A stretch of 64,000 bases of DNA, taken from NCBI GenBank assembly GCA_043803405.1, contig JAZDKB010000020.1, forward strand, positions 32,001-96,000. Direction: 5' to 3'. Origin of the DNA: Spirochaetota bacterium. GTDB taxonomy: Bacteria > Spirochaetota > UBA4802 > JAFGDQ01. How positions within the stretch are numbered: position 1 is the first letter of the stretch; every line of letters starts with the position of its first letter. The translations under genes and the position numbers were made by a program. The notes under the pieces are model-generated. The model did no database searches, was not told where the DNA came from, and worked only from the letters and a program-made list of their open reading frames with translations. Below, one piece after another: positions 1 to 64,000 of this stretch.

Positions 1-2
1 AA

Positions 3-803
3 GTCGCAGATATTAACGCAAACCGCTTTCATTACAGAAGCCATGCATCGATAAAATTTTCCAAAAGCGCTTTCGGATTTTTTGAGAAAGAGTCTAACGA
101 GATAGCCGGGTTCCCGGAAGCAGGATGCCTGCTTCTCGCAGAAGAACTTCTGCAAAAACTCGATACGCTACCGAAATCCGGTACTGAGATTAAGATCGCA
201 TGGTCCGGCAAATCGGGCTGCGTATCATCATTTAATAAGAACAGAAAGATAATCGAAAACGAATGCGGGATAAACTATGAACGCGATGTCGCGCTTTTCT
301 TCCAGGCGAACAGATTCCTGCGTAAACGAATGCTGGAAACTACAGCTGAGTATGCCGCGCTCGATACTAATAGAAGCTTTATCGATATAGGATGCGGCGT
401 GGGCTTCTTCACGCTGCATCTTGCAAAGAGCGCGCAAAAAGCATTCGGGATCGATATTAGCAAAGAGAGTATATCGTGGGCAAAGCGCAACGTAAAGCTG
501 AACGGGATCACGAACGCGCAATTCAGGACTATGACTGCTTCGCAAATCAGTTCGGTTAAAGAATGCTTTGAAGCAGTAATCGCGGATCCTCCGCGTGCGG
601 GACTTTCGGCAAAGGCACGCGAAGCAGTAAAAGCGAAGTCCCCCGGGCGTATTGTATATGTCTCGTGTGATCCGGCTACCTTTGCCCGCGATGCGTGCGA
701 TTTTACCGGCAGCGGATACAGGCTGGAACGCTTAACCATGATTGACATGTTTCCGGGTACTCATCATATTGAAACAATATCGCTTTTCAGACGATCTGTT
801 TGA
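3..803 (+). CDS. 23S rRNA m5U methyltransferase, RlmD/RumA-like (5' end outside window)
   Basis: Frame is open from position 3 (..FHYRSH..GFFEK..GCLLL..FFQAN). Contains the SAM motif DIGCGVG, DPPRAGL, YVSCDPATFARD and DMFPGTHHIE, typical of the RlmD/TrmA family. Confidence 0.9.
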   Translation, partial: VADINANRFHYRSHASIKFSKSAFGFFEKESNEIAGFPEAGCLLLAEELLQKLDTLPKSGTEIKIAWSGKSGCVSSFNKNRKIIENECGINYERDVALFFQANRFLRKRMLETTAEYAALDTNRSFIDIGCGVGFFTLHLAKSAQKAFGIDISKESISWAKRNVKLNGITNAQFRTMTASQISSVKECFEAVIADPPRAGLSAKAREAVKAKSPGRIVYVSCDPATFARDACDFTGSGYRLERLTMIDMFPGTHHIETISLFRRSV

Positions 804-858
804 TTCATTTGCTAAGTTAAAGTACTTCCCATAACCTATATATTGCTCTATTGTTTAT

Positions 859-960
859 CGAGACAATAATAATCGATTTTCAGGCAACAGGATGTTGCCA
901 TACGCCGCTTCTTACAGGAAGTAAGCATTAGCGGCGAGAAAATCGATTATTATTGTCTCG
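859..960. repeat. Structured inverted-repeat element with two GGA-loop hairpins (MITE/REP-like or ncRNA)
   Basis: Perfect 23-bp inverted repeat 859-881/938-960 encloses GGCAACA-GGA-TGTTGCC (883-899) and CTTAC-AGGAA-GTAAG (911-925). The second hairpin is nested in CGCCGCT/AGCGGCG (903-909/930-936). Confidence 0.8.
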
Positions 961-1160
961 GATATCGATGGACCAATAGGTTTTAGGACATACATTAAAT
1001 AATTTATTCCATAACAATACAATTTTGCTTGAAAACATTAATTATTTTATAAATAATGATTGTCAGCAATAAGACGAATGTTATAATTCGCGTCTGCGAT
1101 TTTTCTGGTTTTTTAAACTGCGCACATAATAACAATTATTAGATTTTCTATAGAGGCATT

Positions 1161-3503
1161 ATGCTGGATAAAGCAAGAGACATAAAATGGACTGATATAA
1201 AAATATCTTCAAAGATAAAGCCTGATCTTTCAAAAAATTCCGGAATAGTTCTTGAACGCCGGTATCTTGCAAAGGACGACAAAGGGCAGGTCATCGAAAC
1301 AGCGGAAGATCTTTTTAAAAGAGTGGCAGGATTCATAGCATCCGCGGATTTATTGTACGGGAGAACGCCGGCAGAAGTTTCCGGTATAGCATCAGAATTT
1401 TACGAGCTTATGGCAAACCTGAGTTTTATGCCTAACAGCCCTACCCTAATGAATGCGGGACGCGAGCTTGGCCAGCTTTCCGCATGTTTTGTTCTACCTG
1501 TAGAAGACTCCATGTCAGCGATCTTCGATTCGCTGAAGCAGATGGCGCTCATCCACAAGAGCGGCGGAGGCACAGGTTTTTCATTTTCCAGGCTGCGCCC
1601 TAAAAACGATTTTGTACATTCTACAGCAGGAATATCGAGCGGGCCCATTTCGTTCATGAACATATTCAACGCAGCTACCGAAACAGTCAAGCAGGGGGGC
1701 ACAAGGCGCGGAGCTAATATGGCGATTCTGAACATCGATCATCCGGATATCATTGATTTTATTAAAGCAAAAGAAGATAATCACATACTCACTAATTTTA
1801 ATATCTCTGTTGCCATTACGGATGAATTCATGAAAGCCGTTGATGAAGATGCTGTCTTTGCATTAAAGAATCCAAGAACAGGGGAAAAGGTCAGTGAAAT
1901 AAACGCGCGCGAAGTATTCAATCTGATCGTAGAGAAAGCATGGTCAAACGGCGAGCCGGGCATAATATTTATAGACAGAATAAACGATACAAGCCCTCTT
2001 AAAAAAATAGGCAGAATAGAAAGCACAAATCCTTGCGGAGAGCAGCCGCTTCTCCCGTACGAATCATGCAATCTCGGCTCCATCAATTTAAATAAGGTTA
2101 TCGCGAAATCGAACGGCTCGCGTACAATTGACTGGGATGAACTTCGCAGAATAACAAAGCTTTCAGTGCATTTTCTCGATAACGTAATAGATCTCAATAA
2201 TTATCCTCTGGACAAAATCAGCGACATGACAAAAGCCAACAGAAAGATAGGTCTGGGAGTAATGGGCTTTGCCGATGTACTGATACGACTGGGAATTCCT
2301 TACGACTCCGATGAAGCAATTGACATAGCGGAAAAAATAATGCAGACTATTCAGGATGAATCCAAAGCAGCTTCGGCAGACCTTGCCAAGGAGAGAGGCG
2401 CTTTCCCGAACTTCGCGAAAAGCTCTTACGCCGAAGAAGGCAGCGTACCGCTCCGTAACGCGACTACAACTACAATCGCACCAACAGGCACCATAAGCAT
2501 TATTGCCAACTCTTCAAGCGGAGTAGAGCCTGTGTTCGCGCTAGCATACGAAAGAAACGTAATGGACAATGACATACTGGTTGAGGTTAACCCGCTGTTC
2601 GAAGAAATCGCGAAAGAAAATAAATTCTACTCTGATGAGATTATGCACAGAGTTGCCGAACATGGCTCTGCTAAAGATATTGAAGAAATACCGGAACAAT
2701 TCAGAAGAATATTCGTGACAGCCCACGATATTTCTCCAGAATGGCATATAAAAATTCAGGCTGCATTTCAGAAATTTACGGATAACGCAGTTTCCAAGAC
2801 AGTCAACTTTGCAAACACTGCAACAAAGGATGATATCGAAAAAGTTTACAGGCTTGCCTACAAGCTTGACTGCAAAGGAGTAACTGTGTACAGGGACGGA
2901 TCAAGGGAAATGCAGGTGCTCTCCAGAAAGTCCGGCAAAGAAAAAGCAAATGCAAATATCGCACCAACTGAAGAAAGACAAGACCAGATGGCTCCGCGTC
3001 CGCGCAATGAAGTGATACACGGCTCGACCAGAAAAATGACAACCGGCTGCGGATCGCTGTATGTTACAATAAACGAAGACGAGAGCGGCCTATTCGAAGT
3101 GTTCGCGACAATGGGCAAAGGTGGCGGCTGCGCGGCAAGTCAGACAGAAGCAGTAAGCCGGATGATATCGCTGGCGCTAAGAAGCGGCATAGATAAAGCG
3201 CAGATCGTTAAACAGCTTAAGGGTGTACGATGCCCTAACCAGGCATGGGAGAAAGGCGGGCGGGTTTACTCATGCGCGGACGCAATCGCAAAAGCCATAG
3301 AAAGGCACTCGGGCATTGATCCGCGCGCAGTTAAGTACAGCGTTGAAAGCGACGCGGTTGAACTGGCGAAAAACACTGCAGAGACCAACGGCAAGGGCAG
3401 CGACGTTGTTATGGTCGGAGTATGCCCGGACTGCCATGGCCCGCTGGAATTCGAGAGCGGATGCAGCGTTTGCAGGTCGTGCGGGTTCTCAAGGTGTGGG
3501 TGA
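1161..3503 (+). CDS. nrdJ: Class II (adenosylcobalamin-dependent) ribonucleotide reductase
   Basis: Motifs PNSPTLMNAG, LSACFV, GGTGFSFS, QGGTRRGANM, TNPCGEQPL, TTIAPTGT and KGVTVYRDGSR. C-terminal TSCPD-like domain (YSCADAIA) and Zn-finger CPDC..GCSVCRSCGFSRC. Confidence 0.95.
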   Translation: MLDKARDIKWTDIKISSKIKPDLSKNSGIVLERRYLAKDDKGQVIETAEDLFKRVAGFIASADLLYGRTPAEVSGIASEFYELMANLSFMPNSPTLMNAGRELGQLSACFVLPVEDSMSAIFDSLKQMALIHKSGGGTGFSFSRLRPKNDFVHSTAGISSGPISFMNIFNAATETVKQGGTRRGANMAILNIDHPDIIDFIKAKEDNHILTNFNISVAITDEFMKAVDEDAVFALKNPRTGEKVSEINAREVFNLIVEKAWSNGEPGIIFIDRINDTSPLKKIGRIESTNPCGEQPLLPYESCNLGSINLNKVIAKSNGSRTIDWDELRRITKLSVHFLDNVIDLNNYPLDKISDMTKANRKIGLGVMGFADVLIRLGIPYDSDEAIDIAEKIMQTIQDESKAASADLAKERGAFPNFAKSSYAEEGSVPLRNATTTTIAPTGTISIIANSSSGVEPVFALAYERNVMDNDILVEVNPLFEEIAKENKFYSDEIMHRVAEHGSAKDIEEIPEQFRRIFVTAHDISPEWHIKIQAAFQKFTDNAVSKTVNFANTATKDDIEKVYRLAYKLDCKGVTVYRDGSREMQVLSRKSGKEKANANIAPTEERQDQMAPRPRNEVIHGSTRKMTTGCGSLYVTINEDESGLFEVFATMGKGGGCAASQTEAVSRMISLALRSGIDKAQIVKQLKGVRCPNQAWEKGGRVYSCADAIAKAIERHSGIDPRAVKYSVESDAVELAKNTAETNGKGSDVVMVGVCPDCHGPLEFESGCSVCRSCGFSRCG

Positions 3504-3618
3504 TGAAGTAACCGCGCGCCGTCAACTCTTGTTTTTTCCATAATACAAAATGGTATCCCGATCATAATAAAAGACCCTGCTTATTTTTTGTAAGCGTCAA
3601 ATAAAGCGCAGTATCTTT

Positions 3619-5232
3619 CTATGGCAAAAATATATTTTCAGGAGACAAGTGACTAGGCACAAGCTTGCGAATATCCTCGCGGGATTTTGCTTTCGGTAAA
3701 TTGTTAAACAGAAATCTGAGATAATTATACGGCTCAAGACCATTAGCCTTCGCGGATTCAATCAGACTGTAAATAACAGCACTTGCATTCGCACCACGAG
3801 GAGTATTGGAAAACAGCCAGTTTTTTCTTCCTATGACAAAAGGTCTTATGACGTTCTCAACCATATTGTTATCCGGAGTCATCAAATGATGAAGAAGATA
3901 TTTTGTAAGCTTGTCCCATTCGGATATGGCGTACTTTATTGCTTTTCCTGTCTTGCTTTCAGGCAGAACTATTTCGTTTTGAGACAATAGCCAGTTTTTG
4001 AATTCTTCAAGTATGGGCAATACCGCGTCTTTACGTTTCCGGATAAATTCATCATTCTCCAATTTTCTTTCTCTGAGATCGCTTTCTATGCTGTATATCT
4101 TCTGAATATATGAAAGCCCTTTATGCGCGGCTTTCGACTTTTTATTCTGCTTCATCGCTTCATAAAAATATCTTCTGGCATGAGCAAAACATCCGGCATG
4201 AACAATACCTTCAATCGCTCCAGCGTTGTTATATCCCGCATAACCGTCTGTCTGAAGATATCCTTTATAACCTTTCAGAAATTCTTTCGGCACTATCTCT
4301 GACCTGGTCGGATGATAATTGTAGAGTATCAATGGCTTGCTTTTTTCTCCGGTTGGATATCCGACTGATACCCACATATAGGATTTACTTTCAGCCTTTC
4401 TTTCAGGCTCCTTTAAAACCTGAACTGTTGTTTCATCCATCTGGATAAGAGGCCCGGAGCGTATCTCTTCTGCCATTATACTTATCAGTTCTTTACATCT
4501 ATCTGCCGTAAGTATCGCCCAGTTGCACATTGTAGCACGGGAAATATCCGCATTAATGCGCTCGAACATCTTCGATTGCCTGTAAAACGGCAGGCTGTCT
4601 ACATATTTCGATGTAAGAACATAAGCAAGTAGCCCGGGGCTCGCTATGCTTCCTGGTATCATTCTTTCAGGCATTAAAGCTATCTTTACTTCAGGTATTC
4701 CTTTATGTAAAAACTCATCGCATTCGCATGGGCCGTATTTTATTCTTATGTGTTTTATTACTTTAATTTTTGCGGGTATTATATCAAGTTCTTCCGTCTC
4801 TTCCTTGCTTATTACCGGCCTTTCCTTTTGGCAGCATGGACATTGTTTTTCTTCTTCAGACAGATCATAAACTACTTCTTCTCTTGGCAGATCCGGGGAT
4901 AAAGGTTTCCTTCCCGGTCTCTTCCGCGTATAGCTTTTTACTGTTGAAAGATTTTCTTCGTGGATCACTTCATAATTTTGATCTGTCTCTTCGGCTCCGG
5001 CTTCCGCTTCATTAAAAAGCCTCATTTGTTCTCTGTCGTCAGGAGTTAGTTTTTCGCTTCTTTTCCCGAAGTATAGTCTTCTTAAGGTGTTGAACTGTTC
5101 GTATATTGTGAGATATTTCCTGCGTTCTTCTTTTAACTCTTCTTCGTATTCTTTATTTTTTAAAGCCAGGTCAAATATTATCTGCTTTAATTTCTTCGGG
5201 TCATTCGGAAGTTTATTTTTATCCATATTCAT
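3619..5232 (-). CDS. tnpC: IS66 DDE transposase TnpC
   Basis: FGKRSEK, Zn-finger CPCC..CEC, LPFYRQ, QMDET, LQTDGYAGY, CFAHARRYF, DNNMVENVIRP..GRKNWLF, SLIESAKANGLEPY. Confidence 0.95.
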   Translation of the reverse strand: MNMDKNKLPNDPKKLKQIIFDLALKNKEYEEELKEERRKYLTIYEQFNTLRRLYFGKRSEKLTPDDREQMRLFNEAEAGAEETDQNYEVIHEENLSTVKSYTRKRPGRKPLSPDLPREEVVYDLSEEEKQCPCCQKERPVISKEETEELDIIPAKIKVIKHIRIKYGPCECDEFLHKGIPEVKIALMPERMIPGSIASPGLLAYVLTSKYVDSLPFYRQSKMFERINADISRATMCNWAILTADRCKELISIMAEEIRSGPLIQMDETTVQVLKEPERKAESKSYMWVSVGYPTGEKSKPLILYNYHPTRSEIVPKEFLKGYKGYLQTDGYAGYNNAGAIEGIVHAGCFAHARRYFYEAMKQNKKSKAAHKGLSYIQKIYSIESDLRERKLENDEFIRKRKDAVLPILEEFKNWLLSQNEIVLPESKTGKAIKYAISEWDKLTKYLLHHLMTPDNNMVENVIRPFVIGRKNWLFSNTPRGANASAVIYSLIESAKANGLEPYNYLRFLFNNLPKAKSREDIRKLVPSHLSPENIFLP

Positions 5233-5275
5233 GTATGGACAATTAATATATACCTATAAAAATTAATAGTATTTT

Positions 5276-5623
5276 TTATGAAACTCGTGAAAATTTTAAT
5301 TTTTTATGCGCGTTGAAAAAATCTATCCCGTCAAGGAGCATGAAGAGTTCTTCTTTCTTTATTTCAAGCACTTCATCTCTTGTCTTTGGCCATGGAAAGC
5401 GATCCTGCTCAAGGCGTTTCTGCCACATGCAAAACCCGTTTCTATCCCAGTAGATTACCTTAAGCCTTCTTCTGCTTTTGTTGCAGAACATGTACAGGTT
5501 GCCGCTCATCGGATTATCTTTCAGTTCTTCTTCAACGAATATTGAAAGGCCGTTTATCTGTTTACGCATATCGGTGCTTCCCGGTTGTATTAATATTCTC
5601 GCCTGGTTCCAGTTTATGTTCAT
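5276..5623 (-). CDS. tnpB: IS66 accessory protein TnpB (Orf2)
   Basis: TDMRKQINGL, FCNKSRRRLKVIYWDRNGFCMWQKRLEQDRFPWP. Confidence 0.95.
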   Translation of the reverse strand: MNINWNQARILIQPGSTDMRKQINGLSIFVEEELKDNPMSGNLYMFCNKSRRRLKVIYWDRNGFCMWQKRLEQDRFPWPKTRDEVLEIKKEELFMLLDGIDFFNAHKKLKFSRVS

Positions 5624-5950
5624 ATACTGACTCCCAGCATGTTCAGAATACTCTTGAGTGTGTCTTCTGAAAATCTTTCCGGTATGGATATTCTTAATCT
5701 GTCATTCAGTATGAGTTCTATTTCTTTATCTCTTGAGGTAAGGCTCTGCACTATATTTGCTGGGATTTGCTGGGATTTCCTGTAGCTTACTACTTTTGGG
5801 TTTTATCTGCTTTTTCCAGTGGTTAAACGACCAGTACGATATTTCTTGCTGTCTGCAATATTTTTTCTGGCTGACTCTGCTCTTTCGATGCTTTTCTATA
5901 TGGGACTTCCAGTATTTTACATTCTCTTCTGTTGTTCTTGTTTTTTTCAT
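5620..5950 (-). pseudogene. tnpA: IS66 TnpA, frameshifted by a 10-bp tandem duplication
   Basis: N-terminal W..H......S..SQKKYC....ISYWSF..WKK. ATTTGCTGGG is repeated at 5755-5764/5765-5774. Removing one copy gives a 106-aa ORF ending ..IELILNDRLRISIPERFSEDTLKSILNMLGVSI whose stop overlaps the tnpB ATG. Confidence 0.85.
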
Positions 5951-6160
5951 CGTATTCTCCTATATTATTGATTTTTCATGGAGAATACGATGGTTCATTA
6001 TTTAACGCAAGATGGGAGGAATTTTACGCTTACTATTTTTTACGATTTTTCTTATGTATAAGCTCTGCGGCAGAGGATTTCAGAAAATTCACAAAGGACT
6101 TTTGGGAAATCAAACAGCGATCAGGTATTTAATTGACTATGTTCAAAAAATGATTTTAAA

Positions 6161-6268
6161 ATAAAATTCCCCGGGGAAGCCCCTGGTACTAAGGTACCAG
6201 CCGCCACCTGCAATGTCAGCCGGCGCGAAAGCAAAGGTATTATGCTTTCAAGACGTTGAAATAAATAA
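6161..6268 (+). repeat. Palindromic repeat element, copy 1 (REP/IS200-IS605-end-like)
   Basis: Shares ATAAAATTCCCC..GG(C/G)AAGCCCC and GGTATTATG(C)TTTCAAGRCGTTGAAATAAATAA with the reverse complement of 41019-41113. Internal hairpin CTGGTAC-TAAG-GTACCAG. Confidence 0.75.
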
Positions 6269-6324
6269 TGCACACTAAATAGGATTCCAACGTAAAAAAA
6301 CAGAAAAAAATTTTAATATTCGAA

Positions 6325-7323
6325 TCATAATATTTCTTCTATCTTTTTCATTACATCATCTACAGAAATATCCTTCATGCATGAATATTTATTTTCAGTG
6401 TTCCTGCAATCAATATCAACCTTATTAACAATACACGGCGAACATTCTTTATTTTTATAAATCACTTTTACTTTTAATGTCTTATCAAACGGTAAAAAAT
6501 TTGTTGGATTTAATGGCCCAAAAATACCAATTACTGATTTTTTAAGACTATAAGCAAAATGGAAAATTCCACCATCGACAGTAATGATACTTTTTGCATT
6601 CTTTATTATTACAAGGAGTTCTTCTAGAGATGTATTGTTTACCAGATCAATAATATCATTTCTATGCTCATGAACCGGATTTAATCCAACAATTACAATA
6701 TTTTCCTTTTTTAATTTTAGTTTCGCAATTAATTCATCAAAATAAGGCCATTGTCTTAAATCCCTGTTTAGATATTGAACATAGATATTAACGAGTATAT
6801 ATTTTTTATTTATGAGATTATATTTGGACAAAACCTCTTTCTGTTGTTCAATTTCCATTGTGTAATCGTAAACTGGTTTTATCCCAATCTTATTTAAAAT
6901 ATTTACAACCTCTTTTGTCTTATGTGTATTTTCAGTATTTACAAGCGAGCTCTTATATGGCAGCAACTTTAACAAAAGAGATCTGAATGGATTTGGATGA
7001 ACCACAATAAACATATCAAAAGAATTATCTTTAAAAAACGACCATAATTTAACAAAATCTTTAATAAAAAATTTAAAAATTTCTAGATGAGTAAATTTTT
7101 TAATCCCATATTCGTAGATATTATCTATATGTTTATTGTTTGAAAGTATAAGTGTTGAATTTTTATTCGGGGAAAGAGCAGTAATTTTAATTTCAGGATT
7201 GGCTTTTTTTAAACTAGCAAAAAGCGGGAAACACATGATCTGATCGCCAAGCCCGAAAGGGAACTCGACGACGATAGATTTAAAATTCTTCGATATAATT
7301 TCAGTTGATGATTTTTTTTTCAT
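6325..7323 (-). CDS. Glycosyltransferase family 9 (heptosyltransferase-like)
   Basis: GLGDQIM, RQWP, ITVDGGIFHFA, IGIFGP and C-terminal CSPC..C..CM. Confidence 0.85.
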   Translation of the reverse strand: MKKKSSTEIISKNFKSIVVEFPFGLGDQIMCFPLFASLKKANPEIKITALSPNKNSTLILSNNKHIDNIYEYGIKKFTHLEIFKFFIKDFVKLWSFFKDNSFDMFIVVHPNPFRSLLLKLLPYKSSLVNTENTHKTKEVVNILNKIGIKPVYDYTMEIEQQKEVLSKYNLINKKYILVNIYVQYLNRDLRQWPYFDELIAKLKLKKENIVIVGLNPVHEHRNDIIDLVNNTSLEELLVIIKNAKSIITVDGGIFHFAYSLKKSVIGIFGPLNPTNFLPFDKTLKVKVIYKNKECSPCIVNKVDIDCRNTENKYSCMKDISVDDVMKKIEEIL

Positions 7324-7402
7324 TGTGATATTAGGTATCTATTAAGTCGTTATTTCAAACAAATAGAAAGATGTAATGAATTTAAAACATCCAAATTTAT
7401 TA

Positions 7403-8503
7403 TTATAATTTAAATTGTTGTTTCCATTCTAATGGATCTATTACTTTCCCCATGTTACTTACCAATCCGTCAAAAACCGCCCTATTTAATAAATATATAC
7501 GTTTTATTTTATAATCATCATTGAAAACAAAAATCATCAATAATTTAATTATATATTTTATCGGAAGACTATATAAACAATACAATATAAACATAAATCC
7601 AAAATTTTTTTTAACAAAATATATTTCATTTCGAAATGAATAATATCCCCACATCAAATAATCTTTTATATTTGTTCTAAAAAATTTTCTTCCTAGTAAA
7701 TATTTTTCTATTCTTTCACGTTCCGTGCTCTTGCCATCCTTATGGATAACAATACTTTTTGTATTAGTAATAACTCCATATCCGGCTTTAGAAGCTTTTA
7801 TACACCAGTCAGCTTCCTCAACTTGCATAAAATACAGCTCATCCATCAAACCTATTTTTTTTATAACTTCATTTTTAATTAGAAATGATGCACCCATAAC
7901 CGATTTCATTCTTATATAATCCGGAACCTTTGAATTATTACTAATCCCGTCAAAACTACCATGACCAACGCCATTCCAGCCAATATGATCATTGCCGAGC
8001 GATTGTATTATATTATGATTAAATCCAAATAATAGTTTAGATCCGACTACACCTATATTGTTGTCTGTCTCAGCCAACTGAATCATTTCAGATAGTGAAT
8101 TTTTTTCTATTTCAGTATCATTATTTAAAAGCCAAAAATAATCTGAATCACCTTTACTCAAACCATATTTTAATCCTATATTATTTCCAGATGCAAATCC
8201 ATTATTAAAAGCTGATCGAATTATGATAATCGGTGAAAATTTTTCTTTAGAGGTTTTATTGTCTTTGGTTTTAATAAATGTTAATTCGTCTGTCTCTTGT
8301 TGATTATAAATCAAAAACTTCATTTTATTTTTAAAAGATTTTTTGATCCAGTTTGAAATGTTATCAACGGAACCATCAGTCGAATTATTATCAACTATGA
8401 TAATCTGGTAATTATTATAAATATTTTTAATAATAGAATCTACACAAGCGACTGTATCTTTCCAGCCGTTATAATTTATTAGCAAAATATAAACTTTTTT
8501 CAT
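7403..8503 (-). CDS. Glycosyltransferase family 2
   Basis: LINYNG, VDNNSTDGS, NGFASGNN, WLLNNDT, GASFLI, GLMDELYFMQVEEADWC. Confidence 0.9.
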   Translation of the reverse strand: MKKVYILLINYNGWKDTVACVDSIIKNIYNNYQIIIVDNNSTDGSVDNISNWIKKSFKNKMKFLIYNQQETDELTFIKTKDNKTSKEKFSPIIIIRSAFNNGFASGNNIGLKYGLSKGDSDYFWLLNNDTEIEKNSLSEMIQLAETDNNIGVVGSKLLFGFNHNIIQSLGNDHIGWNGVGHGSFDGISNNSKVPDYIRMKSVMGASFLIKNEVIKKIGLMDELYFMQVEEADWCIKASKAGYGVITNTKSIVIHKDGKSTERERIEKYLLGRKFFRTNIKDYLMWGYYSFRNEIYFVKKNFGFMFILYCLYSLPIKYIIKLLMIFVFNDDYKIKRIYLLNRAVFDGLVSNMGKVIDPLEWKQQFKL

Positions 8504-8507
8504 AATT

Positions 8508-9446
8508 TTAATTCTTTATTAGCGATCCAATAATAAAAAAAATTTTATACAGAAGACTTCTCCCGGCAAGCATATAATTTCTATATTTAAATGCAATTAT
8601 AAATGCTTTAAAATGTAGTTTTGAATTCAAAATGTTTTTATAAAATATTAGCCGATTATTTATAATGACTTTTTCATCTTTTGAAAAAGAATCAGATGCC
8701 ATCATTGCCTCAAGATTTATAACTTCATTACGGAACTTTCCCTTATCCTTTTTTAAATTAAACTCATTAATTTTTTGAATAGTATTTATTTTTTTATTTG
8801 CTCCCGTATCGTTGTTTTGATGCTGACGATATTTGATAAGCGGTGCTTTCATATATTTTATTCCGTTTGTTTTAGAGGCAATTAAAGCCAGCCACCAGTC
8901 ATGGTGATGAATTCCGTTAGGAATCGGCAGAGCTCTTTTAATTAAATCTTTTGTTACTAATGCAGTACATCCTGTAACAAAATTTCTAAACACTAAGATT
9001 GCGAATTCTTTTCCATCTGCGATATAATTTCGGGAATACCTCTGGAATGATTCTGCAATTCTATTCCCGTTGTCATCAATCAATTCTGCATCCGAGCATA
9101 TTAAAGAATAATCTTCAATTTCACTAACAAGCCGTTCTATTTTATCAGGCATCCATATGTCGTCTTGATCAGCTAGAGCAATATACTCGCCCTTACATTT
9201 TAAAATTGCTGCTTCAAAATTTTTTACAAACCCGATATTTTTATTATTTATATGATATTTAAGCCCAAACTTTTTGCTATATTCATTCAGAATTTCAACC
9301 GTTTCGTCAGAAGAACAGTCATCGGATACAATTATTTCGATGTTCTTATATGTCTGGTCGTAAATTGAGTCCAATTGTTCACGTAAAAATTTTTCACCGT
9401 TAAATGTTGCAAGAGCTATGGAGACTAGTTTTTGTTTTGGTGCCAT
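8508..9446 (-). CDS. Glycosyltransferase family 2 (rhamnosyltransferase-like)
   Basis: ATFNGEKFLREQLDSI, SDDCSSDET, ADQDDIW, VTGCT, HDWWL, YRQH..N..G. Confidence 0.9.
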   Translation of the reverse strand: MAPKQKLVSIALATFNGEKFLREQLDSIYDQTYKNIEIIVSDDCSSDETVEILNEYSKKFGLKYHINNKNIGFVKNFEAAILKCKGEYIALADQDDIWMPDKIERLVSEIEDYSLICSDAELIDDNGNRIAESFQRYSRNYIADGKEFAILVFRNFVTGCTALVTKDLIKRALPIPNGIHHHDWWLALIASKTNGIKYMKAPLIKYRQHQNNDTGANKKINTIQKINEFNLKKDKGKFRNEVINLEAMMASDSFSKDEKVIINNRLIFYKNILNSKLHFKAFIIAFKYRNYMLAGRSLLYKIFFIIGSLIKN

Positions 9447-9544
9447 TTTTTTTATTTATTGGTTAGAAATCAAAGAAACATTCATAGCATTAGAAAATAA
9501 TTTATTATTTCATGTCTTGATAAAAATAGAAGAAGTTTAGTAAT

Positions 9545-10294
9545 TCATTGACCCGAATAATAATTTGTTTCCATTCTTTTTAACTTCAAATTATCAATAA
9601 AAACTCCATCCTTTTCAGTTCTCTTTATCATAAAAAAAATAGACCATGATAGAGTTGAAAAAATTCTACTCAACAACTTACTCAAAAAAAGAGGAAATGG
9701 CCAGAAGTTCGACCCTTTAAAATCAAAAATCTTAAAAAAGTTGCCGCACTCAACAAATTTTATAAAGCCGTTCTTTGTAAAACCCCTCATGTGAGGACCT
9801 AACAGTTTTATACATAATGGTTGCATACCAAATAATAAAAGAATTCTTTCGTGTAAAGCTGCTAGATTTGGGACACCCACAATTAGCGTACCATTCGATT
9901 TTAATATTCTTGAAATTTCCGAAAAAATCCAATAAATTTCTTTAGTATGCTCAAGCACTTGATTGATTATAATTAAATCAAAATATTTATCCTGGAATGG
10001 GAAACTAGAATTTTCCATATTAATTGGAAACACTTTTATCCCCTTCTCTAAACATATATTAATATATGGAGGATAATTTTCGAGACCAAATAAATTTACA
10101 TTATCAGCAGCGAGATGTTCTTTTATTTCGATTAAATCGTATCCTCCTCCGCAGCCAACATCCAAAATATTAATAGCAGTTAGACCGGACGATACTTCAT
10201 TTAAACTGGTTACGCTCCACTTTCTAATTATTGATCTACCATAGTTTAAAATAAATGTTTTTTTATCTATATATTCAAGATACCTTTGAATCAT
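9545..10294 (-). CDS. Class I SAM-dependent methyltransferase
   Basis: ILDVGCGGG, FDLIIINQVLEH, RILK..G.LIVGVPN. Confidence 0.85.
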   Translation of the reverse strand: MIQRYLEYIDKKTFILNYGRSIIRKWSVTSLNEVSSGLTAINILDVGCGGGYDLIEIKEHLAADNVNLFGLENYPPYINICLEKGIKVFPINMENSSFPFQDKYFDLIIINQVLEHTKEIYWIFSEISRILKSNGTLIVGVPNLAALHERILLLFGMQPLCIKLLGPHMRGFTKNGFIKFVECGNFFKIFDFKGSNFWPFPLFLSKLLSRIFSTLSWSIFFMIKRTEKDGVFIDNLKLKRMETNYYSGQ

Positions 10295-10542
10295 TTATTT
10301 AAATCTCCATAAATATTATATTTATTTTTGTTATAATCCAAATATCCTTTTATAATCATATTTATTTTATTAAATTTTTCTTTCTAAAATAATACTAATT
10401 TTGCCATATTATAAAATTAATATGACTACTTCATTAGAGAATATGAGATATTGTTTATATTCAAGGATCACATACATTGAAAGTTCAATTTAAAATATTA
10501 AACCCAAATATTGATTTGATCATTTATTTATCTGGGTTTTTT

Positions 10543-11331
10543 TTATTTAAAAATAAAATAATAAATTTTTAATAAAATAGTCATTTCCTTCAGTGGTAAA
10601 GAAATTTTTTCTTTTAATTTATGTCCTTTTATTTTTTCGAAAATGAAAATAATATTCATATCACTTTTTTGATAATAATAATCTTTTAAAATAAAAGAGA
10701 AATTATATCTTTCGTTAATATAATTAAATATTTCTACCATAGAGTCTGGATCCCAAACGTGAAAATGAATTGTGTGTTTTTTAATTCCATCAAGAGTTTT
10801 TGCTATAGGTTTGTCTTTTTTTAATTCTACAAATTCAAGCCATTCCTTAAAATGATCATTGCAATCACTAATTTTAACATTATTTTCATAATCCTGAACA
10901 ATATGATTTATTTGAGTTACAGGTCTTTCATTATCCATTGAAAATCTTTTATCTGGTAATGAAATATAAAGGATAGAATGATCTTTTAATACCCGATAGA
11001 ATTCATGCAATGCTTTTATTGGATTAGGTATATGTTCCAACACATGGCGGGCAATTACAAAATCAAGAGATTCATCAGAAAAGCAACCTAAATCTTCAGC
11101 GTCAGCAACAATATCCGGAGATAATATCTTATTTTCATCTGTCTCTGGATTTAATTCTATTAAAGATTTTACTTCTTGCCTATCGACATAGATCACTTCT
11201 GCATTTTTTCTATTTACTTGCAAAGGTTGATTGAGCGCTCCTATCTCTATTCCTTTGCCTTGTATATATCGTCTAAGTTGCCGCTTAGCGCAAAATTGGT
11301 TTAACTTTATTAATATTTTTAACATTTTCAT
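10543..11331 (-). CDS. SAM-dependent methyltransferase (type 11-like)
   Basis: GIEIGAL, YVDR, SLDFVIARHVLEHIPNPI, RVLK...LPDKR, HFHVW. Confidence 0.8.
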   Translation of the reverse strand: MKMLKILIKLNQFCAKRQLRRYIQGKGIEIGALNQPLQVNRKNAEVIYVDRQEVKSLIELNPETDENKILSPDIVADAEDLGCFSDESLDFVIARHVLEHIPNPIKALHEFYRVLKDHSILYISLPDKRFSMDNERPVTQINHIVQDYENNVKISDCNDHFKEWLEFVELKKDKPIAKTLDGIKKHTIHFHVWDPDSMVEIFNYINERYNFSFILKDYYYQKSDMNIIFIFEKIKGHKLKEKISLPLKEMTILLKIYYFIFK

Positions 11332-11376
11332 TCTTTAAAGAAAATTAAATTTTACATTTAGAACTTTATTTGAATG

Positions 11377-12726
11377 TTATTTTTTTAATAATAAATTATT
11401 ATATAATTCTAACATTGAATAAATATGCTCTTTAAATGTTTGCTGATTTTTAATTTTATTTTGAAAATCTGAAACTAATTCAGGATGCTTTATAAATTTT
11501 TCCATTTTTTCAGATAAATCATTAACATCATTTGGTTTAACTAAAAATCCATTTTCCTGATCGGATAACCATTGTGGTATTCCTCCAATATTACTTCCAA
11601 TTACTGGGATCTTGGCTTTTATCCATTCAATACCAATTAGACCGAATATCTCATCCCAAATAGAAGGAACTATACCCACATCAATTTCTTTGAATGCTTC
11701 ATTAATCGAAGCGTTATTATAATGAGTTTTATATTCGATATTTAAATTCCCTTTAATTATTTTTTTATTATTATCATGCCATATAATTAATTTTGCTTTG
11801 TTCTGATCAAGTTTTGCAAAAGCATCAATCAATACATCATATCCTTTATGATGATAAAGACCGCCAACATAACCAAAAACAACAGGATATGTTTTATTAT
11901 GAACTGGTTTTGGAAATATTAAATCTACAGTTGCACTTGCAATAGGAATTATTTTCATTAACTCAGGTAATATTCCATGATTAATAAATATATTTGCTGC
12001 TCCTTGCGCTGAACAATGAATAACAGTTAACTTATTTAATCTTTCAATAAAATATTTTCTTCTATTTAAATATTGATTTGAGGAATATGGGATCAGAGGA
12101 TTTATCAATTTTTGGGTACAATTTGCTATTCTCTTTAACAACATAAATTTAATTTTCGTCAACAAAGGGCTATTCAAATAATACGAATAGTATTTATATC
12201 TTGGTAAATCATTTAAGCATTTAACACATTCTTCTCCATTATTATAATCAATACACCTTTCTTTTCCTAAATACATTAAATCACGTTGTGAACAAATATC
12301 ATAGTAATTATGCATGGTCTTAATTACTGGTATTTTTCTTTTTACGATTAAATCTATTATCGATACGGAATGTAGTTGCAGTTCATGAATATGAACAATA
12401 TCCGGTTTTTCCTGGTCTAAAATATCCTCTGTAAATTTATTTATGCTTTTATAACTAGATTCGTGTTCAGGATTATTCAGATAACCAAAACGATGAGGAG
12501 TATTATAAAGCTCAATAAATTTTATTTTATCCTTATACCATGTTTTAATAAAAGGATCGAGTGTAGGCTTATAAGTATATTGTGGTGCAGCATAAAAACA
12601 AACTGTTTCCCATCCTTCAGCATTTACAGCTCGAATTAATGCATCCTGATAGAGTACAGCTCCCCCGATACAATAGGGCTCAATACCAAAACCAATATAT
12701 AGAATTTTCGGCACTTTTATTTCCAA
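11377..12726 (-). CDS. Glycosyltransferase family 4
   Basis: PDIVHIH, TMHNYYDIC, GYVGGL..HKG, VPSIWDEIFGL, PVIGSNIGGI. Confidence 0.9.
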   Translation of the reverse strand: MEIKVPKILYIGFGIEPYCIGGAVLYQDALIRAVNAEGWETVCFYAAPQYTYKPTLDPFIKTWYKDKIKFIELYNTPHRFGYLNNPEHESSYKSINKFTEDILDQEKPDIVHIHELQLHSVSIIDLIVKRKIPVIKTMHNYYDICSQRDLMYLGKERCIDYNNGEECVKCLNDLPRYKYYSYYLNSPLLTKIKFMLLKRIANCTQKLINPLIPYSSNQYLNRRKYFIERLNKLTVIHCSAQGAANIFINHGILPELMKIIPIASATVDLIFPKPVHNKTYPVVFGYVGGLYHHKGYDVLIDAFAKLDQNKAKLIIWHDNNKKIIKGNLNIEYKTHYNNASINEAFKEIDVGIVPSIWDEIFGLIGIEWIKAKIPVIGSNIGGIPQWLSDQENGFLVKPNDVNDLSEKMEKFIKHPELVSDFQNKIKNQQTFKEHIYSMLELYNNLLLKK

Positions 12727-12751
12727 TTGAATATTATATTTTCACTTTTAA

Positions 12752-15337
12752 CTATGATTTATTATATTTTTTAATTTTATATATTATCTTTTTAATAATT
12801 AAATTAACTCTCATACCAATAAAAGGGAAGGGCCAATTCTGAAAACTCCAAACTGTAGCCCAAGAATTAGAGCATCCATCACATTTTTCTACTTGTTTCC
12901 TGGCAATTTTTGCCTCTTCGCTTTTCCATACCTCTTCTACTGAATTCGTTTTTATATTTCCAATATTTATATGACTAAAACCCAGGCATGGTGTAACACC
13001 GCCATCAGGTTTTAAAACAAAAAAAGAATTCAAAGCAGTACAATTATATTTTAGTTTATGCTTTACTGCTGCCAGCAATATCTCGTTATGGAAACTTGGC
13101 TTTAATGCCTTCAAACCTTTAATTAGATCTTGATTATCCTCTTTTTTATAATCCTTTGCTTTGCTTTTATCATCAATATTATTATAATAACTGAATTGTT
13201 CATAAAGTTGAGTAACGAATGATATACATAATTTTTCAGAATAATTCTCTACATCCTGTAAAGTATCCACCGTTAAATTTGAAAGTGTATGGCCGATTAG
13301 CATATTCCCCATTCTTTCTTTATACAACTCCTTTAACTTAACCAGTTCTTTTAATAAATAATCCACCTTTTCGAAATTATTTTTAATTCCTCTACTCAAA
13401 TTATGATCCTCGCCGATTCCATCTAATGATACACCATAATCAATTAAAATATTATTTTCTATACAAAATCGGGCAACTTCTAGAACTTTATCAGCTAAAA
13501 TAGCATTTGTACTTAGCGTTATACTTGTATTAGGTCTGGCATTATGAATCGCAAGTATTAATTCTTTAATATCTTTTCTTAGAACTGCCTCACCACCAGT
13601 AAGTAAAATAACTTTAAGACTTGAAAAAATATCTTGTTTAAGAATTTTCTCTAATTCAGCTGGTGTTAGCATATTCTTTGAAGGAGAATTTTTCCACATA
13701 TTACAATGTTTACATCGTGAATTACATGCATCAGTAACTTCATAAACAATATTTTCAATATTTAATAATTCATCTCTTTTTTTCATTCTACTGTATCTGA
13801 TACTTTGTTTTATTAAACCAAATGATTCAATAAATACTTTTAAACAGTAAGATAAAATCGAATTTATAAACTTAAATAGCATTTTTAATGACCTCACAAT
13901 TATTTTTGTTATAGGGAGAAATCTAAATATAATGTATCTAATTTTCTTATAAATATTTAAATTCACATACCAATTTGCAAAATTATATAATATAAATAAT
14001 GTTCTACTACTTAATAAAGGAGTACTAATTAACGGCTCCTTTGTTGAGAATAGATCATCCCTTTCCTCTCTTAAGAATCCTTTCATCTTAGCTTCTTCAT
14101 AAAGAGGCGTTCCGTAATATGGAGTTGCCATATGAAATCCAGCTGTATTCATTCCTGCTCTCTTTAATTTTTTTGCAAAAATAATTGTTTTTAATACATT
14201 CCATTTTGTTTCTCCAATAGACCCTAACACAAAAGATCCATCTACAATAATATTATATTTTTTAAACATTTTAACTGCTTCGTTTACTTTTTTTAAATCC
14301 TGTTTTTTCCCAATAATATTATCAACTACATTTTGATCTCCGGATTCCGGAGCTACAAAAACCCTTACACAACCAGACTTTTTCATTTTAGATACTAATT
14401 CCTCATCAAGTGTATCAGCTCTAATCCCATTAGGGGTACTCCAAGTAAATTCCAGTTTATTATTGACAATTAAATCAAATATTCGTTTTGCCCTAGCTTT
14501 ATTTAACGTTAAATTATCATCTTCAAAATTAATATGACCAGTATTATAATCTGCTAAAACTTGCTTTATTTCTTTTATTACATTTTCTGGTGTTCTGGTT
14601 CTAAATTTTTTCCCCATTGATAAATTGATACTGCAAAAATTACAATTGAATGGACACCCACGAGAGGTTATGATAGTAACCCAACTATTATCATATGTAT
14701 ACAAAGTTCTCGCCCCACCACCAGAACTCATTGCAATAAAGTATTCTTTCATAGGAACTAAATGCCTTGCAGGGAAAGGTATCGAATCTAAATCATCGAT
14801 AAACGGTCTTAATGGATTTATTAGCAATTTCCCTTTCTTTTTAAAACCAATCCCAAGAATTTCAGGAAAAATATTTGTTTTATTATCAGCTAAAGCTTTA
14901 ACTAATTCCAGAATTGTTTCTTCACCTTCACCCATAACAACAAAATCAACATTATCATCAGACAGAACCTGTAATGGGTGAACGGTAGGATGCGGTCCCC
15001 CTACAATTGTAATTATATTTTTATTTATTTTTTTTACTTGTTCACATACTAAATGAGCACTAGTAGCATTAATTGAAAAAGGTACAGAAATACCTACAAT
15101 ATCAGGTTTCAATCTCTCAATTCTATTTCTAATTTCATCAAATGATAACCCCAAATGATATTTACCATTTACAATTTTTAAATTTCTCCATCCCTCTAAA
15201 GCCGCATCAAGAACTGAAACTTTATATTTCCTCTCCAAGGACGCAGCTATATATAAAAGACCTAGCGGTTGGAAAATATACGGTCTTTCATAACTTATAC
15301 TTACTAATTGAGGCGGATTTATTAAACATATCTTCAT
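12752..15337 (-). CDS. Fusion: B12-binding radical SAM domain plus second radical SAM/SPASM domain
   Basis: QPLGLLYIAA, PDIVGIS, GGPHPT and GEGE (B12-binding domain). First CxxxCxxC is SRGCPFNCNFC. Second is CNSRCKHC, with TGGE and SLDG, followed by SPASM-like C..G.V.PC...CDGC. Confidence 0.85.
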   Translation of the reverse strand: MKICLINPPQLVSISYERPYIFQPLGLLYIAASLERKYKVSVLDAALEGWRNLKIVNGKYHLGLSFDEIRNRIERLKPDIVGISVPFSINATSAHLVCEQVKKINKNIITIVGGPHPTVHPLQVLSDDNVDFVVMGEGEETILELVKALADNKTNIFPEILGIGFKKKGKLLINPLRPFIDDLDSIPFPARHLVPMKEYFIAMSSGGGARTLYTYDNSWVTIITSRGCPFNCNFCSINLSMGKKFRTRTPENVIKEIKQVLADYNTGHINFEDDNLTLNKARAKRIFDLIVNNKLEFTWSTPNGIRADTLDEELVSKMKKSGCVRVFVAPESGDQNVVDNIIGKKQDLKKVNEAVKMFKKYNIIVDGSFVLGSIGETKWNVLKTIIFAKKLKRAGMNTAGFHMATPYYGTPLYEEAKMKGFLREERDDLFSTKEPLISTPLLSSRTLFILYNFANWYVNLNIYKKIRYIIFRFLPITKIIVRSLKMLFKFINSILSYCLKVFIESFGLIKQSIRYSRMKKRDELLNIENIVYEVTDACNSRCKHCNMWKNSPSKNMLTPAELEKILKQDIFSSLKVILLTGGEAVLRKDIKELILAIHNARPNTSITLSTNAILADKVLEVARFCIENNILIDYGVSLDGIGEDHNLSRGIKNNFEKVDYLLKELVKLKELYKERMGNMLIGHTLSNLTVDTLQDVENYSEKLCISFVTQLYEQFSYYNNIDDKSKAKDYKKEDNQDLIKGLKALKPSFHNEILLAAVKHKLKYNCTALNSFFVLKPDGGVTPCLGFSHINIGNIKTNSVEEVWKSEEAKIARKQVEKCDGCSNSWATVWSFQNWPFPFIGMRVNLIIKKIIYKIKKYNKS

Positions 15338-15371
15338 AACTATTTCTCTTTTTAAATTAAATGCGTTTGTA

Positions 15372-16949
15372 TTAACTCTTACAAAAACACCTTAATAAAT
15401 TAAACAAAAATTTTGCTCTACCTTCTAATAAAAGTTTTAACTCATCAACAAATAAAGGTTTTGTAAAAAATAAAATAGCTATATAAAAACTAAAAAATAT
15501 CACAGCTTGAATGATGATAGTTACTAAATTCGATATTCTGTCTATAGGATGTATGACATGTTTAATTGCAACTGTAACAGCTACAATACATAATCCACAA
15601 AAAGTACAAATAATAAATGAATTTAAAAAGTTTGTTTTTAAAAATCTAAAAATCGGCAACTTAATATCTCGATGAAAAGCAATTATTCCATAAATAACAG
15701 AGACAAATAAAGCAATTGAAGTACCAATTGCGACTCCACTAAAACCAAACAATTTAACAAAAATAATACTCAAGGGTATATTTAAAATCATCGCGATTAT
15801 GCCAGACCACATTTCAATATGAGTTTTCCCCGTTGCTTGAATGGCAATAGACCTCATCCCGGATAAAACAGCAAAGAGATAACCTATCCCTAAAATAATT
15901 ATAACAATTATAGACCTTTCATAACCTTTACCCATCCAAATTGCCATAATCTGAGGCGACGTGACAATAATGAAAGTAAAAATAGGTGTAATAATAAGTG
16001 CTAAATATTTTGTTCCTAAAGTATATCCTTGAATAAATTTATTTCTTTCTCCTTTTGCTTCCAATTCAACCAAAGCCGGCATGATTGGCGTAAAAATTAA
16101 AACTGCAAACGATTTAATCTTATCAATTATAGAACTTCCGAGCTGATAATATGTAACCATTCCAATAGATAAAAAATTAGTTATAATAACTTTATCAATA
16201 TTCAAAGATACTTGTGATGATATGTTAGCTATTTGTAATTTATATCCGTAATTCCAAATTTGTGCGGCTGTCTTTTTATTGAACATCAAAAGATTAATCT
16301 TTAATTCTGGAAAAATTTTAAAAGCTATGAATATATTTATTAATGAATTTAATAAGAATAAAATAATACTATTATATATTAAACCATTTATGCTAAAATC
16401 ATTTTCCAAAAAAATTACTGCACCTATAGCCATTGGAATTGATAAAATTATAGTAATTTTATTAGTAATATCTAAGCGTTGCAAACCGCCTTGTATTGAA
16501 ACAATAGGGCTAATAATATTTGATGCGCAAAACAGAATAATACTCAAAACATAAACATATTTTGTAATTTCTAAATATTGTACTGGAATATTGATAAATT
16601 TAAGTATTTGGTCAATAAAAAATACCGAAAATAATAAAACTAATATTGAGATAATAAGATAAAGTCCTATTCCTGTATTAATAACCTCATTTATTTTGGC
16701 GTAATTCTTCTTAGTATAAAATTCCGATATATATTTAACAAATGAACTTCCTATACCGAAATCCAATAGAGTAAAAAACCCAGTTATTACACTAATAATT
16801 GCCCATATACCAAATAATTCATTACCTAACTTACTTATAATATATGGAGTTAAAAGCAGACCGACTATCATTGTCCAAAATCGGCCTATTATATTAAATT
16901 TAGTATTTCTAATAATTTTTTGTGATATTGATTGTTCTTTAGTCTTCAA
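15372..16949 (-). CDS. wzx: Polysaccharide flippase Wzx
   Basis: Many hydrophobic segments, LG..LFGIW..LLDFGIG and IDKVII motifs, location in a glycosyltransferase cluster. TTG start. Confidence 0.85.
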   Translation of the reverse strand: MKTKEQSISQKIIRNTKFNIIGRFWTMIVGLLLTPYIISKLGNELFGIWAIISVITGFFTLLDFGIGSSFVKYISEFYTKKNYAKINEVINTGIGLYLIISILVLLFSVFFIDQILKFINIPVQYLEITKYVYVLSIILFCASNIISPIVSIQGGLQRLDITNKITIILSIPMAIGAVIFLENDFSINGLIYNSIILFLLNSLINIFIAFKIFPELKINLLMFNKKTAAQIWNYGYKLQIANISSQVSLNIDKVIITNFLSIGMVTYYQLGSSIIDKIKSFAVLIFTPIMPALVELEAKGERNKFIQGYTLGTKYLALIITPIFTFIIVTSPQIMAIWMGKGYERSIIVIIILGIGYLFAVLSGMRSIAIQATGKTHIEMWSGIIAMILNIPLSIIFVKLFGFSGVAIGTSIALFVSVIYGIIAFHRDIKLPIFRFLKTNFLNSFIICTFCGLCIVAVTVAIKHVIHPIDRISNLVTIIIQAVIFFSFYIAILFFTKPLFVDELKLLLEGRAKFLFNLLRCFCKS

Positions 16950-17589
16950 TTTTTTTTAGATGCTTTTATATTACTTCTAATATTTTTATTACAATTCATT
17001 ATTTTTATTTATTGATTAATTGCTTTTTTATAAAAGCATCAAATATTTACAATTATAAGGAATAAGAAATACCGACATTTCCTTAGTGTGCGTCCAAAAA
17101 CCTGTTTATAAAAGGACGCTATCCTAAATCATAAAATTCCTATAAATATTTATTATTTTTTGATTTTTTCTGTAAATTTGAAACAGTCAACTTGAATAAT
17201 TATTATAAAAAAGATTAGCTCAAGTTGAAGTTGCCGAAGTATTCCGAGTTAGCCTTTATAAATTCAACGATTATTCACTTTGTAGTATACTTCTATGAAT
17301 TACAAGAAAAAATTAAACTCATTAAAAGATTGTAGATTACTCAATTCCATTGTTGGAAAGCAAATAATAAAATGATTTATTACATAGAAATACTTCTTGA
17401 CCAATTACCAATTTTATAACTTAAAAATCAATACTAGAATAGTTATGCAAGTATAATTTCCTTGTTTTCACATAATTTATCTTTATTATAATGTGTAAAT
17501 CATGACTTATCCTAAAGTTATAAAAATAAATTTTTTCTAATAAAAAGACACAGAACTTAATTAAGTAATCATTTCCAAGGAGACAATTC

Positions 17590-18378
17590 ATGAAAGTAGT
17601 CATATTGGCAGGAGGTTTTGGAACACGTTTAAGTGAAGAAACGGAGATAAAACCGAAACCAATGATTGAAATCGGAGGAAAGCCAATATTATGGCATATA
17701 ATGAAAATCTATTCTCATTTTGGATTTAATGATTTTATTATATGTCTTGGATATAAAGGTTATTATATTAAAGAGTATTTTGCGCATTATTTTTTACATC
17801 AGTCGGATGTTACATTCGATTTCACCAATAATGATCAATACACAATCCACAAACATGAAGCAGAGCCCTGGAAAGTAACTTTGATTGATACAGGATCGAA
17901 TACTATGACAGGCGGTAGAGTAAAACGAATTCAAAAGTATACAGAAGAAAAACCATTTTTACTAACCTATGGCGATGGTGTAGCAGATGTTAATATTAGT
18001 AAACTGGTTGACTATCATAAAAAGCATGGGAAACTGGCTACAGTTACATCTGTTCAGCCTTCAGGTCGTTTTGGCGCATTAAACCTAGATTTCGAATTAC
18101 ATGTTACATCATTTTTGGAAAAACCTCAGGGAGATAATACCTGGATCAATGGTGGATTTTTTGTTTTAGAACCAGAAATATTTAATTATATTGAAGACGA
18201 TAGCACTGTATGGGAAAAAGCACCTTTGGAAAATCTAGCTCACGGAAAACAGCTTGTTGCATATAAACATACCGGCTTCTGGCAGCCGATGGATACTCTC
18301 AGAGATAAAAGAGAGCTTGAAGCACTCTGGGAGAATAATAAGGCGCCATGGAATATGTGGAATAATTTAAAGAAATGA
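17590..18378 (+). CDS. rfbF: Glucose-1-phosphate cytidylyltransferase
   Basis: MKVVILAGGFGTRLSEET..PKPMIEIGG.PILWHIMK, MTGGR, LTYGDG, GFWQPMDTLRDK. Confidence 0.95.
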   Translation: MKVVILAGGFGTRLSEETEIKPKPMIEIGGKPILWHIMKIYSHFGFNDFIICLGYKGYYIKEYFAHYFLHQSDVTFDFTNNDQYTIHKHEAEPWKVTLIDTGSNTMTGGRVKRIQKYTEEKPFLLTYGDGVADVNISKLVDYHKKHGKLATVTSVQPSGRFGALNLDFELHVTSFLEKPQGDNTWINGGFFVLEPEIFNYIEDDSTVWEKAPLENLAHGKQLVAYKHTGFWQPMDTLRDKRELEALWENNKAPWNMWNNLKK

Positions 18379-19481
18379 TTATGGAAACTCTTTTCAATAA
18401 TATTTATAAAAATAAAAAAGTCATTGTGACCGGTCATACCGGTTTTAAAGGCTCATGGTTAGCATTATGGCTTAATCAACTTGGAGCCGATGTATGCGGA
18501 TATTCACTAGAAGCCCCAACTCAACCTAATCATTTTTCCTTATTATCGACAGAGGTCCAAAGCATATTTGATGATATTAGAAATAAAGAAGCTATTGGAA
18601 AAGCTATAAATGCCTTCAAACCAGATATCATATTTCATTTGGCAGCTCAATCTCTGGTAAGGCCTTCGTATCAAAATCCTGTTGAGACATTTGAAACAAA
18701 TGTAATTGGCACGCTCAATGTCTTTGAAGCCTGTAGGAAGCTAAATTCAGTAAAGGCAATAGTTAACATTACAAGCGATAAATGTTATGAAAATCAAGAA
18801 TGGCTATGGGGTTACAGAGAAAATGATCCAATGGGCGGTTTTGATCCATACAGTGCATCAAAAGGTTGTTCAGAAATTGCAACAAGTTCATTCCGCAATT
18901 CATTCTTTAATATAGATAGATATGGCTTCTCACATAATACTCTTCTTGCCAGTGCAAGAGCTGGAAATGTTATTGGCGGCGGGGATTGGGCAGTCGATAG
19001 ATTGATCCCTGATATAATGAGGGCAACCGATAAAAGTATTGAAGTACTTATAAGAAGTCCGCATGCGATAAGACCATGGCAGCATGTATTGGAGCCTTTA
19101 AGCGGTTATCTTCTACTAGGGCAAAAATTGCTGCAAGAAAAAAAAGAATACGCAGATGCGTGGAACTTTGGTCCAAATCATGGTGGGGCCATAGAAGTAA
19201 TTGAAGTTTTAAATACAATTAAAAAATATTGGGACAAAATTAATTATACCGTTCAAGAAGATATTAATAATCCTCATGAAGCAGCTTTATTAAGACTCGA
19301 TTGTTCAAAAGCGCATTTGTTATTAAACTGGAATCCCGTATGGGATATAAATTCCACGATTGAAAAGACTGCTTGTTGGTACAAATCATTTTATGAACAA
19401 AAAGAACTTCTCAGCAAAAAAGATTTGAATAATTACATTAAAGATGCAAAGAAAAAAAATATTGTTTGGACAAATAAATAA
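18375..19481 (+). CDS. rfbG: CDP-glucose 4,6-dehydratase
   Basis: VTGHTGFKGSWL, TSDKCYEN, DPYSASK, RAGNVIGGGDW, RPWQHVLEPL. Confidence 0.95.
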   Translation: MIMETLFNNIYKNKKVIVTGHTGFKGSWLALWLNQLGADVCGYSLEAPTQPNHFSLLSTEVQSIFDDIRNKEAIGKAINAFKPDIIFHLAAQSLVRPSYQNPVETFETNVIGTLNVFEACRKLNSVKAIVNITSDKCYENQEWLWGYRENDPMGGFDPYSASKGCSEIATSSFRNSFFNIDRYGFSHNTLLASARAGNVIGGGDWAVDRLIPDIMRATDKSIEVLIRSPHAIRPWQHVLEPLSGYLLLGQKLLQEKKEYADAWNFGPNHGGAIEVIEVLNTIKKYWDKINYTVQEDINNPHEAALLRLDCSKAHLLLNWNPVWDINSTIEKTACWYKSFYEQKELLSKKDLNNYIKDAKKKNIVWTNK

Positions 19482-20033
19482 GTGAAATTTAATAAAACGA
19501 AATTAGAAAATTTATTTGTAATTGAGTTAACACCATTTAAAGATGAAAGAGGTATGTTTTCCAGGTTGTTTTGTAAAAAAGAGCTTGAAAGCTTAAACTT
19601 AACAAAAGAGATAGTTCAAATTAATCAATCTTTGACAAAAAAAATTGGCGCCATAAGAGGACTTCATTTTCAATATCCCCCTAAATCGGAAATAAAAATT
19701 ATTAAATGTATCAGAGGGGAAGTTTTCGATGTGGCGATAGATATTAGAAAAAATTCTCCAACTTTTCTACAATGGCACGGAGAAATATTATCTGAAGACA
19801 ATATGAAATCATATTTTCTTCCCGAAGGATTTGCACATGGTTTTCAGGTTTTAAAAGAAAATAGTGAATTATTATATCTTCATACTGAATTTTATGATCC
19901 AAAATATGAAGGCGGACTTAATTATAATGATCCTGTTTTAAATATTAACTGGCCGCTAACTGTTTCAGAAGTATCAAAAAAAGATGAGAGTTTCCCATTA
20001 ATTGATAATAACTTTACAGGAGTACAACCTTGA
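19482..20033 (+). CDS. rfbC: NDP-4-keto-6-deoxyhexose 3,5-epimerase (RmlC/RfbC family)
   Basis: DERGMFSR, RGLHFQ, DVAIDIRKNSPTF, PEGFAHGFQ. GTG start. Confidence 0.9.
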   Translation: MKFNKTKLENLFVIELTPFKDERGMFSRLFCKKELESLNLTKEIVQINQSLTKKIGAIRGLHFQYPPKSEIKIIKCIRGEVFDVAIDIRKNSPTFLQWHGEILSEDNMKSYFLPEGFAHGFQVLKENSELLYLHTEFYDPKYEGGLNYNDPVLNINWPLTVSEVSKKDESFPLIDNNFTGVQP

Positions 20034-21253
20034 ATTGTAGATTTTGCAATAATAAATTAACTTTTGGATTTATTGATTTAGTTAACTCCCCACCTTCTAA
20101 CTCTTTTATTTCAAAAGAACAACTCAATGAACCAGAAGTTTTTTATCCCTTGAAATTATATGTTTGTGAAAAATGTTTTCTTGTACAAATAGATGAATAT
20201 AAAAAATCTAGCGATATTTTCAATGGTGATTATGCATATTTTTCTTCATTCTCGAAAAGCTGGATGGAGCATGCAAAAAATTATGTCAATATGGTTGTAG
20301 ATAAATATAAAATAAATAAAAATTCATATATTGTTGAAGTTGCATCAAATGATGGATATTTACTGCAGTATTTTGTAGAAAAAAATATTCCATGTACCGG
20401 TATTGAACCTACATCAAATACTGCAGCAGCTGCTAGAGAAAAAGGGATTCATGTTATTGAAGACTATTTCGGAGTTGCTCTTGCAAAAAAATTATCAAAT
20501 GAAAAGAAAAAAGCAGACCTAATAATTGGCAATAATGTATTGGCACATGTTCCAGATATCAATGATTTTGTTGAAGGGCTAAAAATATTGCTCAAAGATG
20601 ACGGTTTCATCAATATGGAATTCCCACATCTTATGCAATTGATTGAGAAAAATCAGTTTGACACTATTTATCACGAGCATTTTTCTTACTTATCTTTTAT
20701 TGCAGTTAAAGCTATCTTCGAATTACATGGCCTTCAAATGTTTGATGTCGAAGAAATTTCAACACACGGTGGTTCTTTAAGAATTTATGCAAAACATAAA
20801 AATGATTTGAGAGATATTTCAAAGAATGTTTCTAAACTAATCGAGAAAGAAAAATCTATGAAAATGGATACCACGCAGTATTATCAAAATTTTCAGAAAA
20901 AAGCTGATAATGTAAAATATAATTTATTGAATTTTCTTATCCAGCAAAAATTAAATGGAAAAAAAGTTGCAGCTTATGGTGCCGCAGCAAAGGGGAATAC
21001 ATTATTAAACTATTGCGGAGTTAAAACCGATTTGATTGATTTCGTAGTAGACTTATCTCCACATAAGCAGGGCAAATACCTTCCTGGCAGTCATATTCCT
21101 ATAGAAAATGAAGCCAAGCTTAACGAAAAAAAACCAGATTATATTTTAATTCTTCCTTGGAATATAAAAGACGAAATAATTCAACAATTAGAATATGCGA
21201 AAGAGTGGGGAGGAAAATTTGTTATCCCAATCCCTGAATTAGTAATTATATGA
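20030..21253 (+). CDS. NDP-hexose C-methyltransferase (Zn-binding)
   Basis: N-terminal CRFC and CEKCFLVQ, EVASNDGYLL, NNVLAHVPD, FDTIYHEHFSY, THGGSLR, YGAAAKGNTLLN. Confidence 0.9.
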   Translation: MNCRFCNNKLTFGFIDLVNSPPSNSFISKEQLNEPEVFYPLKLYVCEKCFLVQIDEYKKSSDIFNGDYAYFSSFSKSWMEHAKNYVNMVVDKYKINKNSYIVEVASNDGYLLQYFVEKNIPCTGIEPTSNTAAAAREKGIHVIEDYFGVALAKKLSNEKKKADLIIGNNVLAHVPDINDFVEGLKILLKDDGFINMEFPHLMQLIEKNQFDTIYHEHFSYLSFIAVKAIFELHGLQMFDVEEISTHGGSLRIYAKHKNDLRDISKNVSKLIEKEKSMKMDTTQYYQNFQKKADNVKYNLLNFLIQQKLNGKKVAAYGAAAKGNTLLNYCGVKTDLIDFVVDLSPHKQGKYLPGSHIPIENEAKLNEKKPDYILILPWNIKDEIIQQLEYAKEWGGKFVIPIPELVII

Positions 21254-22110
21254 AAATATTAGTTACTGGCGCAACTGGATTTATAGGTACTCATGTAATA
21301 AATGAATTATTAAAATCAAGAAATCATGATGTATTTGCTACTGCAATTGAGTCTTCAGACAAAGCAAAGATTTTTGATTGGTTTAAATCTGTTAAATATA
21401 TTGAATGTGATTTAAACAACAGTAAGAAAAATTTCTTTTCATTTTTTGAGCATCCGGATTTACTCATACATCTTTCGTGGCAAGGATTACCAAATTATAA
21501 AGAACTTTTTCATTTTGAAAAAAATTTATTTTCAAACTATTTCTTTATTAAAAACATTATTGAGAATGGTTTAAAAAATCTTTCCGTCATTGGGACTTGT
21601 TTTGAGTATGGCTTACAGGAAGGTTGCTTAAGTGAATCATTTGAAACTAAACCCATAAATTCTTATGGTCTAGCCAAAGATACTCTCAGAAAATTTATTC
21701 TAGAATTAAATAATAAGTTTCAATTTTCTTTCAAATGGATAAGACTTTTTTATTTATATGGAGAAGGTCAGAGTAAAAATTCAATTCTTGAACAATTAAA
21801 AACAGCTTTAGCTAATAATGAAGCAGTTTTTAATATGTCTGGTGGTGAGCAATTGAGAGACTATCTCCCAATTGAAAAAGTTGCGGAATATATTGTTAAG
21901 ATATCTTCTCAAAAAGATTTTACGGGAATTATTAATTGTTGCAGCGGAGAACCTATTTCAATTAGACGATTAGTAGAAAATTATTTAGAAGCAAACAATA
22001 AACAGATTAAATTAAATTTGGGTTATTATCCTTATCCTGATTATGAGCCAATGGCATTCTGGGGTGATGATAAAAAATTAAAACAAATAATTAGTTTATA
22101 TAATTTATAA
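21250..22110 (+). CDS. NAD-dependent epimerase/reductase (probable 4-ketoreductase)
   Basis: VTGATGFIG, GTCFEYG, YGLAK (YxxxK), RLFYLYG, GEQLRDY. Confidence 0.85.
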   Translation: MKILVTGATGFIGTHVINELLKSRNHDVFATAIESSDKAKIFDWFKSVKYIECDLNNSKKNFFSFFEHPDLLIHLSWQGLPNYKELFHFEKNLFSNYFFIKNIIENGLKNLSVIGTCFEYGLQEGCLSESFETKPINSYGLAKDTLRKFILELNNKFQFSFKWIRLFYLYGEGQSKNSILEQLKTALANNEAVFNMSGGEQLRDYLPIEKVAEYIVKISSQKDFTGIINCCSGEPISIRRLVENYLEANNKQIKLNLGYYPYPDYEPMAFWGDDKKLKQIISLYNL

Positions 22111-22201
22111 AATAATATTAGTTAATAGTGAAATACTATCAAAAAAAATATTTTCAAGTCATAAATAACTTACAATATAAATTCAATCTACAAAAGTTTC
22201 T

Positions 22202-23035
22202 TTAAAAGTAAATATTATAATTATTACCCCATGCATATCGAGCCAATTTTAAAGCAAAATTCTTGTCTGCATTTAAAAATAAATCCGTTTGATTATCCGC
22301 AATTAATAAATTATTCAGAGAGGCCTGTCTGAATGTTTCCGATAAAAACCATTCTTCCTTTTTATACCCCTTACCATTTTTCCCAACAACTACAACCTCA
22401 TACCCCATTTTCATAACCTGTTTTGTCAAACAATCTTTACCACTTTCAAATTTATATGCATTCTTTTTGGTTAATATCAAACCACAATGTATTTTATTTA
22501 GAATTTCACGAGAAATTAAAAAACCATTTGTACGTATATGATAATTTGGAAATGGATTATAAAAAAATTTGAGCCTTATAAGTTGAAAATAATGATTAAT
22601 AAATAATTTATAATACCATTTTAAATTATGCCAGTTTACTAAATTAGTATAATAACTTTCATATGATCCACTTGTACCTACCAGCCCTATTTCATGTTTA
22701 ATAATATGATTATACATTTTAAACAGCCATTTATTATCTAAAATACGACTAAATGAATTTAGAAAACAAAAAAATCTGTAATTAAATGTTTTAGCAGCTT
22801 TGAAATATGGTCTAATATCAAAACCAAAATCTTTTACATACATCTCTTTATATGAAATACCCAATAATAATTTTTTGTAATCAGATACTATTTTTTTATT
22901 TGAAAATCCTTTAAATATTATTAGTAAATCGTGCTCAATGCCGCTATCATAATGCAAATATGACTCTAAAAATTTTTTAAATGTATCTATTCCATTCTTC
23001 TCTCTAACCAAATGGACAACACATATCGATTTCAT
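22202..23035 (-). CDS. Hypothetical protein, possibly glycosyltransferase-like
   Basis: Long ORF. GAGG RBS before ATG 23035. GFDI..Y, FCFLNS, HIRTNGF and FESG motifs. Glycan-locus context. Confidence 0.55.
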   Translation of the reverse strand: MKSICVVHLVREKNGIDTFKKFLESYLHYDSGIEHDLLIIFKGFSNKKIVSDYKKLLLGISYKEMYVKDFGFDIRPYFKAAKTFNYRFFCFLNSFSRILDNKWLFKMYNHIIKHEIGLVGTSGSYESYYTNLVNWHNLKWYYKLFINHYFQLIRLKFFYNPFPNYHIRTNGFLISREILNKIHCGLILTKKNAYKFESGKDCLTKQVMKMGYEVVVVGKNGKGYKKEEWFLSETFRQASLNNLLIADNQTDLFLNADKNFALKLARYAWGNNYNIYF

Positions 23036-23135
23036 ATTTTCCTCATAATATAAATAATACAATATTTTTTATAGAATTAGTTATTTTTTGCAGAATGAAA
23101 CAAATATAAATCATGCTAAAATCTTGAAATTATAT

Positions 23136-23987
23136 CTATTTTTGGGCAATAATAGCGATAGCCGGGCCATTTATATGATTTAACTCATGAAAATTAATTT
23201 TAATGTTAGAAAAATTGAAATGCTTCAAACACAATAAAAGATCTTCCTTTGTCAACCAATTACTATATTTTTCTGTTCCTCCACAAAAGCTCATTCCGCC
23301 TAATGCTGTTTTGTATTTATACCGATTTAGCGTGTGTTTAAATCCAGCATGTTCAGAGACAATTGGCCTACCAAATTTATGAGCAATGGAAGGCTTATTA
23401 TTAATAATATCTTTATTGTAATACTGAGTCCATAGAAAAACCGTGTTAGCGACTTTTGATATAGACTCAATCAACTCAACAGGATTAATCATATGATAAA
23501 GTACACCAGAAGCAACGCATATATCATATTTTTCATTAGTATCTAATAGGAATTGTCTAAAATCACCACACAACATCTTGACGTTATGCAAGTTTAGAAT
23601 TTCTTTCATAATTAGGCATTTCATAAAAGCTCGTGTATTAGATTCAATAGCTTTAATTTCGGAAACCCCTGCCTTATGTAGCATGTAAGTATGAGCTGCT
23701 TCAAGTGGACCAAGCTCTAGGATCGTTTTCCCTTTTACTCCGCCAATCTCTTTAATAAGCCAATTGATCCTTTCATCAGTAAATAATTCAGCCGATCCAG
23801 TCTTAATCCCATATTCTTCAGGTAATTTAGAAATCCATTCATCTTTAAAGATATCAACTGCGCATTGAGGAGAAGGTATAACTTTTACATATTGGTCCAG
23901 AATGAATTGCTCACCTCTTAATATTTGTTTTATCTTTAATAGAATTGACTTGACCATGCTTATAATAGAATAAAAATATTTAATCAT
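23136..23987 (-). CDS. Class I SAM-dependent methyltransferase
   Basis: ILELGPLEAAH, YDICVASGVLYHM.NP. GAGG RBS before ATG 23987. Confidence 0.8.
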   Translation of the reverse strand: MIKYFYSIISMVKSILLKIKQILRGEQFILDQYVKVIPSPQCAVDIFKDEWISKLPEEYGIKTGSAELFTDERINWLIKEIGGVKGKTILELGPLEAAHTYMLHKAGVSEIKAIESNTRAFMKCLIMKEILNLHNVKMLCGDFRQFLLDTNEKYDICVASGVLYHMINPVELIESISKVANTVFLWTQYYNKDIINNKPSIAHKFGRPIVSEHAGFKHTLNRYKYKTALGGMSFCGGTEKYSNWLTKEDLLLCLKHFNFSNIKINFHELNHINGPAIAIIAQK

Positions 23988-24130
23988 ATTAACCTCGTAT
24001 TTTATAAACGACGAGAACCCCCTCTTAAATGAAAGTACTTTTTTTCTATTTAATAAGGACACCAAAATAAAAATAATCCTGTATAAAACACTGTGTCCGT
24101 CAAGCATATACTTGTAATTTTTAAAAAAAT

Positions 24131-24638
24131 TTATTCCGGCGCCATTCCGCTTAGTATCCTTTCCGCATCGCTGTTTCTTAAATTTATTTTGTATATCTCG
24201 GAATAAAACTTTTTCATTTCACGGACAATATCCCAGTCCTTAATAAGGGCCTATTGTTTTTATGCCTGCTTCGTGAACCTTGCTGATATTGATTTTTCCT
24301 TTAGGATAAAACACAAGATCAACTTTAAGTTTCAACAGTCTTTCGACATCCACTACACCTGGAGTTGTATTAACCGGAATGTCCTTCAGCTCAGGATAAA
24401 ATTTACATGCCCATGGGGAAGCTTTTTGCGGCAGCAAGGCTATCCTTGATCCGCTGCTCATCATGACAATCTTGTCATAAGCAGGATGATAAAAACATGC
24501 TATTCTTTGCGGGTAATCAGGTATTTCTGTTTTTGTTCCGTCAGGAGCAATGACTGTTCTTGTGCCAGCTGCGTTTATAATACTTGCATTAAAGATGAGT
24601 ATTTTAATTAACATTAAGTATAAGGTTTTCTTTTTCAT
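24131..24638 (-). pseudogene. ABC substrate-binding protein with a large internal deletion
   Basis: N-terminal 132 aa resemble the neighbour 24641-25690. In another frame 24131-~24246 reads LIKDWDIVREMKKFYSEIYKINLRNSDAERILSGMAPE*, matching the neighbour's C-terminus LIKDWDMIKEMKLFYSEVYGKNITDKDAERILQCLPPE. Confidence 0.85.
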
Positions 24639-24640
24639 CT

Positions 24641-25690
24641 TTATTCAGGCGGAAGGCATTGGAGAATCCTTTCTGCATCCTTGTCTGTTATATTTTTTCC
24701 GTAAACTTCCGAATAAAATAACTTCATTTCTTTTATCATGTCCCAGTCTTTAATTAAATCGGGATGGAATATCTTCGCCATGTAAATCATAAGGAGAATA
24801 CTTTCGCCGCTCGCATGATCCCATGGAAAAACTCCCATGGGCAGATGATATAGCTTTCCGTTCTTTACAGCTCTCAGCGATGCCCACTTCGAGTCTTTTT
24901 TTACTTCATCAATAGAATCGCCCCAGCCGCTTATAAGAATTATATCGGGATCCCACGAAAATACCTGCTCCATGCTTACTTCCACAAAGTTATTGTCCAT
25001 AGCCTGGGGCAGAAAATTGCCGCCCGAGACTTCCGTGTTCCAGTGCATTACGCTTGCCTTACCCTGGCTGGAGAGCATGCCTCCTCCTCTCCTTCCTCCG
25101 AAATATACTTTAAGCCTGTCTTTCATATCTATCTTTGAAGTGATGGAGAGGATTCTTTTAATTTTATTATCAAAGTATTCGCAGTATTTATCTGCTCTCG
25201 ATTTCGCGTCAGGACCAAGAAGGTCACCGAAAAAAAGGAACTGCCTTTTAAAGTTATCAATATATTTATCCATGGTTCTGGGCCTTTTTTGTGCTGAAAA
25301 TCCGCACGCGGTTTTAAGTCCGGCAGCTTTGTATTTTTCCGCTTCGGCAGGATTAGGCGAATATAGCACAAGATCTACTTTAAGCTTCAGCATTTTTTCA
25401 AGATTGCCTGTTGCATGAGGATTCTCAATATGATGGTCTTTTACTTCAGGAAACATACTGTAAGCCCATGGCGAGAACTTCATCGATAATACAAGGCGAT
25501 CGCCTTTGCCGAGTATTATAATTCTCTCTGCGGATACGGAATGCATACACGCTATCCGTTTCGGGTTTGCAGGCACCTCGATTTTATTGTCGTCCATGTC
25601 AGTTATTATTTTATAATCACCTGCAATTAATGGTGTATAACACATGATCAATAATAGGAGTAGCGCAAATAGTAAAAAATTTTTATTCAT
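24641..25690 (-). CDS. Metal-chelate ABC substrate-binding protein (BtuF/FepB-like)
   Basis: Signal peptide, ITDM....VP..PKRIA, VSMEQVFSWDPDII, W..LRAVKNGK.Y..P. Confidence 0.85.
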   Translation of the reverse strand: MNKNFLLFALLLLLIMCYTPLIAGDYKIITDMDDNKIEVPANPKRIACMHSVSAERIIILGKGDRLVLSMKFSPWAYSMFPEVKDHHIENPHATGNLEKMLKLKVDLVLYSPNPAEAEKYKAAGLKTACGFSAQKRPRTMDKYIDNFKRQFLFFGDLLGPDAKSRADKYCEYFDNKIKRILSITSKIDMKDRLKVYFGGRRGGGMLSSQGKASVMHWNTEVSGGNFLPQAMDNNFVEVSMEQVFSWDPDIILISGWGDSIDEVKKDSKWASLRAVKNGKLYHLPMGVFPWDHASGESILLMIYMAKIFHPDLIKDWDMIKEMKLFYSEVYGKNITDKDAERILQCLPPE

Positions 25691-25691
25691 T

Positions 25692-26702
25692 TTAACTTCT
25701 CCATGCGTTATTCTGTTTCATCAGGAGATATCCAAGTAGAGGCGCTCCTATAAAAGATGTAATAATGCTTATAGGTATTTCACCTCCAGGGAGAATTCGT
25801 ACTATTGTATCTGTTAAAAGCAGAAATGCCGCACCCAGTATCGCGGCAAACGGGATCAGAACATCGTGATCCGGGCCGATTATCATTCGCGATATGTGGG
25901 CAGCGATAAGGTCGACCCACATTATTATGCCGCAAGACGAGCTTCCTGCCGACACAATGAGCGTGCCGAATAGCATAAACATTATTCTCGCTCTTTTTAC
26001 GTTCACTCCCATCGACATCGCCTCTTCGTCTCCAAGAGCCATCAGGTTAAGCTTCCACCTGAATAAATATATCGCGCTTATTCCTCCCGATATTATTATT
26101 AAGCCGCGAATTACGTTGTTCCATGATACATTATTAAGCCCGCCCATTGACCAGAATATTATGGCTGGAAGCTGTTCGTACGGATCCGCAATATATTTTA
26201 AAAACGAGCCCGCAGCCTGAAAGAATGTAGATACAATAACGCCTGCTATAACAAGCGTAGTTATTGTGTTTACTCCGCGGCTCCCGATTATATAAACTAA
26301 AATGACTGCACTTACAGCCCAGAAAAAAGCAAGGCTTTCTATCGAGAACGCGTTTTTGCTGATAAATATAATCGCTATGGAAGCCCCGAATATAGCTCCG
26401 TGCATAATGCCCAGAAACGAAGGCGACACAAGCGGGTTTCTCATTAATCCCTGAAACACAACTCCTCCGGTTGAGAGAGCCGCCCCTGTGAGTATTGCCA
26501 TAAGCACCCTCGGCAGCCTCACAGACCATAACACTATGGACGGGGTGGATAGCTCTCCATCCGGAATCTGCCCGGTAAGCTTTAATAATATTATTTTCCG
26601 GAGTGTATCAAGTTTTATGTGATACTGGCCTGTTGTGAGGGCAAATATTATACAAAGAACCAGCAGGGTTATTATTATAATGAACGCGCTCTTTTTTCCC
26701 AT
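25692..26702 (-). CDS. FecCD/BtuC-family ABC permease
   Basis: RLPRVL, GVVFQGLMRNPLVSP, LGDEEAMSMGVN, GPDH..LIP, EIPISIITSFIGAP. Confidence 0.9.
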   Translation of the reverse strand: MGKKSAFIIIITLLVLCIIFALTTGQYHIKLDTLRKIILLKLTGQIPDGELSTPSIVLWSVRLPRVLMAILTGAALSTGGVVFQGLMRNPLVSPSFLGIMHGAIFGASIAIIFISKNAFSIESLAFFWAVSAVILVYIIGSRGVNTITTLVIAGVIVSTFFQAAGSFLKYIADPYEQLPAIIFWSMGGLNNVSWNNVIRGLIIISGGISAIYLFRWKLNLMALGDEEAMSMGVNVKRARIMFMLFGTLIVSAGSSSCGIIMWVDLIAAHISRMIIGPDHDVLIPFAAILGAAFLLLTDTIVRILPGGEIPISIITSFIGAPLLGYLLMKQNNAWRS

Positions 26703-26706
26703 TTGA

Positions 26707-27495
26707 TTATTGCTTGTAGTCGGGCAGTACGTATTCTATGCCTCTATCCGTATTTTCTATTGTTACCCTCATGTCGTACATTGACTCAAGTGATTCCGCG
26801 TGAAATATTTTTTCCCGCAGTCCCTGATGCACAACGCAGCCGTTTTTCAGCATAATTAGCCTGCTGCAGTATCTGCCCGCGATATTCGGGTCATGGAGCG
26901 TTATAAGAGTCGTAAGATTTTTTTCTTTTGATATTTTTTTGATGAGTTCCATTATCGTATACTGGCGTTTAAAATCGAGATGAGATGTAGGTTCGTCAAG
27001 AAGCAGTATGCCTGCCTTCTGGAAAAGCGCCCTTGCTATAAGCACAATCTGTTTCTCACCGCCGGAAAGCTCGTTATAACGCCTTCCTGCAAGATACTCT
27101 ATGTTTAGTTCTTCCAACACTTCTATGGCGTTTAAATAATCCTTCTTCTGCGGTATGCCCGAAAAGCCGAAACGACTGCTGCCTCCCATGAGCACAATCT
27201 GCAGTACAGTAAAAGAAAATACAACGTTAAGTTCCTGGGGCACTACGGATATCTGCTTTGCGATTTCCTCACGCGAAAGCTTTGCCAGTTCGCGGCCGTT
27301 TATTACTATGCTGCCGGATTTACATTTTATTATTCCGTTTATGCATTTAAGAAGAGTGGTTTTACCTGAACCGTTTGGTCCCAGTAGCCCGCATATCTCT
27401 CCTGCCTCAACTGAAAAATTTATGTTGTTCAGAATATTTTTCTCGCGATAGCTGAAATCTATATTTTTAATCACAAGGATTTCGCTTTTATGCAT
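26707..27495 (-). CDS. ABC ATPase (FecE/BtuD-like)
   Basis: GPNGSGKT, LSGGEKQ, LLLDEPTSHLD, LHD. Confidence 0.9.
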   Translation of the reverse strand: MHKSEILVIKNIDFSYREKNILNNINFSVEAGEICGLLGPNGSGKTTLLKCINGIIKCKSGSIVINGRELAKLSREEIAKQISVVPQELNVVFSFTVLQIVLMGGSSRFGFSGIPQKKDYLNAIEVLEELNIEYLAGRRYNELSGGEKQIVLIARALFQKAGILLLDEPTSHLDFKRQYTIMELIKKISKEKNLTTLITLHDPNIAGRYCSRLIMLKNGCVVHQGLREKIFHAESLESMYDMRVTIENTDRGIEYVLPDYKQ

Positions 27496-27629
27496 AATTT
27501 GCCTTTAATTATTATATTTTGTATAATTTGCTCTTTCCTGAACCGACAGCAGCCGGGCTCCGGTGTACCTTATAAAACTTCTGAGTCATTCGCAAGTATA
27601 AGCTCAAAAACATTTATGTTCTTTTTTGT

Positions 27630-28688
27630 TTAATCCTTAATAGAAAACTCATCAAGGATCTGCCACGATTTCTCTTCCCCCTTGTTAATGAGTGCCTTCC
27701 ATGCAACCGTTATCTTTCTGTCGTCAATAGTAACCAGAACGTATCCGTGATAATCGTTGTTGTGATATTCGCCCTTTACCCGGCTGTCCTTATATGCGCC
27801 CGACCATGCCCTGAGCCTGCCGCCGCCTGTGCCTGCAATGATTTGTCGGACAGGGTTGCCTGCGCTGTCCGGAATAAGAGCCCTGTTATACATGTGGTCG
27901 TGTCCGCAAAAATAAATCTTTGCTCCTGCTTTCCCTATGCTGTCCCAAAAAAGATCGCGGTCTTTGGAAAAATAAGAAAGATTATCTTTGTGATTCGTTT
28001 CAAACGCTGGCTCGTGAGCATAGATAAAGATGTGGAGCTTTTTAATACCAGCAAGCTGGCGGTTCAGCCATTCCTGGTTTACTTTATGCTGGCTTCCTGC
28101 GTAAAGATCGATCCCGATAATTAACGCGTTTTTATGAGTAAAACTGTAAGTAAGCCCCTGTTCGCAGGCAGGCCCGTTTTGAGGTATATACGATTCATTG
28201 AATACTTCTTTAAATGCTTTCTTTAACTGTAAAGACGCATCCGGCGGAGGTTCCAGATGAGACGGTAATGGCGGCAATGCCAGGCGCTCCGGGCTGTCGT
28301 CGTGATTGCCGCGTACAGGATATACACGTATTCCTGCGCAATAAACCGCAGCCATAGCTTTCTTCCAGTCGGCATACTGGACGTTGTAATCTGTTCCATT
28401 GTTTTTCAGCCAGCCGTTTATAAGGTCGCCTGAAATGATCACAAATTCCGGTTTTTCTTTAACAATATCCTCTGCAATTAAGCGAACTATTTTATCATTT
28501 ATGCAGGATTTATTTATTTTATCATTATTATCGCTCTGCGTATCGCTAATAACTACAAATTTCCATTGCTTTGAATCCGCAGCAACAGGAACGCCGGTAT
28601 TAAAAATGCGTATTACAGCAAATAAAATTAAAGGAATAAGGAGGACAAAAGAATAGATCCTATGCTTAAGTTCGATTTTAGGCGGCAT
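27630..28688 (-). CDS. Exported metallophosphoesterase (calcineurin-like)
   Basis: N-terminal membrane/signal segment. SDTQ, GDL, RGNHD, HEP and CGHDH motifs. Confidence 0.85.
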   Translation of the reverse strand: MPPKIELKHRIYSFVLLIPLILFAVIRIFNTGVPVAADSKQWKFVVISDTQSDNNDKINKSCINDKIVRLIAEDIVKEKPEFVIISGDLINGWLKNNGTDYNVQYADWKKAMAAVYCAGIRVYPVRGNHDDSPERLALPPLPSHLEPPPDASLQLKKAFKEVFNESYIPQNGPACEQGLTYSFTHKNALIIGIDLYAGSQHKVNQEWLNRQLAGIKKLHIFIYAHEPAFETNHKDNLSYFSKDRDLFWDSIGKAGAKIYFCGHDHMYNRALIPDSAGNPVRQIIAGTGGGRLRAWSGAYKDSRVKGEYHNNDYHGYVLVTIDDRKITVAWKALINKGEEKSWQILDEFSIKD

Positions 28689-28727
28689 GATTTACACCTG
28701 TCTGATGGAATACGTCAAATTTGTTAC

Positions 28728-28751
28728 CGTTAAGTAGAAAAAAACATATCG
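28728..28751 (-). promoter_or_regulatory. ModE-type box 1 (upstream of phosphoesterase/ABC unit)
   Basis: CGTTAAGT-N8-ACATATCG, with TGTCAA (TTGACA on -) 8 bp away at 28760-28765. Confidence 0.7.
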
Positions 28752-28808
28752 TAACCAACTGTCAAGTGTTTTATCCGTAAATTTTGTTAAAAAGAGTTGA
28801 CTAACCAT

Positions 28809-28832
28809 CGTTATATTTAAAAAAATATAACG
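28809..28832 (+). promoter_or_regulatory. ModE box 2 (upstream of modD-modA-modA-modB-modC)
   Basis: CGTTATAT-N8-ATATAACG matches the classical ModE consensus CGnTATAT-N8-ATATAnCG. TTGACT at 28797-28802. Confidence 0.85.
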
Positions 28833-28932
28833 GCTTGGATTAATATTTTATTCTCAGGTAAATAAATTTCTAATTTCCTGCTTTACGCTCCCCGGCAAAG
28901 CTTGGAACTAAATGCTATTCAAAGGAGGCATT

Positions 28933-29787
28933 ATGTTTAATTTTATCCAGGATTCGGAAATAGACAGATTTATTGAAGAAGATATGCCGTATGGAGACCT
29001 GACAACTCATCTTCTCGGCATTGGAGAAAAAAAAGGCGAGATTGTATTTTCCTCCCGCGAAGAAACAATACTATGCTGCACTGAAGAAGCAGGCAGGCTG
29101 TTCGAGAAACTTGGAGCAAAAGTTACTTTGATGCTCGCAAGCGGAACAACAGTGCCTCCGAATACGGAATTTTTACGGGCGATGGGTTCAGCGCAGGCAC
29201 TGCACGCAGGATGGAAATCGGCGCTTAATCTGTTAGAGTACGCTTCAGGTATTTCCAGCAGAACAGGTAGGATTGTTGCAGCTGCGCGCGCGATGAATTC
29301 CTCTGTTATGATAGCCTCAACACGCAAATTATTTCCAGGGACAAAGAAAATCGCCATTAAAGCTGTGATGGCAGGAGGTGCGCTTCCGCATAGGCTCGGG
29401 CTGTCCGAAACAATTCTTGTCTTTAAACATCATGCTGTTTTCATGGGCGGCCTGGATGAATTTTTAAAGACAGTGCCAGAGCTTCATTCGAGTGTAAAGG
29501 AAACAAAGATTGTAGTCGAAGCAGATAATTCCGAGGAAGCGCTAAAAATTGCCTCGAGCGGTACGGACATTGTTCAAATAGATAAAATGAAACCCGCTGA
29601 ATTAAGCATGCTGGTTAAAAAAATACGTGCTATAGCACCGGAAGTAAAGATATCAGCCGCCGGTGGTATTAATGAATCCAATGCAGCCGAATATGCCGCA
29701 ACAGGAGTGGATATCCTCGTTCTTTCATCTGTCTATTTCGGGAAACCTGCTGATGTGAATGTCCGTATAATACCAATAAAGGAATAA
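28933..29787 (+). CDS. modD: ModD protein (NadC/QAPRTase-like)
   Basis: EEDMPYGDLTT.LLGI, TRKLFPGTKK, GGALPHRLGLSETILVF, QIDK, AAGGIN. AAGGAGG RBS before 28933. First gene of the mod operon. Confidence 0.85.
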   Translation: MFNFIQDSEIDRFIEEDMPYGDLTTHLLGIGEKKGEIVFSSREETILCCTEEAGRLFEKLGAKVTLMLASGTTVPPNTEFLRAMGSAQALHAGWKSALNLLEYASGISSRTGRIVAAARAMNSSVMIASTRKLFPGTKKIAIKAVMAGGALPHRLGLSETILVFKHHAVFMGGLDEFLKTVPELHSSVKETKIVVEADNSEEALKIASSGTDIVQIDKMKPAELSMLVKKIRAIAPEVKISAAGGINESNAAEYAATGVDILVLSSVYFGKPADVNVRIIPIKE

Positions 29788-29792
29788 TCAAA

Positions 29793-30530
29793 ATGATTAG
29801 ATTAATTTGTTTGCTAATACCTCTTTTTTTTATGCAAATTTCCGTATTTGCCGCTGAGATTACAATAGGGGCCGGAGTGGGATTAAAGAATGTTGTTAAC
29901 GACATTTCAACCGAATATATCAAAAAAAATCCTGATATTAAAATAAATAAAAATTTTGTCGCTTCCGGGGTTCTGGCAAAACAATTGGAAAGCGGAGCTA
30001 AAATTGACATTGTTATAGTAGCAAACAGGGAATGGATGGATTACCTGAAAGAAAAAAATCATGTAAATAACAGCAGCATTACCTCTTTTGCCTATAATAC
30101 TCTGGTTTTTGCAGGCAAAGGTATTAAAAGAGCTGAGTCTCTTAATGAAGTCATTAAGCTTGATAGAATCGCAATCGGCAGCCCAAAAAGCGTACCGGCC
30201 GGCGAATATGCGCTTGAAGCGTTTAAGAATTCCGGATTAGATAAGCAGCTTGAAAAAAAATTTGTCCTGACACGTGATGTACGGGAATGTCTTCTGTATG
30301 CGGAACGGGGCGAAGTTGACGGCGCTTTTGTATATAAGACAGATGCGCTTCTTTCATCTGCTGTTGTGATCTGGTTCAGCGTTCCACAAGAGTATTACAG
30401 CAGGGTAGTTTATCTGTCCGCACTAAGTGCCGCAGGGGCAAAAAATAAATATGCTGCAGAATTTTTTAGTTATATTAACAGCGATGAAGGGAAAAAATTT
30501 TTATTAAAATATGGATTTGAAATCCGTTGA
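29793..30530 (+). CDS. modA: Molybdate-binding protein ModA, divergent paralogue 1
   Basis: Signal peptide, ASGVLAKQL, N.LV, IAIGSPKSVPAGEYA, FVYKTDA. GVGL replaces the usual AASL. Confidence 0.8.
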   Translation: MIRLICLLIPLFFMQISVFAAEITIGAGVGLKNVVNDISTEYIKKNPDIKINKNFVASGVLAKQLESGAKIDIVIVANREWMDYLKEKNHVNNSSITSFAYNTLVFAGKGIKRAESLNEVIKLDRIAIGSPKSVPAGEYALEAFKNSGLDKQLEKKFVLTRDVRECLLYAERGEVDGAFVYKTDALLSSAVVIWFSVPQEYYSRVVYLSALSAAGAKNKYAAEFFSYINSDEGKKFLLKYGFEIR

Positions 30531-30581
30531 TTGGAAGATCAGGATTAATACAAAATATTATATTAAGGAAGAAAAATCTTT

Positions 30582-31334
30582 ATGAAGAAAAAATCACTAA
30601 AATTGCTGTTATGTATATTTTGTACTGTATTGTTTGTTATCCCTGCCTTTGCAGGCGATATCAGTATTTCAGTAGCGGCCAGTCTTAAAGATGTAATGGC
30701 TGAACTGACGCAGAATTTTACCGTAAAAAATCCCGGGATAAAATTTCAAACAAATCTGGGCGGGTCCGGCGCGCTGGCAAAACAAATCGCAAGCGGCGCT
30801 CCTGCTGATATATTCTTTTCCGCGAACACGGAATGGATCGATTTTCTAAAAAGTAAAAAGCTCATAGAACAAAAGAATATAAGCATCATGGCTTATAATG
30901 TGCTTGTGTTCGTAGGGAAACCGGGTTTAAAAGCAAATAAAATATCGGATATTACAACTTTTGAAAAAATTGCAATCGGCAGCCCAAAAAGCGTACCGGC
31001 CGGGGAATATGCGATGCAGGCTATTAAAAAAGCCGGTATAGAAAAACAGCTTGAAAACAAACTTGTTATGGCAAAGGATGTGCGTGAATGCCTTATGTAT
31101 GCCGAGAAGGGCGAGGTGAGCGGAGCTTTCGTTTACAAGACAGACGCCGAAGAGAAGGCCAAAAATGTGAAGATTCTATTCGTTGTGCCTCAGGATATGT
31201 ATTCGCGTGTTACCTACCCGATGGCTTTAACCGCTGCGGGAACAAAAAATCCGGAAGCTGTTGCGTTTTATAAATTTCTGCAGACGGATAAAGCAAAGGA
31301 AATTCTTTTGAGACATGGCTTCAATATAAAGTAA
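30582..31334 (+). CDS. modA: Molybdate-binding protein ModA, paralogue 2
   Basis: VAASLKD, GGSGALAKQI, ADIFFSAN, PKSVPAGEYA, FVYKTDA. Confidence 0.9.
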   Translation: MKKKSLKLLLCIFCTVLFVIPAFAGDISISVAASLKDVMAELTQNFTVKNPGIKFQTNLGGSGALAKQIASGAPADIFFSANTEWIDFLKSKKLIEQKNISIMAYNVLVFVGKPGLKANKISDITTFEKIAIGSPKSVPAGEYAMQAIKKAGIEKQLENKLVMAKDVRECLMYAEKGEVSGAFVYKTDAEEKAKNVKILFVVPQDMYSRVTYPMALTAAGTKNPEAVAFYKFLQTDKAKEILLRHGFNIK

Positions 31335-31443
31335 ATTGTTTTCCCTTTTTCAGATTAAAATATTCTTTATATTTTTACGCCTTCATGGCTATACTTCAAC
31401 AAGTAAGTATTCAATAAAAATTTAGTCAAAATGAGTAAAGTTT

Positions 31444-32130
31444 ATGCCGGAATTTACTGCTGCGGATTATTCAGCAATTTTGCTTTCAATAAAAGTTGCG
31501 GTAACGTCAACTGTTCTATCTCTTCCATTCGGTTTTATAACTGCCTATATCATGACATATAAACGATTCAGGGGAATGATAGTACTGGATGTAATGGTCA
31601 ATCTTCCGCTTACCCTGCCCCCGGTTGTGATCGGGTATATTTTGCTTTTGCTTCTGGCAAAAGACGGGTTGATCAGCAGGATTCTGCTGCAGCCTCTCGG
31701 CATAAGTCTCATCTTCACCTGGAAAGCAGCGGTCATTGCAACTGCCATTGTGGGCTTCCCGCTAATGGTCAGGTCAATGCGAACAGGCATGGAAATGATC
31801 GACAGGCGGCTTATCCAGGCGTCGCGCACGCTCGGAGCCGGGCACCTGGACTCGATCATAACCGTGATACTGCCTCTTTCAGTGCGCGGGATAATCGCTG
31901 GCTCCATACTGATGTTCGCGCGCGGTCTGGGCGAATTCGGCGCTACTATTATTGTTGCAGGCAACATCCCGGGAGTTACGCAGACCATTCCCCTTGCCAT
32001 ATACGAATATGTCAGTTCTCCAAAGGGAGACGCTATGGCCATTGCATTATGCGCAGTCTCTATAACGATCTCGGTAATTGTCCTTGTGTTTCATGAATGG
32101 CTTGGAAGGCATACGGTGAAGGCCGGGTAA
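31444..32130 (+). CDS. modB: Molybdate ABC permease
   Basis: LPLTLPPVVIGY, FPLMVR, FARGLGEFGATIIVAGNIPG.TQTIPLAIY. Confidence 0.95.
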   Translation: MPEFTAADYSAILLSIKVAVTSTVLSLPFGFITAYIMTYKRFRGMIVLDVMVNLPLTLPPVVIGYILLLLLAKDGLISRILLQPLGISLIFTWKAAVIATAIVGFPLMVRSMRTGMEMIDRRLIQASRTLGAGHLDSIITVILPLSVRGIIAGSILMFARGLGEFGATIIVAGNIPGVTQTIPLAIYEYVSSPKGDAMAIALCAVSITISVIVLVFHEWLGRHTVKAG

Positions 32131-32131
32131 T

Positions 32132-33184
32132 ATGGAATTATCGTTCAATCTTAAAAAGAAATTCGGTGTATTTTCATTAGATATTAATTACTCTGCCCAC
32201 GGCAACAGGACAGGCGTATTCGGCCCGTCAGGCAGCGGGAAATCCACTCTTGTTAATCTCCTGGCAGGGCTGGAGCATCCGGACAGCGGGTTTATAAGTC
32301 TTGACGGCGAAACGCTTTTCAACAGCAGCGAGCACATCAGCATTCCATCCGAGCACAGAAGAATTGGGATCGTCTTTCAGCAGCCGCATCTTTTCCCGCA
32401 TCTCTCGGTTAAGAAAAATCTCCTTTACGGATTCAAACGATGCAAACCGGAATATCGTAAAATATCACTGGAAGACATACTGGACGTGCTCCAGATAGGA
32501 AAGCTGCTGGACAGGAGTATAGCCAATTTGTCGGGCGGTGAAAAACAGCGCGTTGCTATCGGCAGGGCCGTGCTTTCCAATCCCAGGCTTCTTATTATGG
32601 ACGAACCGCTTACCGGGCTTGACGATAAGCTGAAATTCCAGATCATTCCATTCGTTAAAAAAATATGTGAGATATTTAATATCCCGTATATTTTTATATC
32701 CCACTCCATACTTGAAATGATGATAATGACAGACTGCGTCCTACCTGTATCCGAAGGCCGCACTACCGGCAATGTTACCCCTGAAGGGCTTGCCTTAATT
32801 CACATGGAGGATTCTGCCGGTTATATGAATCTACTGAAGCTGAAAAACCCAAGGATGACCGACGGTATGTTTGCATATAAATGGGGCAGCCAGGATGTCC
32901 TGGTTGCAGACGGGAGCGATTCCGGAGAATCGCTCTTTCAGATATTATCTACTGATATTATACTGTTCAAGCGCCACCCTGAAGCCATAAGCGCCCGCAA
33001 TCTTTTTAAATGCATTGTAAAGAATGTATTCCAGTCCGGGCACAGGCTTGGAGTTGAACTCGAATGCGGCGGAGAGAAGCTCATTGCTGAAATAGTGAAA
33101 GAGTCGGCTGATGAACTTGGAATCCGTGAAGGCGCCGAGATTTTTGCAGCCATGAAAGCGGTATCATTCAGGCGGTTGATTTGA
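32132..33184 (+). CDS. modC: Molybdate ABC ATPase with C-terminal TOBE/Mop domain
   Basis: FGPSGSGKST, LFPHLSV, LSGGEKQRVAIGRA, MDEP, ISARN. Confidence 0.92.
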   Translation: MELSFNLKKKFGVFSLDINYSAHGNRTGVFGPSGSGKSTLVNLLAGLEHPDSGFISLDGETLFNSSEHISIPSEHRRIGIVFQQPHLFPHLSVKKNLLYGFKRCKPEYRKISLEDILDVLQIGKLLDRSIANLSGGEKQRVAIGRAVLSNPRLLIMDEPLTGLDDKLKFQIIPFVKKICEIFNIPYIFISHSILEMMIMTDCVLPVSEGRTTGNVTPEGLALIHMEDSAGYMNLLKLKNPRMTDGMFAYKWGSQDVLVADGSDSGESLFQILSTDIILFKRHPEAISARNLFKCIVKNVFQSGHRLGVELECGGEKLIAEIVKESADELGIREGAEIFAAMKAVSFRRLI

Positions 33185-33269
33185 ACATAAAAGAAACTTC
33201 AGAACACTTCAAGCCGTTCCAAAATATATTAAAAGTCATATACCGATTAGCATAAATTCCAGTCTCAAT

Positions 33270-33300
33270 AAAAAAGATGCCCCTTTACACAAGAGGCACC
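33270..33300 (-). terminator. Intrinsic terminator after the porin-like gene
   Basis: On - strand GTGCCTCTT-GTGTA-AAGGGGCAT followed by CTTTTTT. Confidence 0.7.
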
Positions 33301-33338
33301 ACGAAATAATAAAATTTTTTTGCAGCTTACTGAGGTAA

Positions 33339-34556
33339 TTATAATCTGATATCAGTCCTTATTGAAAACATCCTTGTAGGATTTGGATTATTGGCAGCAT
33401 CCTTTGCTTCGCTGTCGTATTGGTCGAACCATGCAGCCACCCTTATGTTCGGGTCCAATTCATAGCCGATCCCTATACCCATATATGTTGTCATTGAATC
33501 GCCTTTATCAAGGTCCTTTCCAAAACCATAACGAGCCATCGCAAGGATCGGGATTTGTATCAGCTTTTTTGGCGTGAATGTGAGCCACGTTTCCATTATA
33601 GAAAGTTTCTTTTTGCCGCCTCCGGCGCTGGAAGTATAGGTAACATCTTCACCGTTTTTCTTTTGAAAAGGCAGAAGGTAATTCGCGCCGAGTTTGAGCA
33701 AGTCATTTTTCCATGAAATGCCTGCTCCGTAATATCCTTTGTGATCATCCGATTCATTTACCGAAGTACCTTCGTACCTGCAAAAACCGGATATATATAA
33801 TGTTTCTATTGGCATAAGTGTCAGTTTTGTGTAATACGCTTTACCCTGTGATGTATTCTTTGAACTATCGTTTTTATCATTATAATAGCTCTCATTTGTT
33901 TTTTTATACCCTTCACCGTTTGTAATCGCGAATGTAAGGTCCGCCTTTTTCATAAAATTTAACCCAATGGATAAACCCATATCCGCGGGATTGTCTATGC
34001 TTGTTGCGATGAGATTTTTTGAATCATCAATAAGATTCTTATGCAAATATCTTTGATCGGAAAGTTCGTTTGTTAAACTGCTTACCGGAGTATCGATCAT
34101 CCCTGCTTTTATAGTTGTGTTGACAAATCCGAACGAGTTTTTGGCCTGCAAATATCCGAATTTTAGGAATACTCTGTATTTTGAAGATTTTGTCGTTGCC
34201 GTTGTTGTCGATGTATCTTCGCTTCCGTCTGAGTTTGTTGTTGATTCAGTCATTAAATCATTTGCGATATCGAGCGTTACTTTTGCGCTGAAATTGTCGT
34301 TAAATTTTTTGTTAAAATTTAAATAAATTCTCTCAAGTTCGAAAGTATTAGTATTGCTGTCTTTTGTTCCGGTTTTATCGCTGTTATCGGTCAAGCCCAC
34401 GTGCCAGTTCATGTATACCTGGCCTGTAACGTCTATCGGCGAAGGTTTCGGAGCTTCTTTTTCCTGTCCAAATAGTATTTGATTACAGGAAAAAATAATA
34501 ACTAATATTGAACCAAGTGCAAACATAATGTTACGAAAATCTTTTTTTAAAACCAT
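33339..34556 (-). CDS. Outer-membrane porin-like protein (anion-porin-like)
   Basis: Signal peptide, alternating beta-strand pattern, FELERIYLNF, VFLKFGYLQ and ITNGEGY. GGAGG RBS before ATG 34556. Confidence 0.65.
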   Translation of the reverse strand: MVLKKDFRNIMFALGSILVIIFSCNQILFGQEKEAPKPSPIDVTGQVYMNWHVGLTDNSDKTGTKDSNTNTFELERIYLNFNKKFNDNFSAKVTLDIANDLMTESTTNSDGSEDTSTTTATTKSSKYRVFLKFGYLQAKNSFGFVNTTIKAGMIDTPVSSLTNELSDQRYLHKNLIDDSKNLIATSIDNPADMGLSIGLNFMKKADLTFAITNGEGYKKTNESYYNDKNDSSKNTSQGKAYYTKLTLMPIETLYISGFCRYEGTSVNESDDHKGYYGAGISWKNDLLKLGANYLLPFQKKNGEDVTYTSSAGGGKKKLSIMETWLTFTPKKLIQIPILAMARYGFGKDLDKGDSMTTYMGIGIGYELDPNIRVAAWFDQYDSEAKDAANNPNPTRMFSIRTDIRL

Positions 34557-34653
34557 TACACTAACCTCCAAGTTTTTAATATTTTTATAATAACCTTTGC
34601 GTTATCATTCTGATTCCGCGAAGATAAAAAAATTCCTGCAATATTTTTCTTCG

Positions 34654-34677
34654 CGATATATCAAAAAAAACATAACG
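34654..34677 (-). promoter_or_regulatory. ModE-type box 3 (upstream of porin-like gene)
   Basis: CGATATAT-N8-ACATAACG, with AGTCAA (TTGACT on -) 8 bp away. Confidence 0.8.
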
Positions 34678-34757
34678 GATATATTAGTCAAGATTTATTT
34701 AATTATTTATTTAACTGAAGAATTATTATTGGATAAAAACCGGTTATGCATTTGGGA

Positions 34758-34802
34758 GAAGAAAGAGGAGACAGCGAGACAGGGTGCTGCCTCCTCTTTC
34801 TT
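34758..34802. terminator. Strong hairpin, probable terminator
   Basis: AAGAAAGAGGAG-ACAGC ... GCTGC-CTCCTCTTTCTT inverted repeat. Confidence 0.6.
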
Positions 34803-34935
34803 TAGTAAAATGAGATATAGATCAGATTTCCGTACCGTCTTAAAAAAAATTGCCCGCCCGGGCACGGATTAAACGGATCGGCTGGGTTATCATGTAAATA
34901 TGTCTAAACATAATCTATATGCTGCATATATTCAT

Positions 34936-34959
34936 CGATATGTTTATATCGACATATCG
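34936..34959 (-). promoter_or_regulatory. ModE-type box 4 (orphan, inside a 19-bp-arm palindrome)
   Basis: CGATATGT-N8-ACATATCG. Arms extend to 34925-34943/34952-34970. TGTCAA at 34969-34974. Confidence 0.8.
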
Positions 34960-35092
34960 ATGAATATATGTCAAGATTTTTTTATTCACCCTCGCCGATT
35001 TTCCCAAAATTTTTATTGTTATTATTATTGTAATTATAAATTATTTACTATATTTCAGATAAAAGAGTTAGCCAAAGTGATTGAAATAATAA

Positions 35093-37498
35093 TTAAAAAT
35101 TTGCCTTGAAACCACCATACCACATTCTGCCTGGCCCAGGATTAAATGGATCAGCTAAATAATCATCAAGAATATTCCTGCACATTACGTAAACTTCGTA
35201 ATCGTAATAAATCTTCTGCGACAGCTTAACATCGATCATTACAGGATTATGGATTTTTTGCGCATAGTAATATTTTGTTGAAAAATCTGCGCCTGCATTT
35301 GGACGGGATGCCATTGTGTATAGGATCTGGTTATATTCAAGATAGCCGAATATAATTAAGCTTGTGTCTGTTTTAAAACGTGTTCTAAAGTCAAAGGTAA
35401 ATTTATGTTCAGGGAGTTTTTCTGGTTTGTCACCTTTATTTACAAAGGAATTCTCAACATCCGATTGCTTTCTGGCAAAGATATAAGTATATGTCAGCGA
35501 AATATCTACATCCGCAATATCCAGAACATTCTTTGATTTTGATGTCAATACTGACTCTGCACCGTGTATAACTACTGTACCTGCATTTCTGTAAATATTA
35601 TCGCCTTCCCTCATAATAAAAATTCTTTCTATTTTATCTTCAAACTTGCTGTAAAAATAGTCCGTACCCCAACTTAGTTGCTTATCAAAGAATGAGAACT
35701 CAAAGCCTGTGTTCTCATTGAATGATTTTTCCGGTTTAATTCTTATATCCTTGCCTTCACCTTCAGTTGATTCCTTATAGTAATTTTTTGTTTTAGTATA
35801 AGCATTAAGACCAGGAAAAGAGGTTTTATGGGATGCTGCAGCTCTTAGTTTTAGGAAATCTTTTACAGGTTCATATACAATGCCTGCAACAGGATTAAAA
35901 GAATCGTTCGTACCCCATATCATGGAATTATCTTCAGCCTGGCGCTTATCATCCATTTCTGTACTTCCATCAGTACCATGTTTTTTCCGGAATTTAGTAA
36001 TATCTTGCGCATCATAAGATACACCGAGTGTCAATTCTATATCTCTAATTATTCGCATTTCGTCTTCTACGGCAAGAGTAAGATAGTCTGCTTCGATATA
36101 CAGTGTTTTGTATTTGCCCCTGCCGTAATTTTTAATTGTTTCAGTTGATGCATCGTTATATGCTTTTTCCTCTTCTTTATGATTAGCTGTATAATATGAT
36201 AAAGCAAAATTCAACCTGTTCCATGGGAAGAGTAAATATGAAGGATACATATTGAAGCCGTAAGTCTGGCTTGTCCATATTGACCATACCATTGTTGTCG
36301 TATCATGCTGATGCGCATAACTGGTTTCCTTTGGATCGGAATAAGCCGCATACGTGCTGGATTGCTCATAGAAATATAAATTGCCCTTAAATTTAAATTT
36401 CCCATGTTCGTAATTTACATACGGGGCTATTGCGTAATCATAATATTCCGGCCACCTGTTTGACATATTACCCAGAACCTTATCATTGTCCTGTGCCTGC
36501 CAGTAAGGATTATTATTGACATCATAAGTATACATGTCTTTTAGATCTGAAGTATAGACACTGTTTTCCATTTTAGTATGATTATAAAATGACGATACTC
36601 CTGCTTCTAAATTAGGGGTGATATGGTATCCGGCTTTTCCGCTAACTTTATATTTTTCATGTTCTGTATGGTCCCATAACCCTTTATCATTAAGATAGTC
36701 ATCGGCTGCAGAACTCAATGGATTATCGTAAATATTATTAAGAGTACGTCCATAAAGATCATAACGTGAAATCTTTAACAGCCATTCCTCGCGTTTTTTC
36801 CGGTCAAGCTTACCAGATATTGTATATCCCCTTAATTTGTCATACGATCCGGATATATAATAAAAAAAGTTGCCTATGGGCGCGCCCTGTGAAACGCTAG
36901 CTATATAATTTCCATGTTCGCCGTATTCGGCAGAAATATTGGCATACAATTCGATAGGTTCTTTCTTAATAAGGTTGATTGAACCGACAGTGCCCCTTGC
37001 ACCATATAAAGCTGAGCATGTGCCGCGGCTTACAACTATCTCCGATATATCCAGCAGTCCTATGTTATCAATGTCCATACTGTCGCTGTATGCATCTATT
37101 ACAGGGATGCCGTCTATAAGTATGGCTATTTTTGACATATCATATCCACGCATTTTAAACTTTGTAGTACCCTTTCTTTCAGTTGCTATCTGTATGCTGG
37201 GTACCTGGTGCAAAACATCTTTCAACAGTTTATCGCTTCTTGCTTCTATATCTTCTGCCGTAACCTCAGTTGTTGTGCTAGCCTTATCTATTCTTTTACC
37301 CCGGCGTCCCTTAACAATTATAGGTTTTGTTTTGTTTCCATCTTTATTTTCAGTTATTTCAACCGGCTTGTTCTGATCTTCCAATGGCTCCTGCGATTGT
37401 ACATCAGCTGCAGATTTTTCCGCTTCTTTTACTTCCTGCGCTTTTAGTGAAATAACAAATACAAGCAGAAATAACATCATCAGTCTCAGTAATCTCAT
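35093..37498 (-). CDS. TonB-dependent receptor 1
   Basis: Signal peptide, plug motifs (MRG, ILIDGIPV, SRGTCSALYG, GSINLI), C-terminal PGRMWYGGFKANF. Confidence 0.9.
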   Translation of the reverse strand: MRLLRLMMLFLLVFVISLKAQEVKEAEKSAADVQSQEPLEDQNKPVEITENKDGNKTKPIIVKGRRGKRIDKASTTTEVTAEDIEARSDKLLKDVLHQVPSIQIATERKGTTKFKMRGYDMSKIAILIDGIPVIDAYSDSMDIDNIGLLDISEIVVSRGTCSALYGARGTVGSINLIKKEPIELYANISAEYGEHGNYIASVSQGAPIGNFFYYISGSYDKLRGYTISGKLDRKKREEWLLKISRYDLYGRTLNNIYDNPLSSAADDYLNDKGLWDHTEHEKYKVSGKAGYHITPNLEAGVSSFYNHTKMENSVYTSDLKDMYTYDVNNNPYWQAQDNDKVLGNMSNRWPEYYDYAIAPYVNYEHGKFKFKGNLYFYEQSSTYAAYSDPKETSYAHQHDTTTMVWSIWTSQTYGFNMYPSYLLFPWNRLNFALSYYTANHKEEEKAYNDASTETIKNYGRGKYKTLYIEADYLTLAVEDEMRIIRDIELTLGVSYDAQDITKFRKKHGTDGSTEMDDKRQAEDNSMIWGTNDSFNPVAGIVYEPVKDFLKLRAAASHKTSFPGLNAYTKTKNYYKESTEGEGKDIRIKPEKSFNENTGFEFSFFDKQLSWGTDYFYSKFEDKIERIFIMREGDNIYRNAGTVVIHGAESVLTSKSKNVLDIADVDISLTYTYIFARKQSDVENSFVNKGDKPEKLPEHKFTFDFRTRFKTDTSLIIFGYLEYNQILYTMASRPNAGADFSTKYYYAQKIHNPVMIDVKLSQKIYYDYEVYVMCRNILDDYLADPFNPGPGRMWYGGFKANF

Positions 37499-37534
37499 TG
37501 CTATACTTCTATTTGTAAAATTAATGTTTGCATA

Positions 37535-37572
37535 AGCAAAGAATGCCGGTTACTATTCCGGCATTCTTTGCT
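37535..37572. terminator. Intercistronic hairpin (terminator or mRNA stabiliser)
   Basis: Perfect 15-bp stem AGCAAAGAATGCCGG/CCGGCATTCTTTGCT with an 8-nt loop. Confidence 0.7.
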
Positions 37573-37606
37573 GTTTATCTGGTATTATATTGATTGAATA
37601 AAATAA

Positions 37607-38932
37607 TTATTCATAAACTGCAAAAGCTGGTGGATTTTTCCCCGAATAACTATATTCATAAGCAGTACCGATGAGCTCAATTCTGGCAGGGAAATTTATT
37701 TTTGTTCCGCTAACCATAGTGTCCGGATCTGGGGTGGAATCAATCTGGCAAACAAAATCATAATCCGGTAAATAATAAGCATTCGGCATATCAGTCCATG
37801 CCCAGTTTGTTGCTGTAAAAGTATCATCAACAGCAACAATCTTATATTCATAAGAACCAGGAACGTCCGTTACATAATCAGTAATAAACTGATCCAGTGA
37901 AATTGCCTTAACACTAGTGTAAGTTGTTGCACCGTCTGTAAAGCTTATTGTCGATACAGTGAATTTGGTACTTGTTAAACCAGTATATGCGTTATACTCT
38001 GCATCATTAACATAGCTCGTTGTAGTTGCCCCGACTTCAAACGTAGCGATTGTACCGGATGCATCTGGTCTTTTTACATCAATCTTACGGAACATAATTA
38101 TATCATAAGCATATTTATTATTATACAGGTTTTTAAGAGAACCTCCGGCAGACTGTGTTAGAGGGGAATGTATTTTTCCGGAATAATTTAAATCAAGCAA
38201 ATAAAACTGGTTAAACTGATCCCATCTTAAATCACCTGCGTAAAATGGTGCACTGCCTTTGAACTTTGAACGGTTATCAAATTGATCATTATTGGAAACA
38301 ACCACATATGAATACAATTTTCTGGCGTCATTAGTTAACAAAACAGCGTCAGGATCCGGTGTTACTGAATTTACAGTATTCTGGTCTACAAACTGATCAA
38401 CTTTATATCCTGAAACGGTGCCACCAGAGGTGTTATAAGTAATCCCGGTTGTTAAAGTATAACCGGAAAACAAAATTGCCGCTTCATCATCAACCATTTT
38501 CCCCGGATAATTCGTTAAAAAATCCGTTTGATCCGGGAATGTATAGTGTAAATATGCGGATGCGCTGGTTTTTTTAGTAGCAATAAAATCTTGTCCGGTT
38601 ACATTAACACTACTTACCGTAACGGAGATACTATTCTTATCAAATGAATATCCTGATGGTAAAGGCGTGATTATGTAATAGCCGTTTATACAATTTAAAA
38701 ATGTATATTTTCCATCGGCATCAGTAATTGCTGAATTTCTTGCCAATGTGCCGCTTGTACCGCTTAATTCAACGCTAACATGCGCAAGCCCTGTACCGCC
38801 AACAGTTATAGTACCCTGAATAGAATATCTGGGTTCATCGACAGTGGTAGTGTTTGAAGTTGAATCGCTGCCGCACGCGCTAAAACCGAGCGCAAGTCCT
38901 AAAACAAATAATAAGCTAAATAGCTTTTTCAT
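37607..38932 (-). CDS. Lipoprotein with N-terminal carboxypeptidase-regulatory-like domain, TBDR-associated
   Basis: Lipobox-like GFSAC, YSIQGTI..TDADGKYTF..GYYIITP. Directly upstream of receptor 1. Confidence 0.7.
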   Translation of the reverse strand: MKKLFSLLFVLGLALGFSACGSDSTSNTTTVDEPRYSIQGTITVGGTGLAHVSVELSGTSGTLARNSAITDADGKYTFLNCINGYYIITPLPSGYSFDKNSISVTVSSVNVTGQDFIATKKTSASAYLHYTFPDQTDFLTNYPGKMVDDEAAILFSGYTLTTGITYNTSGGTVSGYKVDQFVDQNTVNSVTPDPDAVLLTNDARKLYSYVVVSNNDQFDNRSKFKGSAPFYAGDLRWDQFNQFYLLDLNYSGKIHSPLTQSAGGSLKNLYNNKYAYDIIMFRKIDVKRPDASGTIATFEVGATTTSYVNDAEYNAYTGLTSTKFTVSTISFTDGATTYTSVKAISLDQFITDYVTDVPGSYEYKIVAVDDTFTATNWAWTDMPNAYYLPDYDFVCQIDSTPDPDTMVSGTKINFPARIELIGTAYEYSYSGKNPPAFAVYE

Positions 38933-38964
38933 AAAAAATCCTCCATGTAAAATAAGTTTTTTAT

Positions 38965-38988
38965 CGATATGTCTAAACGGACATATCG
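38965..38988 (-). promoter_or_regulatory. ModE-type box 5 (upstream of lipoprotein-TBDR1)
   Basis: CGATATGT-N8-ACATATCG with perfect arms. TGTCAA 8 bp away at 38997-39002. Confidence 0.85.
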
Positions 38989-39081
38989 TATATTTTTGTC
39001 AAGACATTTTCTGACCGGGAAGTCATTAAAGGCCTGATAAATTCCGAAGATAGATTTACTATAGCATTTTACGATTGAATT

Positions 39082-39178
39082 GGTACTTCCTGCCGGTTTC
39101 GATGCTTCGGCTTTGCTCAGTGCACTGTTCTGCTCAACCGGCAGGAATTACCGCGCCTTGAGCGGAGTCGAAAGGCGC
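39082..39178. repeat. REP-like palindromic element (TGAGCGGAGTCGAA type)
   Basis: TTCCTGCCGGTT/AACCGGCAGGAA stem, internal CTTCGGCTTTGCTCAG, and a GCGCCTT-GAGCGGAGTCGA-AAGGCGC hairpin. Confidence 0.65.
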
Positions 39179-39214
39179 CTGTATGGCACTAATCGTTACG
39201 CAAAATGCGTAAAC

Positions 39215-39874
39215 CTAGTCCTGCAGCGTAAACACTATCGGCAGCCGCGCCAGCATTTTTACAGGCCGGCCATTTATTTTGCCCGGCCTGAATCGCATCT
39301 TTGCAAGCACTTTCATGGCAGCATCGTCAAATCCGTATCCGGCATTTGCCGATAACACTTTTGACTTGTTTATCGATCCGTTATCATTAACCTGAACTTC
39401 CACAATTACCGTGCTTCGGGTTATATTTGCCGACCTGGCTGCTTTTGGGAAAAACTCATCAGGATTAAAATCTATTATGGGTATTGGAGGCCGGTCAGCG
39501 AGATCCGCGAACATATATCCGTCAGGGTCAGTGCCTGTCCCGGACAGCTTATTAATATTCACATCCGTATTTTCAGAATCCTGTTTATCCATGCCTGTGC
39601 CTTCTATCCATTCTTCTTTCTGCACAGCCGCCGGATTCGTTTCTCCCCCCATAACTACGGAAGCAGGGAGATCGATAAAATCGACCTCCGCATTTTCAAA
39701 AGTTATATTTTTTGAATCAATCGTATTGCCATCCTCGGAGCTGAAGAGCGGCATTGTGGAAATAAAATATGTCCCAAAAATGATAATGTGAAGACAAAAC
39801 GAAATACTTACGCAGCGCTTAAACAAATCAGTACTGTAAAATTTTTTAATAATAATATTTAATTTTGATTTCAT
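39215..39874 (-). CDS. tonB: TonB energy transducer
   Basis: TM segment S..LH, FPKAAR, V...GSI, GYGFDDAA, RFRPG..NGRPV. Confidence 0.88.
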   Translation of the reverse strand: MKSKLNIIIKKFYSTDLFKRCVSISFCLHIIIFGTYFISTMPLFSSEDGNTIDSKNITFENAEVDFIDLPASVVMGGETNPAAVQKEEWIEGTGMDKQDSENTDVNINKLSGTGTDPDGYMFADLADRPPIPIIDFNPDEFFPKAARSANITRSTVIVEVQVNDNGSINKSKVLSANAGYGFDDAAMKVLAKMRFRPGKINGRPVKMLARLPIVFTLQD

Positions 39875-39889
39875 AAACCGGCCTCCTGC

Positions 39890-40291
39890 CTATCGTTTTA
39901 CGGATAACGCAATGCGCGTTACCCCTGCCTGGCGGATCAAACCCATCGCGCGCGCAATTTTCCCGTACGAAAGCCTTTCGTCTGCAGATAATGTTACTCT
40001 CATGTTAGGCCTGTATTTTGCTTCCTGAGATAGCTTTAAAACCATTTTTTCTTCTGTGGTCGGAGTGGTTTCCATCATGAGTTTACCGTCAGCAGTAAGG
40101 GCAATCTGCACCGACTGCTGAACATTCGGATCAGCGGCATTTACCTTTGGAAGATTGATGTTCACTGATTCCATTTTTAAAAAGTTGGCTGTTACCATGA
40201 ATATAACAAGAAGCACAAGCAACACATCCACCATTGGCGTAATATTAATGTACCCGATTTCGTCGCTTTCCGCGTTTGGAGAAAATGCCAT
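39890..40291 (-). CDS. exbD: ExbD/TolR
   Basis: INITPMVDVLLVLLVIFMV, LSAD..L.YG, AGV.RIAL. Confidence 0.92.
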   Translation of the reverse strand: MAFSPNAESDEIGYINITPMVDVLLVLLVIFMVTANFLKMESVNINLPKVNAADPNVQQSVQIALTADGKLMMETTPTTEEKMVLKLSQEAKYRPNMRVTLSADERLSYGKIARAMGLIRQAGVTRIALSVKR

Positions 40292-40357
40292 AATTTTTTG
40301 CCCCCTTTTATTTAACTTTCATGTTATGCCTGTTTTTAAAAAACCGGCCTTATGATA

Positions 40358-40999
40358 TTACTCATTTGATTTCTTTCTTTTCGCGTTAAGGCTCGCGTTA
40401 ATCTCTTTGGAAAAAATTTCAAGATGCTGTATGATAATTTTCACTTTTTTGGAAAAGTAATTGTTCGCCATTACAACCGGTATCGCGATAAAAAGCCCGA
40501 ACGCGGTTGCGTAAAGCGCCTTGGATATGCTGCGCATTACTACTTCCGCGCCTGTGCTCCCAAGCGTGCCCAGTCCGTAAAACGCTTTAATTACACCCAG
40601 CACAGTGCCAAGAAGCCCAATGAAGGGCGCGTTGTTGCCAAGCGTGTTCAGAATCGTCAGCCGCTTTTCCATAAATATTTTTTCTTCAATGATTTTGCCA
40701 GCCATTAAGTCCGGAAGCCCGTGCTCATAATCTTTGTCAATCGCATGTTCTATTGTAAAACGAGCGAACCTGGAATATACGTTCTCGCCGGACTCTTTAA
40801 CGAAGTTTGCCGCAGCTTTAAGATCGCGCTTTCTCAGAAGCACTATCAGCTCTTCCGCAAATGCCGTAATTTTCTTATTTGAATTCTTTCTAAAAATAAT
40901 CGCTCTTTCAATGCCCACTGCCAGAGCCAGAATGCTCGCCGCAAAAAGCATTAAAAATACGAATGTTTCACCGTAATCCACAAAAACCAATTCGGACAT
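40358..40999 (-). CDS. exbB: ExbB/TolQ
   Basis: APFIGLLGTVLG, ISKALYATAFGLFIAIP. Start moved to ATG 40999 because 41044 lies inside the repeat. Confidence 0.92.
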   Translation of the reverse strand: MSELVFVDYGETFVFLMLFAASILALAVGIERAIIFRKNSNKKITAFAEELIVLLRKRDLKAAANFVKESGENVYSRFARFTIEHAIDKDYEHGLPDLMAGKIIEEKIFMEKRLTILNTLGNNAPFIGLLGTVLGVIKAFYGLGTLGSTGAEVVMRSISKALYATAFGLFIAIPVVMANNYFSKKVKIIIQHLEIFSKEINASLNAKRKKSNE

Positions 41000-41018
41000 T
41001 TTATTCTTCCTTGTGTTG

Positions 41019-41113
41019 TTATTTATTTCAACGCCTTGAAACATAATACCCCGCTGACGCCGAAGGCGGAAGCCGGTGCGAAAGCACCGGGGGCTTGCCC
41101 AGGGGAATTTTAT
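41019..41113 (-). repeat. Palindromic repeat element, copy 2
   Basis: Reverse complement matches 6161-6268 at both ends. Internal hairpins CCGGTGC-TTTC-GCACCGG and CGCC-TTC-GGCG. Confidence 0.75.
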
Positions 41114-41185
41114 TAAATAATATAAAATTTATACTTTTAAAACTAAATTTATTTCTGAACGTGATTTCTGAAAGTCCGTATTGAA

Positions 41186-42007
41186 TCAGCCGGTCTCTTT
41201 ATTCTTTGTCCACCACATGAGTGCCCAGAGGCATTTTCTCGAATAGGGCAGCCTCCAGTATCCGTTTATTCGGACAAGATTTCTGTTAAGATAAGCGCGT
41301 ACTTTATCTTCTTCCTTTGCCTTCATTTCTTTAAACATCCACCGCTGGCTTTGAAACGCATCTTCATGGCTGTCCCAGTGATTATTATGCCGTTCAGTAA
41401 TAAAAACAACATTTGCCGTGATACCCATTTCATACAGCATAAAGTAATAGTTGATGTAATCCTTTTTTATCTTGAATTTACGGCCTGCTGCCTTGTAAAG
41501 CTGCACATCAACCGGGCCCGAACCGACCGGCAATGTAATATAGACAGCCTTCCGGGCGCTCCTGTTCAGTTTTTCTATTAAATCTGTCGTATTATTGCCG
41601 ACAAGGGAACGTGACGCGATCGCGACATCATGCACCCCTATGCCCAGCATATTCCAGTCATCTTCCCATTGTCCCTTAATAGTTTTAATGTTTTCAATTC
41701 CTACGGCGCGCGAACGCTTTTCCACAATCTCAATCATACGCTCTGAAAAATCCACGGCAGTGATTGACTTCACCTTATTTGCCAGGGGAATCGCTATTGT
41801 CCCGCCGCCGCATGCCATATCAAGCACTGTCCAGCTTTTGCGCGGACGCAATATTTTGATGAACTCTTCGGGATATCCCGTGTTTGCTGCGTATTCAGAA
41901 AACTCCTGCGCCCTGCTGTTCCAGTAATCGCGTTTATTTATTATTTGCGGTTTTGCTTTGATTATCCTTTCGTGTGATGTTATTCGCTGTTTAATGGCGC
42001 TTTTCAT
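41186..42007 (-). CDS. Class I SAM-dependent methyltransferase
   Basis: YWNSRA, VLDMACGGG, AVDFS, DVAIASRS. Confidence 0.85.
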   Translation of the reverse strand: MKSAIKQRITSHERIIKAKPQIINKRDYWNSRAQEFSEYAANTGYPEEFIKILRPRKSWTVLDMACGGGTIAIPLANKVKSITAVDFSERMIEIVEKRSRAVGIENIKTIKGQWEDDWNMLGIGVHDVAIASRSLVGNNTTDLIEKLNRSARKAVYITLPVGSGPVDVQLYKAAGRKFKIKKDYINYYFMLYEMGITANVVFITERHNNHWDSHEDAFQSQRWMFKEMKAKEEDKVRAYLNRNLVRINGYWRLPYSRKCLWALMWWTKNKETG

Positions 42008-42028
42008 TATCTGTTCCTTTGCAGAGTG

Positions 42029-43099
42029 TCATTTCTCATCCTCATGAACATGCCTGTGATGAATGTCGGGCATGTGCGCATGGGCATGCGCCAGATTTTC
42101 GTGCCTGTGCAGATGTGAATGTTCTGTGTTATATTCGCTGCCGGAATGCCGGTGGTTATGATGCATATCGTCATGGCTGTGAATATGTTCGTGCTCCGTT
42201 TCATAGTGAGTATGCAGATGCGAATGTTTCTCTCCGAATAATATAAACGCGCCCAAAATTAAAAATGGAAGCGAAATTAGAAAAAACATACCCGGCTGTT
42301 CCCGGAAAACCGCAAAGGAAAGTGCTGCTCCAATAAAAGGGGCAAGCGCAAAATATGCGCCAGTCCGCGCTGCTCCCATGCTGCGCATGGCCTGCACAAA
42401 GAAAACAATGCTGATACCATAACAGCACAACCCGATAATCAGTGACAGTAAAACATCCGTCATAGCCGGCATGGCATATCCCATAACAAGGCTTAATATT
42501 AAAGTAAATGTGCCGGCTATAATGCTCTTATTCATGACTATTGTCACAGGGTCTTTTGACGATATATGCCTTGTGAGATTATTATCCAGCCCCCACAGCC
42601 CGCATGCAGCCAGAATGCCTGCTGCACCTAATGAAAAATTATAGCTTTCCTTCGTATTGACAGATAATAAAACACTGGCAGCAGTGATCAGAACTATGGC
42701 GATCCACACACGCCTGCCTGTGGATTCGCGGAAAACTGCTGCGGCAATTAACGCTGTTGCTGCTGCTTCAAAATTAAAAAGCAAAGACGCTGTTGAGGCA
42801 GGCACAATTCTTAAACAGGTCAGGAGCACAACCGGAGCAACAACCCCGCCCGAAACAGCAGCCCCGAAAAGCCAGGGAATGTCCCGCCCGGCAAGATCCG
42901 CTTCTTTTCCGGATACTCCGGTAATAGCGCGTTTAATCGCCACGAAAAAGAATAGCCCGGCTGCGCTTCCCAGATAAAGCAATGACGCCATCTGTACAGG
43001 CTGGACATTATCAAGAACGAGCTTAATAAGAGGAGCGCTCGCGCCGAACAGAACAGCCGCCAAAAGCACGCGGATTATTGCTGTCTTTTGCTGTTTCAT
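42029..43099 (-). CDS. EamA/DMT transporter with His-rich C-terminal tail
   Basis: About 10 TM segments, WGLDNNLTR, GAARTGAYF..APF. Tail HSHLHTH..HEHIHSHDDMHHNHRH..HAHAHMPDIHHRHVH. Confidence 0.85.
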   Translation of the reverse strand: MKQQKTAIIRVLLAAVLFGASAPLIKLVLDNVQPVQMASLLYLGSAAGLFFFVAIKRAITGVSGKEADLAGRDIPWLFGAAVSGGVVAPVVLLTCLRIVPASTASLLFNFEAAATALIAAAVFRESTGRRVWIAIVLITAASVLLSVNTKESYNFSLGAAGILAACGLWGLDNNLTRHISSKDPVTIVMNKSIIAGTFTLILSLVMGYAMPAMTDVLLSLIIGLCCYGISIVFFVQAMRSMGAARTGAYFALAPFIGAALSFAVFREQPGMFFLISLPFLILGAFILFGEKHSHLHTHYETEHEHIHSHDDMHHNHRHSGSEYNTEHSHLHRHENLAHAHAHMPDIHHRHVHEDEK

Positions 43100-43106
43100 A
43101 ATAATA

Positions 43107-44387
43107 TTAAATCAAAGGCTGATCCTGCCTCCAGTCAAGCGGCAGGACTTTTATCATATCTCCTGCTTTGACATCAGATCCTTCCGGAATAATGGTCAGG
43201 GAATTGGCAGCCGCTATGGAAGCGAGCATGCCCAGTTGATCCCCAAGATTGAGCTTTACCCTGTATGTGCCCTGCATCTTCTCTAAATGTGAATATTTTA
43301 CAAAAGCCATAGCCATTTTCTGGAGAGGCGAGTCCAAAGCAGTTGCTTCGACAACAGGATGAGCCACATCTTTTATGCCGCGCATTTTAAGAAGAGCAGG
43401 CCTTACAAGTGTTTCAAAATTTACGATGCATCCTGCGGGCGGGCCTGCCAGGGAAAAAACCGGTATTGCCGCATCGCCGTTCCCCGCGGCCGATTTGCTG
43501 ATCAATCCGAATGAAACCGGCGCGCCGGGGCCCATCTTAATTCTGGAAAAAATTACTTTTCCGAGCTTTGCAATTATAAGCCTAACCAGGTCATAATCTC
43601 CCTTGGATACTCCTCCGCTCGTGATTATGGCATCCGCCCTCATCCCCTTCCGAAATCTGCAAATCAGGTCAGATTCGTTATCGCGGGCAATTCCCAGAAT
43701 TTTAGGAATGCCTCCATAATGCGAAACAAGGGACGCAAGCGCCGCTGAATTGCCGTTATATGTTTTGCCTGTAGTAAGTAAATTTCCGGGATTAACCAGT
43801 TCGTCGCCTGTGGAAATTATTGCAACCACAGGACGGCTGATTACTTTAACAAATGTTATACCGACAGACGCAAGTGCGGATATCTGTGCCGGACCTATAA
43901 CTGTACCTTTCATCACAATAAGCGTATCTTTCATTACGCCGCTGCCTGCCAGCCTTATGTTTTCGCCGGGGTTAACTTTTGTATAAATTTTTACATGTGC
44001 AGGATTATTGTTATTGGGGCCGTTTTTATCGTCCGGCTCGTCAGTGTCCTCAAACCGGACAACACAGTCTGCTCCATACGGAATCACGGAACCTGTCATG
44101 ATGCGGATAGCGGTTCCAGGTTTCACGATGCAGCGGGTAGGGCGTCCGGCACGGGCAGTAGTAAGGATTTTTAAAATTACCGGATCGCGCATAGAAGCTT
44201 CTTTAATATCAGCCGCTTTTACCGCATAGCCGTCGGGACCTGAAATTGCCCACTGCGGCAGATCAAGGGGAGAATAAATGTCCTCTGCCAGTATTTGGCC
44301 TGCTGATTCAAGGAGAGGTTTTTCGACTTCTTTTAAAATTTTAATATTTTCCAGCATTATTTTTAATGCTTCTTCATAATTTAACAT
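43107..44387 (-). CDS. moeA: MoeA/gephyrin-like molybdopterin metal-insertase homologue (divergent)
   Basis: GQILAED, DGYAV, RIMTG..P.GADCVV.FED, ENIR..G, STGDEL, TSGGVSKGDYD. Confidence 0.85.
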   Translation of the reverse strand: MLNYEEALKIMLENIKILKEVEKPLLESAGQILAEDIYSPLDLPQWAISGPDGYAVKAADIKEASMRDPVILKILTTARAGRPTRCIVKPGTAIRIMTGSVIPYGADCVVRFEDTDEPDDKNGPNNNNPAHVKIYTKVNPGENIRLAGSGVMKDTLIVMKGTVIGPAQISALASVGITFVKVISRPVVAIISTGDELVNPGNLLTTGKTYNGNSAALASLVSHYGGIPKILGIARDNESDLICRFRKGMRADAIITSGGVSKGDYDLVRLIIAKLGKVIFSRIKMGPGAPVSFGLISKSAAGNGDAAIPVFSLAGPPAGCIVNFETLVRPALLKMRGIKDVAHPVVEATALDSPLQKMAMAFVKYSHLEKMQGTYRVKLNLGDQLGMLASIAAANSLTIIPEGSDVKAGDMIKVLPLDWRQDQPLI

Positions 44388-44466
44388 AGCTTTTCCTTTC
44401 TAGCTTGTTCAGATTATTTTAAACCTATATCTAAATTTAACCGTTTTATCCCCAATCTAATTTTTA

Positions 44467-44490
44467 CGTTATGTCAAACGAAACATATCG
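44467..44490 (-). promoter_or_regulatory. ModE-type box 6 (upstream of moeA unit)
   Basis: CGTTATGT-N8-ACATATCG. TGTCAA 8 bp away at 44499-44504. Confidence 0.85.
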
Positions 44491-44541
44491 AATATATCTG
44501 TCAAGGTTTTTTTTATAATATTTACAAAGCATTATACGCTT

Positions 44542-45897
44542 TTAAATAAAAAATAAATCATTCTCAGGATTATCTCTCTCGACTCTGTTCATCAAGGCAT
44601 TTAAAATCATTTCCAGAATGCGTATAGCTCCACGGTAACCGACAATCGGCAAATAGGAATGAATATGCCTGTCCATGACGGGAAATCCGATTCTGACAAA
44701 AGGCACATCCTCTGTTCGTGATAAAAATTTTCCATGGGTCTCACCCATAAGCAAATCCACATGATCATTTTTAATCCATTGTTGCAGATCAAATAGGTCA
44801 GCCGGACTTTTAGCCATACCATTTATATTGTATTTTGTAAAAACTTTCTGCATTCTCTCTTCAAAATAAACCCCCGGTGTTCCGCTGACCGCATATTTAG
44901 GAACTAATCCAATCCCAGCCAGAAATTCGGCAAGCGCGATTATCAGATCAGGGTCCCCGAATAGAGCTATTTTCTTACTATAAAAATATGACTGTGCATC
45001 CAAAATAATATCTATAACCTGTTCTCTTTCTTCTTCTAAATCAGGAGCAACATCCCGATGGCTTAACTTTGTCAATGCCATAATAAAACGGTCCGTTGCA
45101 TCAATACCGATTGGCAGGTCCATTAATTCTAAAGGCACTCCGCACTGATTTTGGAGTTGTACGGCAGCCTCCTCAGTTGCATATTTTCCAAAGGCAATTG
45201 TCTTCTTGCAATTTCCCAGATCGATAATATCTGAAACTTTGGTTCCACCGGATGGATATTCGTTAATCTTTTCGACTCCACGCTGGCCGAATATTCCGCA
45301 GGTATCCGGAAACAGGATATGATCTATGCCCATAAGGCAGGTGATTCGTTTAATTTCCTTCATATCGCCCGGGTTAACAAATCCCGGAAGAATACATATC
45401 TTATTATTAAGACACCTTTTTTTAGCTAAATATTTTATGGCGGCAACAAGCATATTGGAGAATCCGGTAATATGAGAACCTGTAAAACTGGGAGTATTTG
45501 CATGAATTATATATTTTCCTTCCGGCATCGGAAAATCATGCAGACAGGCTTTAATATCGTCCCCGATGATTTCACTTAGACAGGTCGTATGTACTGCAAT
45601 AATTTCCGGATCATACAGATTAATAATATTCCGGACTGCTGTCTGCAGGTTGGACTCTCCTCCAAATATGGATGCTGATTCCTTTAATACACTGGTTGTT
45701 ATTTTAAAGGATTGGCGGAAATGTCTTTGCAACAGTGTTCTCTGGAAACGGCTGCAGCCGGATGAGCCATGGCTATGGGGCATACAGCCGTGAATTCCCA
45801 GAGAAGCATATATCGCTCCCAAAGGCTGACATCCGGCTAACGGATTTATCCGCAGTGCCTCTCTGCCAACAGGTTCTTTCGGCGTCAAATCAAGCAT
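44542..45897 (-). CDS. nifK: Nitrogenase beta-subunit homologue (Group II NifK-like)
   Basis: MLDLTPKE...REALRINP..GCQPLGA, HGSSGC, TTCLSEIIGDD and TPSFTGSH keep all three P-cluster Cys plus the Ser. Also GDPD and RIGFPVMDR. Confidence 0.9.
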   Translation of the reverse strand: MLDLTPKEPVGREALRINPLAGCQPLGAIYASLGIHGCMPHSHGSSGCSRFQRTLLQRHFRQSFKITTSVLKESASIFGGESNLQTAVRNIINLYDPEIIAVHTTCLSEIIGDDIKACLHDFPMPEGKYIIHANTPSFTGSHITGFSNMLVAAIKYLAKKRCLNNKICILPGFVNPGDMKEIKRITCLMGIDHILFPDTCGIFGQRGVEKINEYPSGGTKVSDIIDLGNCKKTIAFGKYATEEAAVQLQNQCGVPLELMDLPIGIDATDRFIMALTKLSHRDVAPDLEEEREQVIDIILDAQSYFYSKKIALFGDPDLIIALAEFLAGIGLVPKYAVSGTPGVYFEERMQKVFTKYNINGMAKSPADLFDLQQWIKNDHVDLLMGETHGKFLSRTEDVPFVRIGFPVMDRHIHSYLPIVGYRGAIRILEMILNALMNRVERDNPENDLFFI

Positions 45898-45911
45898 TGC
45901 AAACTCTCCTG

Positions 45912-47447
45912 CTACTCATGAGATTTTATTTTCCATGGCGCCACATTGTTCTGCCAAACCGCCATCTGCATGTTCATTAATAAATCCCGTGCGAAAAGAA
46001 TTGCTCCATGAAATCCGCCATAATCAAAACGATATTGATCCGTTTTAAAAAAGCAGAAGAAAGAATTGGCTGCAACTCCCGTAAAAATTTTTTTGATTCC
46101 AGGGAAATAAATATCGGGCTTAATAATCTTTAGCAAATGTTCGGTTTCTTCATGACTGAGATTGGGAATCAGCATACTATTGTAATCTGTTCTTGAATAA
46201 ACGCCGTTATCGTAGTTAAACAATAGCTCAGGCATTATTTCTGTTTTTATTTCTTCAAATAACCGGGAAGGAAGTGTAATATGGTAATGCTCCAGATCGG
46301 TGTCGTATCGCAATGTTCCTTTTTCTTTTGCGGCGGAAACTCCTGGAACACTTTCTGCCGCAGACAGAAAGCTGATTTCGTTTTGTCCATTAGTACAAAA
46401 TAATTCATTGCCGATAATCACAGGATTAACTTCCAGATCGGTAAGCAGCGCCTGATAATGGCGGGAAACGAATTCATCCTCAAAAATTACCGCTGTTTTA
46501 TTTCTTAATTTATTTTTATAATTATTTAACTCATCCTGAATCTTTGCCAATTCTTCAGAAATTAATGCTTCCGTTCTATTCGCCAGTTCAGGTACATCGA
46601 AAAAATCAGCTATATTTTTTAAAGAATTAATTACATTATCCATACCTATAAAATTGAATTTAAGCCAATTTGTGCCGAACTTTTCATGCAGGACTTTAAC
46701 CATGTCAGCCACGGCCTTATCGCTGCTGAATAAATTTAAATGAGCCTTATGGGCATTTTTCAGATCATCGTAGCTGCCGTCTCCCATTAAGACCGCTACG
46801 ATATCATAACCTATCTTTTTAAATATCCTGGTGATTTCCTTGGCTCTCTGGCCGTTAAAAAACTCTCCTATAATATTTACCGGGTATTTACCCGTATTTT
46901 GTTGTCCGGTACCTATAACATTTTCAATGATACCCTGATTAGCCAGTCTATATCCGGGAATACTTCTGAAACCTTCACAGGAAAAAGAAAGCACTTTAAT
47001 TCCATATTCCATTTCTGCCTGTTGTGCGATGCTCTGTATGTCATCACCTATTAACCCAACAGGACATGTGGAACAAATCGCGATGACTTGCGGATGAAAA
47101 ATATTAACTGCTTCTTTTATAGCCTGCTTCAATTTTTTTTCTCCGCCAAAAATGACATCGCTTTCTTCCATGTTAGTTGAAAAGTCGTAGCTGAAATAAT
47201 CATCTTTTGCATTTTCAGGCATTTGCCGGATGCGATTGCCTCCCCATGAATAGTAAGAGCAGCCTACCGGTCCGTGGGTAATGATAAAAATACCGCTGAT
47301 TGGTGTCAAAACCAATCCTTTGCAGGCCATGTAGGAACAGCCGTGCTTGCATAATATGCCGGGGGTGTCCATTATCAGGCTGCTGATCTCTCTTTCTCCG
47401 GTAATGACTTTATGTTTCAAATCATCACATTCAGTAATCGACTTCAT
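45912..47447 (-). CDS. Nitrogenase alpha-subunit homologue (Group II NifD-derived) lacking FeMoco ligands
   Basis: P-cluster motifs GCSYMAC, HGPVGC and STCPVGLIGDD are present, as are the Group II-type insertion and a W....PWK end. LNLFSSDK stands at the Cys275 site and FFKTDQY at the His442 site. Confidence 0.85.
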   Translation of the reverse strand: MKSITECDDLKHKVITGEREISSLIMDTPGILCKHGCSYMACKGLVLTPISGIFIITHGPVGCSYYSWGGNRIRQMPENAKDDYFSYDFSTNMEESDVIFGGEKKLKQAIKEAVNIFHPQVIAICSTCPVGLIGDDIQSIAQQAEMEYGIKVLSFSCEGFRSIPGYRLANQGIIENVIGTGQQNTGKYPVNIIGEFFNGQRAKEITRIFKKIGYDIVAVLMGDGSYDDLKNAHKAHLNLFSSDKAVADMVKVLHEKFGTNWLKFNFIGMDNVINSLKNIADFFDVPELANRTEALISEELAKIQDELNNYKNKLRNKTAVIFEDEFVSRHYQALLTDLEVNPVIIGNELFCTNGQNEISFLSAAESVPGVSAAKEKGTLRYDTDLEHYHITLPSRLFEEIKTEIMPELLFNYDNGVYSRTDYNSMLIPNLSHEETEHLLKIIKPDIYFPGIKKIFTGVAANSFFCFFKTDQYRFDYGGFHGAILFARDLLMNMQMAVWQNNVAPWKIKSHE

Positions 47448-47451
47448 TTAT

Positions 47452-48309
<858 letters not shown>

Positions 48310-49095
48310 TCAATTACGTAAGGCTATACAGCTTTTTAAATCATAACCATCGTTGTCTGTTATCTTTGTTATTCTCACATTAATCCCATAAGTTTCTCTC
48401 ATTTTTATCTCTGTGATAATGTTATCTGCCATGCCGATTTCGAATCCATTTCTGTTCATTAAACCTATTTTGGGAGAACATAAAAAAGCGTGATTGGGAA
48501 AATGTGAGGTCATTATAATACCGATCCCTTCTTCCGACAGTTTTTTAATTTGCAGCAGAACCCTTACCTGATTGCCATAATCCAGATTGGAAGTGGGCTC
48601 ATCAAGAACAAGAATCCTCGGCTTTTGCGTAAGGGCGCGGGCTATGAGAACCATTTGTCTCTCACCGCCGCTTATTTCGGTATAAATCCGGTCTCTCAAA
48701 AATGAAACTCCCAGCTTATCAAGCGATTCTTCGGCAAGCTCAACGTCGTGCCGGGAAGGAGACGAGAAAAGCCCAAGGTGCGCGATCCTCCCCATTAGAA
48801 CAACATCCAGAACAGTATAAGGGAAAGGCGGAGTATGCGCCTGCGGCACATAACCGAGCGCTCTGGCTAAGAGAGGTTTGGACCATTTTTTAATATTTTG
48901 TCCGTCAATGGAAATCTCTCCGCCTATTAATGCAATAAAACCAAGAACGGATTTAAACAACGTTGTTTTCCCTATCCCATTCGGACCAAGCAGGCAAAGG
49001 AACTCACCTGCTTCGATTTTAAAGGAAATATTCCGGAGAATTATCCTTTTTGCATACCCCAGAAACGCATCTTTTACTTCCAGTATCATGTCCAT
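48310..49095 (-). CDS. ABC ATPase (FecE/BtuD-like)
   Basis: GPNGIGKT, ISGGERQ, LDEPTSNLD, TSH. Confidence 0.9.
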   Translation of the reverse strand: MDMILEVKDAFLGYAKRIILRNISFKIEAGEFLCLLGPNGIGKTTLFKSVLGFIALIGGEISIDGQNIKKWSKPLLARALGYVPQAHTPPFPYTVLDVVLMGRIAHLGLFSSPSRHDVELAEESLDKLGVSFLRDRIYTEISGGERQMVLIARALTQKPRILVLDEPTSNLDYGNQVRVLLQIKKLSEEGIGIIMTSHFPNHAFLCSPKIGLMNRNGFEIGMADNIITEIKMRETYGINVRITKITDNDGYDLKSCIALRN

Positions 49096-50243
49096 GAGTT
49101 CCTTTTTTTATATAATAAATAAATGAAGAAAGGCGCACCGATAATTGCGGTCAAAATACTAAGCGGTATCTCCAGCGAAAAAATTGTCCGCGATAAATCA
49201 TCGATCAGAAGTAAATATGATCCGCCCAGCATAATTGACGCTGGCAGCATAAACCTGAAATCCGGCCCGACCAGTATCCGGGCAAGGTGAGGGATTATAA
49301 GTCCTACCCAGCCGATCATACCACCGGCCGCTACAGATGATGCTGTCAGCAGTGTAGCGCAGATAATGTAAATAAAACGTATCTTTTGGGTATTTATTCC
49401 TAAAGACTGTGCTTCCTCCTCGCCGAAAGACAGGGCATTTAGCCTGTACCTTAAAAAAAACATGGGGATAATACCGATTACACTCGGAATAAGAATTAAT
49501 GGAATATTTTTTGATTTTATTGAAGAAAGACCGCCCATCAGCCAGAATGTTATTTCAGGCAATTTGTTATTGGGATCGGCAGTAAATTTAATCAGGGAAA
49601 TAAATGCCGCAAACAGGCTGGTCACAACCATACCTGTTAACACTACAACCAGAACGGCATTATTTCTCCTGCCAATAAGACTGCTGATCAGGTAAGTCAT
49701 CATAACAGCAATAATTCCGAACACAAATGCTACCAGCTGGATACTAAGCGAATCGAGCGAATAGAGAATTGCCAGGGCAGCGCCAAAGCCTGCGCCCGCA
49801 GAAGCTCCTAAAATATCCGGCGAGACCATGGGATTACGGAAGAGTCCCTGAAAAGCGGCTCCTGATGCCGAAAGAACGGAACCTATAATAAGCGCGACAA
49901 TTATTCTCGGTATGCGTATATTGAATAATACGGTTTCCATCGTATCCGGAAATACTGCCGGAAGTCCGTATAACTTACCGAAAAAAATTGTTAAAAGCTG
50001 CTTCAAGGGAACTGCATAACGGCCTACTGTAAAGGACCAGAGAAATATAACTATGAGCAGAACGAACAAAATTACAAGCACAGGTCCGCTCTTTCTAGTC
50101 CTTATCTTAGGGATTGCATTTACTGCCACAGTATCGCTTTGCATTAATCTGTCTTTCGCAGTATTGGAAAACTGCATTAATAGGTCTCCATTCAGCTTTT
50201 TCAATTTATCAATCCAATAGCTTTTTTCAAATCTTACCCCCAT
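49086..50243 (-). CDS. FecCD/BtuC-family ABC permease (start uncertain)
   Basis: RIPRI, GAAFQGLFRNPMVSPDILG, GEEEAQSLG, IGWVGLIIPH, EIPLSILTAIIGAPFF. Confidence 0.9.
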   Translation of the reverse strand: MGVRFEKSYWIDKLKKLNGDLLMQFSNTAKDRLMQSDTVAVNAIPKIRTRKSGPVLVILFVLLIVIFLWSFTVGRYAVPLKQLLTIFFGKLYGLPAVFPDTMETVLFNIRIPRIIVALIIGSVLSASGAAFQGLFRNPMVSPDILGASAGAGFGAALAILYSLDSLSIQLVAFVFGIIAVMMTYLISSLIGRRNNAVLVVVLTGMVVTSLFAAFISLIKFTADPNNKLPEITFWLMGGLSSIKSKNIPLILIPSVIGIIPMFFLRYRLNALSFGEEEAQSLGINTQKIRFIYIICATLLTASSVAAGGMIGWVGLIIPHLARILVGPDFRFMLPASIMLGGSYLLLIDDLSRTIFSLEIPLSILTAIIGAPFFIYLLYKKRNSWT

Positions 50244-50333
50244 TTATCGTGGCAATTGAGTTAAACAGAATAAACAAAATACTAACCGCTGATAACAATG
50301 ATAACAAACCGACGTGCTTGCGCTTAAGCCACT

Positions 50334-51467
50334 CTAATGAGTAACTGAATACCTAAGCAGTTCGGCAACCTGCTTGTCTGTCAGTTTTTGATTCAGAAAG
50401 AGAGAAAAGAAATTTTTTATTTCCTGATTCAGGTCAATTTTTACATAATCCGGATAAACCACTTTAGCCAGCCATTGAATTCCCAGAACCCTCATAATGT
50501 TAGGCGGACGATCGAACCATCCGAAAGGAATTGTTGGAGTAATGTATACTTTCCCTTTTTTTATAGCATTAATCTTACCCCAGGATGGATCTTTCAATAT
50601 GCTGTCATAATTTTGCGTTCCTCCTGTCGATGAGCTGACCAGAATTACATCGGGATTCCATAAAAGTACCTGTTCCAAGGAAACAGGCGTCATGCCCTGT
50701 CCGCTCTTATTCATCACATTAGCTACATTTTTGCCTCTGACGAATCTTAATACATCGACATGATGATTGGCCTCCGGTTCGGTAGCAAGCCCGGATGTTC
50801 CCTCCGCATAATACACATTAACTAATTTTTCCTCCGGAATTTTTTCAACCATCGAAGAAATTGCCGACATTTTCTGTTCAGAATATAATGCCAGTTTTTC
50901 AGCCCTTTCTTTGACTCCTAAAATATCCCCCATAATTCTGTAAGCCTGCGGAGTAGATGTAAAAGTGGAATCTAAAATTACAACAGGCTTTTTGGTTTGA
51001 GCTGTTATTCCGTCGGAAGTCTCTATTGTTTTAATTTTATTTTCAGGATCAAGGTCCGTCATAAAAATAATAACGTCCAGAGGCTGTTTGGCTATTTCCT
51101 CAAGATTGGCAGTGCACTTCTCACCCATCCATCCGCCGAGAACCGGAAGTTTTTTAAGACGGTCATTCAAGTATTTTGAATGGGAGGTGGCGCCAACCCT
51201 AGCTGCCATTTTTTCCGGTGCCAGAGAATAAAGCATCGCCTCAGCAGTTGGCACGGCGCAATAAACAGCATTAACCTGTGCCGGGATTTTTACCTTTCTG
51301 CCTGCCATGTCCGTTATTATCCTGGTAGCTGAGGATGCGGTTATCGTATCCTGGCCAGTACTGTCCGTCTTATTGCTGCAATTATACTGCAGCAATATCG
51401 TTAACCAGAAGCAAACTATAATAGCTGCTCCTTTGGTGACATATTTTCTCATGCTAATTTTTTTCAT
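50334..51467 (-). CDS. Metal-chelate ABC substrate-binding lipoprotein
   Basis: Signal ending LQYNC, ITDMAGRKVKIP, VSLEQVLLWNPDVI, PFGWFDRPP. Confidence 0.88.
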   Translation of the reverse strand: MKKISMRKYVTKGAAIIVCFWLTILLQYNCSNKTDSTGQDTITASSATRIITDMAGRKVKIPAQVNAVYCAVPTAEAMLYSLAPEKMAARVGATSHSKYLNDRLKKLPVLGGWMGEKCTANLEEIAKQPLDVIIFMTDLDPENKIKTIETSDGITAQTKKPVVILDSTFTSTPQAYRIMGDILGVKERAEKLALYSEQKMSAISSMVEKIPEEKLVNVYYAEGTSGLATEPEANHHVDVLRFVRGKNVANVMNKSGQGMTPVSLEQVLLWNPDVILVSSSTGGTQNYDSILKDPSWGKINAIKKGKVYITPTIPFGWFDRPPNIMRVLGIQWLAKVVYPDYVKIDLNQEIKNFFSLFLNQKLTDKQVAELLRYSVTH

Positions 51468-51542
51468 TTTCCATTCCTCTATGCTTTTTCACAACTGACT
51501 GCCGTTTTTAAAACTGATAGCATTAATTCCTTTGAGCATGTG

Positions 51543-51579
51543 TACAAAGAGCAATGCCGGCCCGGCATCACTCTTTGTA
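51543..51579. terminator. Intercistronic hairpin after TBDR2
   Basis: TACAAAGAG..ATGCCGG / CCGGCAT..CTCTTTGTA imperfect stem with no U-tract, so probably a stabiliser or partial terminator. Confidence 0.55.
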
Positions 51580-51592
51580 TTTAAATCTGCGT

Positions 51593-53935
51593 TTAAATAT
51601 CCATTTGTAACCCTGCAAAGAATGTCCTCGGAGCACCGACATTGTATGTCAGAGACTGGTAATCCGTTGAGCTGTTCGATGCGTTTGAGCTTGCCACATA
51701 CTTTTCGTTAAGCACATTTGTTACCGAAAACTTCAAAGCAATATTCTGGCTGTCAGAAGTTTTTATTTTCCAGTTCATATCCAGATCAACCACGAAAAAC
51801 TGATCCATGCTGTAATGGTTTTCAACATCTGCATAACGTTTGCCGATATAACGAGCAGTAGGACCGACCGTCAGCCCACCTACCTGCCAGTTAACGCTTA
51901 AATTACTGACAAAGTGAGGCACTTCAGGCAACTCGTTGCCTTTAGAATCGATTGTAGTATTTCCCGCAGCTTTAAGATCTTCGGTGAATTCATATTGATT
52001 ATAAGCGAAGGCTAATTTTGCATTTAATCCGCGGATAAATGTATACCCAGCTCCGATTTCCATACCATATCCCTGCGCTGTGGCGTTAGTCTGCTGATAA
52101 CTCATGTTAAGATCAGGATCGTAGAAACTTCCTCCAACGTTTCTCATATAGGAATAATATAAAGTAGATTCAATAGTGCAATCACCGAATGCCATATTAG
52201 TCCCAAGGTCGAAATTATCGGAAACTTCCGGCTTTCTTTTATTGGAATATAAATCTTGCATTTTTTCCTGTGCGGCTTGTGGTGTATATCCCTTAGTTGT
52301 TGTTAGTGTATTATATAATGAATCGAATTGATTTGGAAGTCCGCCCGGATTATCATAATTACGGCCATATATCAGTTTAAAGCTTAGCTTATCAAAAACC
52401 TGGTATGTTGTTCCTGCATTTGGCAGCCAAATATCATATTTCGAGCCATTTAAATGATATTTCTTTTCAGTAGACCGATCAATGGCATCAGAATAGCTTA
52501 TATCCCAGTCAGAAGTATTCGTATTAGATGTCTTATAACTATCATAATCCGATTCTTTAACGTGATGGTATCTAAGACCGGCATTAACTGTTAAAGGGCC
52601 AAAGCTCCTGTCTCCAGCAATATATGGGCTATTGTACTGGGCAGTACTTGCCTTTATCAGCGTAGACCAGCTGTTAAATTCCAATCTGCCTGTAGTAGAA
52701 TTAAAAGTTCGTTTTTTTTGAGCAACATTTGGCCCTGGTGGCAAACTCTCCGCATACCAGTAGCCTGCTTTTATTTGTCCGTCGGTTATCTGCTGTTGGT
52801 ACTCAAGTATTCCTCCGTAACAATAATGATCAGCAAGATTTTCCGTGACATAGTAGCTGCTGCCGGATTTTGAGCCTCCGTAACTGAATCCTTTCTCATT
52901 TAAGTAATACGGTTTTAATGTCAGGCTCGATTCGCCGAGAAAAGGCAAAGGTGTTTTTATTTTGCCGATAAATGCACTGGTTGAAAAACGCTGCCGGTTA
53001 TAATCATAATAATTATAATCATGTGAAGAGTCCCCGGTTAATGTGTTATAATAGTCGTTCTTATAATTATTTGAAAGATGCTTTGATTCATTATAACTCA
53101 GAGGTTTATAGAGATGTTGCACATCGTCATTATAGAAGCTGTTAAGTTCCCACTCTATTGGCTGTCCGGCAGTGCTCGCAATGCCACAGGCAAAATTTTT
53201 ACGTCCATCCGGAGAGTTGCCTTCGCCTTTCCACTTATCAGCATCCGTAAATGATCCGGAAACGAATACCCTGGCAACATTTCCCACATTCCCGGAATCT
53301 ACTCTTGCGTAACTGCGGCTAAAATCATTAGTACCGAATATCTGTTTACCAGTCGCATGTAATTCATCTGACGGTTTTTTTAAATACATCTCAAACACGC
53401 CAAAATTATTGCCTGATCCGAAACCGCTGTCCGCAGGTACCGGTCCTTTTATTACGGTAATTGAATCGATATTTTCAAGATCGATTATAGTGCTTAATCC
53501 GGTACCCGGGCCGCGTTGTTTAATGGGAAGGCCTTCAATACCCTCACCGTCATTACTAAAACCTTTGCCGCGGATACGATGTGAAACATTCAATCCTATT
53601 GCGTCCAATGTTCTCACGTCTACGCCAGGTACAGTAGATATCGCTTTGTATGGACTTATCTGTGCCGCACCGCCCTGAACATCGATTGTGGATTTATCGA
53701 CTGTCTTTTTTGTTGCCGACTCTTTCTGAGACTTCACTACCACTTCCGGGAGCGTCATTGCTTCATTACTTTTGTTTTTCTCGGTATCAGCTTTTTTTTC
53801 TGCATCTGCCGCTGCCTCTTTTTTATTGATATCTTTACCCGCATCCTGAGCATTGACTTCTTTGAAAAGTATTGTGCCGGATAGTAAATATAAAATTATT
53901 ATTATTCTGTTGATTATGCTGTATTTGTTTTTCAT
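51593..53935 (-). CDS. TonB-dependent receptor 2
   Basis: Signal peptide, TonB-box-like TLPEVVV, plug motifs IRG, EGLPI and KGP, barrel strands, NVLNEKY..GAPRTFFAG. Confidence 0.9.
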   Translation of the reverse strand: MKNKYSIINRIIIILYLLSGTILFKEVNAQDAGKDINKKEAAADAEKKADTEKNKSNEAMTLPEVVVKSQKESATKKTVDKSTIDVQGGAAQISPYKAISTVPGVDVRTLDAIGLNVSHRIRGKGFSNDGEGIEGLPIKQRGPGTGLSTIIDLENIDSITVIKGPVPADSGFGSGNNFGVFEMYLKKPSDELHATGKQIFGTNDFSRSYARVDSGNVGNVARVFVSGSFTDADKWKGEGNSPDGRKNFACGIASTAGQPIEWELNSFYNDDVQHLYKPLSYNESKHLSNNYKNDYYNTLTGDSSHDYNYYDYNRQRFSTSAFIGKIKTPLPFLGESSLTLKPYYLNEKGFSYGGSKSGSSYYVTENLADHYCYGGILEYQQQITDGQIKAGYWYAESLPPGPNVAQKKRTFNSTTGRLEFNSWSTLIKASTAQYNSPYIAGDRSFGPLTVNAGLRYHHVKESDYDSYKTSNTNTSDWDISYSDAIDRSTEKKYHLNGSKYDIWLPNAGTTYQVFDKLSFKLIYGRNYDNPGGLPNQFDSLYNTLTTTKGYTPQAAQEKMQDLYSNKRKPEVSDNFDLGTNMAFGDCTIESTLYYSYMRNVGGSFYDPDLNMSYQQTNATAQGYGMEIGAGYTFIRGLNAKLAFAYNQYEFTEDLKAAGNTTIDSKGNELPEVPHFVSNLSVNWQVGGLTVGPTARYIGKRYADVENHYSMDQFFVVDLDMNWKIKTSDSQNIALKFSVTNVLNEKYVASSNASNSSTDYQSLTYNVGAPRTFFAGLQMDI

Positions 53936-54120
53936 GGTGTCTTTTCCTAAAGATGTAAGAAATTTATTTAATATTCTTTTGACATTATCTCGGATGATGG
54001 AGACTTTCCGGGATTCTTTACTAACGAAAATGAATTTCGTAGTTATTATTACATTGTGCTTTTATCTTCGCTGATACCCATAGGCAGCCTCCTTTATACA
54101 TGTATTACTAAAAAAATAGA

Positions 54121-54144
54121 CGCTATGTCTAAAAAAACATAACG
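54121..54144 (-). promoter_or_regulatory. ModE-type box 7 (upstream of TBDR2-ABC-nifHDK-like operon)
   Basis: CGCTATGT-N8-ACATAACG. TGTCAA 9 bp away at 54154-54159. Confidence 0.85.
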
Positions 54145-54229
54145 TCTATTTCCTGTCAAGAGTTTTTAAAAAATTTCTTAACTCTGTTAATCCAAAATCA
54201 AATATAAATTTTTTATTTAAAAAAGCATT

Positions 54230-55279
54230 CTAATCGACATTTTTAATATTTTTTAAATCGCCTATATTGCGGAAATATTTTACCATATCAAAGTCAATTC
54301 GTTTGCCTGATCGTATTCTGTCTCTTAAATCTGCCATGTGCGCGTCAATCAACTGGAGTTCTCTCAAATTTTTACGTTCCAGGCTGTTTGTCTCAACGAC
54401 TGAATCTATCCCTCCGTTTTTAATGACTATTCTTCTGTCTCCCATGAGCGCCAAAATCGGATCATGTGTCGACATGAGGACGATCTTTTCTTCTCTTACA
54501 AGGAGGTCGAGGGCTTTCCTCCGATCAACGCCGGCGTTTTCTATTTCATCAATGACTACGATCGGCAGCGGGCTTAGTAGCGCCGTATCGGCAACCATGA
54601 GCGCCCTCGACTGGCCGCCCGAGAGCTGCGTTACCGGAGTACTCATCCCGAAAGGTTCACCCGCAAGTTCATTGGCGCATGTAACAATTTTTTGCACTGT
54701 TGTTCCTATTTCGCTTATCATTCTGCTTTCTGCATGCATGGTGATAAATTCCGCGACTGTGAGGTCAACCACAAAGTTCATGTTTTGCGAAAGCTGAGCG
54801 ACTAGCTTATTCTCAATCGAAAAACGCTTCTCGCTATCCGGAATACTGTCATTAATGAGTATCTGCCTGCCAGTGGGTGTATCCCTCTGAGCCAGACATT
54901 CTATATCGGCAAGGAGCCTGCTTTTACCCGATCCTGTAGGCCCGACAACGCAGACTATTTCACCTGGCCTGAACGCGAGAGTTATATCCTCTTTCTCGCC
55001 GTTTTTGTTGCGGCCTCCTATTATAGTGAGAGAGTGCACCTGCCTCTGCGGAGCGTCCTTCAGATCACTCATTTTCCGGATGAATACCGCGAAATGCTGC
55101 AGCATCTGCTCGCGGTCAATGCCGCAATCTTCGATGAACACGTCTGTTAATCCTGAAATAAATTCAGCAACAGACAGATGTCCTGCGATTTCCTTTAATC
55201 CAAATGAGAAAAAAAATTCCTTCGCGTATGGATGAGACTGCATCAGTGTATCTATTGGAGTAGATAATAATTCGTTCAT
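54230..55279 (-). CDS. Soluble ABC-type ATPase with extra N-terminal domain
   Basis: GPTGSGKS, LSGGQSRALM, IDEIEN, STHD. No permease in its unit. Confidence 0.8.
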   Translation of the reverse strand: MNELLSTPIDTLMQSHPYAKEFFFSFGLKEIAGHLSVAEFISGLTDVFIEDCGIDREQMLQHFAVFIRKMSDLKDAPQRQVHSLTIIGGRNKNGEKEDITLAFRPGEIVCVVGPTGSGKSRLLADIECLAQRDTPTGRQILINDSIPDSEKRFSIENKLVAQLSQNMNFVVDLTVAEFITMHAESRMISEIGTTVQKIVTCANELAGEPFGMSTPVTQLSGGQSRALMVADTALLSPLPIVVIDEIENAGVDRRKALDLLVREEKIVLMSTHDPILALMGDRRIVIKNGGIDSVVETNSLERKNLRELQLIDAHMADLRDRIRSGKRIDFDMVKYFRNIGDLKNIKNVD

Positions 55280-55283
55280 GTCA

Positions 55284-55979
55284 TTACTCCGATTGCCAAT
55301 TCATCTTTTTAACATATCCCCGCTGGTACTCCTTTCCTATCTTTGTTTCGCCGAGACAATAAGAGCACATCGCTGCCGGCATGGAAAACCGGAGGCGCCG
55401 TCCTTCGAGCTTATCTAAAGCAGGGGCAGTCTCGAGCATAACTCCCAGATCGTAAGCTCCCTGTCCCGTTATGCCATTTATGTTCATTATTGCAGCGCGG
55501 GGATTTGCCTGTTTTACTCTGAAAGTAAATATCTCGCGTTCGGCCTGTGAAACAATATCACCCTTTGTAATGACGACAATATCTGCCAGCTTTAACATCG
55601 GCCCAATTTTTTTTGGCGTATTAATTCCCGAAAGATTATCAATAACACATATCGCTAGAGCATCCTTTATGTGAGGGGCGCAGCGGTTGCACAGGCCGGC
55701 GCTTTCTATGATTAGAACGTCTATATCCTTTTGCACACCCCACTGCAGGCATTCCTCTATATTACTTATAAAAAAATGATCGGGACATAGAGTGCCGGAC
55801 AGTCCGACCTTTACCGGGATTTGGTACTTTTCATAAGCCTGATCGTCATAAGTAATTGTACAGTCGAACTTGATTACGCCTGTCTTAAGCCCCTTTGTTT
55901 TTAAATAGCCTGCTGCCTTTATAATCACAGATGTCTTTCCCGATGATGGCGGCCCTGCAACAGTGACAAGCCGTATCAT
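55284..55979 (-). CDS. HypB/UreG/CobW-family GTPase
   Basis: GPPSSGKT, LCPDH, IESAGLCNRC, ITKGD, C-terminal CSYC. Confidence 0.85.
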   Translation of the reverse strand: MIRLVTVAGPPSSGKTSVIIKAAGYLKTKGLKTGVIKFDCTITYDDQAYEKYQIPVKVGLSGTLCPDHFFISNIEECLQWGVQKDIDVLIIESAGLCNRCAPHIKDALAICVIDNLSGINTPKKIGPMLKLADIVVITKGDIVSQAEREIFTFRVKQANPRAAIMNINGITGQGAYDLGVMLETAPALDKLEGRRLRFSMPAAMCSYCLGETKIGKEYQRGYVKKMNWQSE

Positions 55980-57022
55980 ACCCTGCCTCCTTTACCGGAT
56001 TTCCGCCATTCTGAAATGAACACGCTGTGCGCGTAATCCCTTAATTCTGCCGGGTCATGAAATTTAATATAATCCCATCCCAACCATTTAAAGTTCGCAC
56101 CTTCCGGTAGGTTGTTATCCACGTAAGGATTGAGAGAAGGAAAGCATGACAACGCGCATTGTCTTCCCAGTTTAACACCTGTGACATAGTCAATAATGGC
56201 TGCCATTTCTTTTACTTTGGACTCTTTTACGAGAAGGTAAAGCGGACTTGAACAAGCACCGTCTTCCGGCCAGACCATAGAAACTGTTTCGGTCCTGGGA
56301 CAGCAGGAGGCGAAAAACCAGGGTAATATATAGACTGCTGCCCCGCAGGGATTAGCTGTCCCTGCTATTCTGGCCATTTCGGCAGCGTGATATGACTCTT
56401 TTACATTGGTGGCAAGCCGGGTAAGGCCGTTCTCACCGTATTCCTTGTATAAATAAAGCAAAGGTACATCTGCTACTTCATCTTCGTTGCCGCCACAGAT
56501 AATTATATTATCCCGGAATCGAGGCTCAAGGAGGTCGCACCACTGCTTCGGCAATGGGATATTGCCTAGTCTTTGTTTATCAACGAGCAAGAGGTAAGGC
56601 ATCACACCGTATACTGTATAGTATCCATCGGGATCCCGGAATCCAGCTTTCTCAAAAGGCTCGTTTAGACAGTCTTTCCATACACTGGTGAAGCAGCCCT
56701 TGGCAACAAATCTATCGACGAATTTCTTCCTGAAAAAGTCGCCAAATCCCATCGATGCTATAACATCCGGCAAATCATTAATATCCGTACTTTTCCATAT
56801 ATCATCATATATCCCCTCGCTCCCGCAACCCATTGGAACGAAGCTTTTTAGCCGGTTCCCGGATTCTATCTTATACGCACCCAGCGCACTGTCGAGGCCT
56901 TCTTTAAAAGTAGGCTTAACAGCACAGGGCGCATAGGCGAGAAAATTCAAATGATCGACGAATTCCTGCCCGGCTTGTTTTTCGTTTGATTCAAACTTTA
57001 TACCGATATCCAATTTATTCAT
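55976..57022 (-). CDS. SBP-fold protein without signal peptide, paralogue A (Cys-bearing)
   Basis: APCAVK, PMGCG, LPD..SMGF, P..W.DLL, WPEDGA..SP, FKWLGWDYI. Confidence 0.7.
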   Translation of the reverse strand: MNKLDIGIKFESNEKQAGQEFVDHLNFLAYAPCAVKPTFKEGLDSALGAYKIESGNRLKSFVPMGCGSEGIYDDIWKSTDINDLPDVIASMGFGDFFRKKFVDRFVAKGCFTSVWKDCLNEPFEKAGFRDPDGYYTVYGVMPYLLLVDKQRLGNIPLPKQWCDLLEPRFRDNIIICGGNEDEVADVPLLYLYKEYGENGLTRLATNVKESYHAAEMARIAGTANPCGAAVYILPWFFASCCPRTETVSMVWPEDGACSSPLYLLVKESKVKEMAAIIDYVTGVKLGRQCALSCFPSLNPYVDNNLPEGANFKWLGWDYIKFHDPAELRDYAHSVFISEWRKSGKGGRV

Positions 57023-58112
57023 TGGGATTCCTCCTTATCCTGGATATTTTTCCGAAATCGCACCCGATATTTTTATACTCTTCGCCATAATGTTTAGTAT
57101 CCTTCCATTTAAACATAAATAATGCGTGTGAATACTCTCTTAATTCTGCAGTATCATGTGATTGAATATAATCCCAGCCCAACCACTTAAATGTGGCGCC
57201 CTCCGGCAGCGAATTATCAACGCCGGGATGTAGTACAGGCAAACAAAATTGAGCACTCTTTGCGCCCAATTCAAAACTTGTTATATATTGAACAATTGCT
57301 TTCATCTCCTTTGCCTTCGACTCCTTCACTAAAATATAAAGAGGACTTGTAAAAGCTCCGTCTTCAGGCCAAACTACGGAGACGCTTTTGGTTTTTACAC
57401 AGGAGTTGGCAAAAAACCATGAGAGAATATAGACTGCAGCACCTTCCGTGCTGTCGGAACCGGCCTCCCTGGCAATCCGGGCTGCCGGCCATATTGCCTT
57501 GATGTTCCTTGCAAGCCGTGTAATGCCTTCCTCTCCCATTTCTTTGTAAATGTAGAGCAAAGGTACATTTGCCGCTCCATTACCTGACTGGCTGATGATT
57601 ACTTTGTTGCGAAACTGAGGCGTCAGCAGATCCTTCCATTGCCTCGGCATCTGGAGATCGCCAAGCCTTTTCCTGTCAACGAGCATTACGAAAGGTACGA
57701 CGGAGTATGCGGTGTACCATCCGCGGGGATCAATGAAACCTGCCTTTTCAAAAACACTGCTTACTGGTCTGTCCCACCCGCTCTTAAAACATCCTTTCTT
57801 TACAAATTTTTCAACGAACTCTTTTCTGACAAAATCTCCAAATCCCATTGCTGCGACAACATCAGGAAAACAATCAATATTAGACGTCTTCCAGATATCC
57901 TCATACTTATCGTTACCATGGTTAGGCCATTCCATAGGGCCATATATTTTCAGGTCATGACCGGTCTCGTTGCGGTATATCCGCGCCACATTATCAAAAC
58001 CTTCTTTGAAAGTGCGTTTGAAAATGCCGGGTGCGTAAATAAGAAAATTCAGATGCTCCCTTTCCTGTTCTTTTTCTGCCCTATTAAATGGAGAATGCTT
58101 TATACTGTTCAT
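57015..58112 (-). CDS. SBP-fold protein without signal peptide, paralogue B
   Basis: Collinear with 55976-57022 (HLNFL, DIWK, MGFGDF, WPEDGA, FKWLGWDYI). APGIFK and PMEWP replace the Cys motifs. Confidence 0.7.
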   Translation of the reverse strand: MNSIKHSPFNRAEKEQEREHLNFLIYAPGIFKRTFKEGFDNVARIYRNETGHDLKIYGPMEWPNHGNDKYEDIWKTSNIDCFPDVVAAMGFGDFVRKEFVEKFVKKGCFKSGWDRPVSSVFEKAGFIDPRGWYTAYSVVPFVMLVDRKRLGDLQMPRQWKDLLTPQFRNKVIISQSGNGAANVPLLYIYKEMGEEGITRLARNIKAIWPAARIAREAGSDSTEGAAVYILSWFFANSCVKTKSVSVVWPEDGAFTSPLYILVKESKAKEMKAIVQYITSFELGAKSAQFCLPVLHPGVDNSLPEGATFKWLGWDYIQSHDTAELREYSHALFMFKWKDTKHYGEEYKNIGCDFGKISRIRRNPNE

Positions 58113-58186
58113 TACTCATTGCCTTTGATGATCATTGTCACTCATAACGGATATTCCGAATTAACCTTCATTTTGTTTTAACCTAA

Positions 58187-59236
58187 TCACTGTATGTTTT
58201 GTGTAAGTATTTCGCTAATCTGCATATCTGTTAGCTGATATCCGAAAAACTTGTGATAAAAGTACTTCATCTCATCCGCGATGTTGAGACCTTCAAAACG
58301 ATCAGGATAGAGAAGCTTGGCCAGCCAGAGTATAGATATGGCTTGTTCCGGAGTAAAATTTGTCCATGGATGAGCTCCAACAGGCACAACATACACTTTT
58401 TGGTTCTTAACTGCCTTCAGTTGTGAGTAGCACTTCTCATGATAGATATGCTTAACCTCGGCAGGTCCACCAACCAGAAGAATATCCGGGTCCCATGTGA
58501 TGAGACGTTCCAAAGAGAATGCCGAATACTCAGGAATCATGCCTGTGGCTCCATATCTGCCACCCGCCAGCATAATAAGATGACTTGCAGTTGATGCCAT
58601 TGGCAATGCCATGGGATTTATTCGAATGTAAAGAACACGTGGCCGTTTCTCCTCAGATATTGCTGCGACCTGAGCGGACACTCTCAACAGGACATTTTGA
58701 TAGTATTCCTCGAATTCCTTAGCTTTGTCACGCTGGTTAAAAATTTCTCCCATAAGTGCTATTGTTTTTCTAACGCATTCAGTATCTCTCCAGTTCAGAG
58801 AAATAACAGTGAAACCTCTTTTCTCCAACATGCGGGCAGTCGATTCACTGTCTACAAAGATCAAATCATGCGGCAGGGTTGCGAGCACCTCCAGATTAGG
58901 CGTCCATACAGATGCAGCGCTGGCGGAAACCACTGGTTGATTAACCAGCGAAGGAGCAAATACTGTCTGGTATTTCCAGCGGTTATCGTGCATCGTCATC
59001 GTCAACGGAAGCCCATTCTTAATAGTCGCTCCTTTGCCTATGGCAAAAATAAATGCGTTTACGGCAGGGGTTCCCCCTGCCGTTATTACTCTTCGCACCT
59101 CCCGCGGGATCAACACTCTTCTTCCAGCCATATCAATTACAAACCTGCCCGAATCTTCAGAAGAACGAGCCGGTGCCGGTGAAAGACAAAATAATAAACA
59201 AAATATTAAAAAGAATGTTGCATCTCTATATCTCAC
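58187..59236 (-). CDS. Metal-chelate ABC substrate-binding protein
   Basis: Signal peptide, IDMAGRRV.IP, SLERLITWDPDIL, LKAVKNQKVYVVP. GTG start. Confidence 0.85.
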   Translation of the reverse strand: MRYRDATFFLIFCLLFCLSPAPARSSEDSGRFVIDMAGRRVLIPREVRRVITAGGTPAVNAFIFAIGKGATIKNGLPLTMTMHDNRWKYQTVFAPSLVNQPVVSASAASVWTPNLEVLATLPHDLIFVDSESTARMLEKRGFTVISLNWRDTECVRKTIALMGEIFNQRDKAKEFEEYYQNVLLRVSAQVAAISEEKRPRVLYIRINPMALPMASTASHLIMLAGGRYGATGMIPEYSAFSLERLITWDPDILLVGGPAEVKHIYHEKCYSQLKAVKNQKVYVVPVGAHPWTNFTPEQAISILWLAKLLYPDRFEGLNIADEMKYFYHKFFGYQLTDMQISEILTQNIQ

Positions 59237-59244
59237 AAGAACTC

Positions 59245-61599
59245 CTAAATTCTGATTTTAGCGCCTCCGATGATAGTGAAAGGTGCGCCAGGCATATAAT
59301 CAATACCCGATGCCTGCCTTGGCGAATCTTGCCAGTTATGTATAATGCTGATATATTTTTTATTAAACAGATTAACAAAGTTCAGGTAAAAAGTCACTTC
59401 CTCAAACCTCCATATATTATTCATAATGTAGCTGAAGTTTAAGTCCACCAGTGTATAGGCGTCAACCTTCTCCTTGTTCTCACAATCGCTATAGCGTTTT
59501 CCCAAATAACGAATTAACGGACTGACACTAAATCCTCGGATTGTATACTTTATACCTATCTTTCCCATTAATTCCGGAACGTCGGATACTTGCTTCCCCT
59601 TACAATCAATAGTTGCACCGCCAGTAGTTGTTATATTTTCTCTGAAGGTTACTCTGTTATACGATACGGAACCAAAGGTGGTAAATCCACTGACAGGAGT
59701 GACACCTGCTTCAACTTCTGCGCCCTTTGATTCGGCTTTGGCTTTGTTCTGGTAATAAGCGAGCCCGACCACAGGATCAAAGACATCCGGCACCTGCTTA
59801 TTGTAGATGCGGCTATAAAACAGAGTAGGCGCAAGATACCATGTCCCTGAGTGATAGCTGATCCCCAGGTCAAAGTTGTTTGACGTCTCTAGTTTCATAT
59901 CATCCCAAAGATCCTGAAGTGATATTCCTGCGTTTCGAAATTTAGAATTAGGATCTGATTTAATATAATCGCTGTAATAAGTAGAGTAAATTCCCCCTAA
60001 CCATGGCGAGGCATAGTTTCTTCCATAAGTTAGACGGGTATTGATCTGCTGGTTGATTTCATAATTAAGTCCGGCATAGGGAAGCCACGCATCCATGTTT
60101 TTACTTTTTGCGTGCATACCATCTATGGGTGTTGTATAGTTGAATACATCATCGTAGGAAACGTCCGGTACACCTGCTGTTTTATATCCTGTTACGCTTG
60201 GCAAACTAATCCGGATATACTTAATGCCGGTATCAACACGCAAATTACCCAGGCGGTTGTTAAGCATCAGATATGGCGAATGAGATTCCCGGTTGCCGAC
60301 TTTAGTAATGTACTGCCAGCTGTTAAACGTAAGGTTGTGGTCAGTAGTATTAATGTCATACTTTTTCTGATCTTTTGAAGGGGGCATGGTATCCATACTC
60401 TGATACCAATATCCAACCTTCGCTAAAGTTGGCCCAATATTTATTCCGTATTCCGAAAGAAAACCATATTGTTCCTGCTCAATGTTGTTACGTTGAATAG
60501 TATTATCAGTAGTACCGGAACTGTTATAACTGAGCCGATAGCCGTCTGCCAAATAATAATAAGGCTTGAATGTCAGGTAACTGTCCTTTGTAGGTTTGTA
60601 TTCCATCAAGAGCATACCTAAGTATTCATCAAACTTTTGACGATTGAAATTGTAATAGTATTTGTCTTGCAAAGAATTACCGGTAAGGTTTGCATTGAAA
60701 TCATACCCTCTATAATATGACTTATCCTGTGTCTGGAGATAAGACAACGGCCGATAGGCATGCTGCTCTAAAGTGTTGTATGCTCCAAAAAATGAAATTT
60801 TTATATCTGCAGGGAGTGTTTGACTAATTCCGATAGTGCCATTATTCCGTTTGCCGGTTCCGGGTCCGCGCCATTTGTCTGTTTCTGTGGTAGATCCTGA
60901 AACAAAAAGGCGGGTTTTAGTCGGTAGTTCGCCTGAATCGACACGCCCAAAAGATCGATCGAAGCGGTTCGATCCCCAACTCTGATTAAAAATGATCGGA
61001 GAATTGGAAGAAGGCTGCATAAATGACTGATCCGTAGCTCCGGCAAAATTGCCAAACCCAAATCCTTTGTCAGGAGGCACTGGTCCGCGGATCAGTGATA
61101 TCTGTGAAATATCATCAAGGTCGATTGGACTGCCGAAAAACCCCGAACCGACATTTGCGCCTATGGGAAGGCCTTCTATCGTGCGGGATGATTTGCTAAA
61201 TGTGTCCCCGTACTGCCCTCTGATCCGAACATTATTCTGGTCATTTAATAAACCGACAGCATCGGAACTCTCACTGTGAACCGATGGCAGCATGTCAAGG
61301 GCCTTGAAAGGATTTTTCTGGGCAGCACCTGCCAGCTGGTCTATCATATCCTTGTCCACTGTACTCTGTGTATGCGTCTGTGCCGCATCCTCTTTGCGCA
61401 ATCGTGTCCCTTTGATAATTATCTCGGTAACTTTATCTGTTTTTGCTTTCTCTTCTTCTGAATCATTCTTGATTTCAGTTTTTACATCAGTTTTAACTGT
61501 TTCCGCAGGGTGTTCCAGTTGAGCCTGCGCGCTCAGATTTATTTGAGAAATAGATATAATGACAATACAGCAAAACAAGAATATTAAAAATCTTTTCAT
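59245..61599 (-). CDS. TonB-dependent receptor 3 (paralogue of receptor 2)
   Basis: GAAQ.NPFKA, IRG, EGLPI, RGPVP.D.GFG.GN and FVSGS.T..DKW.G are shared with 51593-53935. NLFNKKY..GAP. Confidence 0.9.
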   Translation of the reverse strand: MKRFLIFLFCCIVIISISQINLSAQAQLEHPAETVKTDVKTEIKNDSEEEKAKTDKVTEIIIKGTRLRKEDAAQTHTQSTVDKDMIDQLAGAAQKNPFKALDMLPSVHSESSDAVGLLNDQNNVRIRGQYGDTFSKSSRTIEGLPIGANVGSGFFGSPIDLDDISQISLIRGPVPPDKGFGFGNFAGATDQSFMQPSSNSPIIFNQSWGSNRFDRSFGRVDSGELPTKTRLFVSGSTTETDKWRGPGTGKRNNGTIGISQTLPADIKISFFGAYNTLEQHAYRPLSYLQTQDKSYYRGYDFNANLTGNSLQDKYYYNFNRQKFDEYLGMLLMEYKPTKDSYLTFKPYYYLADGYRLSYNSSGTTDNTIQRNNIEQEQYGFLSEYGINIGPTLAKVGYWYQSMDTMPPSKDQKKYDINTTDHNLTFNSWQYITKVGNRESHSPYLMLNNRLGNLRVDTGIKYIRISLPSVTGYKTAGVPDVSYDDVFNYTTPIDGMHAKSKNMDAWLPYAGLNYEINQQINTRLTYGRNYASPWLGGIYSTYYSDYIKSDPNSKFRNAGISLQDLWDDMKLETSNNFDLGISYHSGTWYLAPTLFYSRIYNKQVPDVFDPVVGLAYYQNKAKAESKGAEVEAGVTPVSGFTTFGSVSYNRVTFRENITTTGGATIDCKGKQVSDVPELMGKIGIKYTIRGFSVSPLIRYLGKRYSDCENKEKVDAYTLVDLNFSYIMNNIWRFEEVTFYLNFVNLFNKKYISIIHNWQDSPRQASGIDYMPGAPFTIIGGAKIRI

Positions 61600-61629
61600 A
61601 AAAAACCTCCTAAAATGTTAGCAATCTTT

Positions 61630-61653
61630 CTATATGTCAATAAAAACATAACG
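61630..61653 (-). promoter_or_regulatory. ModE-type box 8 (upstream of TBDR3 operon)
   Basis: CTATATGT-N8-ACATAACG. TGTCAA 8 bp away at 61662-61667. Confidence 0.8.
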
Positions 61654-61757
61654 CATATTTCTGTCAATGGTTTTTAAATTCTTATACTTTCACTGAGTAT
61701 TTAATTTGTAATTGGAAGATTTAAAACAACAGCAGGTTAAATTACTTTTTAAATTTT

Positions 61758-62429
61758 TTATTCTTTCCTGAACTGCATAAACTTTTTGCAATATGGACCG
61801 GATAATTTCAGAACCGCGGCAGGGTTATGGCCAAAAACATGATCTTTGGCTATTAACACTGTGGATAATGCATTCGCATGTTTTATAAAAAGAGAGTCAT
61901 GTCCCACGCAAAGCCCTATAACAATATTAAACTCCGCGCCCTCATCATTCATTATTTCTGCCTGTGTTACTGGGTTGCACATTAGTGTGTAGTCCTTTGA
62001 TCCTCTTGAGATATCTTCATTCGTAATGCCGATAAGTTCTCCGGACAGGCCTCCTACTTTGCAGCATACGGAAACAACTTCAAAACCATGGTTTTCCAGT
62101 ATTTTATTGACCAGTATGGATTCATTGCGTAGCGCGCTGCAGAAAGCAAGTCCCAGCCTTTTATATCCCATTTTTTTTGCGAACAGTATTGTTTCTTCCA
62201 GCCTTGAATAGCGTGCGAATATTCCATCTTCGGAGCGAATAAAGGCTTCGGATTGCTGAATTGCGGCCTGACGGGCAAATTCCTTGAGCTCCGGTTCGAG
62301 TGATTTTCTAAGTCCTTTTTTCATTATACCAGGTTTCCGTTTTATCGGACAATCCGGGGAAGCTAAATTCGGATTCCTTTTTTCACATACAGGTTCATAG
62401 CAGTTCGCGCATTCGGTTATCTGTATCAT
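61758..62429 (-). CDS. DUF1847-family Cys-rich protein
   Basis: CANC....C..CP, RLEETI.FAKKMGYKRLGLAFC, VSVCCKVG, MCNP..QA, GLCVGHDSLF, KD...HNP. Confidence 0.8.
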   Translation of the reverse strand: MIQITECANCYEPVCEKRNPNLASPDCPIKRKPGIMKKGLRKSLEPELKEFARQAAIQQSEAFIRSEDGIFARYSRLEETILFAKKMGYKRLGLAFCSALRNESILVNKILENHGFEVVSVCCKVGGLSGELIGITNEDISRGSKDYTLMCNPVTQAEIMNDEGAEFNIVIGLCVGHDSLFIKHANALSTVLIAKDHVFGHNPAAVLKLSGPYCKKFMQFRKE

Positions 62430-62555
62430 ATTTAACTCCGACTGGTATTAAAAAAAATATTTCTCCTGTTTTATGATTCGATAAAAGCTTTATCTTCAAT
62501 AATATTTAAAAAACATTGTCGCCTCGATAAATCTATTTCTATATGGCTGTTCTCA

Positions 62556-62825
62556 TTAACTATGAGAAGCAAACTCACTAATAGTCTTTTTTGTTGCCGA
62601 TTCTTTCTGGGCTTTTACTGCTAATTCCGGTAGTGTTGTGGCATCAGAATTATTATTTTTATCTGAATCCGCGTTTAATCCGGTTTCTGAATTTGTTTTT
62701 TTTTCAGTGTTTGCATCCTGATCCTGTTCAGTCTCGCCATAAAGTTCTTCAAAAGATATTATATTGACCAATAAGGACAAAATAATTAATATTTTTTTTA
62801 TTAAATTAAAATTAATGAATTTCAT
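62556..62825 (-). pseudogene. Truncated N-terminal remnant of a TonB-dependent receptor
   Basis: Signal peptide followed by TLPELAVKAQKESATKKTI, matching TLPEVVVKSQKESATKKTV of receptor 2. The ORF stops after 89 aa. Confidence 0.8.
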
Positions 62826-63751
62826 ACATACCTGCCTAAAGAAAAAATGAAATTATTTATTTCTGTATTTTCTATTGTTTTCTCTGACCTTGTAAGGTAA
62901 AATTTATCCCGAAAAATGATCAGTCGTTCGGCGGATTTGCCAAAAAAGTGATAACCGGAACCGCCCTCGGAAAGAGTATCAAGCAGTGTGTCCGGGTCGT
63001 TCACTATTACTCCGCCTATAGCGTTTATACCGCGCCGGAAAAAGGCTTCCGGCAGCATGCTTGCAGTAGGCCCTACCAAAACAGCTTCCGCTCCATCGCG
63101 TTTCAGGCGGAGGATATCTTCAAGAGTGTTGTTGATAAGCGTAGTGCCTGTTATAATCAGCAGATCGGCCGATGCTATGCATTCATCGGCTTTTTCAGGA
63201 GGGCAGTAATATTGCATCTCATCCGCTTTTAGCGTGCGTGTATCTTTTTCCAGAATATGGAAATGCCGGCCGCGGCGTTTAAGTATCCGGATATAGGGCA
63301 CAAGAGCGCCTATGACTACGACCTTTTTGTCGATCGGGATGTTTTTATTTTCAACAGGATCAGCGAATTCCAGATTATATACAGCCGGAGGAGTCCTGTG
63401 CCAGCATGTTGCGGAAAGGGCATTCAGAACAGCAATCCCCAATGCTGTCTGCAAAGGCCCTTTTTTATAAATATTATCAATATATTCGGAAACTGGTTTT
63501 CCTGCCAGCTTACCGGAATCCGGCATGGCGCGCAGGGAACTGGGACAGCAGACTGCTTCAGGGATTTCTTTTGCAGGCGTAAGACAGATACCTCCTTCTC
63601 CGTTTGAAAGCTTAACACCTGAAAAAAACAGCCCAACAACTGCTCTTTCGACATTAATTGAGTTAATTTCACGGCCGAGCATATTACGTATTTGCTCTGC
63701 TGTTTCCATTAATATATTATAATTATAATTGATATTTTGTTTTGATGCCAA
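62822..63751 (-). CDS. DUF364 / Rossmann-like putative metal-chelation protein
   Basis: VVGLFFSGVKL, AVCCP, LGIAVLNALS, VVIGA, ITGTTLINNT, VGPT. AAGGAGG RBS places a TTG start at 63751. Confidence 0.8.
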   Translation of the reverse strand: MASKQNINYNYNILMETAEQIRNMLGREINSINVERAVVGLFFSGVKLSNGEGGICLTPAKEIPEAVCCPSSLRAMPDSGKLAGKPVSEYIDNIYKKGPLQTALGIAVLNALSATCWHRTPPAVYNLEFADPVENKNIPIDKKVVVIGALVPYIRILKRRGRHFHILEKDTRTLKADEMQYYCPPEKADECIASADLLIITGTTLINNTLEDILRLKRDGAEAVLVGPTASMLPEAFFRRGINAIGGVIVNDPDTLLDTLSEGGSGYHFFGKSAERLIIFRDKFYLTRSEKTIENTEINNFIFSLGRYV

Positions 63752-63786
63752 CAGAATGCCTCCTTTTATAATTATTTTGTTTTTAT

Positions 63787-63810
63787 CGATATGTCCAAAC
63801 AAACATAACG
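63787..63810 (-). promoter_or_regulatory. ModE-type box 9 (between DUF364 and modE-like gene)
   Basis: CGATATGT-N8-ACATAACG. TGTCAA 8 bp away at 63819-63824. Confidence 0.85.
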
Positions 63811-63899
63811 TATATTTCTGTCAAGACATTTAAAGCAAAAAATTACGGGTTTTTATCCTGTATAATAACTTGACAAAATAAAAAATAACATTTAAATGG

Positions 63900-64000
63900 A
63901 TGAACATGAACGATCTGAAAATTGATATAGGATATAAAATCTGGATTAAGAACAAGGGAAATGCCTTTGGGAAAGGGCCTTATACGCTTTTAAAAAATAT
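63900..64000 (+). CDS. modE: ModE-family winged-helix regulator, 5' fragment (runs off window, not in ORF track)
   Basis: Manual translation MNMNDLKIDIGYKIWIKNKGNAFGKGPYTLLKN fits the KIW....FGxG...LL start of ModE N-terminal domains. TTGACA at 63870-63875. Confidence 0.7.
   Translation, partial: MNMNDLKIDIGYKIWIKNKGNAFGKGPYTLLKN

What the first reader, a model, noticed from the sequence alone, without database searches (positions are those of the whole stretch)
44542..54159. Repurposed nitrogenase (nifHDK-like) at the end of a ModE-boxed TonB-receptor/ABC-importer operon
Seen: one co-oriented run of box 7, TBDR2, binding lipoprotein, permease, ATPase, nifH, nifD-like and nifK-like, with gaps of only 27, 4 and 14 bp around the nif genes. 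No nifE/N/B, nifI or anfG/vnfG appears in the window. Known: Mo-nitrogenase needs NifB/EN and FeMoco. ModE-type regulators repress molybdate uptake and alternative nitrogenases when Mo is replete. Inference: this is not an N2-fixing cluster but an ATP-driven, P-cluster-based low-potential reductase co-expressed with an importer. It could act on the imported molecule, for example reductive release of Mo/W from a metallophore or salvage of a metallocofactor. The substrate is unknown.
Basis: partly seen in the sequence, partly recalled or inferred. Interest (0 to 1): 0.95.

Follow-up and report, generated by a model that had tools for sequence, protein, structure and literature searches.

The report
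Nitrogenase offshoot wired to molybdenum uptake
A copy of the nitrogen-fixing enzyme nitrogenase has lost the sites that hold its catalytic metal cluster, always travels with a metal-type importer, and here is controlled by molybdenum-sensing switches, so it probably serves metal scavenging, not nitrogen fixation.

Summary

- **Lost cofactor site:** NifH and NifK-like are close to clostridial nitrogenase. NifD-like keeps the three P-cluster cysteines but has Ser for Cys275 and Lys/Asn/Gln for His442, plus a remodelled cofactor pocket.
- **Rare derived clade:** it belongs to 13 sequence clusters nested inside Group II NifD and under purifying selection (dN/dS 0.07-0.18).
- **Conserved module:** the order binding protein-permease-ATPase-H-D-K recurs at 60-89% identity in 5 Syntrophomonadia-class genomes and 4 metagenome contigs. 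One contig repeats receptor...K-MoeA with the same operators.
- **No cofactor machinery needed:** three host genomes have no other nitrogenase-family gene and no NifB. This genome has canonical nifHDKENB elsewhere.
- **Molybdenum link:** the best characterised solved relative of the importer is the molybdate/tungstate importer MolBC-A. All 8 near-perfect operators in the genome lie in this island.

Best reading: an ATP-driven reductase acting on an imported Mo/W-bearing substrate. The substrate and chemistry are untested.

The parts
54121..54144 (.). ModE-type operator (CGTTATGT-N8-ACATAGCG) before TBDR2; TTGACA at 54154-54159
   Evidence: It fits RTTATGT-N8-RCATAAY, shown to bind ModE in M. 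acetivorans (PMC12327845, passages).
51593..53935 (-). TonB-dependent outer-membrane receptor (TBDR2, 780 aa)
   Evidence: Plug and beta-barrel Pfam domains. The first gene of metagenome contig L126 is 64% identical.
50334..51467 (-). Peripla_BP_2 substrate-binding protein, probable lipoprotein (377 aa)
   Evidence: PDB: 4PAG 160.9 bits, 4OVK 79.8, MolA (HI_1472) 64.2. It is 60-74% identical to the module partners.
49086..50243 (-). FecCD-family type II ABC permease, MolB-like (385 aa)
   Evidence: The best solved relative is HI1471 (MolB) at 235 bits; the next is a hemin permease at 172.4.
48310..49095 (-). ABC ATPase, MolC-like (261 aa)
   Evidence: The best solved relative is HI1470 (MolC) at 148.5 bits.
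47452..48282 (-). NifH-type Fe protein (276 aa)
   Evidence: TIGR01287 scores 434.3 bits, over the 394.35 cut-off. The P-loop and cluster-cysteine motifs align with a solved NifH.
45912..47447 (-). NifD-derived subunit without FeMoco ligands (511 aa)
   Evidence: nifD model 367.3 bits, under the 653.55 cut-off. It aligns end to end with C. pasteurianum NifD. Key columns are, trees.
44542..45897 (-). NifK-like subunit with the P-cluster cysteines kept (451 aa)
   Evidence: 528.2 bits to C. pasteurianum NifK, aligned 1-448. nifK model 355.4 bits, under the 427.3 cut-off.
44467..44490 (.). ModE-type operator with its own TTGACA, before moeA
43107..44387 (-). MoeA (molybdopterin molybdotransferase family, 426 aa), next gene downstream
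   Evidence: The same K-to-MoeA junction occurs in L126, with MoeA 66% identical.
28728..33184 (+). Two operators (28728-28751, 28809-28832) followed by modD, modA, modA, modB, modC
54230..61653 (-). Neighbouring operon: operator 61630-61653, then TBDR1, a Peripla_BP_2 protein, two SBP_bac_6 proteins, a CobW/HypB-like GTPase and an ABC ATPase-like protein
63900..64000 (+). Start of a ModE N-terminal-like HTH regulator (123 aa; it runs past the window end to contig C20:96271)
   Evidence: TIGR00637 scores 74.2 bits, under the 98.5 cut-off. HTH_1 domain. An operator at 63787-63810 lies beside it.

Best explanation
This is a repurposed nitrogenase. It is a NifH / NifD-derived / NifK-like set that branched from true Group II (clostridial-type) Mo-nitrogenase and lost the FeMoco site. 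It now works as the cytoplasmic partner of a MolBC-A-type ABC importer.

Shown by sequence:
- The Fe protein and the P-cluster ligands are intact.
- The cofactor pocket of D is rebuilt with residues conserved across the clade.
- The six genes travel together between phyla.
- Hosts need neither NifB nor NifEN.
- In this genome, and in one metagenome relative, the operon starts with a TonB receptor behind ModE-type operators and is followed by moeA.

Inferred mechanism: when Mo (or W) is scarce, the ModE-like repressor leaves the operators. The receptor and importer bring in a Mo/W-bearing species. NifH uses ATP to push low-potential electrons through the P-cluster to the remodelled pocket. There the imported species is reduced or released into a form that cofactor-handling proteins (MoeA here; XdhC, FmdE and DUF364 elsewhere) can use.

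My odds: about 0.85 for 'importer-coupled, non-N2-fixing reductase', about 0.6-0.65 for the Mo/W link, and about 0.3 for reductive processing of Mo/W itself.
For: **Ligands.** At the Cys275 position, 13 of 13 clade rows have Ser, while 13 of 13 NifD/VnfD/NifE rows have Cys. At the His442 position, 13 of 13 clade rows have K, N or Q, while 10 of 10 NifD/VnfD rows have His. A 3-residue deletion removes Gln191 in 18 of 18 clade and near-clade rows. P-cluster cysteines are kept. The NifK-like P-cluster cysteines align with C. pasteurianum NifK.

**Selection.** dN/dS is 0.07-0.18 for D, 0.06-0.13 for K and 0.08-0.15 for H, in 6 locus pairs each.

**Phylogeny.** The clade plus 5 related representatives form a 100* group inside Group II NifD in two trees (63 rows, 33 rows with a site-heterogeneous model). 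They share the Group II insertion.

**Synteny.** The module occurs in 5 of 125 genomes of the class of G122 and in 4 of 4 metagenome contigs found by a clade-specific motif. Identities are 60-89% for all six proteins.

**Independence from cofactor biosynthesis.** G151 (its locus lies on a 3.2-Mb contig, about the size of the whole genome), G184 and G240 hold only the module's two PF00148 genes. NifB scores over its cut-off in 1 of 5 hosts.

**Mo link.**
- All 8 operators with at most 1 mismatch in the 3.98-Mb genome lie in this island; the reversed control pattern gives 0.
- Two operators precede modDAABC.
- The motif equals the validated ModE site (PMC12327845, passages).
- L126 has two such sites before its receptor gene.
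- The permease and the ATPase are nearest to MolB and MolC among solved structures.
- Neighbours include MoeA, XdhC, FmdE, DUF364, and modABC with a PBP_like/HTH regulator.
Against: - There are no expression data and no biochemistry.
- The binding protein is only distantly like MolA (64 bits). The two basic residues reported to hold the oxyanion in MolA (K221, R264) appear to align with Asn and Ser. This rests on a numbering offset that I assumed.
- A TonB receptor suggests a larger or chelated substrate rather than a free oxyanion.
- The rebuilt pocket carries an invariant acidic Glu-Asp-Glu run, which is odd for binding an anion.
- Four of the 10 loci (L119, L120, L122, L125, which are close kin) show no Mo gene nearby. 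Three of them (L120, L122, L125) have an AraC-type regulator or an ORF of matching size and place instead.
- moeA has its own operator and TTGACA, so its adjacency may reflect island organisation rather than a shared pathway.
- The regulator scores below the ModE family cut-off and lacks a molybdate-binding Mop domain.
Confidence: 0.55

Rival explanations
1. It is an importer-coupled reductase for a different cargo, such as a ferric chelate, a tetrapyrrole or a corrinoid. On this view the molybdenum setting in this genome is secondary.
For: Type II FecCD importers mostly carry chelates (NCBIfam hits to BtuC, FecD and FhuB). Other nitrogenase-like enzymes act on tetrapyrroles (PMC13474568, section 2.4). 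A TonB receptor was recruited. AraC-type regulators and methyltransferases accompany the module in L120, L122 and L125. MolA's basic residues seem not to be kept.
Against: The permease scores 235 bits to MolB but only 172 to haem, 157 to hydroxamate and 125 to B12 permeases. Operators of ModE type occur in two independent loci. Mo/W-cofactor genes lie next to the module in 6 of 10 loci.
Confidence: 0.25
2. D'K' has no substrate pocket at all. It would be a P-cluster-only, ATP-gated electron donor for a partner enzyme encoded nearby, such as a methyltransferase, XdhC, DUF364 or the HGD-D proteins.
For: Small residues that make room for FeMoco are replaced by bulkier ones (Gly-Gly to Asp-Glu, Val70 to Leu). 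The partner genes vary between loci.
Against: No single partner is present in all loci. The pocket residues and the insertion loop are strongly conserved within the clade, which suggests a working site.
Confidence: 0.1
3. It is a Mo-independent back-up nitrogenase, switched on like anf/vnf when Mo is lacking.
For: ModE represses alternative nitrogenases in other organisms (PMC12327845, abstract and passages). NfaHDK is reported to fix N2 without the canonical residues (PMC13474568, passage of section 2.3).
Against: Both cofactor ligands are lost and the pocket is rebuilt. Three hosts have no NifB or NifEN. The constant partner is an importer, not nitrogen-regulation genes.
Confidence: 0.03
4. 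It is a decaying duplicate of nifHDK with no function.
For: The D gene is far more diverged from canonical NifD (36% identity) than H (64%) or K (47%) are from their counterparts.
Against: The frames are intact. dN/dS is 0.07-0.18. In an alignment of 13 sequences, well over 100 columns are invariant. Synteny is conserved across phyla.
Confidence: 0.01

Closest known systems
Group II Mo-nitrogenase NifHDK (Clostridium pasteurianum type; PDB 1MIO, 4WES)
   Same: The D-like protein aligns end to end, including the roughly 50-residue alpha insertion. P-cluster ligands are kept in D and K. The NifH-type Fe protein is intact. Trees place the clade inside Group II.
   Different: The Cys275 and His442 equivalents are lost, Gln191 is deleted, His195 is Tyr and Gly356-Gly357 are Asp-Glu. 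The module occurs in genomes without NifB or NifEN. It is always joined to an ABC importer.
MarBHDK and IsrBHDK (nitrogenase-like reductases for sulfur scavenging)
   Same: The logic is the same: a nitrogenase-like reductase co-located or co-regulated with ABC importer genes and expressed when a nutrient is short (PMC13474568, passages of sections 8.5 and 9.5). This genome has its own Mar-like cluster beside metNIQ.
   Different: They belong to a different lineage (Group IV). The genome's own MarD is 33% identical over 291 residues and sits in the outgroup of the trees. Mar and Isr come with a NifB homologue; this module has none.
MolBC-A (HI1470/71/72), type II molybdate/tungstate importer of Haemophilus influenzae
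   Same: The permease and the ATPase have MolB and MolC as their best solved relatives. MolA is the best-scoring binding protein with a known ligand (PMC4031551 abstract; bioRxiv 10.64898/2026.10.15.759412 passages).
   Different: The binding protein is distant from MolA, and MolA's K221 and R264 seem not to be kept. MolBC-A has no TonB receptor and no reductase attached.
ModE regulon, including ModE-repressed anf/vnf in Methanosarcina acetivorans
   Same: The half-site and spacing are the same (RTTATGT-N8-RCATAAY). That regulon also includes putative Mo, W and 'Fe' ABC transporters (PMC12327845, Table 1 passages).
   Different: The regulator here is a 123-aa HTH-only protein below the family cut-off. 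The controlled nitrogenase homologue cannot bind FeMoco-type cofactors in the known way.
NifEN with NifH (FeMoco maturation, Mo insertion)
   Same: It is also a NifDK-like scaffold without the catalytic role, working with NifH. That NifH mobilises molybdate during maturation is recalled from the literature and was not checked here.
   Different: NifE keeps the Cys275-equivalent cysteine. The D-like protein scores 272.9 against the nifE cut-off of 505.1 and branches with NifD, not NifE.

Membership tests
Mo-nitrogenase MoFe protein alpha chain (NifD) | FeMoco ligands Cys275 and His442 (A. vinelandii numbering) | tested here: not met
   Ser and Lys in the window protein. Ser in 13 of 13 clade rows and K/N/Q in 13 of 13.
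Mo-nitrogenase MoFe protein alpha chain (NifD) | Three P-cluster cysteines (Cys62, Cys88, Cys154) | tested here: met
   All three are present in the window protein and in the clade. One row is truncated at the first position.
Mo-nitrogenase MoFe protein alpha chain (NifD) | Score over the NCBIfam equivalog cut-off (TIGR01282, 653.55 bits) | tested here: not met
   367.3 bits. The genome's canonical NifD scores 664.1.
Mo-nitrogenase MoFe protein alpha chain (NifD) | Branches within a recognised NifD group | tested here: met
   Nested in Group II with starred support in two quick trees. The careful search and an AU test were not completed.
Mo-nitrogenase MoFe protein beta chain (NifK) | P-cluster cysteines, and score over the TIGR01286 cut-off (427.3 bits) | tested here: inconclusive
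   The cysteines align with C. pasteurianum NifK. The score is 355.4, below the cut-off, but the genome's canonical NifK also falls below it at 411.
Nitrogenase Fe protein (NifH) | Score over the TIGR01287 cut-off; P-loop and [4Fe-4S] cysteine motifs | tested here: met
   434.3 bits against 394.35. The motifs align with a solved NifH.
Functional nitrogenase system | Co-occurrence with NifB (and usually NifEN) in the genome | tested here: not met
   NifB scores over its cut-off in 1 of 5 other hosts. Three hosts have only the module's two PF00148 genes. This genome does have nifENB, on contig C3.
Nitrogen fixation-like (NFL) systems as defined in PMC13474568 | NifD homologue outside the functional N2ase groups, forming a separate clade from true nitrogenases | tested here: inconclusive
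   By ligand loss it is NFL-like. By phylogeny it lies inside Group II, unlike Groups IV-VI as described in section 2.4 of the review.
NifE (cofactor maturation scaffold) | TIGR01283 cut-off of 505.1 bits; cysteine at the Cys275-equivalent position | tested here: not met
   272.9 bits. Ser is at that position, while the NifE rows have Cys.
MolBC-A type II molybdate/tungstate importer | Permease and ATPase closest to MolB and MolC | tested here: met
   235 bits against 172.4 for the next permease; 148.5 bits for the ATPase. This compares solved structures only, not a family tree.
MolBC-A type II molybdate/tungstate importer | Binding protein keeps MolA's oxyanion-coordinating K221 and R264 | tested here: inconclusive
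   They appear to align with Asn and Ser. The offset between paper numbering and chain numbering was assumed, and the alignment has low identity.
ModE regulon | Palindromic ModE site before the operon and before mod genes | tested here: met
   9 sites in the window against 0.6 matches expected. All 8 near-perfect sites in the genome lie here, two of them before modDAABC. The motif matches PMC12327845.
ModE regulon | A ModE protein (HTH plus Mop/TOBE domains) in the genome | tested here: inconclusive
   The only match is an HTH-only 123-aa protein at 74.2 bits, under the 98.5 cut-off. No Mop domain was found on it.

The most novel reading that the evidence does not exclude
This is the first nitrogenase-derived enzyme dedicated to acquiring a trace metal. 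A true Group II Mo-nitrogenase secondarily lost FeMoco and became the ATP-driven reductive end of a Mo/W-scavenging route: TonB receptor, then MolBC-type importer, then NifH'D'K', then MoeA/XdhC/FmdE. It would convert imported Mo(VI)/W(VI) species, possibly thiomolybdate or a chelate, into a form usable for cofactor synthesis in anoxic, sulfidic habitats. That would also show that nitrogenase-like enzymes can arise from within working nitrogenases, not only from old sister lineages.
Probability: 0.3. Interest if true: 0.9.

Novelty: new variant of a known kind. Interest (0 to 1): 0.8.

Why it matters
**Classification.** The 2026 review of nitrogenase-like enzymes (PMC13474568; section 2.4 read, other sections as passages) describes them as old lineages separate from true nitrogenases. 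It links them to tetrapyrrole synthesis or sulfur scavenging. In the passages I searched, the word molybdate does not occur. This clade breaks both patterns: it sits inside Group II NifD, and its constant partner is a MolBC-type importer.

**An open question.** In two loci the module is under ModE-type control next to moeA. If it processes Mo or W, it bears on how anaerobes obtain molybdenum where the metal is scarce or sulfide-bound (problem stated in PMC11484787, abstract and introduction passages).

**Practical consequences.** It gives enzymologists a natural 'P-cluster only' NifDK with a new pocket. It also warns that nifH/nifD marker surveys can count such genes as diazotrophy: NifH here passes the NifH equivalog cut-off, and sources label clade members as 'nitrogenase molybdenum-iron protein alpha chain'.

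Tried and rejected
- **The search for related loci, single protein:** 81 pattern matches, none confirmed.
- **The search for related loci, clade alignment:** The 80 loci kept were canonical-level NifD matches (36-47% identity, one of them a partial hit), so no clade member was found this way. Clade loci were obtained instead through the genome search and a clade-specific DNA pattern.
- **Riboswitch or other RNA control:** no Rfam family reached its gathering score in the window. The only hit in L118, L120 and L121 was a chance-level miRNA match. L119 and L122 were not scanned.
- **RNA evidence:** no RNA holder listed. Two DNA runs from one study hold a small share (0.08).
- **Context of the related 'near' group (P0121, P0122, P0124, P0126, P0129):** P0122 was not found in 3 of 3 named-relative genomes, nor in 0 of 401 sampled genomes of the phylum of G122. 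Its neighbourhood therefore remains unknown.
- **Extra PF00148 pairs in G237:** two of them were fetched and proved Mar-like, not near-group.
- **Earlier findings:** The search of earlier findings returned nothing for this place.
- **Trees:** the careful tree search did not finish in time, so the quick tree stands in for it. No AU test was run.
- **Not attempted:** structure prediction, fold search and complex prediction. The models' coordinates could not be inspected for the pocket, and the D-K and H-DK contacts follow from homology.
- **Literature (5 full-text searches):** none turned up a description of this clade or of a nitrogenase homologue tied to molybdate uptake. Supplements were not read.


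Full report
**1. Observation**

Their families are confirmed by Pfam and NCBIfam:

| Gene | Coordinates | Family |
|---|---|---|
| TBDR2 | 51593-53935 | TonB-dependent receptor |
| Binding protein | 50334-51467 | Peripla_BP_2 |
| Permease | 49086-50243 | FecCD |
| ATPase | 48310-49095 | ABC |
| NifH | 47452-48282 | Fe protein |
| D-like | 45912-47447 | PF00148 |
| K-like | 44542-45897 | PF00148 |

The gaps of 27, 4 and 14 bp around the nif genes follow from these coordinates. 'Box 7' is CGTTATGT-N8-ACATAGCG at 54121-54144, just downstream of a TTGACA.

**2. What the nif-like genes are**

- NifH passes the NifH equivalog cut-off (434.3 against 394.35 bits).
- The D-like protein scores 367.3 against 653.55, and the K-like protein 355.4 against 427.3.
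- The K result alone is not diagnostic. The genome's canonical NifK also falls just short of the cut-off at 411.

Against solved structures, all three are closest to clostridial nitrogenase:
- D aligns over residues 20-510 with C. pasteurianum NifD (369 bits), including the roughly 50-residue insertion of that group.
- K aligns over 1-448 with its NifK (528 bits).
- H scores 393 bits to a solved NifH.

In the D alignment the three P-cluster cysteines are kept. The FeMoco cysteine is Ser and the FeMoco histidine is Lys. The Ser-Gln-Ser stretch carrying Gln191 is deleted, His195 is Tyr, and Gly356-Gly357 are Asp-Glu. The P-cluster cysteines of K align with those of the solved protein.

**3. The rest of the genome**

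The genome has three nitrogenase-type clusters:
- A canonical nifH-PII-PII-nifD-K-E-N-B cluster, with a homocitrate-synthase-like gene and amt, on contig C3.
- A Mar-like cluster on C15: metNIQ, a NifB-like gene, H, D, K and double-cubane reductases.
- The cluster in the window.

The window proteins are 64% (H), 36% (D) and 47% (K) identical to the canonical ones. The organism does have them.

**4. A rare, conserved clade**

- A search of 5.8 billion clustered proteins listed 12 further clusters at 50-77% identity. Identity then drops to 43% or less for ordinary clostridial NifD.
- In the library clustered at 50% identity, the window protein is itself the representative of its cluster.
- All 13 clade rows carry Ser at the Cys275 position and K, N or Q at the His442 position.
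- They share new invariant motifs: Glu-Asp-Glu-Phe, Tyr-Arg-Phe-Asp-Tyr-Gly-Gly-Phe, and a conserved Asp-Leu-Glu-His-Tyr-His stretch in the insertion.
- Two cysteines are nearly invariant in the clade: Cys465, which canonical NifD lacks at that position, and Cys33.
- Five more distant representatives (P0121, P0122, P0124, P0126, P0129) share the deletion. Four of the five also have the Ser.

Two trees place the clade and these five together (100*) inside Group II NifD. They are sister to clostridial NifD, with the genome's own NifD further out (63 rows, LG+G4; 33 rows, LG+C20+F+G4 PMSF). Both are quick searches, and the careful search did not finish.

Pairwise dN/dS is 0.07-0.18 for D, 0.06-0.13 for K and 0.08-0.15 for H, in six locus pairs each. 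These include pairs far from saturation, with dS of 0.27-0.59. These are working genes.

**5. Synteny**

How rare the D-like gene is:
- In the window's own order, only G000 has it: 1 of 122 genomes. The other 17 hits are canonical NifD at 32-36% identity.
- In a sample of its phylum, it is again 1 of 401.
- In the class that holds a MAG titled Syntrophomonadaceae (L031/G122), 5 of 125 genomes have it at 64-72% identity.
- A clade-specific DNA pattern found 4 metagenome contigs.

How the module is arranged:
- In 9 of these 10 loci, counting the window, the order is binding protein, permease, ATPase, H, D, K, with all six proteins 60-89% identical to the window's.
- The tenth locus (L119) is cut by its contig end just before the ATPase.
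- Some loci are close kin (L119/L120, L122/L125, L124/L127), so there are about six or seven independent versions.
- A class I methyltransferase lies between the ATPase and H in 5 of 10 loci.

Contig L126 repeats the window's full arrangement: TonB receptor (64% identical), binding protein, permease, ATPase, H, D, K, MoeA (66%). It has two operator-like sites before the receptor gene.

A same-genus genome (G004) has tonB-exbD-exbB next to moeA and its operator, at 70-77% DNA identity, but nothing of the module. The module is therefore an addition in this lineage, on a native chromosomal background.

**6. Independence from nitrogenase cofactor synthesis**

Among the five Syntrophomonadia-class hosts:
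- G151 (whose locus lies on a 3.2-Mb contig, about the size of the whole genome), G184 and G240 have only two PF00148 genes, which are those of the module.
- NifB scores over its cut-off in G237 only (1 of 5).

The enzyme therefore does not depend on a NifB-derived cluster. This, with the ligand loss, makes N2 fixation very unlikely.

**7. The molybdenum link**

*Operators*
- CGWTATGT-N8-ACATAWCG occurs at 9 palindromic sites in the window, where 0.6 matches are expected.
- With at most one mismatch there are 8 sites in the whole 3.98-Mb genome. All lie within window positions 28728-63810. The reversed control pattern gives none.
- Sites precede modD-modA-modA-modB-modC (two sites), a 441-aa protein/TBDR3 operon, a 410-aa protein (two sites), moeA, TBDR2, TBDR1 and a DUF364 gene.
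- The motif has the same half-site and spacing as RTTATGT-N8-RCATAAY. That motif was shown by EMSA to bind ModE in M. acetivorans, where it also precedes putative Mo, W and Fe transporters (PMC12327845, passages of section 3.2 and Table 1).

*Regulator*
- A 123-aa ModE N-terminal-like HTH protein is encoded at the island's edge. It scores 74.2 bits, under the 98.5 cut-off, and no Mop domain was found.

*Importer*
- The permease's best solved relative is MolB (HI1471) at 235 bits. Haem, hydroxamate and B12 permeases score 172, 157 and 125.
- The ATPase's best solved relative is MolC.
- MolA ranks third for the binding protein, behind two structures of unknown ligand.
- MolBC-A imports molybdate and tungstate (PMC4031551 abstract; bioRxiv 10.64898/2026.10.15.759412 passages).

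*Neighbours*

| Locus | Mo/W-related neighbours |
|---|---|
| Window | MoeA, modDAABC |
| L126 | MoeA, DUF364 |
| L121 | XdhC, FmdE and DUF364 directly after K, with gaps of at most 16 bp |
| L124 / L127 | FmdE, DUF364 and a TrmO-FmdE fusion |
| L118 | modABC-like genes, a PBP_like/HTH_17 regulator and DUF364 |

An earlier genome-context analysis tied DUF364 to transport of iron, tungstate, vanadium and molybdate (PMC2954201, section 3.3 passage).

**8. Evidence against the molybdenum reading**

- The binding protein is only distantly like MolA. MolA's K221 and R264 seem to align with Asn and Ser, under an assumed numbering offset.
- A TonB receptor hints at a larger cargo.
- The rebuilt pocket is partly acidic.
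- Four related loci show no Mo gene nearby, and three of them have an AraC-type regulator or an ORF of matching size and place.
- moeA has its own operator and TTGACA.
- There is no expression evidence.

**9. Mechanism**

*Shown by sequence:* an intact ATP-binding Fe protein, intact P-cluster ligands, a conserved but FeMoco-incompatible pocket, obligate linkage to a MolBC-type importer, and ModE-type operators.

*Inferred:* under Mo/W shortage the operon is derepressed. The receptor and importer deliver a Mo/W-bearing species. NifH-driven electrons pass through the P-cluster to the new pocket, where that species is reduced or released for MoeA, XdhC or FmdE-type handlers.

The logic resembles Mar and Isr, the nitrogenase-like reductases that scavenge sulfur together with ABC importers (PMC13474568, passages of sections 8.5 and 9.5). 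By descent, however, this clade is not a member of those groups.

**10. Novelty**

The 2026 review states that nitrogenase-like sequences do not cluster with true nitrogenases (PMC13474568, section 2.4, read in full). My term search of that paper found no mention of molybdate. Five full-text searches found no description of this clade. I therefore rate it a new variant of a known kind, of high interest, with its substrate still unknown.

Noticed in passing
own genome, contig C15:17666-29373 (locus L016): A Mar-like cluster: metN-metI-metQ, a NifB-like radical SAM gene, NifH, a D-like and a K-like gene. Double-cubane reductases and an activase flank it, followed by a cysteine desulfurase/selenocysteine-lyase-like gene and YedF.
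   Followed up: partly
window 41030-41115 (between exbB and the methyltransferase gene): An 85-95-bp element matches dozens of places in the two same-genus genomes at 81-92% identity. It looks like a dispersed short repeat of MITE or REP type.
   Followed up: no
window 6000-24000: A long stretch of very low G+C (0.26-0.34, against about 0.40-0.47 elsewhere) lies beside an IS66-family transposase pair at 3619-5623. It is probably acquired DNA. Its genes were not examined.
   Followed up: no
window 54230-61599: A second ModE-boxed operon holds a TonB receptor, a Peripla_BP_2 protein, two tandem SBP_bac_6 proteins with no NCBIfam hit (one was searched against PDB and had no hit), a CobW/HypB-like GTPase and an ABC ATPase-like protein. 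It has no permease of its own.
   Followed up: partly
window 24641-27495 and 35093-38932: A third FecCD-type importer set and a third TonB receptor lie in the same island. The receptor is paired with a 441-aa protein with a prealbumin-like domain, behind an operator.
   Followed up: no
proteins P0176, P0199, P0215, P0220: Four NifD-like representatives score only 216-315 bits on the nifD model. In the quick tree they form a long branch next to the Group I NifD representative. They may be a second lineage derived from true nitrogenase.
   Followed up: no
proteins P0121, P0122, P0124, P0126, P0129: These are sister sequences to the clade. They share the Gln191 deletion, and four of the five have Ser at the Cys275 position. 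The P0122 cluster is labelled Desulfosporosinus by its sources. Their gene neighbourhoods could not be obtained.
   Followed up: partly
G237 contig C16 (L122 and beyond): In this host the module (C16:55294-58003) lies about 16 kb from a canonical nifD-K-E-N-B cluster (C16:74410-80947) on the same contig.
   Followed up: no
window 51554-51568: A G+C-rich palindromic stem-loop sits in the 125-bp gap between the receptor and binding-protein genes. It may be an internal attenuator or an RNA-processing site.
   Followed up: no

What the first reader, a model, noticed from the sequence alone, without database searches (positions are those of the whole stretch)
45912..47447. Group II NifD derivative with P-cluster ligands kept and the FeMoco pocket systematically replaced
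Seen, compared with recalled clostridial NifD motifs (A. vinelandii numbering). Kept: Cys62, Cys88 and Cys154 (GCSYMAC, HGPVGC, TCPVGLIGDD), the ~50-aa Group II insertion and the W....PWK end. Changed: CEGYKGVSQSAGHH to CEGFRSIPGYR (Gln191 and His195 lost, short deletion); GEYNIGGD to GEFFNGQR; LNLVQCHRS to LNLFSSDKA (Cys275 to Ser); VGGSRSH to EDEFVSR (Gly-Gly and Arg359 lost, now acidic); FEFAH to NELFC; QLHSYDY to FFKTDQY (His442 lost). The ORF is intact and the losses concentrate on the cofactor pocket. Inference: neofunctionalisation from true nitrogenase ancestry, unlike the deep-branching Group IV homologues, leaving a pocket for a different ligand.
Basis: partly seen in the sequence, partly recalled or inferred. 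Interest (0 to 1): 0.9.

Follow-up and report, generated by a model that had tools for sequence, protein, structure and literature searches.

The report
Nitrogenase offshoot without FeMo-cofactor site
This gene encodes a protein that descends from a true clostridial-type nitrogenase but has had its whole metal-cofactor pocket rewritten, and it travels with a molybdate-type importer, so it probably no longer fixes nitrogen and instead serves molybdenum or tungsten metabolism.

Summary
A 511-aa NifD-like protein (D*) lies on the minus strand at 45912-47447. Its best solved match is C. pasteurianum NifD over the full length, including the Group II insertion. It keeps Cys62/88/154. Its clade's consensus differs at 17 of 17 conserved positions within 5 Å of FeMo-co, against 68 of 154 other conserved positions.

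It belongs to a small clade (13 cluster representatives) under purifying selection (dN/dS about 0.13). With a 41-member sister clade, it branches inside Group II nitrogenases in two trees. An AU test could not exclude a sister position (p 0.10).

NifH* and NifK* partners are near-canonical. In every locus seen, the trio follows a type II ABC importer whose permease best matches MolB. Recurrent neighbours are MoeA, XdhC, FmdE and DUF364, and one locus has a Moco riboswitch in the operon leader.

Three of five other carrier genomes have no other nitrogenase-family protein and no NifB.

My best reading is an ATP-driven, P-cluster-only reductase tied to Mo/W acquisition or cofactor supply. The substrate is unknown. 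I found no description of this clade in the papers searched.

The parts
45912..47447 (-). NifD* : Group II NifD derivative, P-cluster Cys kept, FeMo-co pocket rewritten (511 aa)
   Evidence: (367 bits, below the nifD cut-off of 653.55)
44542..45897 (-). NifK* : near-canonical NifK partner (451 aa); keeps beta-Cys70/95/153 and Ser188; beta-Gln93 to Ser
   Evidence: C. pasteurianum NifK E 1.6e-157, end to end; 21 of 135 conserved columns changed; 355 bits, below the nifK cut-off of 427.3
47452..48282 (-). NifH* : Fe-protein (276 aa) with P-loop and both cluster Cys; passes the nifH equivalog cut-off
   Evidence: 434.3 bits, above 394.35; 63% identity to the genome's own NifH
48310..49095 (-). 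ABC ATPase of the type II importer
   Evidence: same position in the other loci
49086..50243 (-). FecCD-family permease; best solved match is MolB (HI1471)
   Evidence: 2nq2_A E 1.4e-68, 235 bits; heme permeases 172 and 157 bits, BtuC 125 bits
50334..51467 (-). Peripla_BP_2 substrate-binding lipoprotein; orthologues 60-74% identical in every locus
   Evidence: (4pag 3.7e-46, 4ovk 1.7e-21, MolA HI_1472 9.9e-17)
51593..53935 (-). TonB-dependent receptor heading the operon (found only in the two loci whose contigs carry TonB-dependent receptors)
   Evidence: 63% identity to the L101 receptor
43107..44387 (-). MoeA-like molybdopterin molybdotransferase directly after NifK*; second MoeA copy in this genome
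   Evidence: 66% identity to the L101 MoeA in the same position; two MoeA in G000
42029..43099 (-). EamA-family transporter with a His-rich tail; same strand; membership of the system unsure
   Evidence: not seen in the other loci
41186..42007 (-). Class I SAM methyltransferase; same strand; membership unsure
   Evidence: not orthologous to the in-operon methyltransferase of the Firmicutes loci
39215..41044 (-). ExbB, ExbD and TonB genes downstream, the likely energiser of the receptor
62822..63802 (-). DUF364/DUF4213 protein about 15 kb upstream; this family lies beside the module in four other loci

Best explanation
NifH*-NifD*-NifK* is a three-protein, ATP-driven electron-transfer enzyme that evolved from a clostridial-type (Group II) molybdenum nitrogenase.

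It keeps the Fe-protein and the full ligand set of the P-cluster. It has lost FeMo-co: both ligands and the whole first shell are replaced by a new conserved set (Met65, Leu70, deletion of 191, aromatic 195, Ser275, Lys277, Glu355, Asp356, Phe358, Phe441).

Inferred mechanism: NifH* hydrolyses ATP and passes low-potential electrons to the P-cluster at the D*/K* interface. From there they reach something bound in or near the rewritten pocket of D*.

The enzyme is inherited as one module with a MolBC-A-like type II ABC importer. It is embedded in molybdenum/tungsten cofactor genes. Its most likely job is therefore reductive handling of an imported Mo or W species, or supply of Mo/W for pterin-cofactor enzymes such as formate dehydrogenases in anaerobes.

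Shown here: ancestry, loss of the FeMo-co site, purifying selection, synteny, occurrence without NifB/NifEN, and a Moco riboswitch in one operon leader.

Inferred: electron flow, the Mo/W cargo and the chemistry.
For: Ancestry
- The best solved match is C. pasteurianum NifD, full length.
- The clade sits inside Group II in a 69-row tree (Group II with the clade: 44 rows, SH-aLRT 100; inner subclade 29 rows, 99) and in a 35-row tree.
- The Group II insertion is retained.

Loss of the FeMo-co site, retention of the P-cluster site
- Clade consensus changed at 17 of 17 pocket positions against 68 of 154 others; P-cluster shell 1 of 11.
- A shared signature is present in 54 of 54 family representatives, except Met65 in 53 of 54.
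- K* changed at only 21 of 135 conserved columns and keeps its Cys.
- H* passes the nifH cut-off.

Functional, not decaying
- dN/dS is 0.13-0.15 for D*, 0.09-0.13 for K* and 0.06-0.14 for H*.

Independence from FeMo-co synthesis
- Among five other carrier genomes, three (G092, G125, G181) have only the D*K* pair as PF00148 proteins. Four have no NifB over the cut-off.
- The G092 match lies on a 3.2 Mb contig the size of that genome.

Module
- PBP, FecCD permease and ATPase lie directly upstream of H* in 7 of 7 loci where that side is visible. The eighth contig starts at the ATPase gene.
- PBP orthologues are 60-74% identical.

Mo/W link
- The permease's best solved match is MolB and the PBP matches MolA.
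- MoeA follows K* in 2 of 8 loci. XdhC is present in 2, FmdE in 3 and DUF364 in 5 of 8.
- A Moco/W riboswitch (66.7 bits, gathering score 36) lies about 100 nt upstream of the PBP gene in L099.
- In G125 the array continues on the same strand from a riboswitch-led formate dehydrogenase, MoeA and NuoEF set.
- DUF364 is tied to molybdate uptake in the literature (passages read from bioRxiv 10.1101/2024.03.05.583561 and PMC2954201).
Against: - No biochemical datum exists and no RNA run was listed.
- The riboswitch is in 1 of 8 distinct loci only.
- MoeA and XdhC are present in half of the loci or fewer.
- MolA-type binding is inferred from E 1e-16 similarity. The closest solved PBPs (4pag, 4ovk) have no stated ligand in the search output.
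- TonB-dependent receptors and type II ABC importers more usually carry chelates, haem or corrinoids.
- The rewritten pocket is rich in acidic residues (Glu355, Asp356, Glu357, Asp276), which is not what a free oxyanion site looks like.
- The pocket may simply be filled in. In that case the substrate site lies elsewhere or the protein only relays electrons.
- The AU test leaves open a sister position rather than nesting (p 0.104).
Confidence: 0.6

Rival explanations
1. It is a tetrapyrrole or corrinoid reductase in the manner of DPOR, COR or CfbCD. An imported haem, corrinoid or other metal chelate binds where FeMo-co used to sit and is reduced.
For: - Nitrogenase relatives without FeMo-co ligands that have known functions mostly reduce tetrapyrroles (Chem Rev 2026, PMC13474568, sections read).
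- TonB receptor plus FecCD/Peripla_BP_2 importers typically carry B12, haem or siderophores (NCBIfam best names).
- Methyltransferases recur in the loci.
- The DUF364 structure paper proposes a flavin or pterin-like ligand.
Against: - The permease matches MolB much better than HmuU or BtuC (235 against 157-172 and 125 bits).
- The PBP matches MolA better than any PBP whose listed molecule name points to iron, siderophore, nickel or ferrichrome cargo.
- Accessory genes and the riboswitch point to Mo/W, not tetrapyrroles.
- Both halves of the six-Cys P-cluster set are kept, unlike DPOR or CfbCD.
Confidence: 0.15
2. It is a scaffold or maturase, like NifEN, that helps assemble a metal cluster for another enzyme. 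Alternatively it is a Mo/W store loaded with the help of NifH*.
For: - NifEN is the precedent of a NifDK paralogue turned scaffold.
- From my own knowledge, not from any call: NifH is known to be needed for Mo insertion on NifEN.
- Dos Santos et al. 2012 suggested that nitrogenase-like genes next to ABC transporters might couple metal transport to cofactor assembly (passage read).
- MoeA and XdhC chaperones are adjacent.
Against: - It does not group with NifE in either tree.
- It scores 272.9 bits against the nifE cut-off of 505.1.
- It lacks the Cys275 equivalent.
- It occurs in genomes without NifB or any other nitrogenase-family protein, so no NifB-derived cluster is available to mature.
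Confidence: 0.12
3. It is still a nitrogenase, or an alternative nitrogenase that holds its cofactor through other residues.
For: - Public records name members 'nitrogenase molybdenum-iron protein alpha chain'.
- NifH* passes the nifH equivalog cut-off.
- A new Cys three residues before the former His442 is nearly invariant in the 13-member clade.
Against: - The clade consensus differs at 17 of 17 conserved pocket positions. Cys275, His442, Gln191 and His195 are lost in 13 of 13 members; Arg96 and Arg359 are changed in 13 of 13.
- It scores below the nifD cut-off (367 against 653.55).
- It is present in genomes with no NifB, NifE or NifN.
- The new Cys is absent from the sister clade.
Confidence: 0.02
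4. It is a decaying duplicate with no function of its own.
For: G000 also has a complete canonical nif cluster, so a duplicate could be redundant.
Against: - ORFs are intact in all loci.
- dN/dS is 0.13-0.15.
- The replacement residues are conserved across 54 representatives.
- Synteny with the importer holds across phyla.
- It occurs without any canonical nif genes in three genomes.
Confidence: 0.01

Closest known systems
Group II Mo-nitrogenase NifDK of Clostridium pasteurianum (PDB 1MIO, 4WES)
   Same: - Full-length alignment including the roughly 52-residue insertion.
- P-cluster ligands and 10 of 11 conserved P-cluster-shell residues.
- NifK and NifH partners.
- The predicted fold matches best (Foldseek TMq 0.72-0.73).
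   Different: - The FeMo-co ligands and the whole first shell are replaced, and there is a 3-residue deletion at 191.
- It scores below the NCBIfam nifD and nifK cut-offs.
- It occurs without NifB/E/N.
- It is linked to an importer instead of nif accessory genes.
Nitrogen-fixation-like (NFL) systems, Groups IV-VI (MAR, ISR, CfbCD, DPOR/COR, Elusimicrobia Group VI)
   Same: Fe-protein plus D/K-type component, no nitrogenase-type FeMo-co coordination, and presumably a non-N2 substrate.
   Different: [quoted passage not shown] This clade branches inside, or next to, crown Group II.
- According to that review, MAR keeps Cys275 and needs a NifB-type maturase, and DPOR and CfbCD use a [4Fe-4S] cluster.
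- Here all six P-cluster Cys are kept and no NifB is needed.
- The genome's own MAR-like D protein and three other Group IV-like rows fall far away in the tree. No labelled Group IV-VI reference sequences were available to me.
NifEN
   Same: A NifDK-derived paralogue pair that lacks His442 and works with NifH.
   Different: It does not group with NifE. It has no Cys275 equivalent, keeps the Group II insertion, and occurs without NifB.
Nitrogenase-like genes beside ABC transporters noted by Dos Santos et al. 2012 (C. botulinum, A. oremlandii, C. cellulovorans, M. labreanum)
   Same: The gene order ABC ATPase, NifH, D/E-like, K/N-like, and the idea of coupling metal transport to a nitrogenase-like protein (passages read).
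   Different: That paper describes NifE-like proteins whose N-like partner lacks the conserved Cys and places them outside conventional nitrogenase. Here K* keeps every Cys and the clade is of Group II descent. I had no sequences of those proteins, so relatedness to the 41-member sister clade is untested.
MolBC-A (HI1470/71/72), type II molybdate/tungstate importer of Haemophilus influenzae
   Same: The permease's best solved match (E 1.4e-68) and a PBP match (E 9.9e-17). It is described as a type II molybdate importer in the review PMC4245157 (passages read).
   Different: - Identity is moderate, and two uncharacterised PBP structures are closer.
- A TonB-dependent receptor heads the operon in two of eight loci.
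- No nitrogenase-like partner is mentioned in the passages of that review that I read; I know of none for MolBC-A.

Membership tests
Mo-nitrogenase alpha subunit NifD (TIGR01282) | P-cluster ligands Cys62, Cys88, Cys154 | tested here: met
   13 of 13 clade members and 41 of 41 sister-clade members
Mo-nitrogenase alpha subunit NifD (TIGR01282) | FeMo-co ligands Cys275 and His442 | tested here: not met
   Ser in 13 of 13 at 275; Asn, Lys or Gln in 13 of 13 at 442
Mo-nitrogenase alpha subunit NifD (TIGR01282) | Substrate and cofactor-shell residues Val70, Arg96, Gln191, His195, Arg359, Phe381 | tested here: not met
   All six replaced or deleted. Residue list from Howard 2013, Table S9.
Mo-nitrogenase alpha subunit NifD (TIGR01282) | Score at or above the curated equivalog cut-off | tested here: not met
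   367.3 bits against 653.55. The genome's canonical NifD scores 664.1.
Mo-nitrogenase alpha subunit NifD (TIGR01282) | Genome carries NifB, NifE and NifN for cofactor synthesis | tested here: not met
   G000 has them. Of 5 other carrier genomes, 3 have no PF00148 protein beyond D*K* and 4 have no NifB over the cut-off.
Group II nitrogenase lineage (descent, not function) | About 52-residue insertion at Av position 391 (Howard 2013, passage read) | tested here: met
   Full insertion, alignable to canonical Group II; shortened in the sister clade; absent in the Group I and III rows
Group II nitrogenase lineage (descent, not function) | Branches within Group II in a tree | tested here: met
   Nested with SH-aLRT 99-100. 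The AU test does not reject a sister position (p 0.104). The larger AU test never finished.
NifE (TIGR01283) | Groups with NifE and reaches the curated cut-off | tested here: not met
   272.9 bits against 505.1. Separate from 6 NifE rows in the tree.
NFL Groups IV-VI | Forms a clade outside true nitrogenases | tested here: not met
   Falls inside Group II, far from 4 Group IV-like rows. No labelled reference set was used.
NifH (TIGR01287), for the partner H* | Curated cut-off, P-loop, cluster Cys97 and Cys132 | tested here: met
   434.3 bits against 394.35. Motifs visible.
MolBC-A-type molybdate/tungstate importer, for the ABC genes | PBP binds molybdate or tungstate | not testable with these tools
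   Sequence similarity only. The binding residues of MolA were not available to me.

The most novel reading that the evidence does not exclude
The former FeMo-co pocket of D* now holds a different Mo or W centre, most boldly a molybdopterin or tungstopterin cofactor delivered by the adjacent MoeA and XdhC-type chaperones.

H*D*K* would then be an ATP-driven, P-cluster-fed molybdo- or tungsto-enzyme: a nitrogenase chassis carrying a pterin cofactor, able to push electrons at potentials that ordinary Mo/W enzymes cannot reach.

This is consistent with:
- the polar, phosphate-friendly new residues (Asn96, Tyr195, Arg196, Ser275, Lys277, Glu355, Asp356);
- XdhC-type insertion chaperones lying beside the enzyme with no other client in the fetched stretch around L129;
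- control by a Moco riboswitch in one locus.

Nothing tested here excludes it, and nothing shows it.
Probability: 0.12. Interest if true: 0.95.

Novelty: new variant of a known kind. Interest (0 to 1): 0.78.

Why it matters
- **Evolutionary route.** The current review of the field states that nitrogenase-like enzymes form clades outside true nitrogenases. This family shows a recent exit from inside a crown nitrogenase group. The Fe-protein, the beta subunit and the P-cluster site are left nearly untouched and only the catalytic pocket is rewritten. That is a natural experiment in repurposing the ATP-driven electron-delivery machine.
- **An untested function.** Its fixed partnership with a MolBC-type importer and Mo/W cofactor genes points to a function not yet known for the superfamily. 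It could bear on how anaerobes obtain Mo or W in sulfidic habitats.
- **Annotation and surveys.** Members are named 'nitrogenase molybdenum-iron protein alpha chain' in public records, and the NifH* partner passes the nifH equivalog cut-off. Genomes with no capacity to fix nitrogen can therefore be counted as diazotrophs in nifH- or nifD-based surveys.

Tried and rejected
- **Genome-collection scan.** The scan with the clade alignment returned only canonical NifD loci (47% identity or less). I used a clade-specific degenerate DNA pattern on metagenomes instead (4 loci) and genome searches by class (5 of 125 genomes).
- **Relatives of G000.** 0 of 60 carry the variant; the best match was 36% identical, that is, canonical NifD.
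- **Sister clade by genome.** 0 of 88 genomes in the class of G063 gave a match, so the sister clade's gene context is unknown.
- **AU test on the 69-row tree.** It did not finish in four calls. I replaced it with a 35-row LG+G4 test.
- **Sequencing runs.** No RNA holder was listed. Two DNA runs held small shares (0.10 and 0.07), and a third run of the same study held next to none of the sampled words (0.00). I did not lay any of them.
- **Earlier findings of this scan.** Nothing returned.
- **Moco riboswitch elsewhere.**
  - Not found in L100, L101, L126, L128 or L129 at E up to 1, nor in the window's 34-64 kb stretch at E up to 5.
  - L127 was scanned at gathering score only.
  - L130 was not scanned.
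  - G000 has none genome-wide, so its absence from the window says nothing.
- **Methyltransferase as a core part: rejected.** The 210-215 aa in-operon enzyme is in 4 of 8 loci and is not orthologous to the window's enzyme.
- **Literature.** Searches, and passages read in PMC13474568, PMC3464626, PMC9447857, PMC13753814, PMC13067680 and PMC11484787, gave no description of this clade. Subscription-only papers were not searchable.
- **Cavity size and charge.** These could not be measured, because the structure tool gives no coordinates.
Full report
**What is there**

The finding's coordinates hold one intact ORF on the minus strand (45912-47447, 511 aa). It is the middle gene of a NifH-like, NifD-like, NifK-like trio, here H*, D* and K* (47452-48282, 45912-47447, 44542-45897).

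The trio sits in a long same-strand array:
- TonB-dependent receptor
- Peripla_BP_2 binding protein
- FecCD permease
- ABC ATPase
- H*, D*, K*
- MoeA
- EamA transporter
- SAM methyltransferase
- ExbB, ExbD and TonB

**Check of the observation**

The best solved relative of D* is C. pasteurianum NifD (1mio/4wes, E 3.2e-109, residues 20-510 against 35-523). A. vinelandii NifD matches at about 7e-56, in two pieces.

I took the residues within 5 Å of FeMo-co, homocitrate and the P-cluster from Howard et al. 2013, Tables S8-S10 (supplements read). I mapped them onto an alignment of 28 canonical Group II NifD and 13 members of the D* clade. The mapping is validated by the canonical rows, which show exactly the Group II residues of Table S9.

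| Position class (canonical-conserved columns) | Changed in the D* clade consensus |
|---|---|
| FeMo-co shell | 17 of 17 |
| Other conserved columns | 68 of 154 (Fisher p 2.8e-6 against the FeMo-co shell) |
| P-cluster shell | 1 of 11 (p 0.026) |
| Homocitrate shell | 3 of 6 |

The one P-cluster-shell change is Tyr186 to Phe, which is the Group I state.

- Cys275 is Ser in 13 of 13 members.
- His442 is Asn, Lys or Gln in 13 of 13.
- Gln191 lies in a 3-residue deletion.
- His195 is Tyr.
- Gly356-Gly357 is Asp-Glu.
- At position 380 the clade splits D7/E6. The window's own protein keeps Glu380.

**A family, not an accident**

A search of 5.8 billion protein clusters found 12 further representatives at 50-77% identity, then a drop to 43% or less for ordinary NifD. 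In the library clustered at 50% identity, the query is its own representative.

The replacement motifs are conserved in all 13.

A sister clade of 41 representatives includes proteins named from Desulfosporosinus and Raoultibacter. It shares a core signature with the D* clade:
- present in 54 of 54: three P-cluster Cys, Leu70, no Gln191 (a gap in 53, Val in one), Ser or Thr275, Lys277, Glu355, Asp356, Phe358, Phe441 and no His442;
- present in 53 of 54: Met65.

Nei-Gojobori dN/dS in informative pairs (dS 0.26-0.74) is 0.13-0.15 for D*. It is 0.09-0.13 for K* and 0.06-0.14 for H*. Two near-identical D* pairs gave 0.41 and 0.59 on a handful of changes and say nothing.

**Descent**

A 69-row IQ-TREE (LG+C20+F+G4, quick search, SH-aLRT) gave these groupings:
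- the 13 D* rows together (99);
- D* plus three sister-clade rows (100, stem length 1.08);
- this pair inside Group II (44 rows, 100);
- within Group II, a subclade of Bacillota-type NifD (29 rows, 99).

NifE, Vnf/Anf, Group III-like and Group IV-like rows fall outside.

A 35-row LG+G4 tree gave the same placement. On that set, forcing the 17 canonical Group II rows together costs 27.15 log-likelihood units, with p-AU 0.104. A position as sister to sampled Group II is therefore not rejected. I also named the group only after seeing the tree. The AU test on the larger set never finished.

Independent of the tree, D* keeps the whole roughly 52-residue insertion that defines Group II (Howard 2013, passage read). 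It is alignable to canonical sequences. The sister clade keeps a shortened part, and the Group I and III rows have none.

An AlphaFold2 model (mean pLDDT 79.7, pTM 0.82) is closest to C. pasteurianum MoFe alpha (TMq 0.72-0.73). Confidence is lowest in four stretches. Two of them hold former cofactor-pocket positions: residues 61-80 (position 96) and 461-470 (positions 440-442). The other two are residues 361-380 and 411-420, inside the Group II insertion.

**Partners**

K* aligns end to end with C. pasteurianum NifK (E 1.6e-157). It keeps beta-Cys70, 95 and 153 and Ser188. It changed at only 21 of 135 canonical-conserved columns, against 89 of 188 for D*. One NifN slipped into the 17 canonical K rows. 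Beta-Gln93 is Ser in 8 of 8.

H* is 63% identical to the genome's own NifH. Its best solved matches are 6nzj and 1cp2, and it passes the nifH equivalog cut-off. D* and K* fall below theirs.

**The genome**

G000 has three H-D-K sets:
- a complete canonical Group II cluster on contig 3 (nifH, I1, I2, D, K, E, N, B and V-like), whose NifD has every canonical motif;
- the variant on contig 20;
- a NifB-like, H, D-like, K-like set beside a methionine-type ABC transporter on contig 15, which looks like a methylthio-alkane reductase cluster.

None of 60 relatives (2 of the same genus, 4 of the same family, 54 of the same order) has the variant. Its nearest relatives are in Bacillota and in a metagenome contig that also carries a TonB receptor. 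G000 therefore most likely acquired the module by transfer. GC content gives no signal (0.408 against a genome value of 0.391).

**Context elsewhere**

I obtained nine further loci. Two pairs are near-identical, so with the window there are eight distinct ones: the window, L101, L099 (=L102), L100 (=L130), L127, L128, L126 and L129.

The binding protein, FecCD permease and ATPase lie directly upstream of H* in 7 of 7 loci where that side is visible. The L127 contig begins at the ATPase gene. Binding-protein orthologues are 60-74% identical to the window's, much like D* itself, so the six genes travel as one module.

| Accessory feature | Loci (of 8 distinct) |
|---|---|
| 210-215 aa methyltransferase between ATPase and H* | 4 |
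| MoeA directly after K* | 2 (window, L101) |
| XdhC | 2 (L126, L129) |
| FmdE | 3 (L099, L126, L129) |
| DUF364/DUF4213 | 5 (in the window, 15 kb away) |
| TonB receptor | 2 |
| ModABC-like set plus PBP_like regulator | 1 (L126) |
| Two HGD-D proteins after K* | 1 (L099) |

**Link to molybdenum and tungsten**

- The permease's best solved match is MolB of the H. influenzae MolBC-A importer (E 1.4e-68, 235 bits). Haem permeases score 172 and 157 bits and BtuC 125.
- The binding protein's third-best solved match is MolA (E 9.9e-17), after two uncharacterised structures. MolA ranks ahead of every PBP whose listed molecule name points to iron, siderophore, nickel or ferrichrome cargo.
- MolBC-A is described as a type II molybdate importer (PMC4245157, passages read).
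- In L099 a Moco/tungsten riboswitch (RF01055, 66.7 bits against a gathering score of 36) lies about 100 nt upstream of the binding-protein gene, in the operon leader. The near-identical L102 has it too. The other loci have none. G000 uses no such riboswitch anywhere, while the five Syntrophomonadia-class carriers have 5-14 each.
- In G125 the module is the tail of a same-strand array:
  - a Moco riboswitch;
  - a formate dehydrogenase whose gene is read as two ORFs of 358 and 536 aa (I take the split to be a selenocysteine codon);
  - a MoCF_biosynth-domain protein, MoeA, NuoE and NuoF;
  - XdhC, FmdE, DUF364 and a first type II ABC set.
- G000 has a second MoeA elsewhere, so the operon's copy is an extra one.
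- DUF364 is reported next to molybdate uptake genes and is cofit with nifH in Methanococcus maripaludis (bioRxiv 10.1101/2024.03.05.583561, passages read). Its structure paper lists tungstate, vanadium and molybdate transport neighbours (PMC2954201, passages read).

**Independence from FeMo-co synthesis**

Among the five Syntrophomonadia-class carriers, G092, G125 and G181 have only two PF00148 proteins, the D*K* pair. G180 has one extra distant pair. Only G178 has a full nif set. NifB over the cut-off is present only in G178. The G092 match lies on a 3.2 Mb contig the size of that genome, so its lack of nif genes is unlikely to be an assembly gap.

**How it most likely works**

Shown here:
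- a nitrogenase-derived trio with an intact Fe-protein and an intact P-cluster ligand set;
- no FeMo-co site;
- purifying selection;
- fixed linkage to a MolBC-type importer;
- recurrent Mo/W cofactor neighbours;
- a Moco riboswitch in one leader.

Inferred: ATP-dependent electron delivery from H* to the P-cluster, and on to a substrate or metal centre in or near the rewritten pocket of D*.

The cargo of the importer is most likely a Mo or W species, and the system feeds or conditions Mo/W for pterin-cofactor enzymes. I put this at 0.6.

The main rival is a DPOR-like reductase of an imported tetrapyrrole or chelate (0.15). Next is a scaffold or store (0.12).

The acidic Glu355-Asp356 pair, invariant in 54 of 54, argues against a simple oxyanion site. 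It fits a cationic or reduced metal centre, a proton relay, or a polar organic cofactor.

**Comparison with what is known**

The 2026 Chem Rev review states that nitrogenase-like sequences do not cluster with true nitrogenases, and it lists Groups IV A-F, V and VI (section 2.4 read). This clade does cluster with them.

Dos Santos et al. 2012 noted nitrogenase-like genes next to ABC transporter genes in some clostridia and a methanogen. They suggested a link between metal transport and cofactor assembly (passages read). The proteins they describe differ, because the N-like partner lacks the Cys, and I could not compare sequences.

Five full-text searches and the passages read found no description of a FeMo-co-less clade of Group II descent, or of its link to a MolBC-type importer. 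Subscription-only literature was not searchable.

**Verdict**

This is a real, conserved and apparently undescribed branch of the nitrogenase superfamily. I file it as a new variant of a known kind (nitrogenase-like enzymes) with an unusual origin and an unusual, testable functional lead. It should not be annotated as nitrogenase.

Noticed in passing
L018 (G000 contig 15) 8356-12966, with 5781-8266 upstream: A third H-D-K set in the same genome: NifB-like (307 aa), NifH, D-like (492 aa) and K-like (441 aa). It lies directly after a methionine-type ABC transporter (ATPase, permease, lipoprotein) and among 2-hydroxyacyl-CoA-dehydratase-like genes. It looks like a methylthio-alkane reductase (MarBHDK) cluster.
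   Followed up: partly
L017 (G000 contig 3) 5038-14548: The canonical nif cluster has GC 0.486 against a genome mean of 0.391. Only 0.8% of 4-kb windows are as high. The variant operon is ordinary at 0.408.
   Followed up: partly
Proteins P0176, P0199, P0215, P0220: A second, separate clade of NifD-like proteins keeps the P-cluster Cys but has no Cys275 or His442. It branches as sister to the single Group I row. One member is named 'oxidoreductase/nitrogenase, component 1' of Azotobacter vinelandii. Loss of the FeMo-co site may therefore have happened more than once next to true nitrogenases.
   Followed up: partly
Proteins P0121, P0122, P0126, P0282-P0320: The sister clade of 41 representatives, some with 50-113 member sequences, includes Desulfosporosinus and Raoultibacter. 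It shares the core signature but has Trp at 195, Arg or Lys (in two members Gln) at 359 and a shortened insertion. Its gene context was not obtained.
   Followed up: partly
window 54230-63802, minus strand: Upstream of the operon lies another metal-uptake-looking array: DUF364, DUF1847, a second TonB-dependent receptor, a second Peripla_BP_2 protein, two SBP_bac_6 proteins, a CobW/HypB-like GTPase and an ABC-ATPase-like protein with a long N-terminal extension. In the translations, I saw no obvious signal peptide on the two SBP_bac_6 proteins.
   Followed up: partly
L099 13974-14092 (+): A second Moco riboswitch (72.4 bits) lies after the FmdE, DUF364 and TrmO-like genes and just before an ORF with a Cas12f/TnpB-type domain. 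A transposon-associated gene may have replaced the riboswitch's original target.
   Followed up: no
window 47452-48282 and public names: NifH* passes the nifH equivalog cut-off, and several D* orthologues are named 'nitrogenase molybdenum-iron protein alpha chain' in public records. Three carrier genomes have no other nitrogenase-family gene. This is a source of false diazotroph calls.
   Followed up: partly
G178 contig 16, 55294-58003 and 74410-80947: In one Syntrophomonadia-class genome the variant lies about 16 kb from a PF00148 quartet and a NifB match that look like a canonical nifDKENB cluster, on the same contig.
   Followed up: no
window 42029-43099: The EamA-family transporter after MoeA ends in a long His-rich tail (many HxH repeats), which suggests metal binding.
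   Followed up: no
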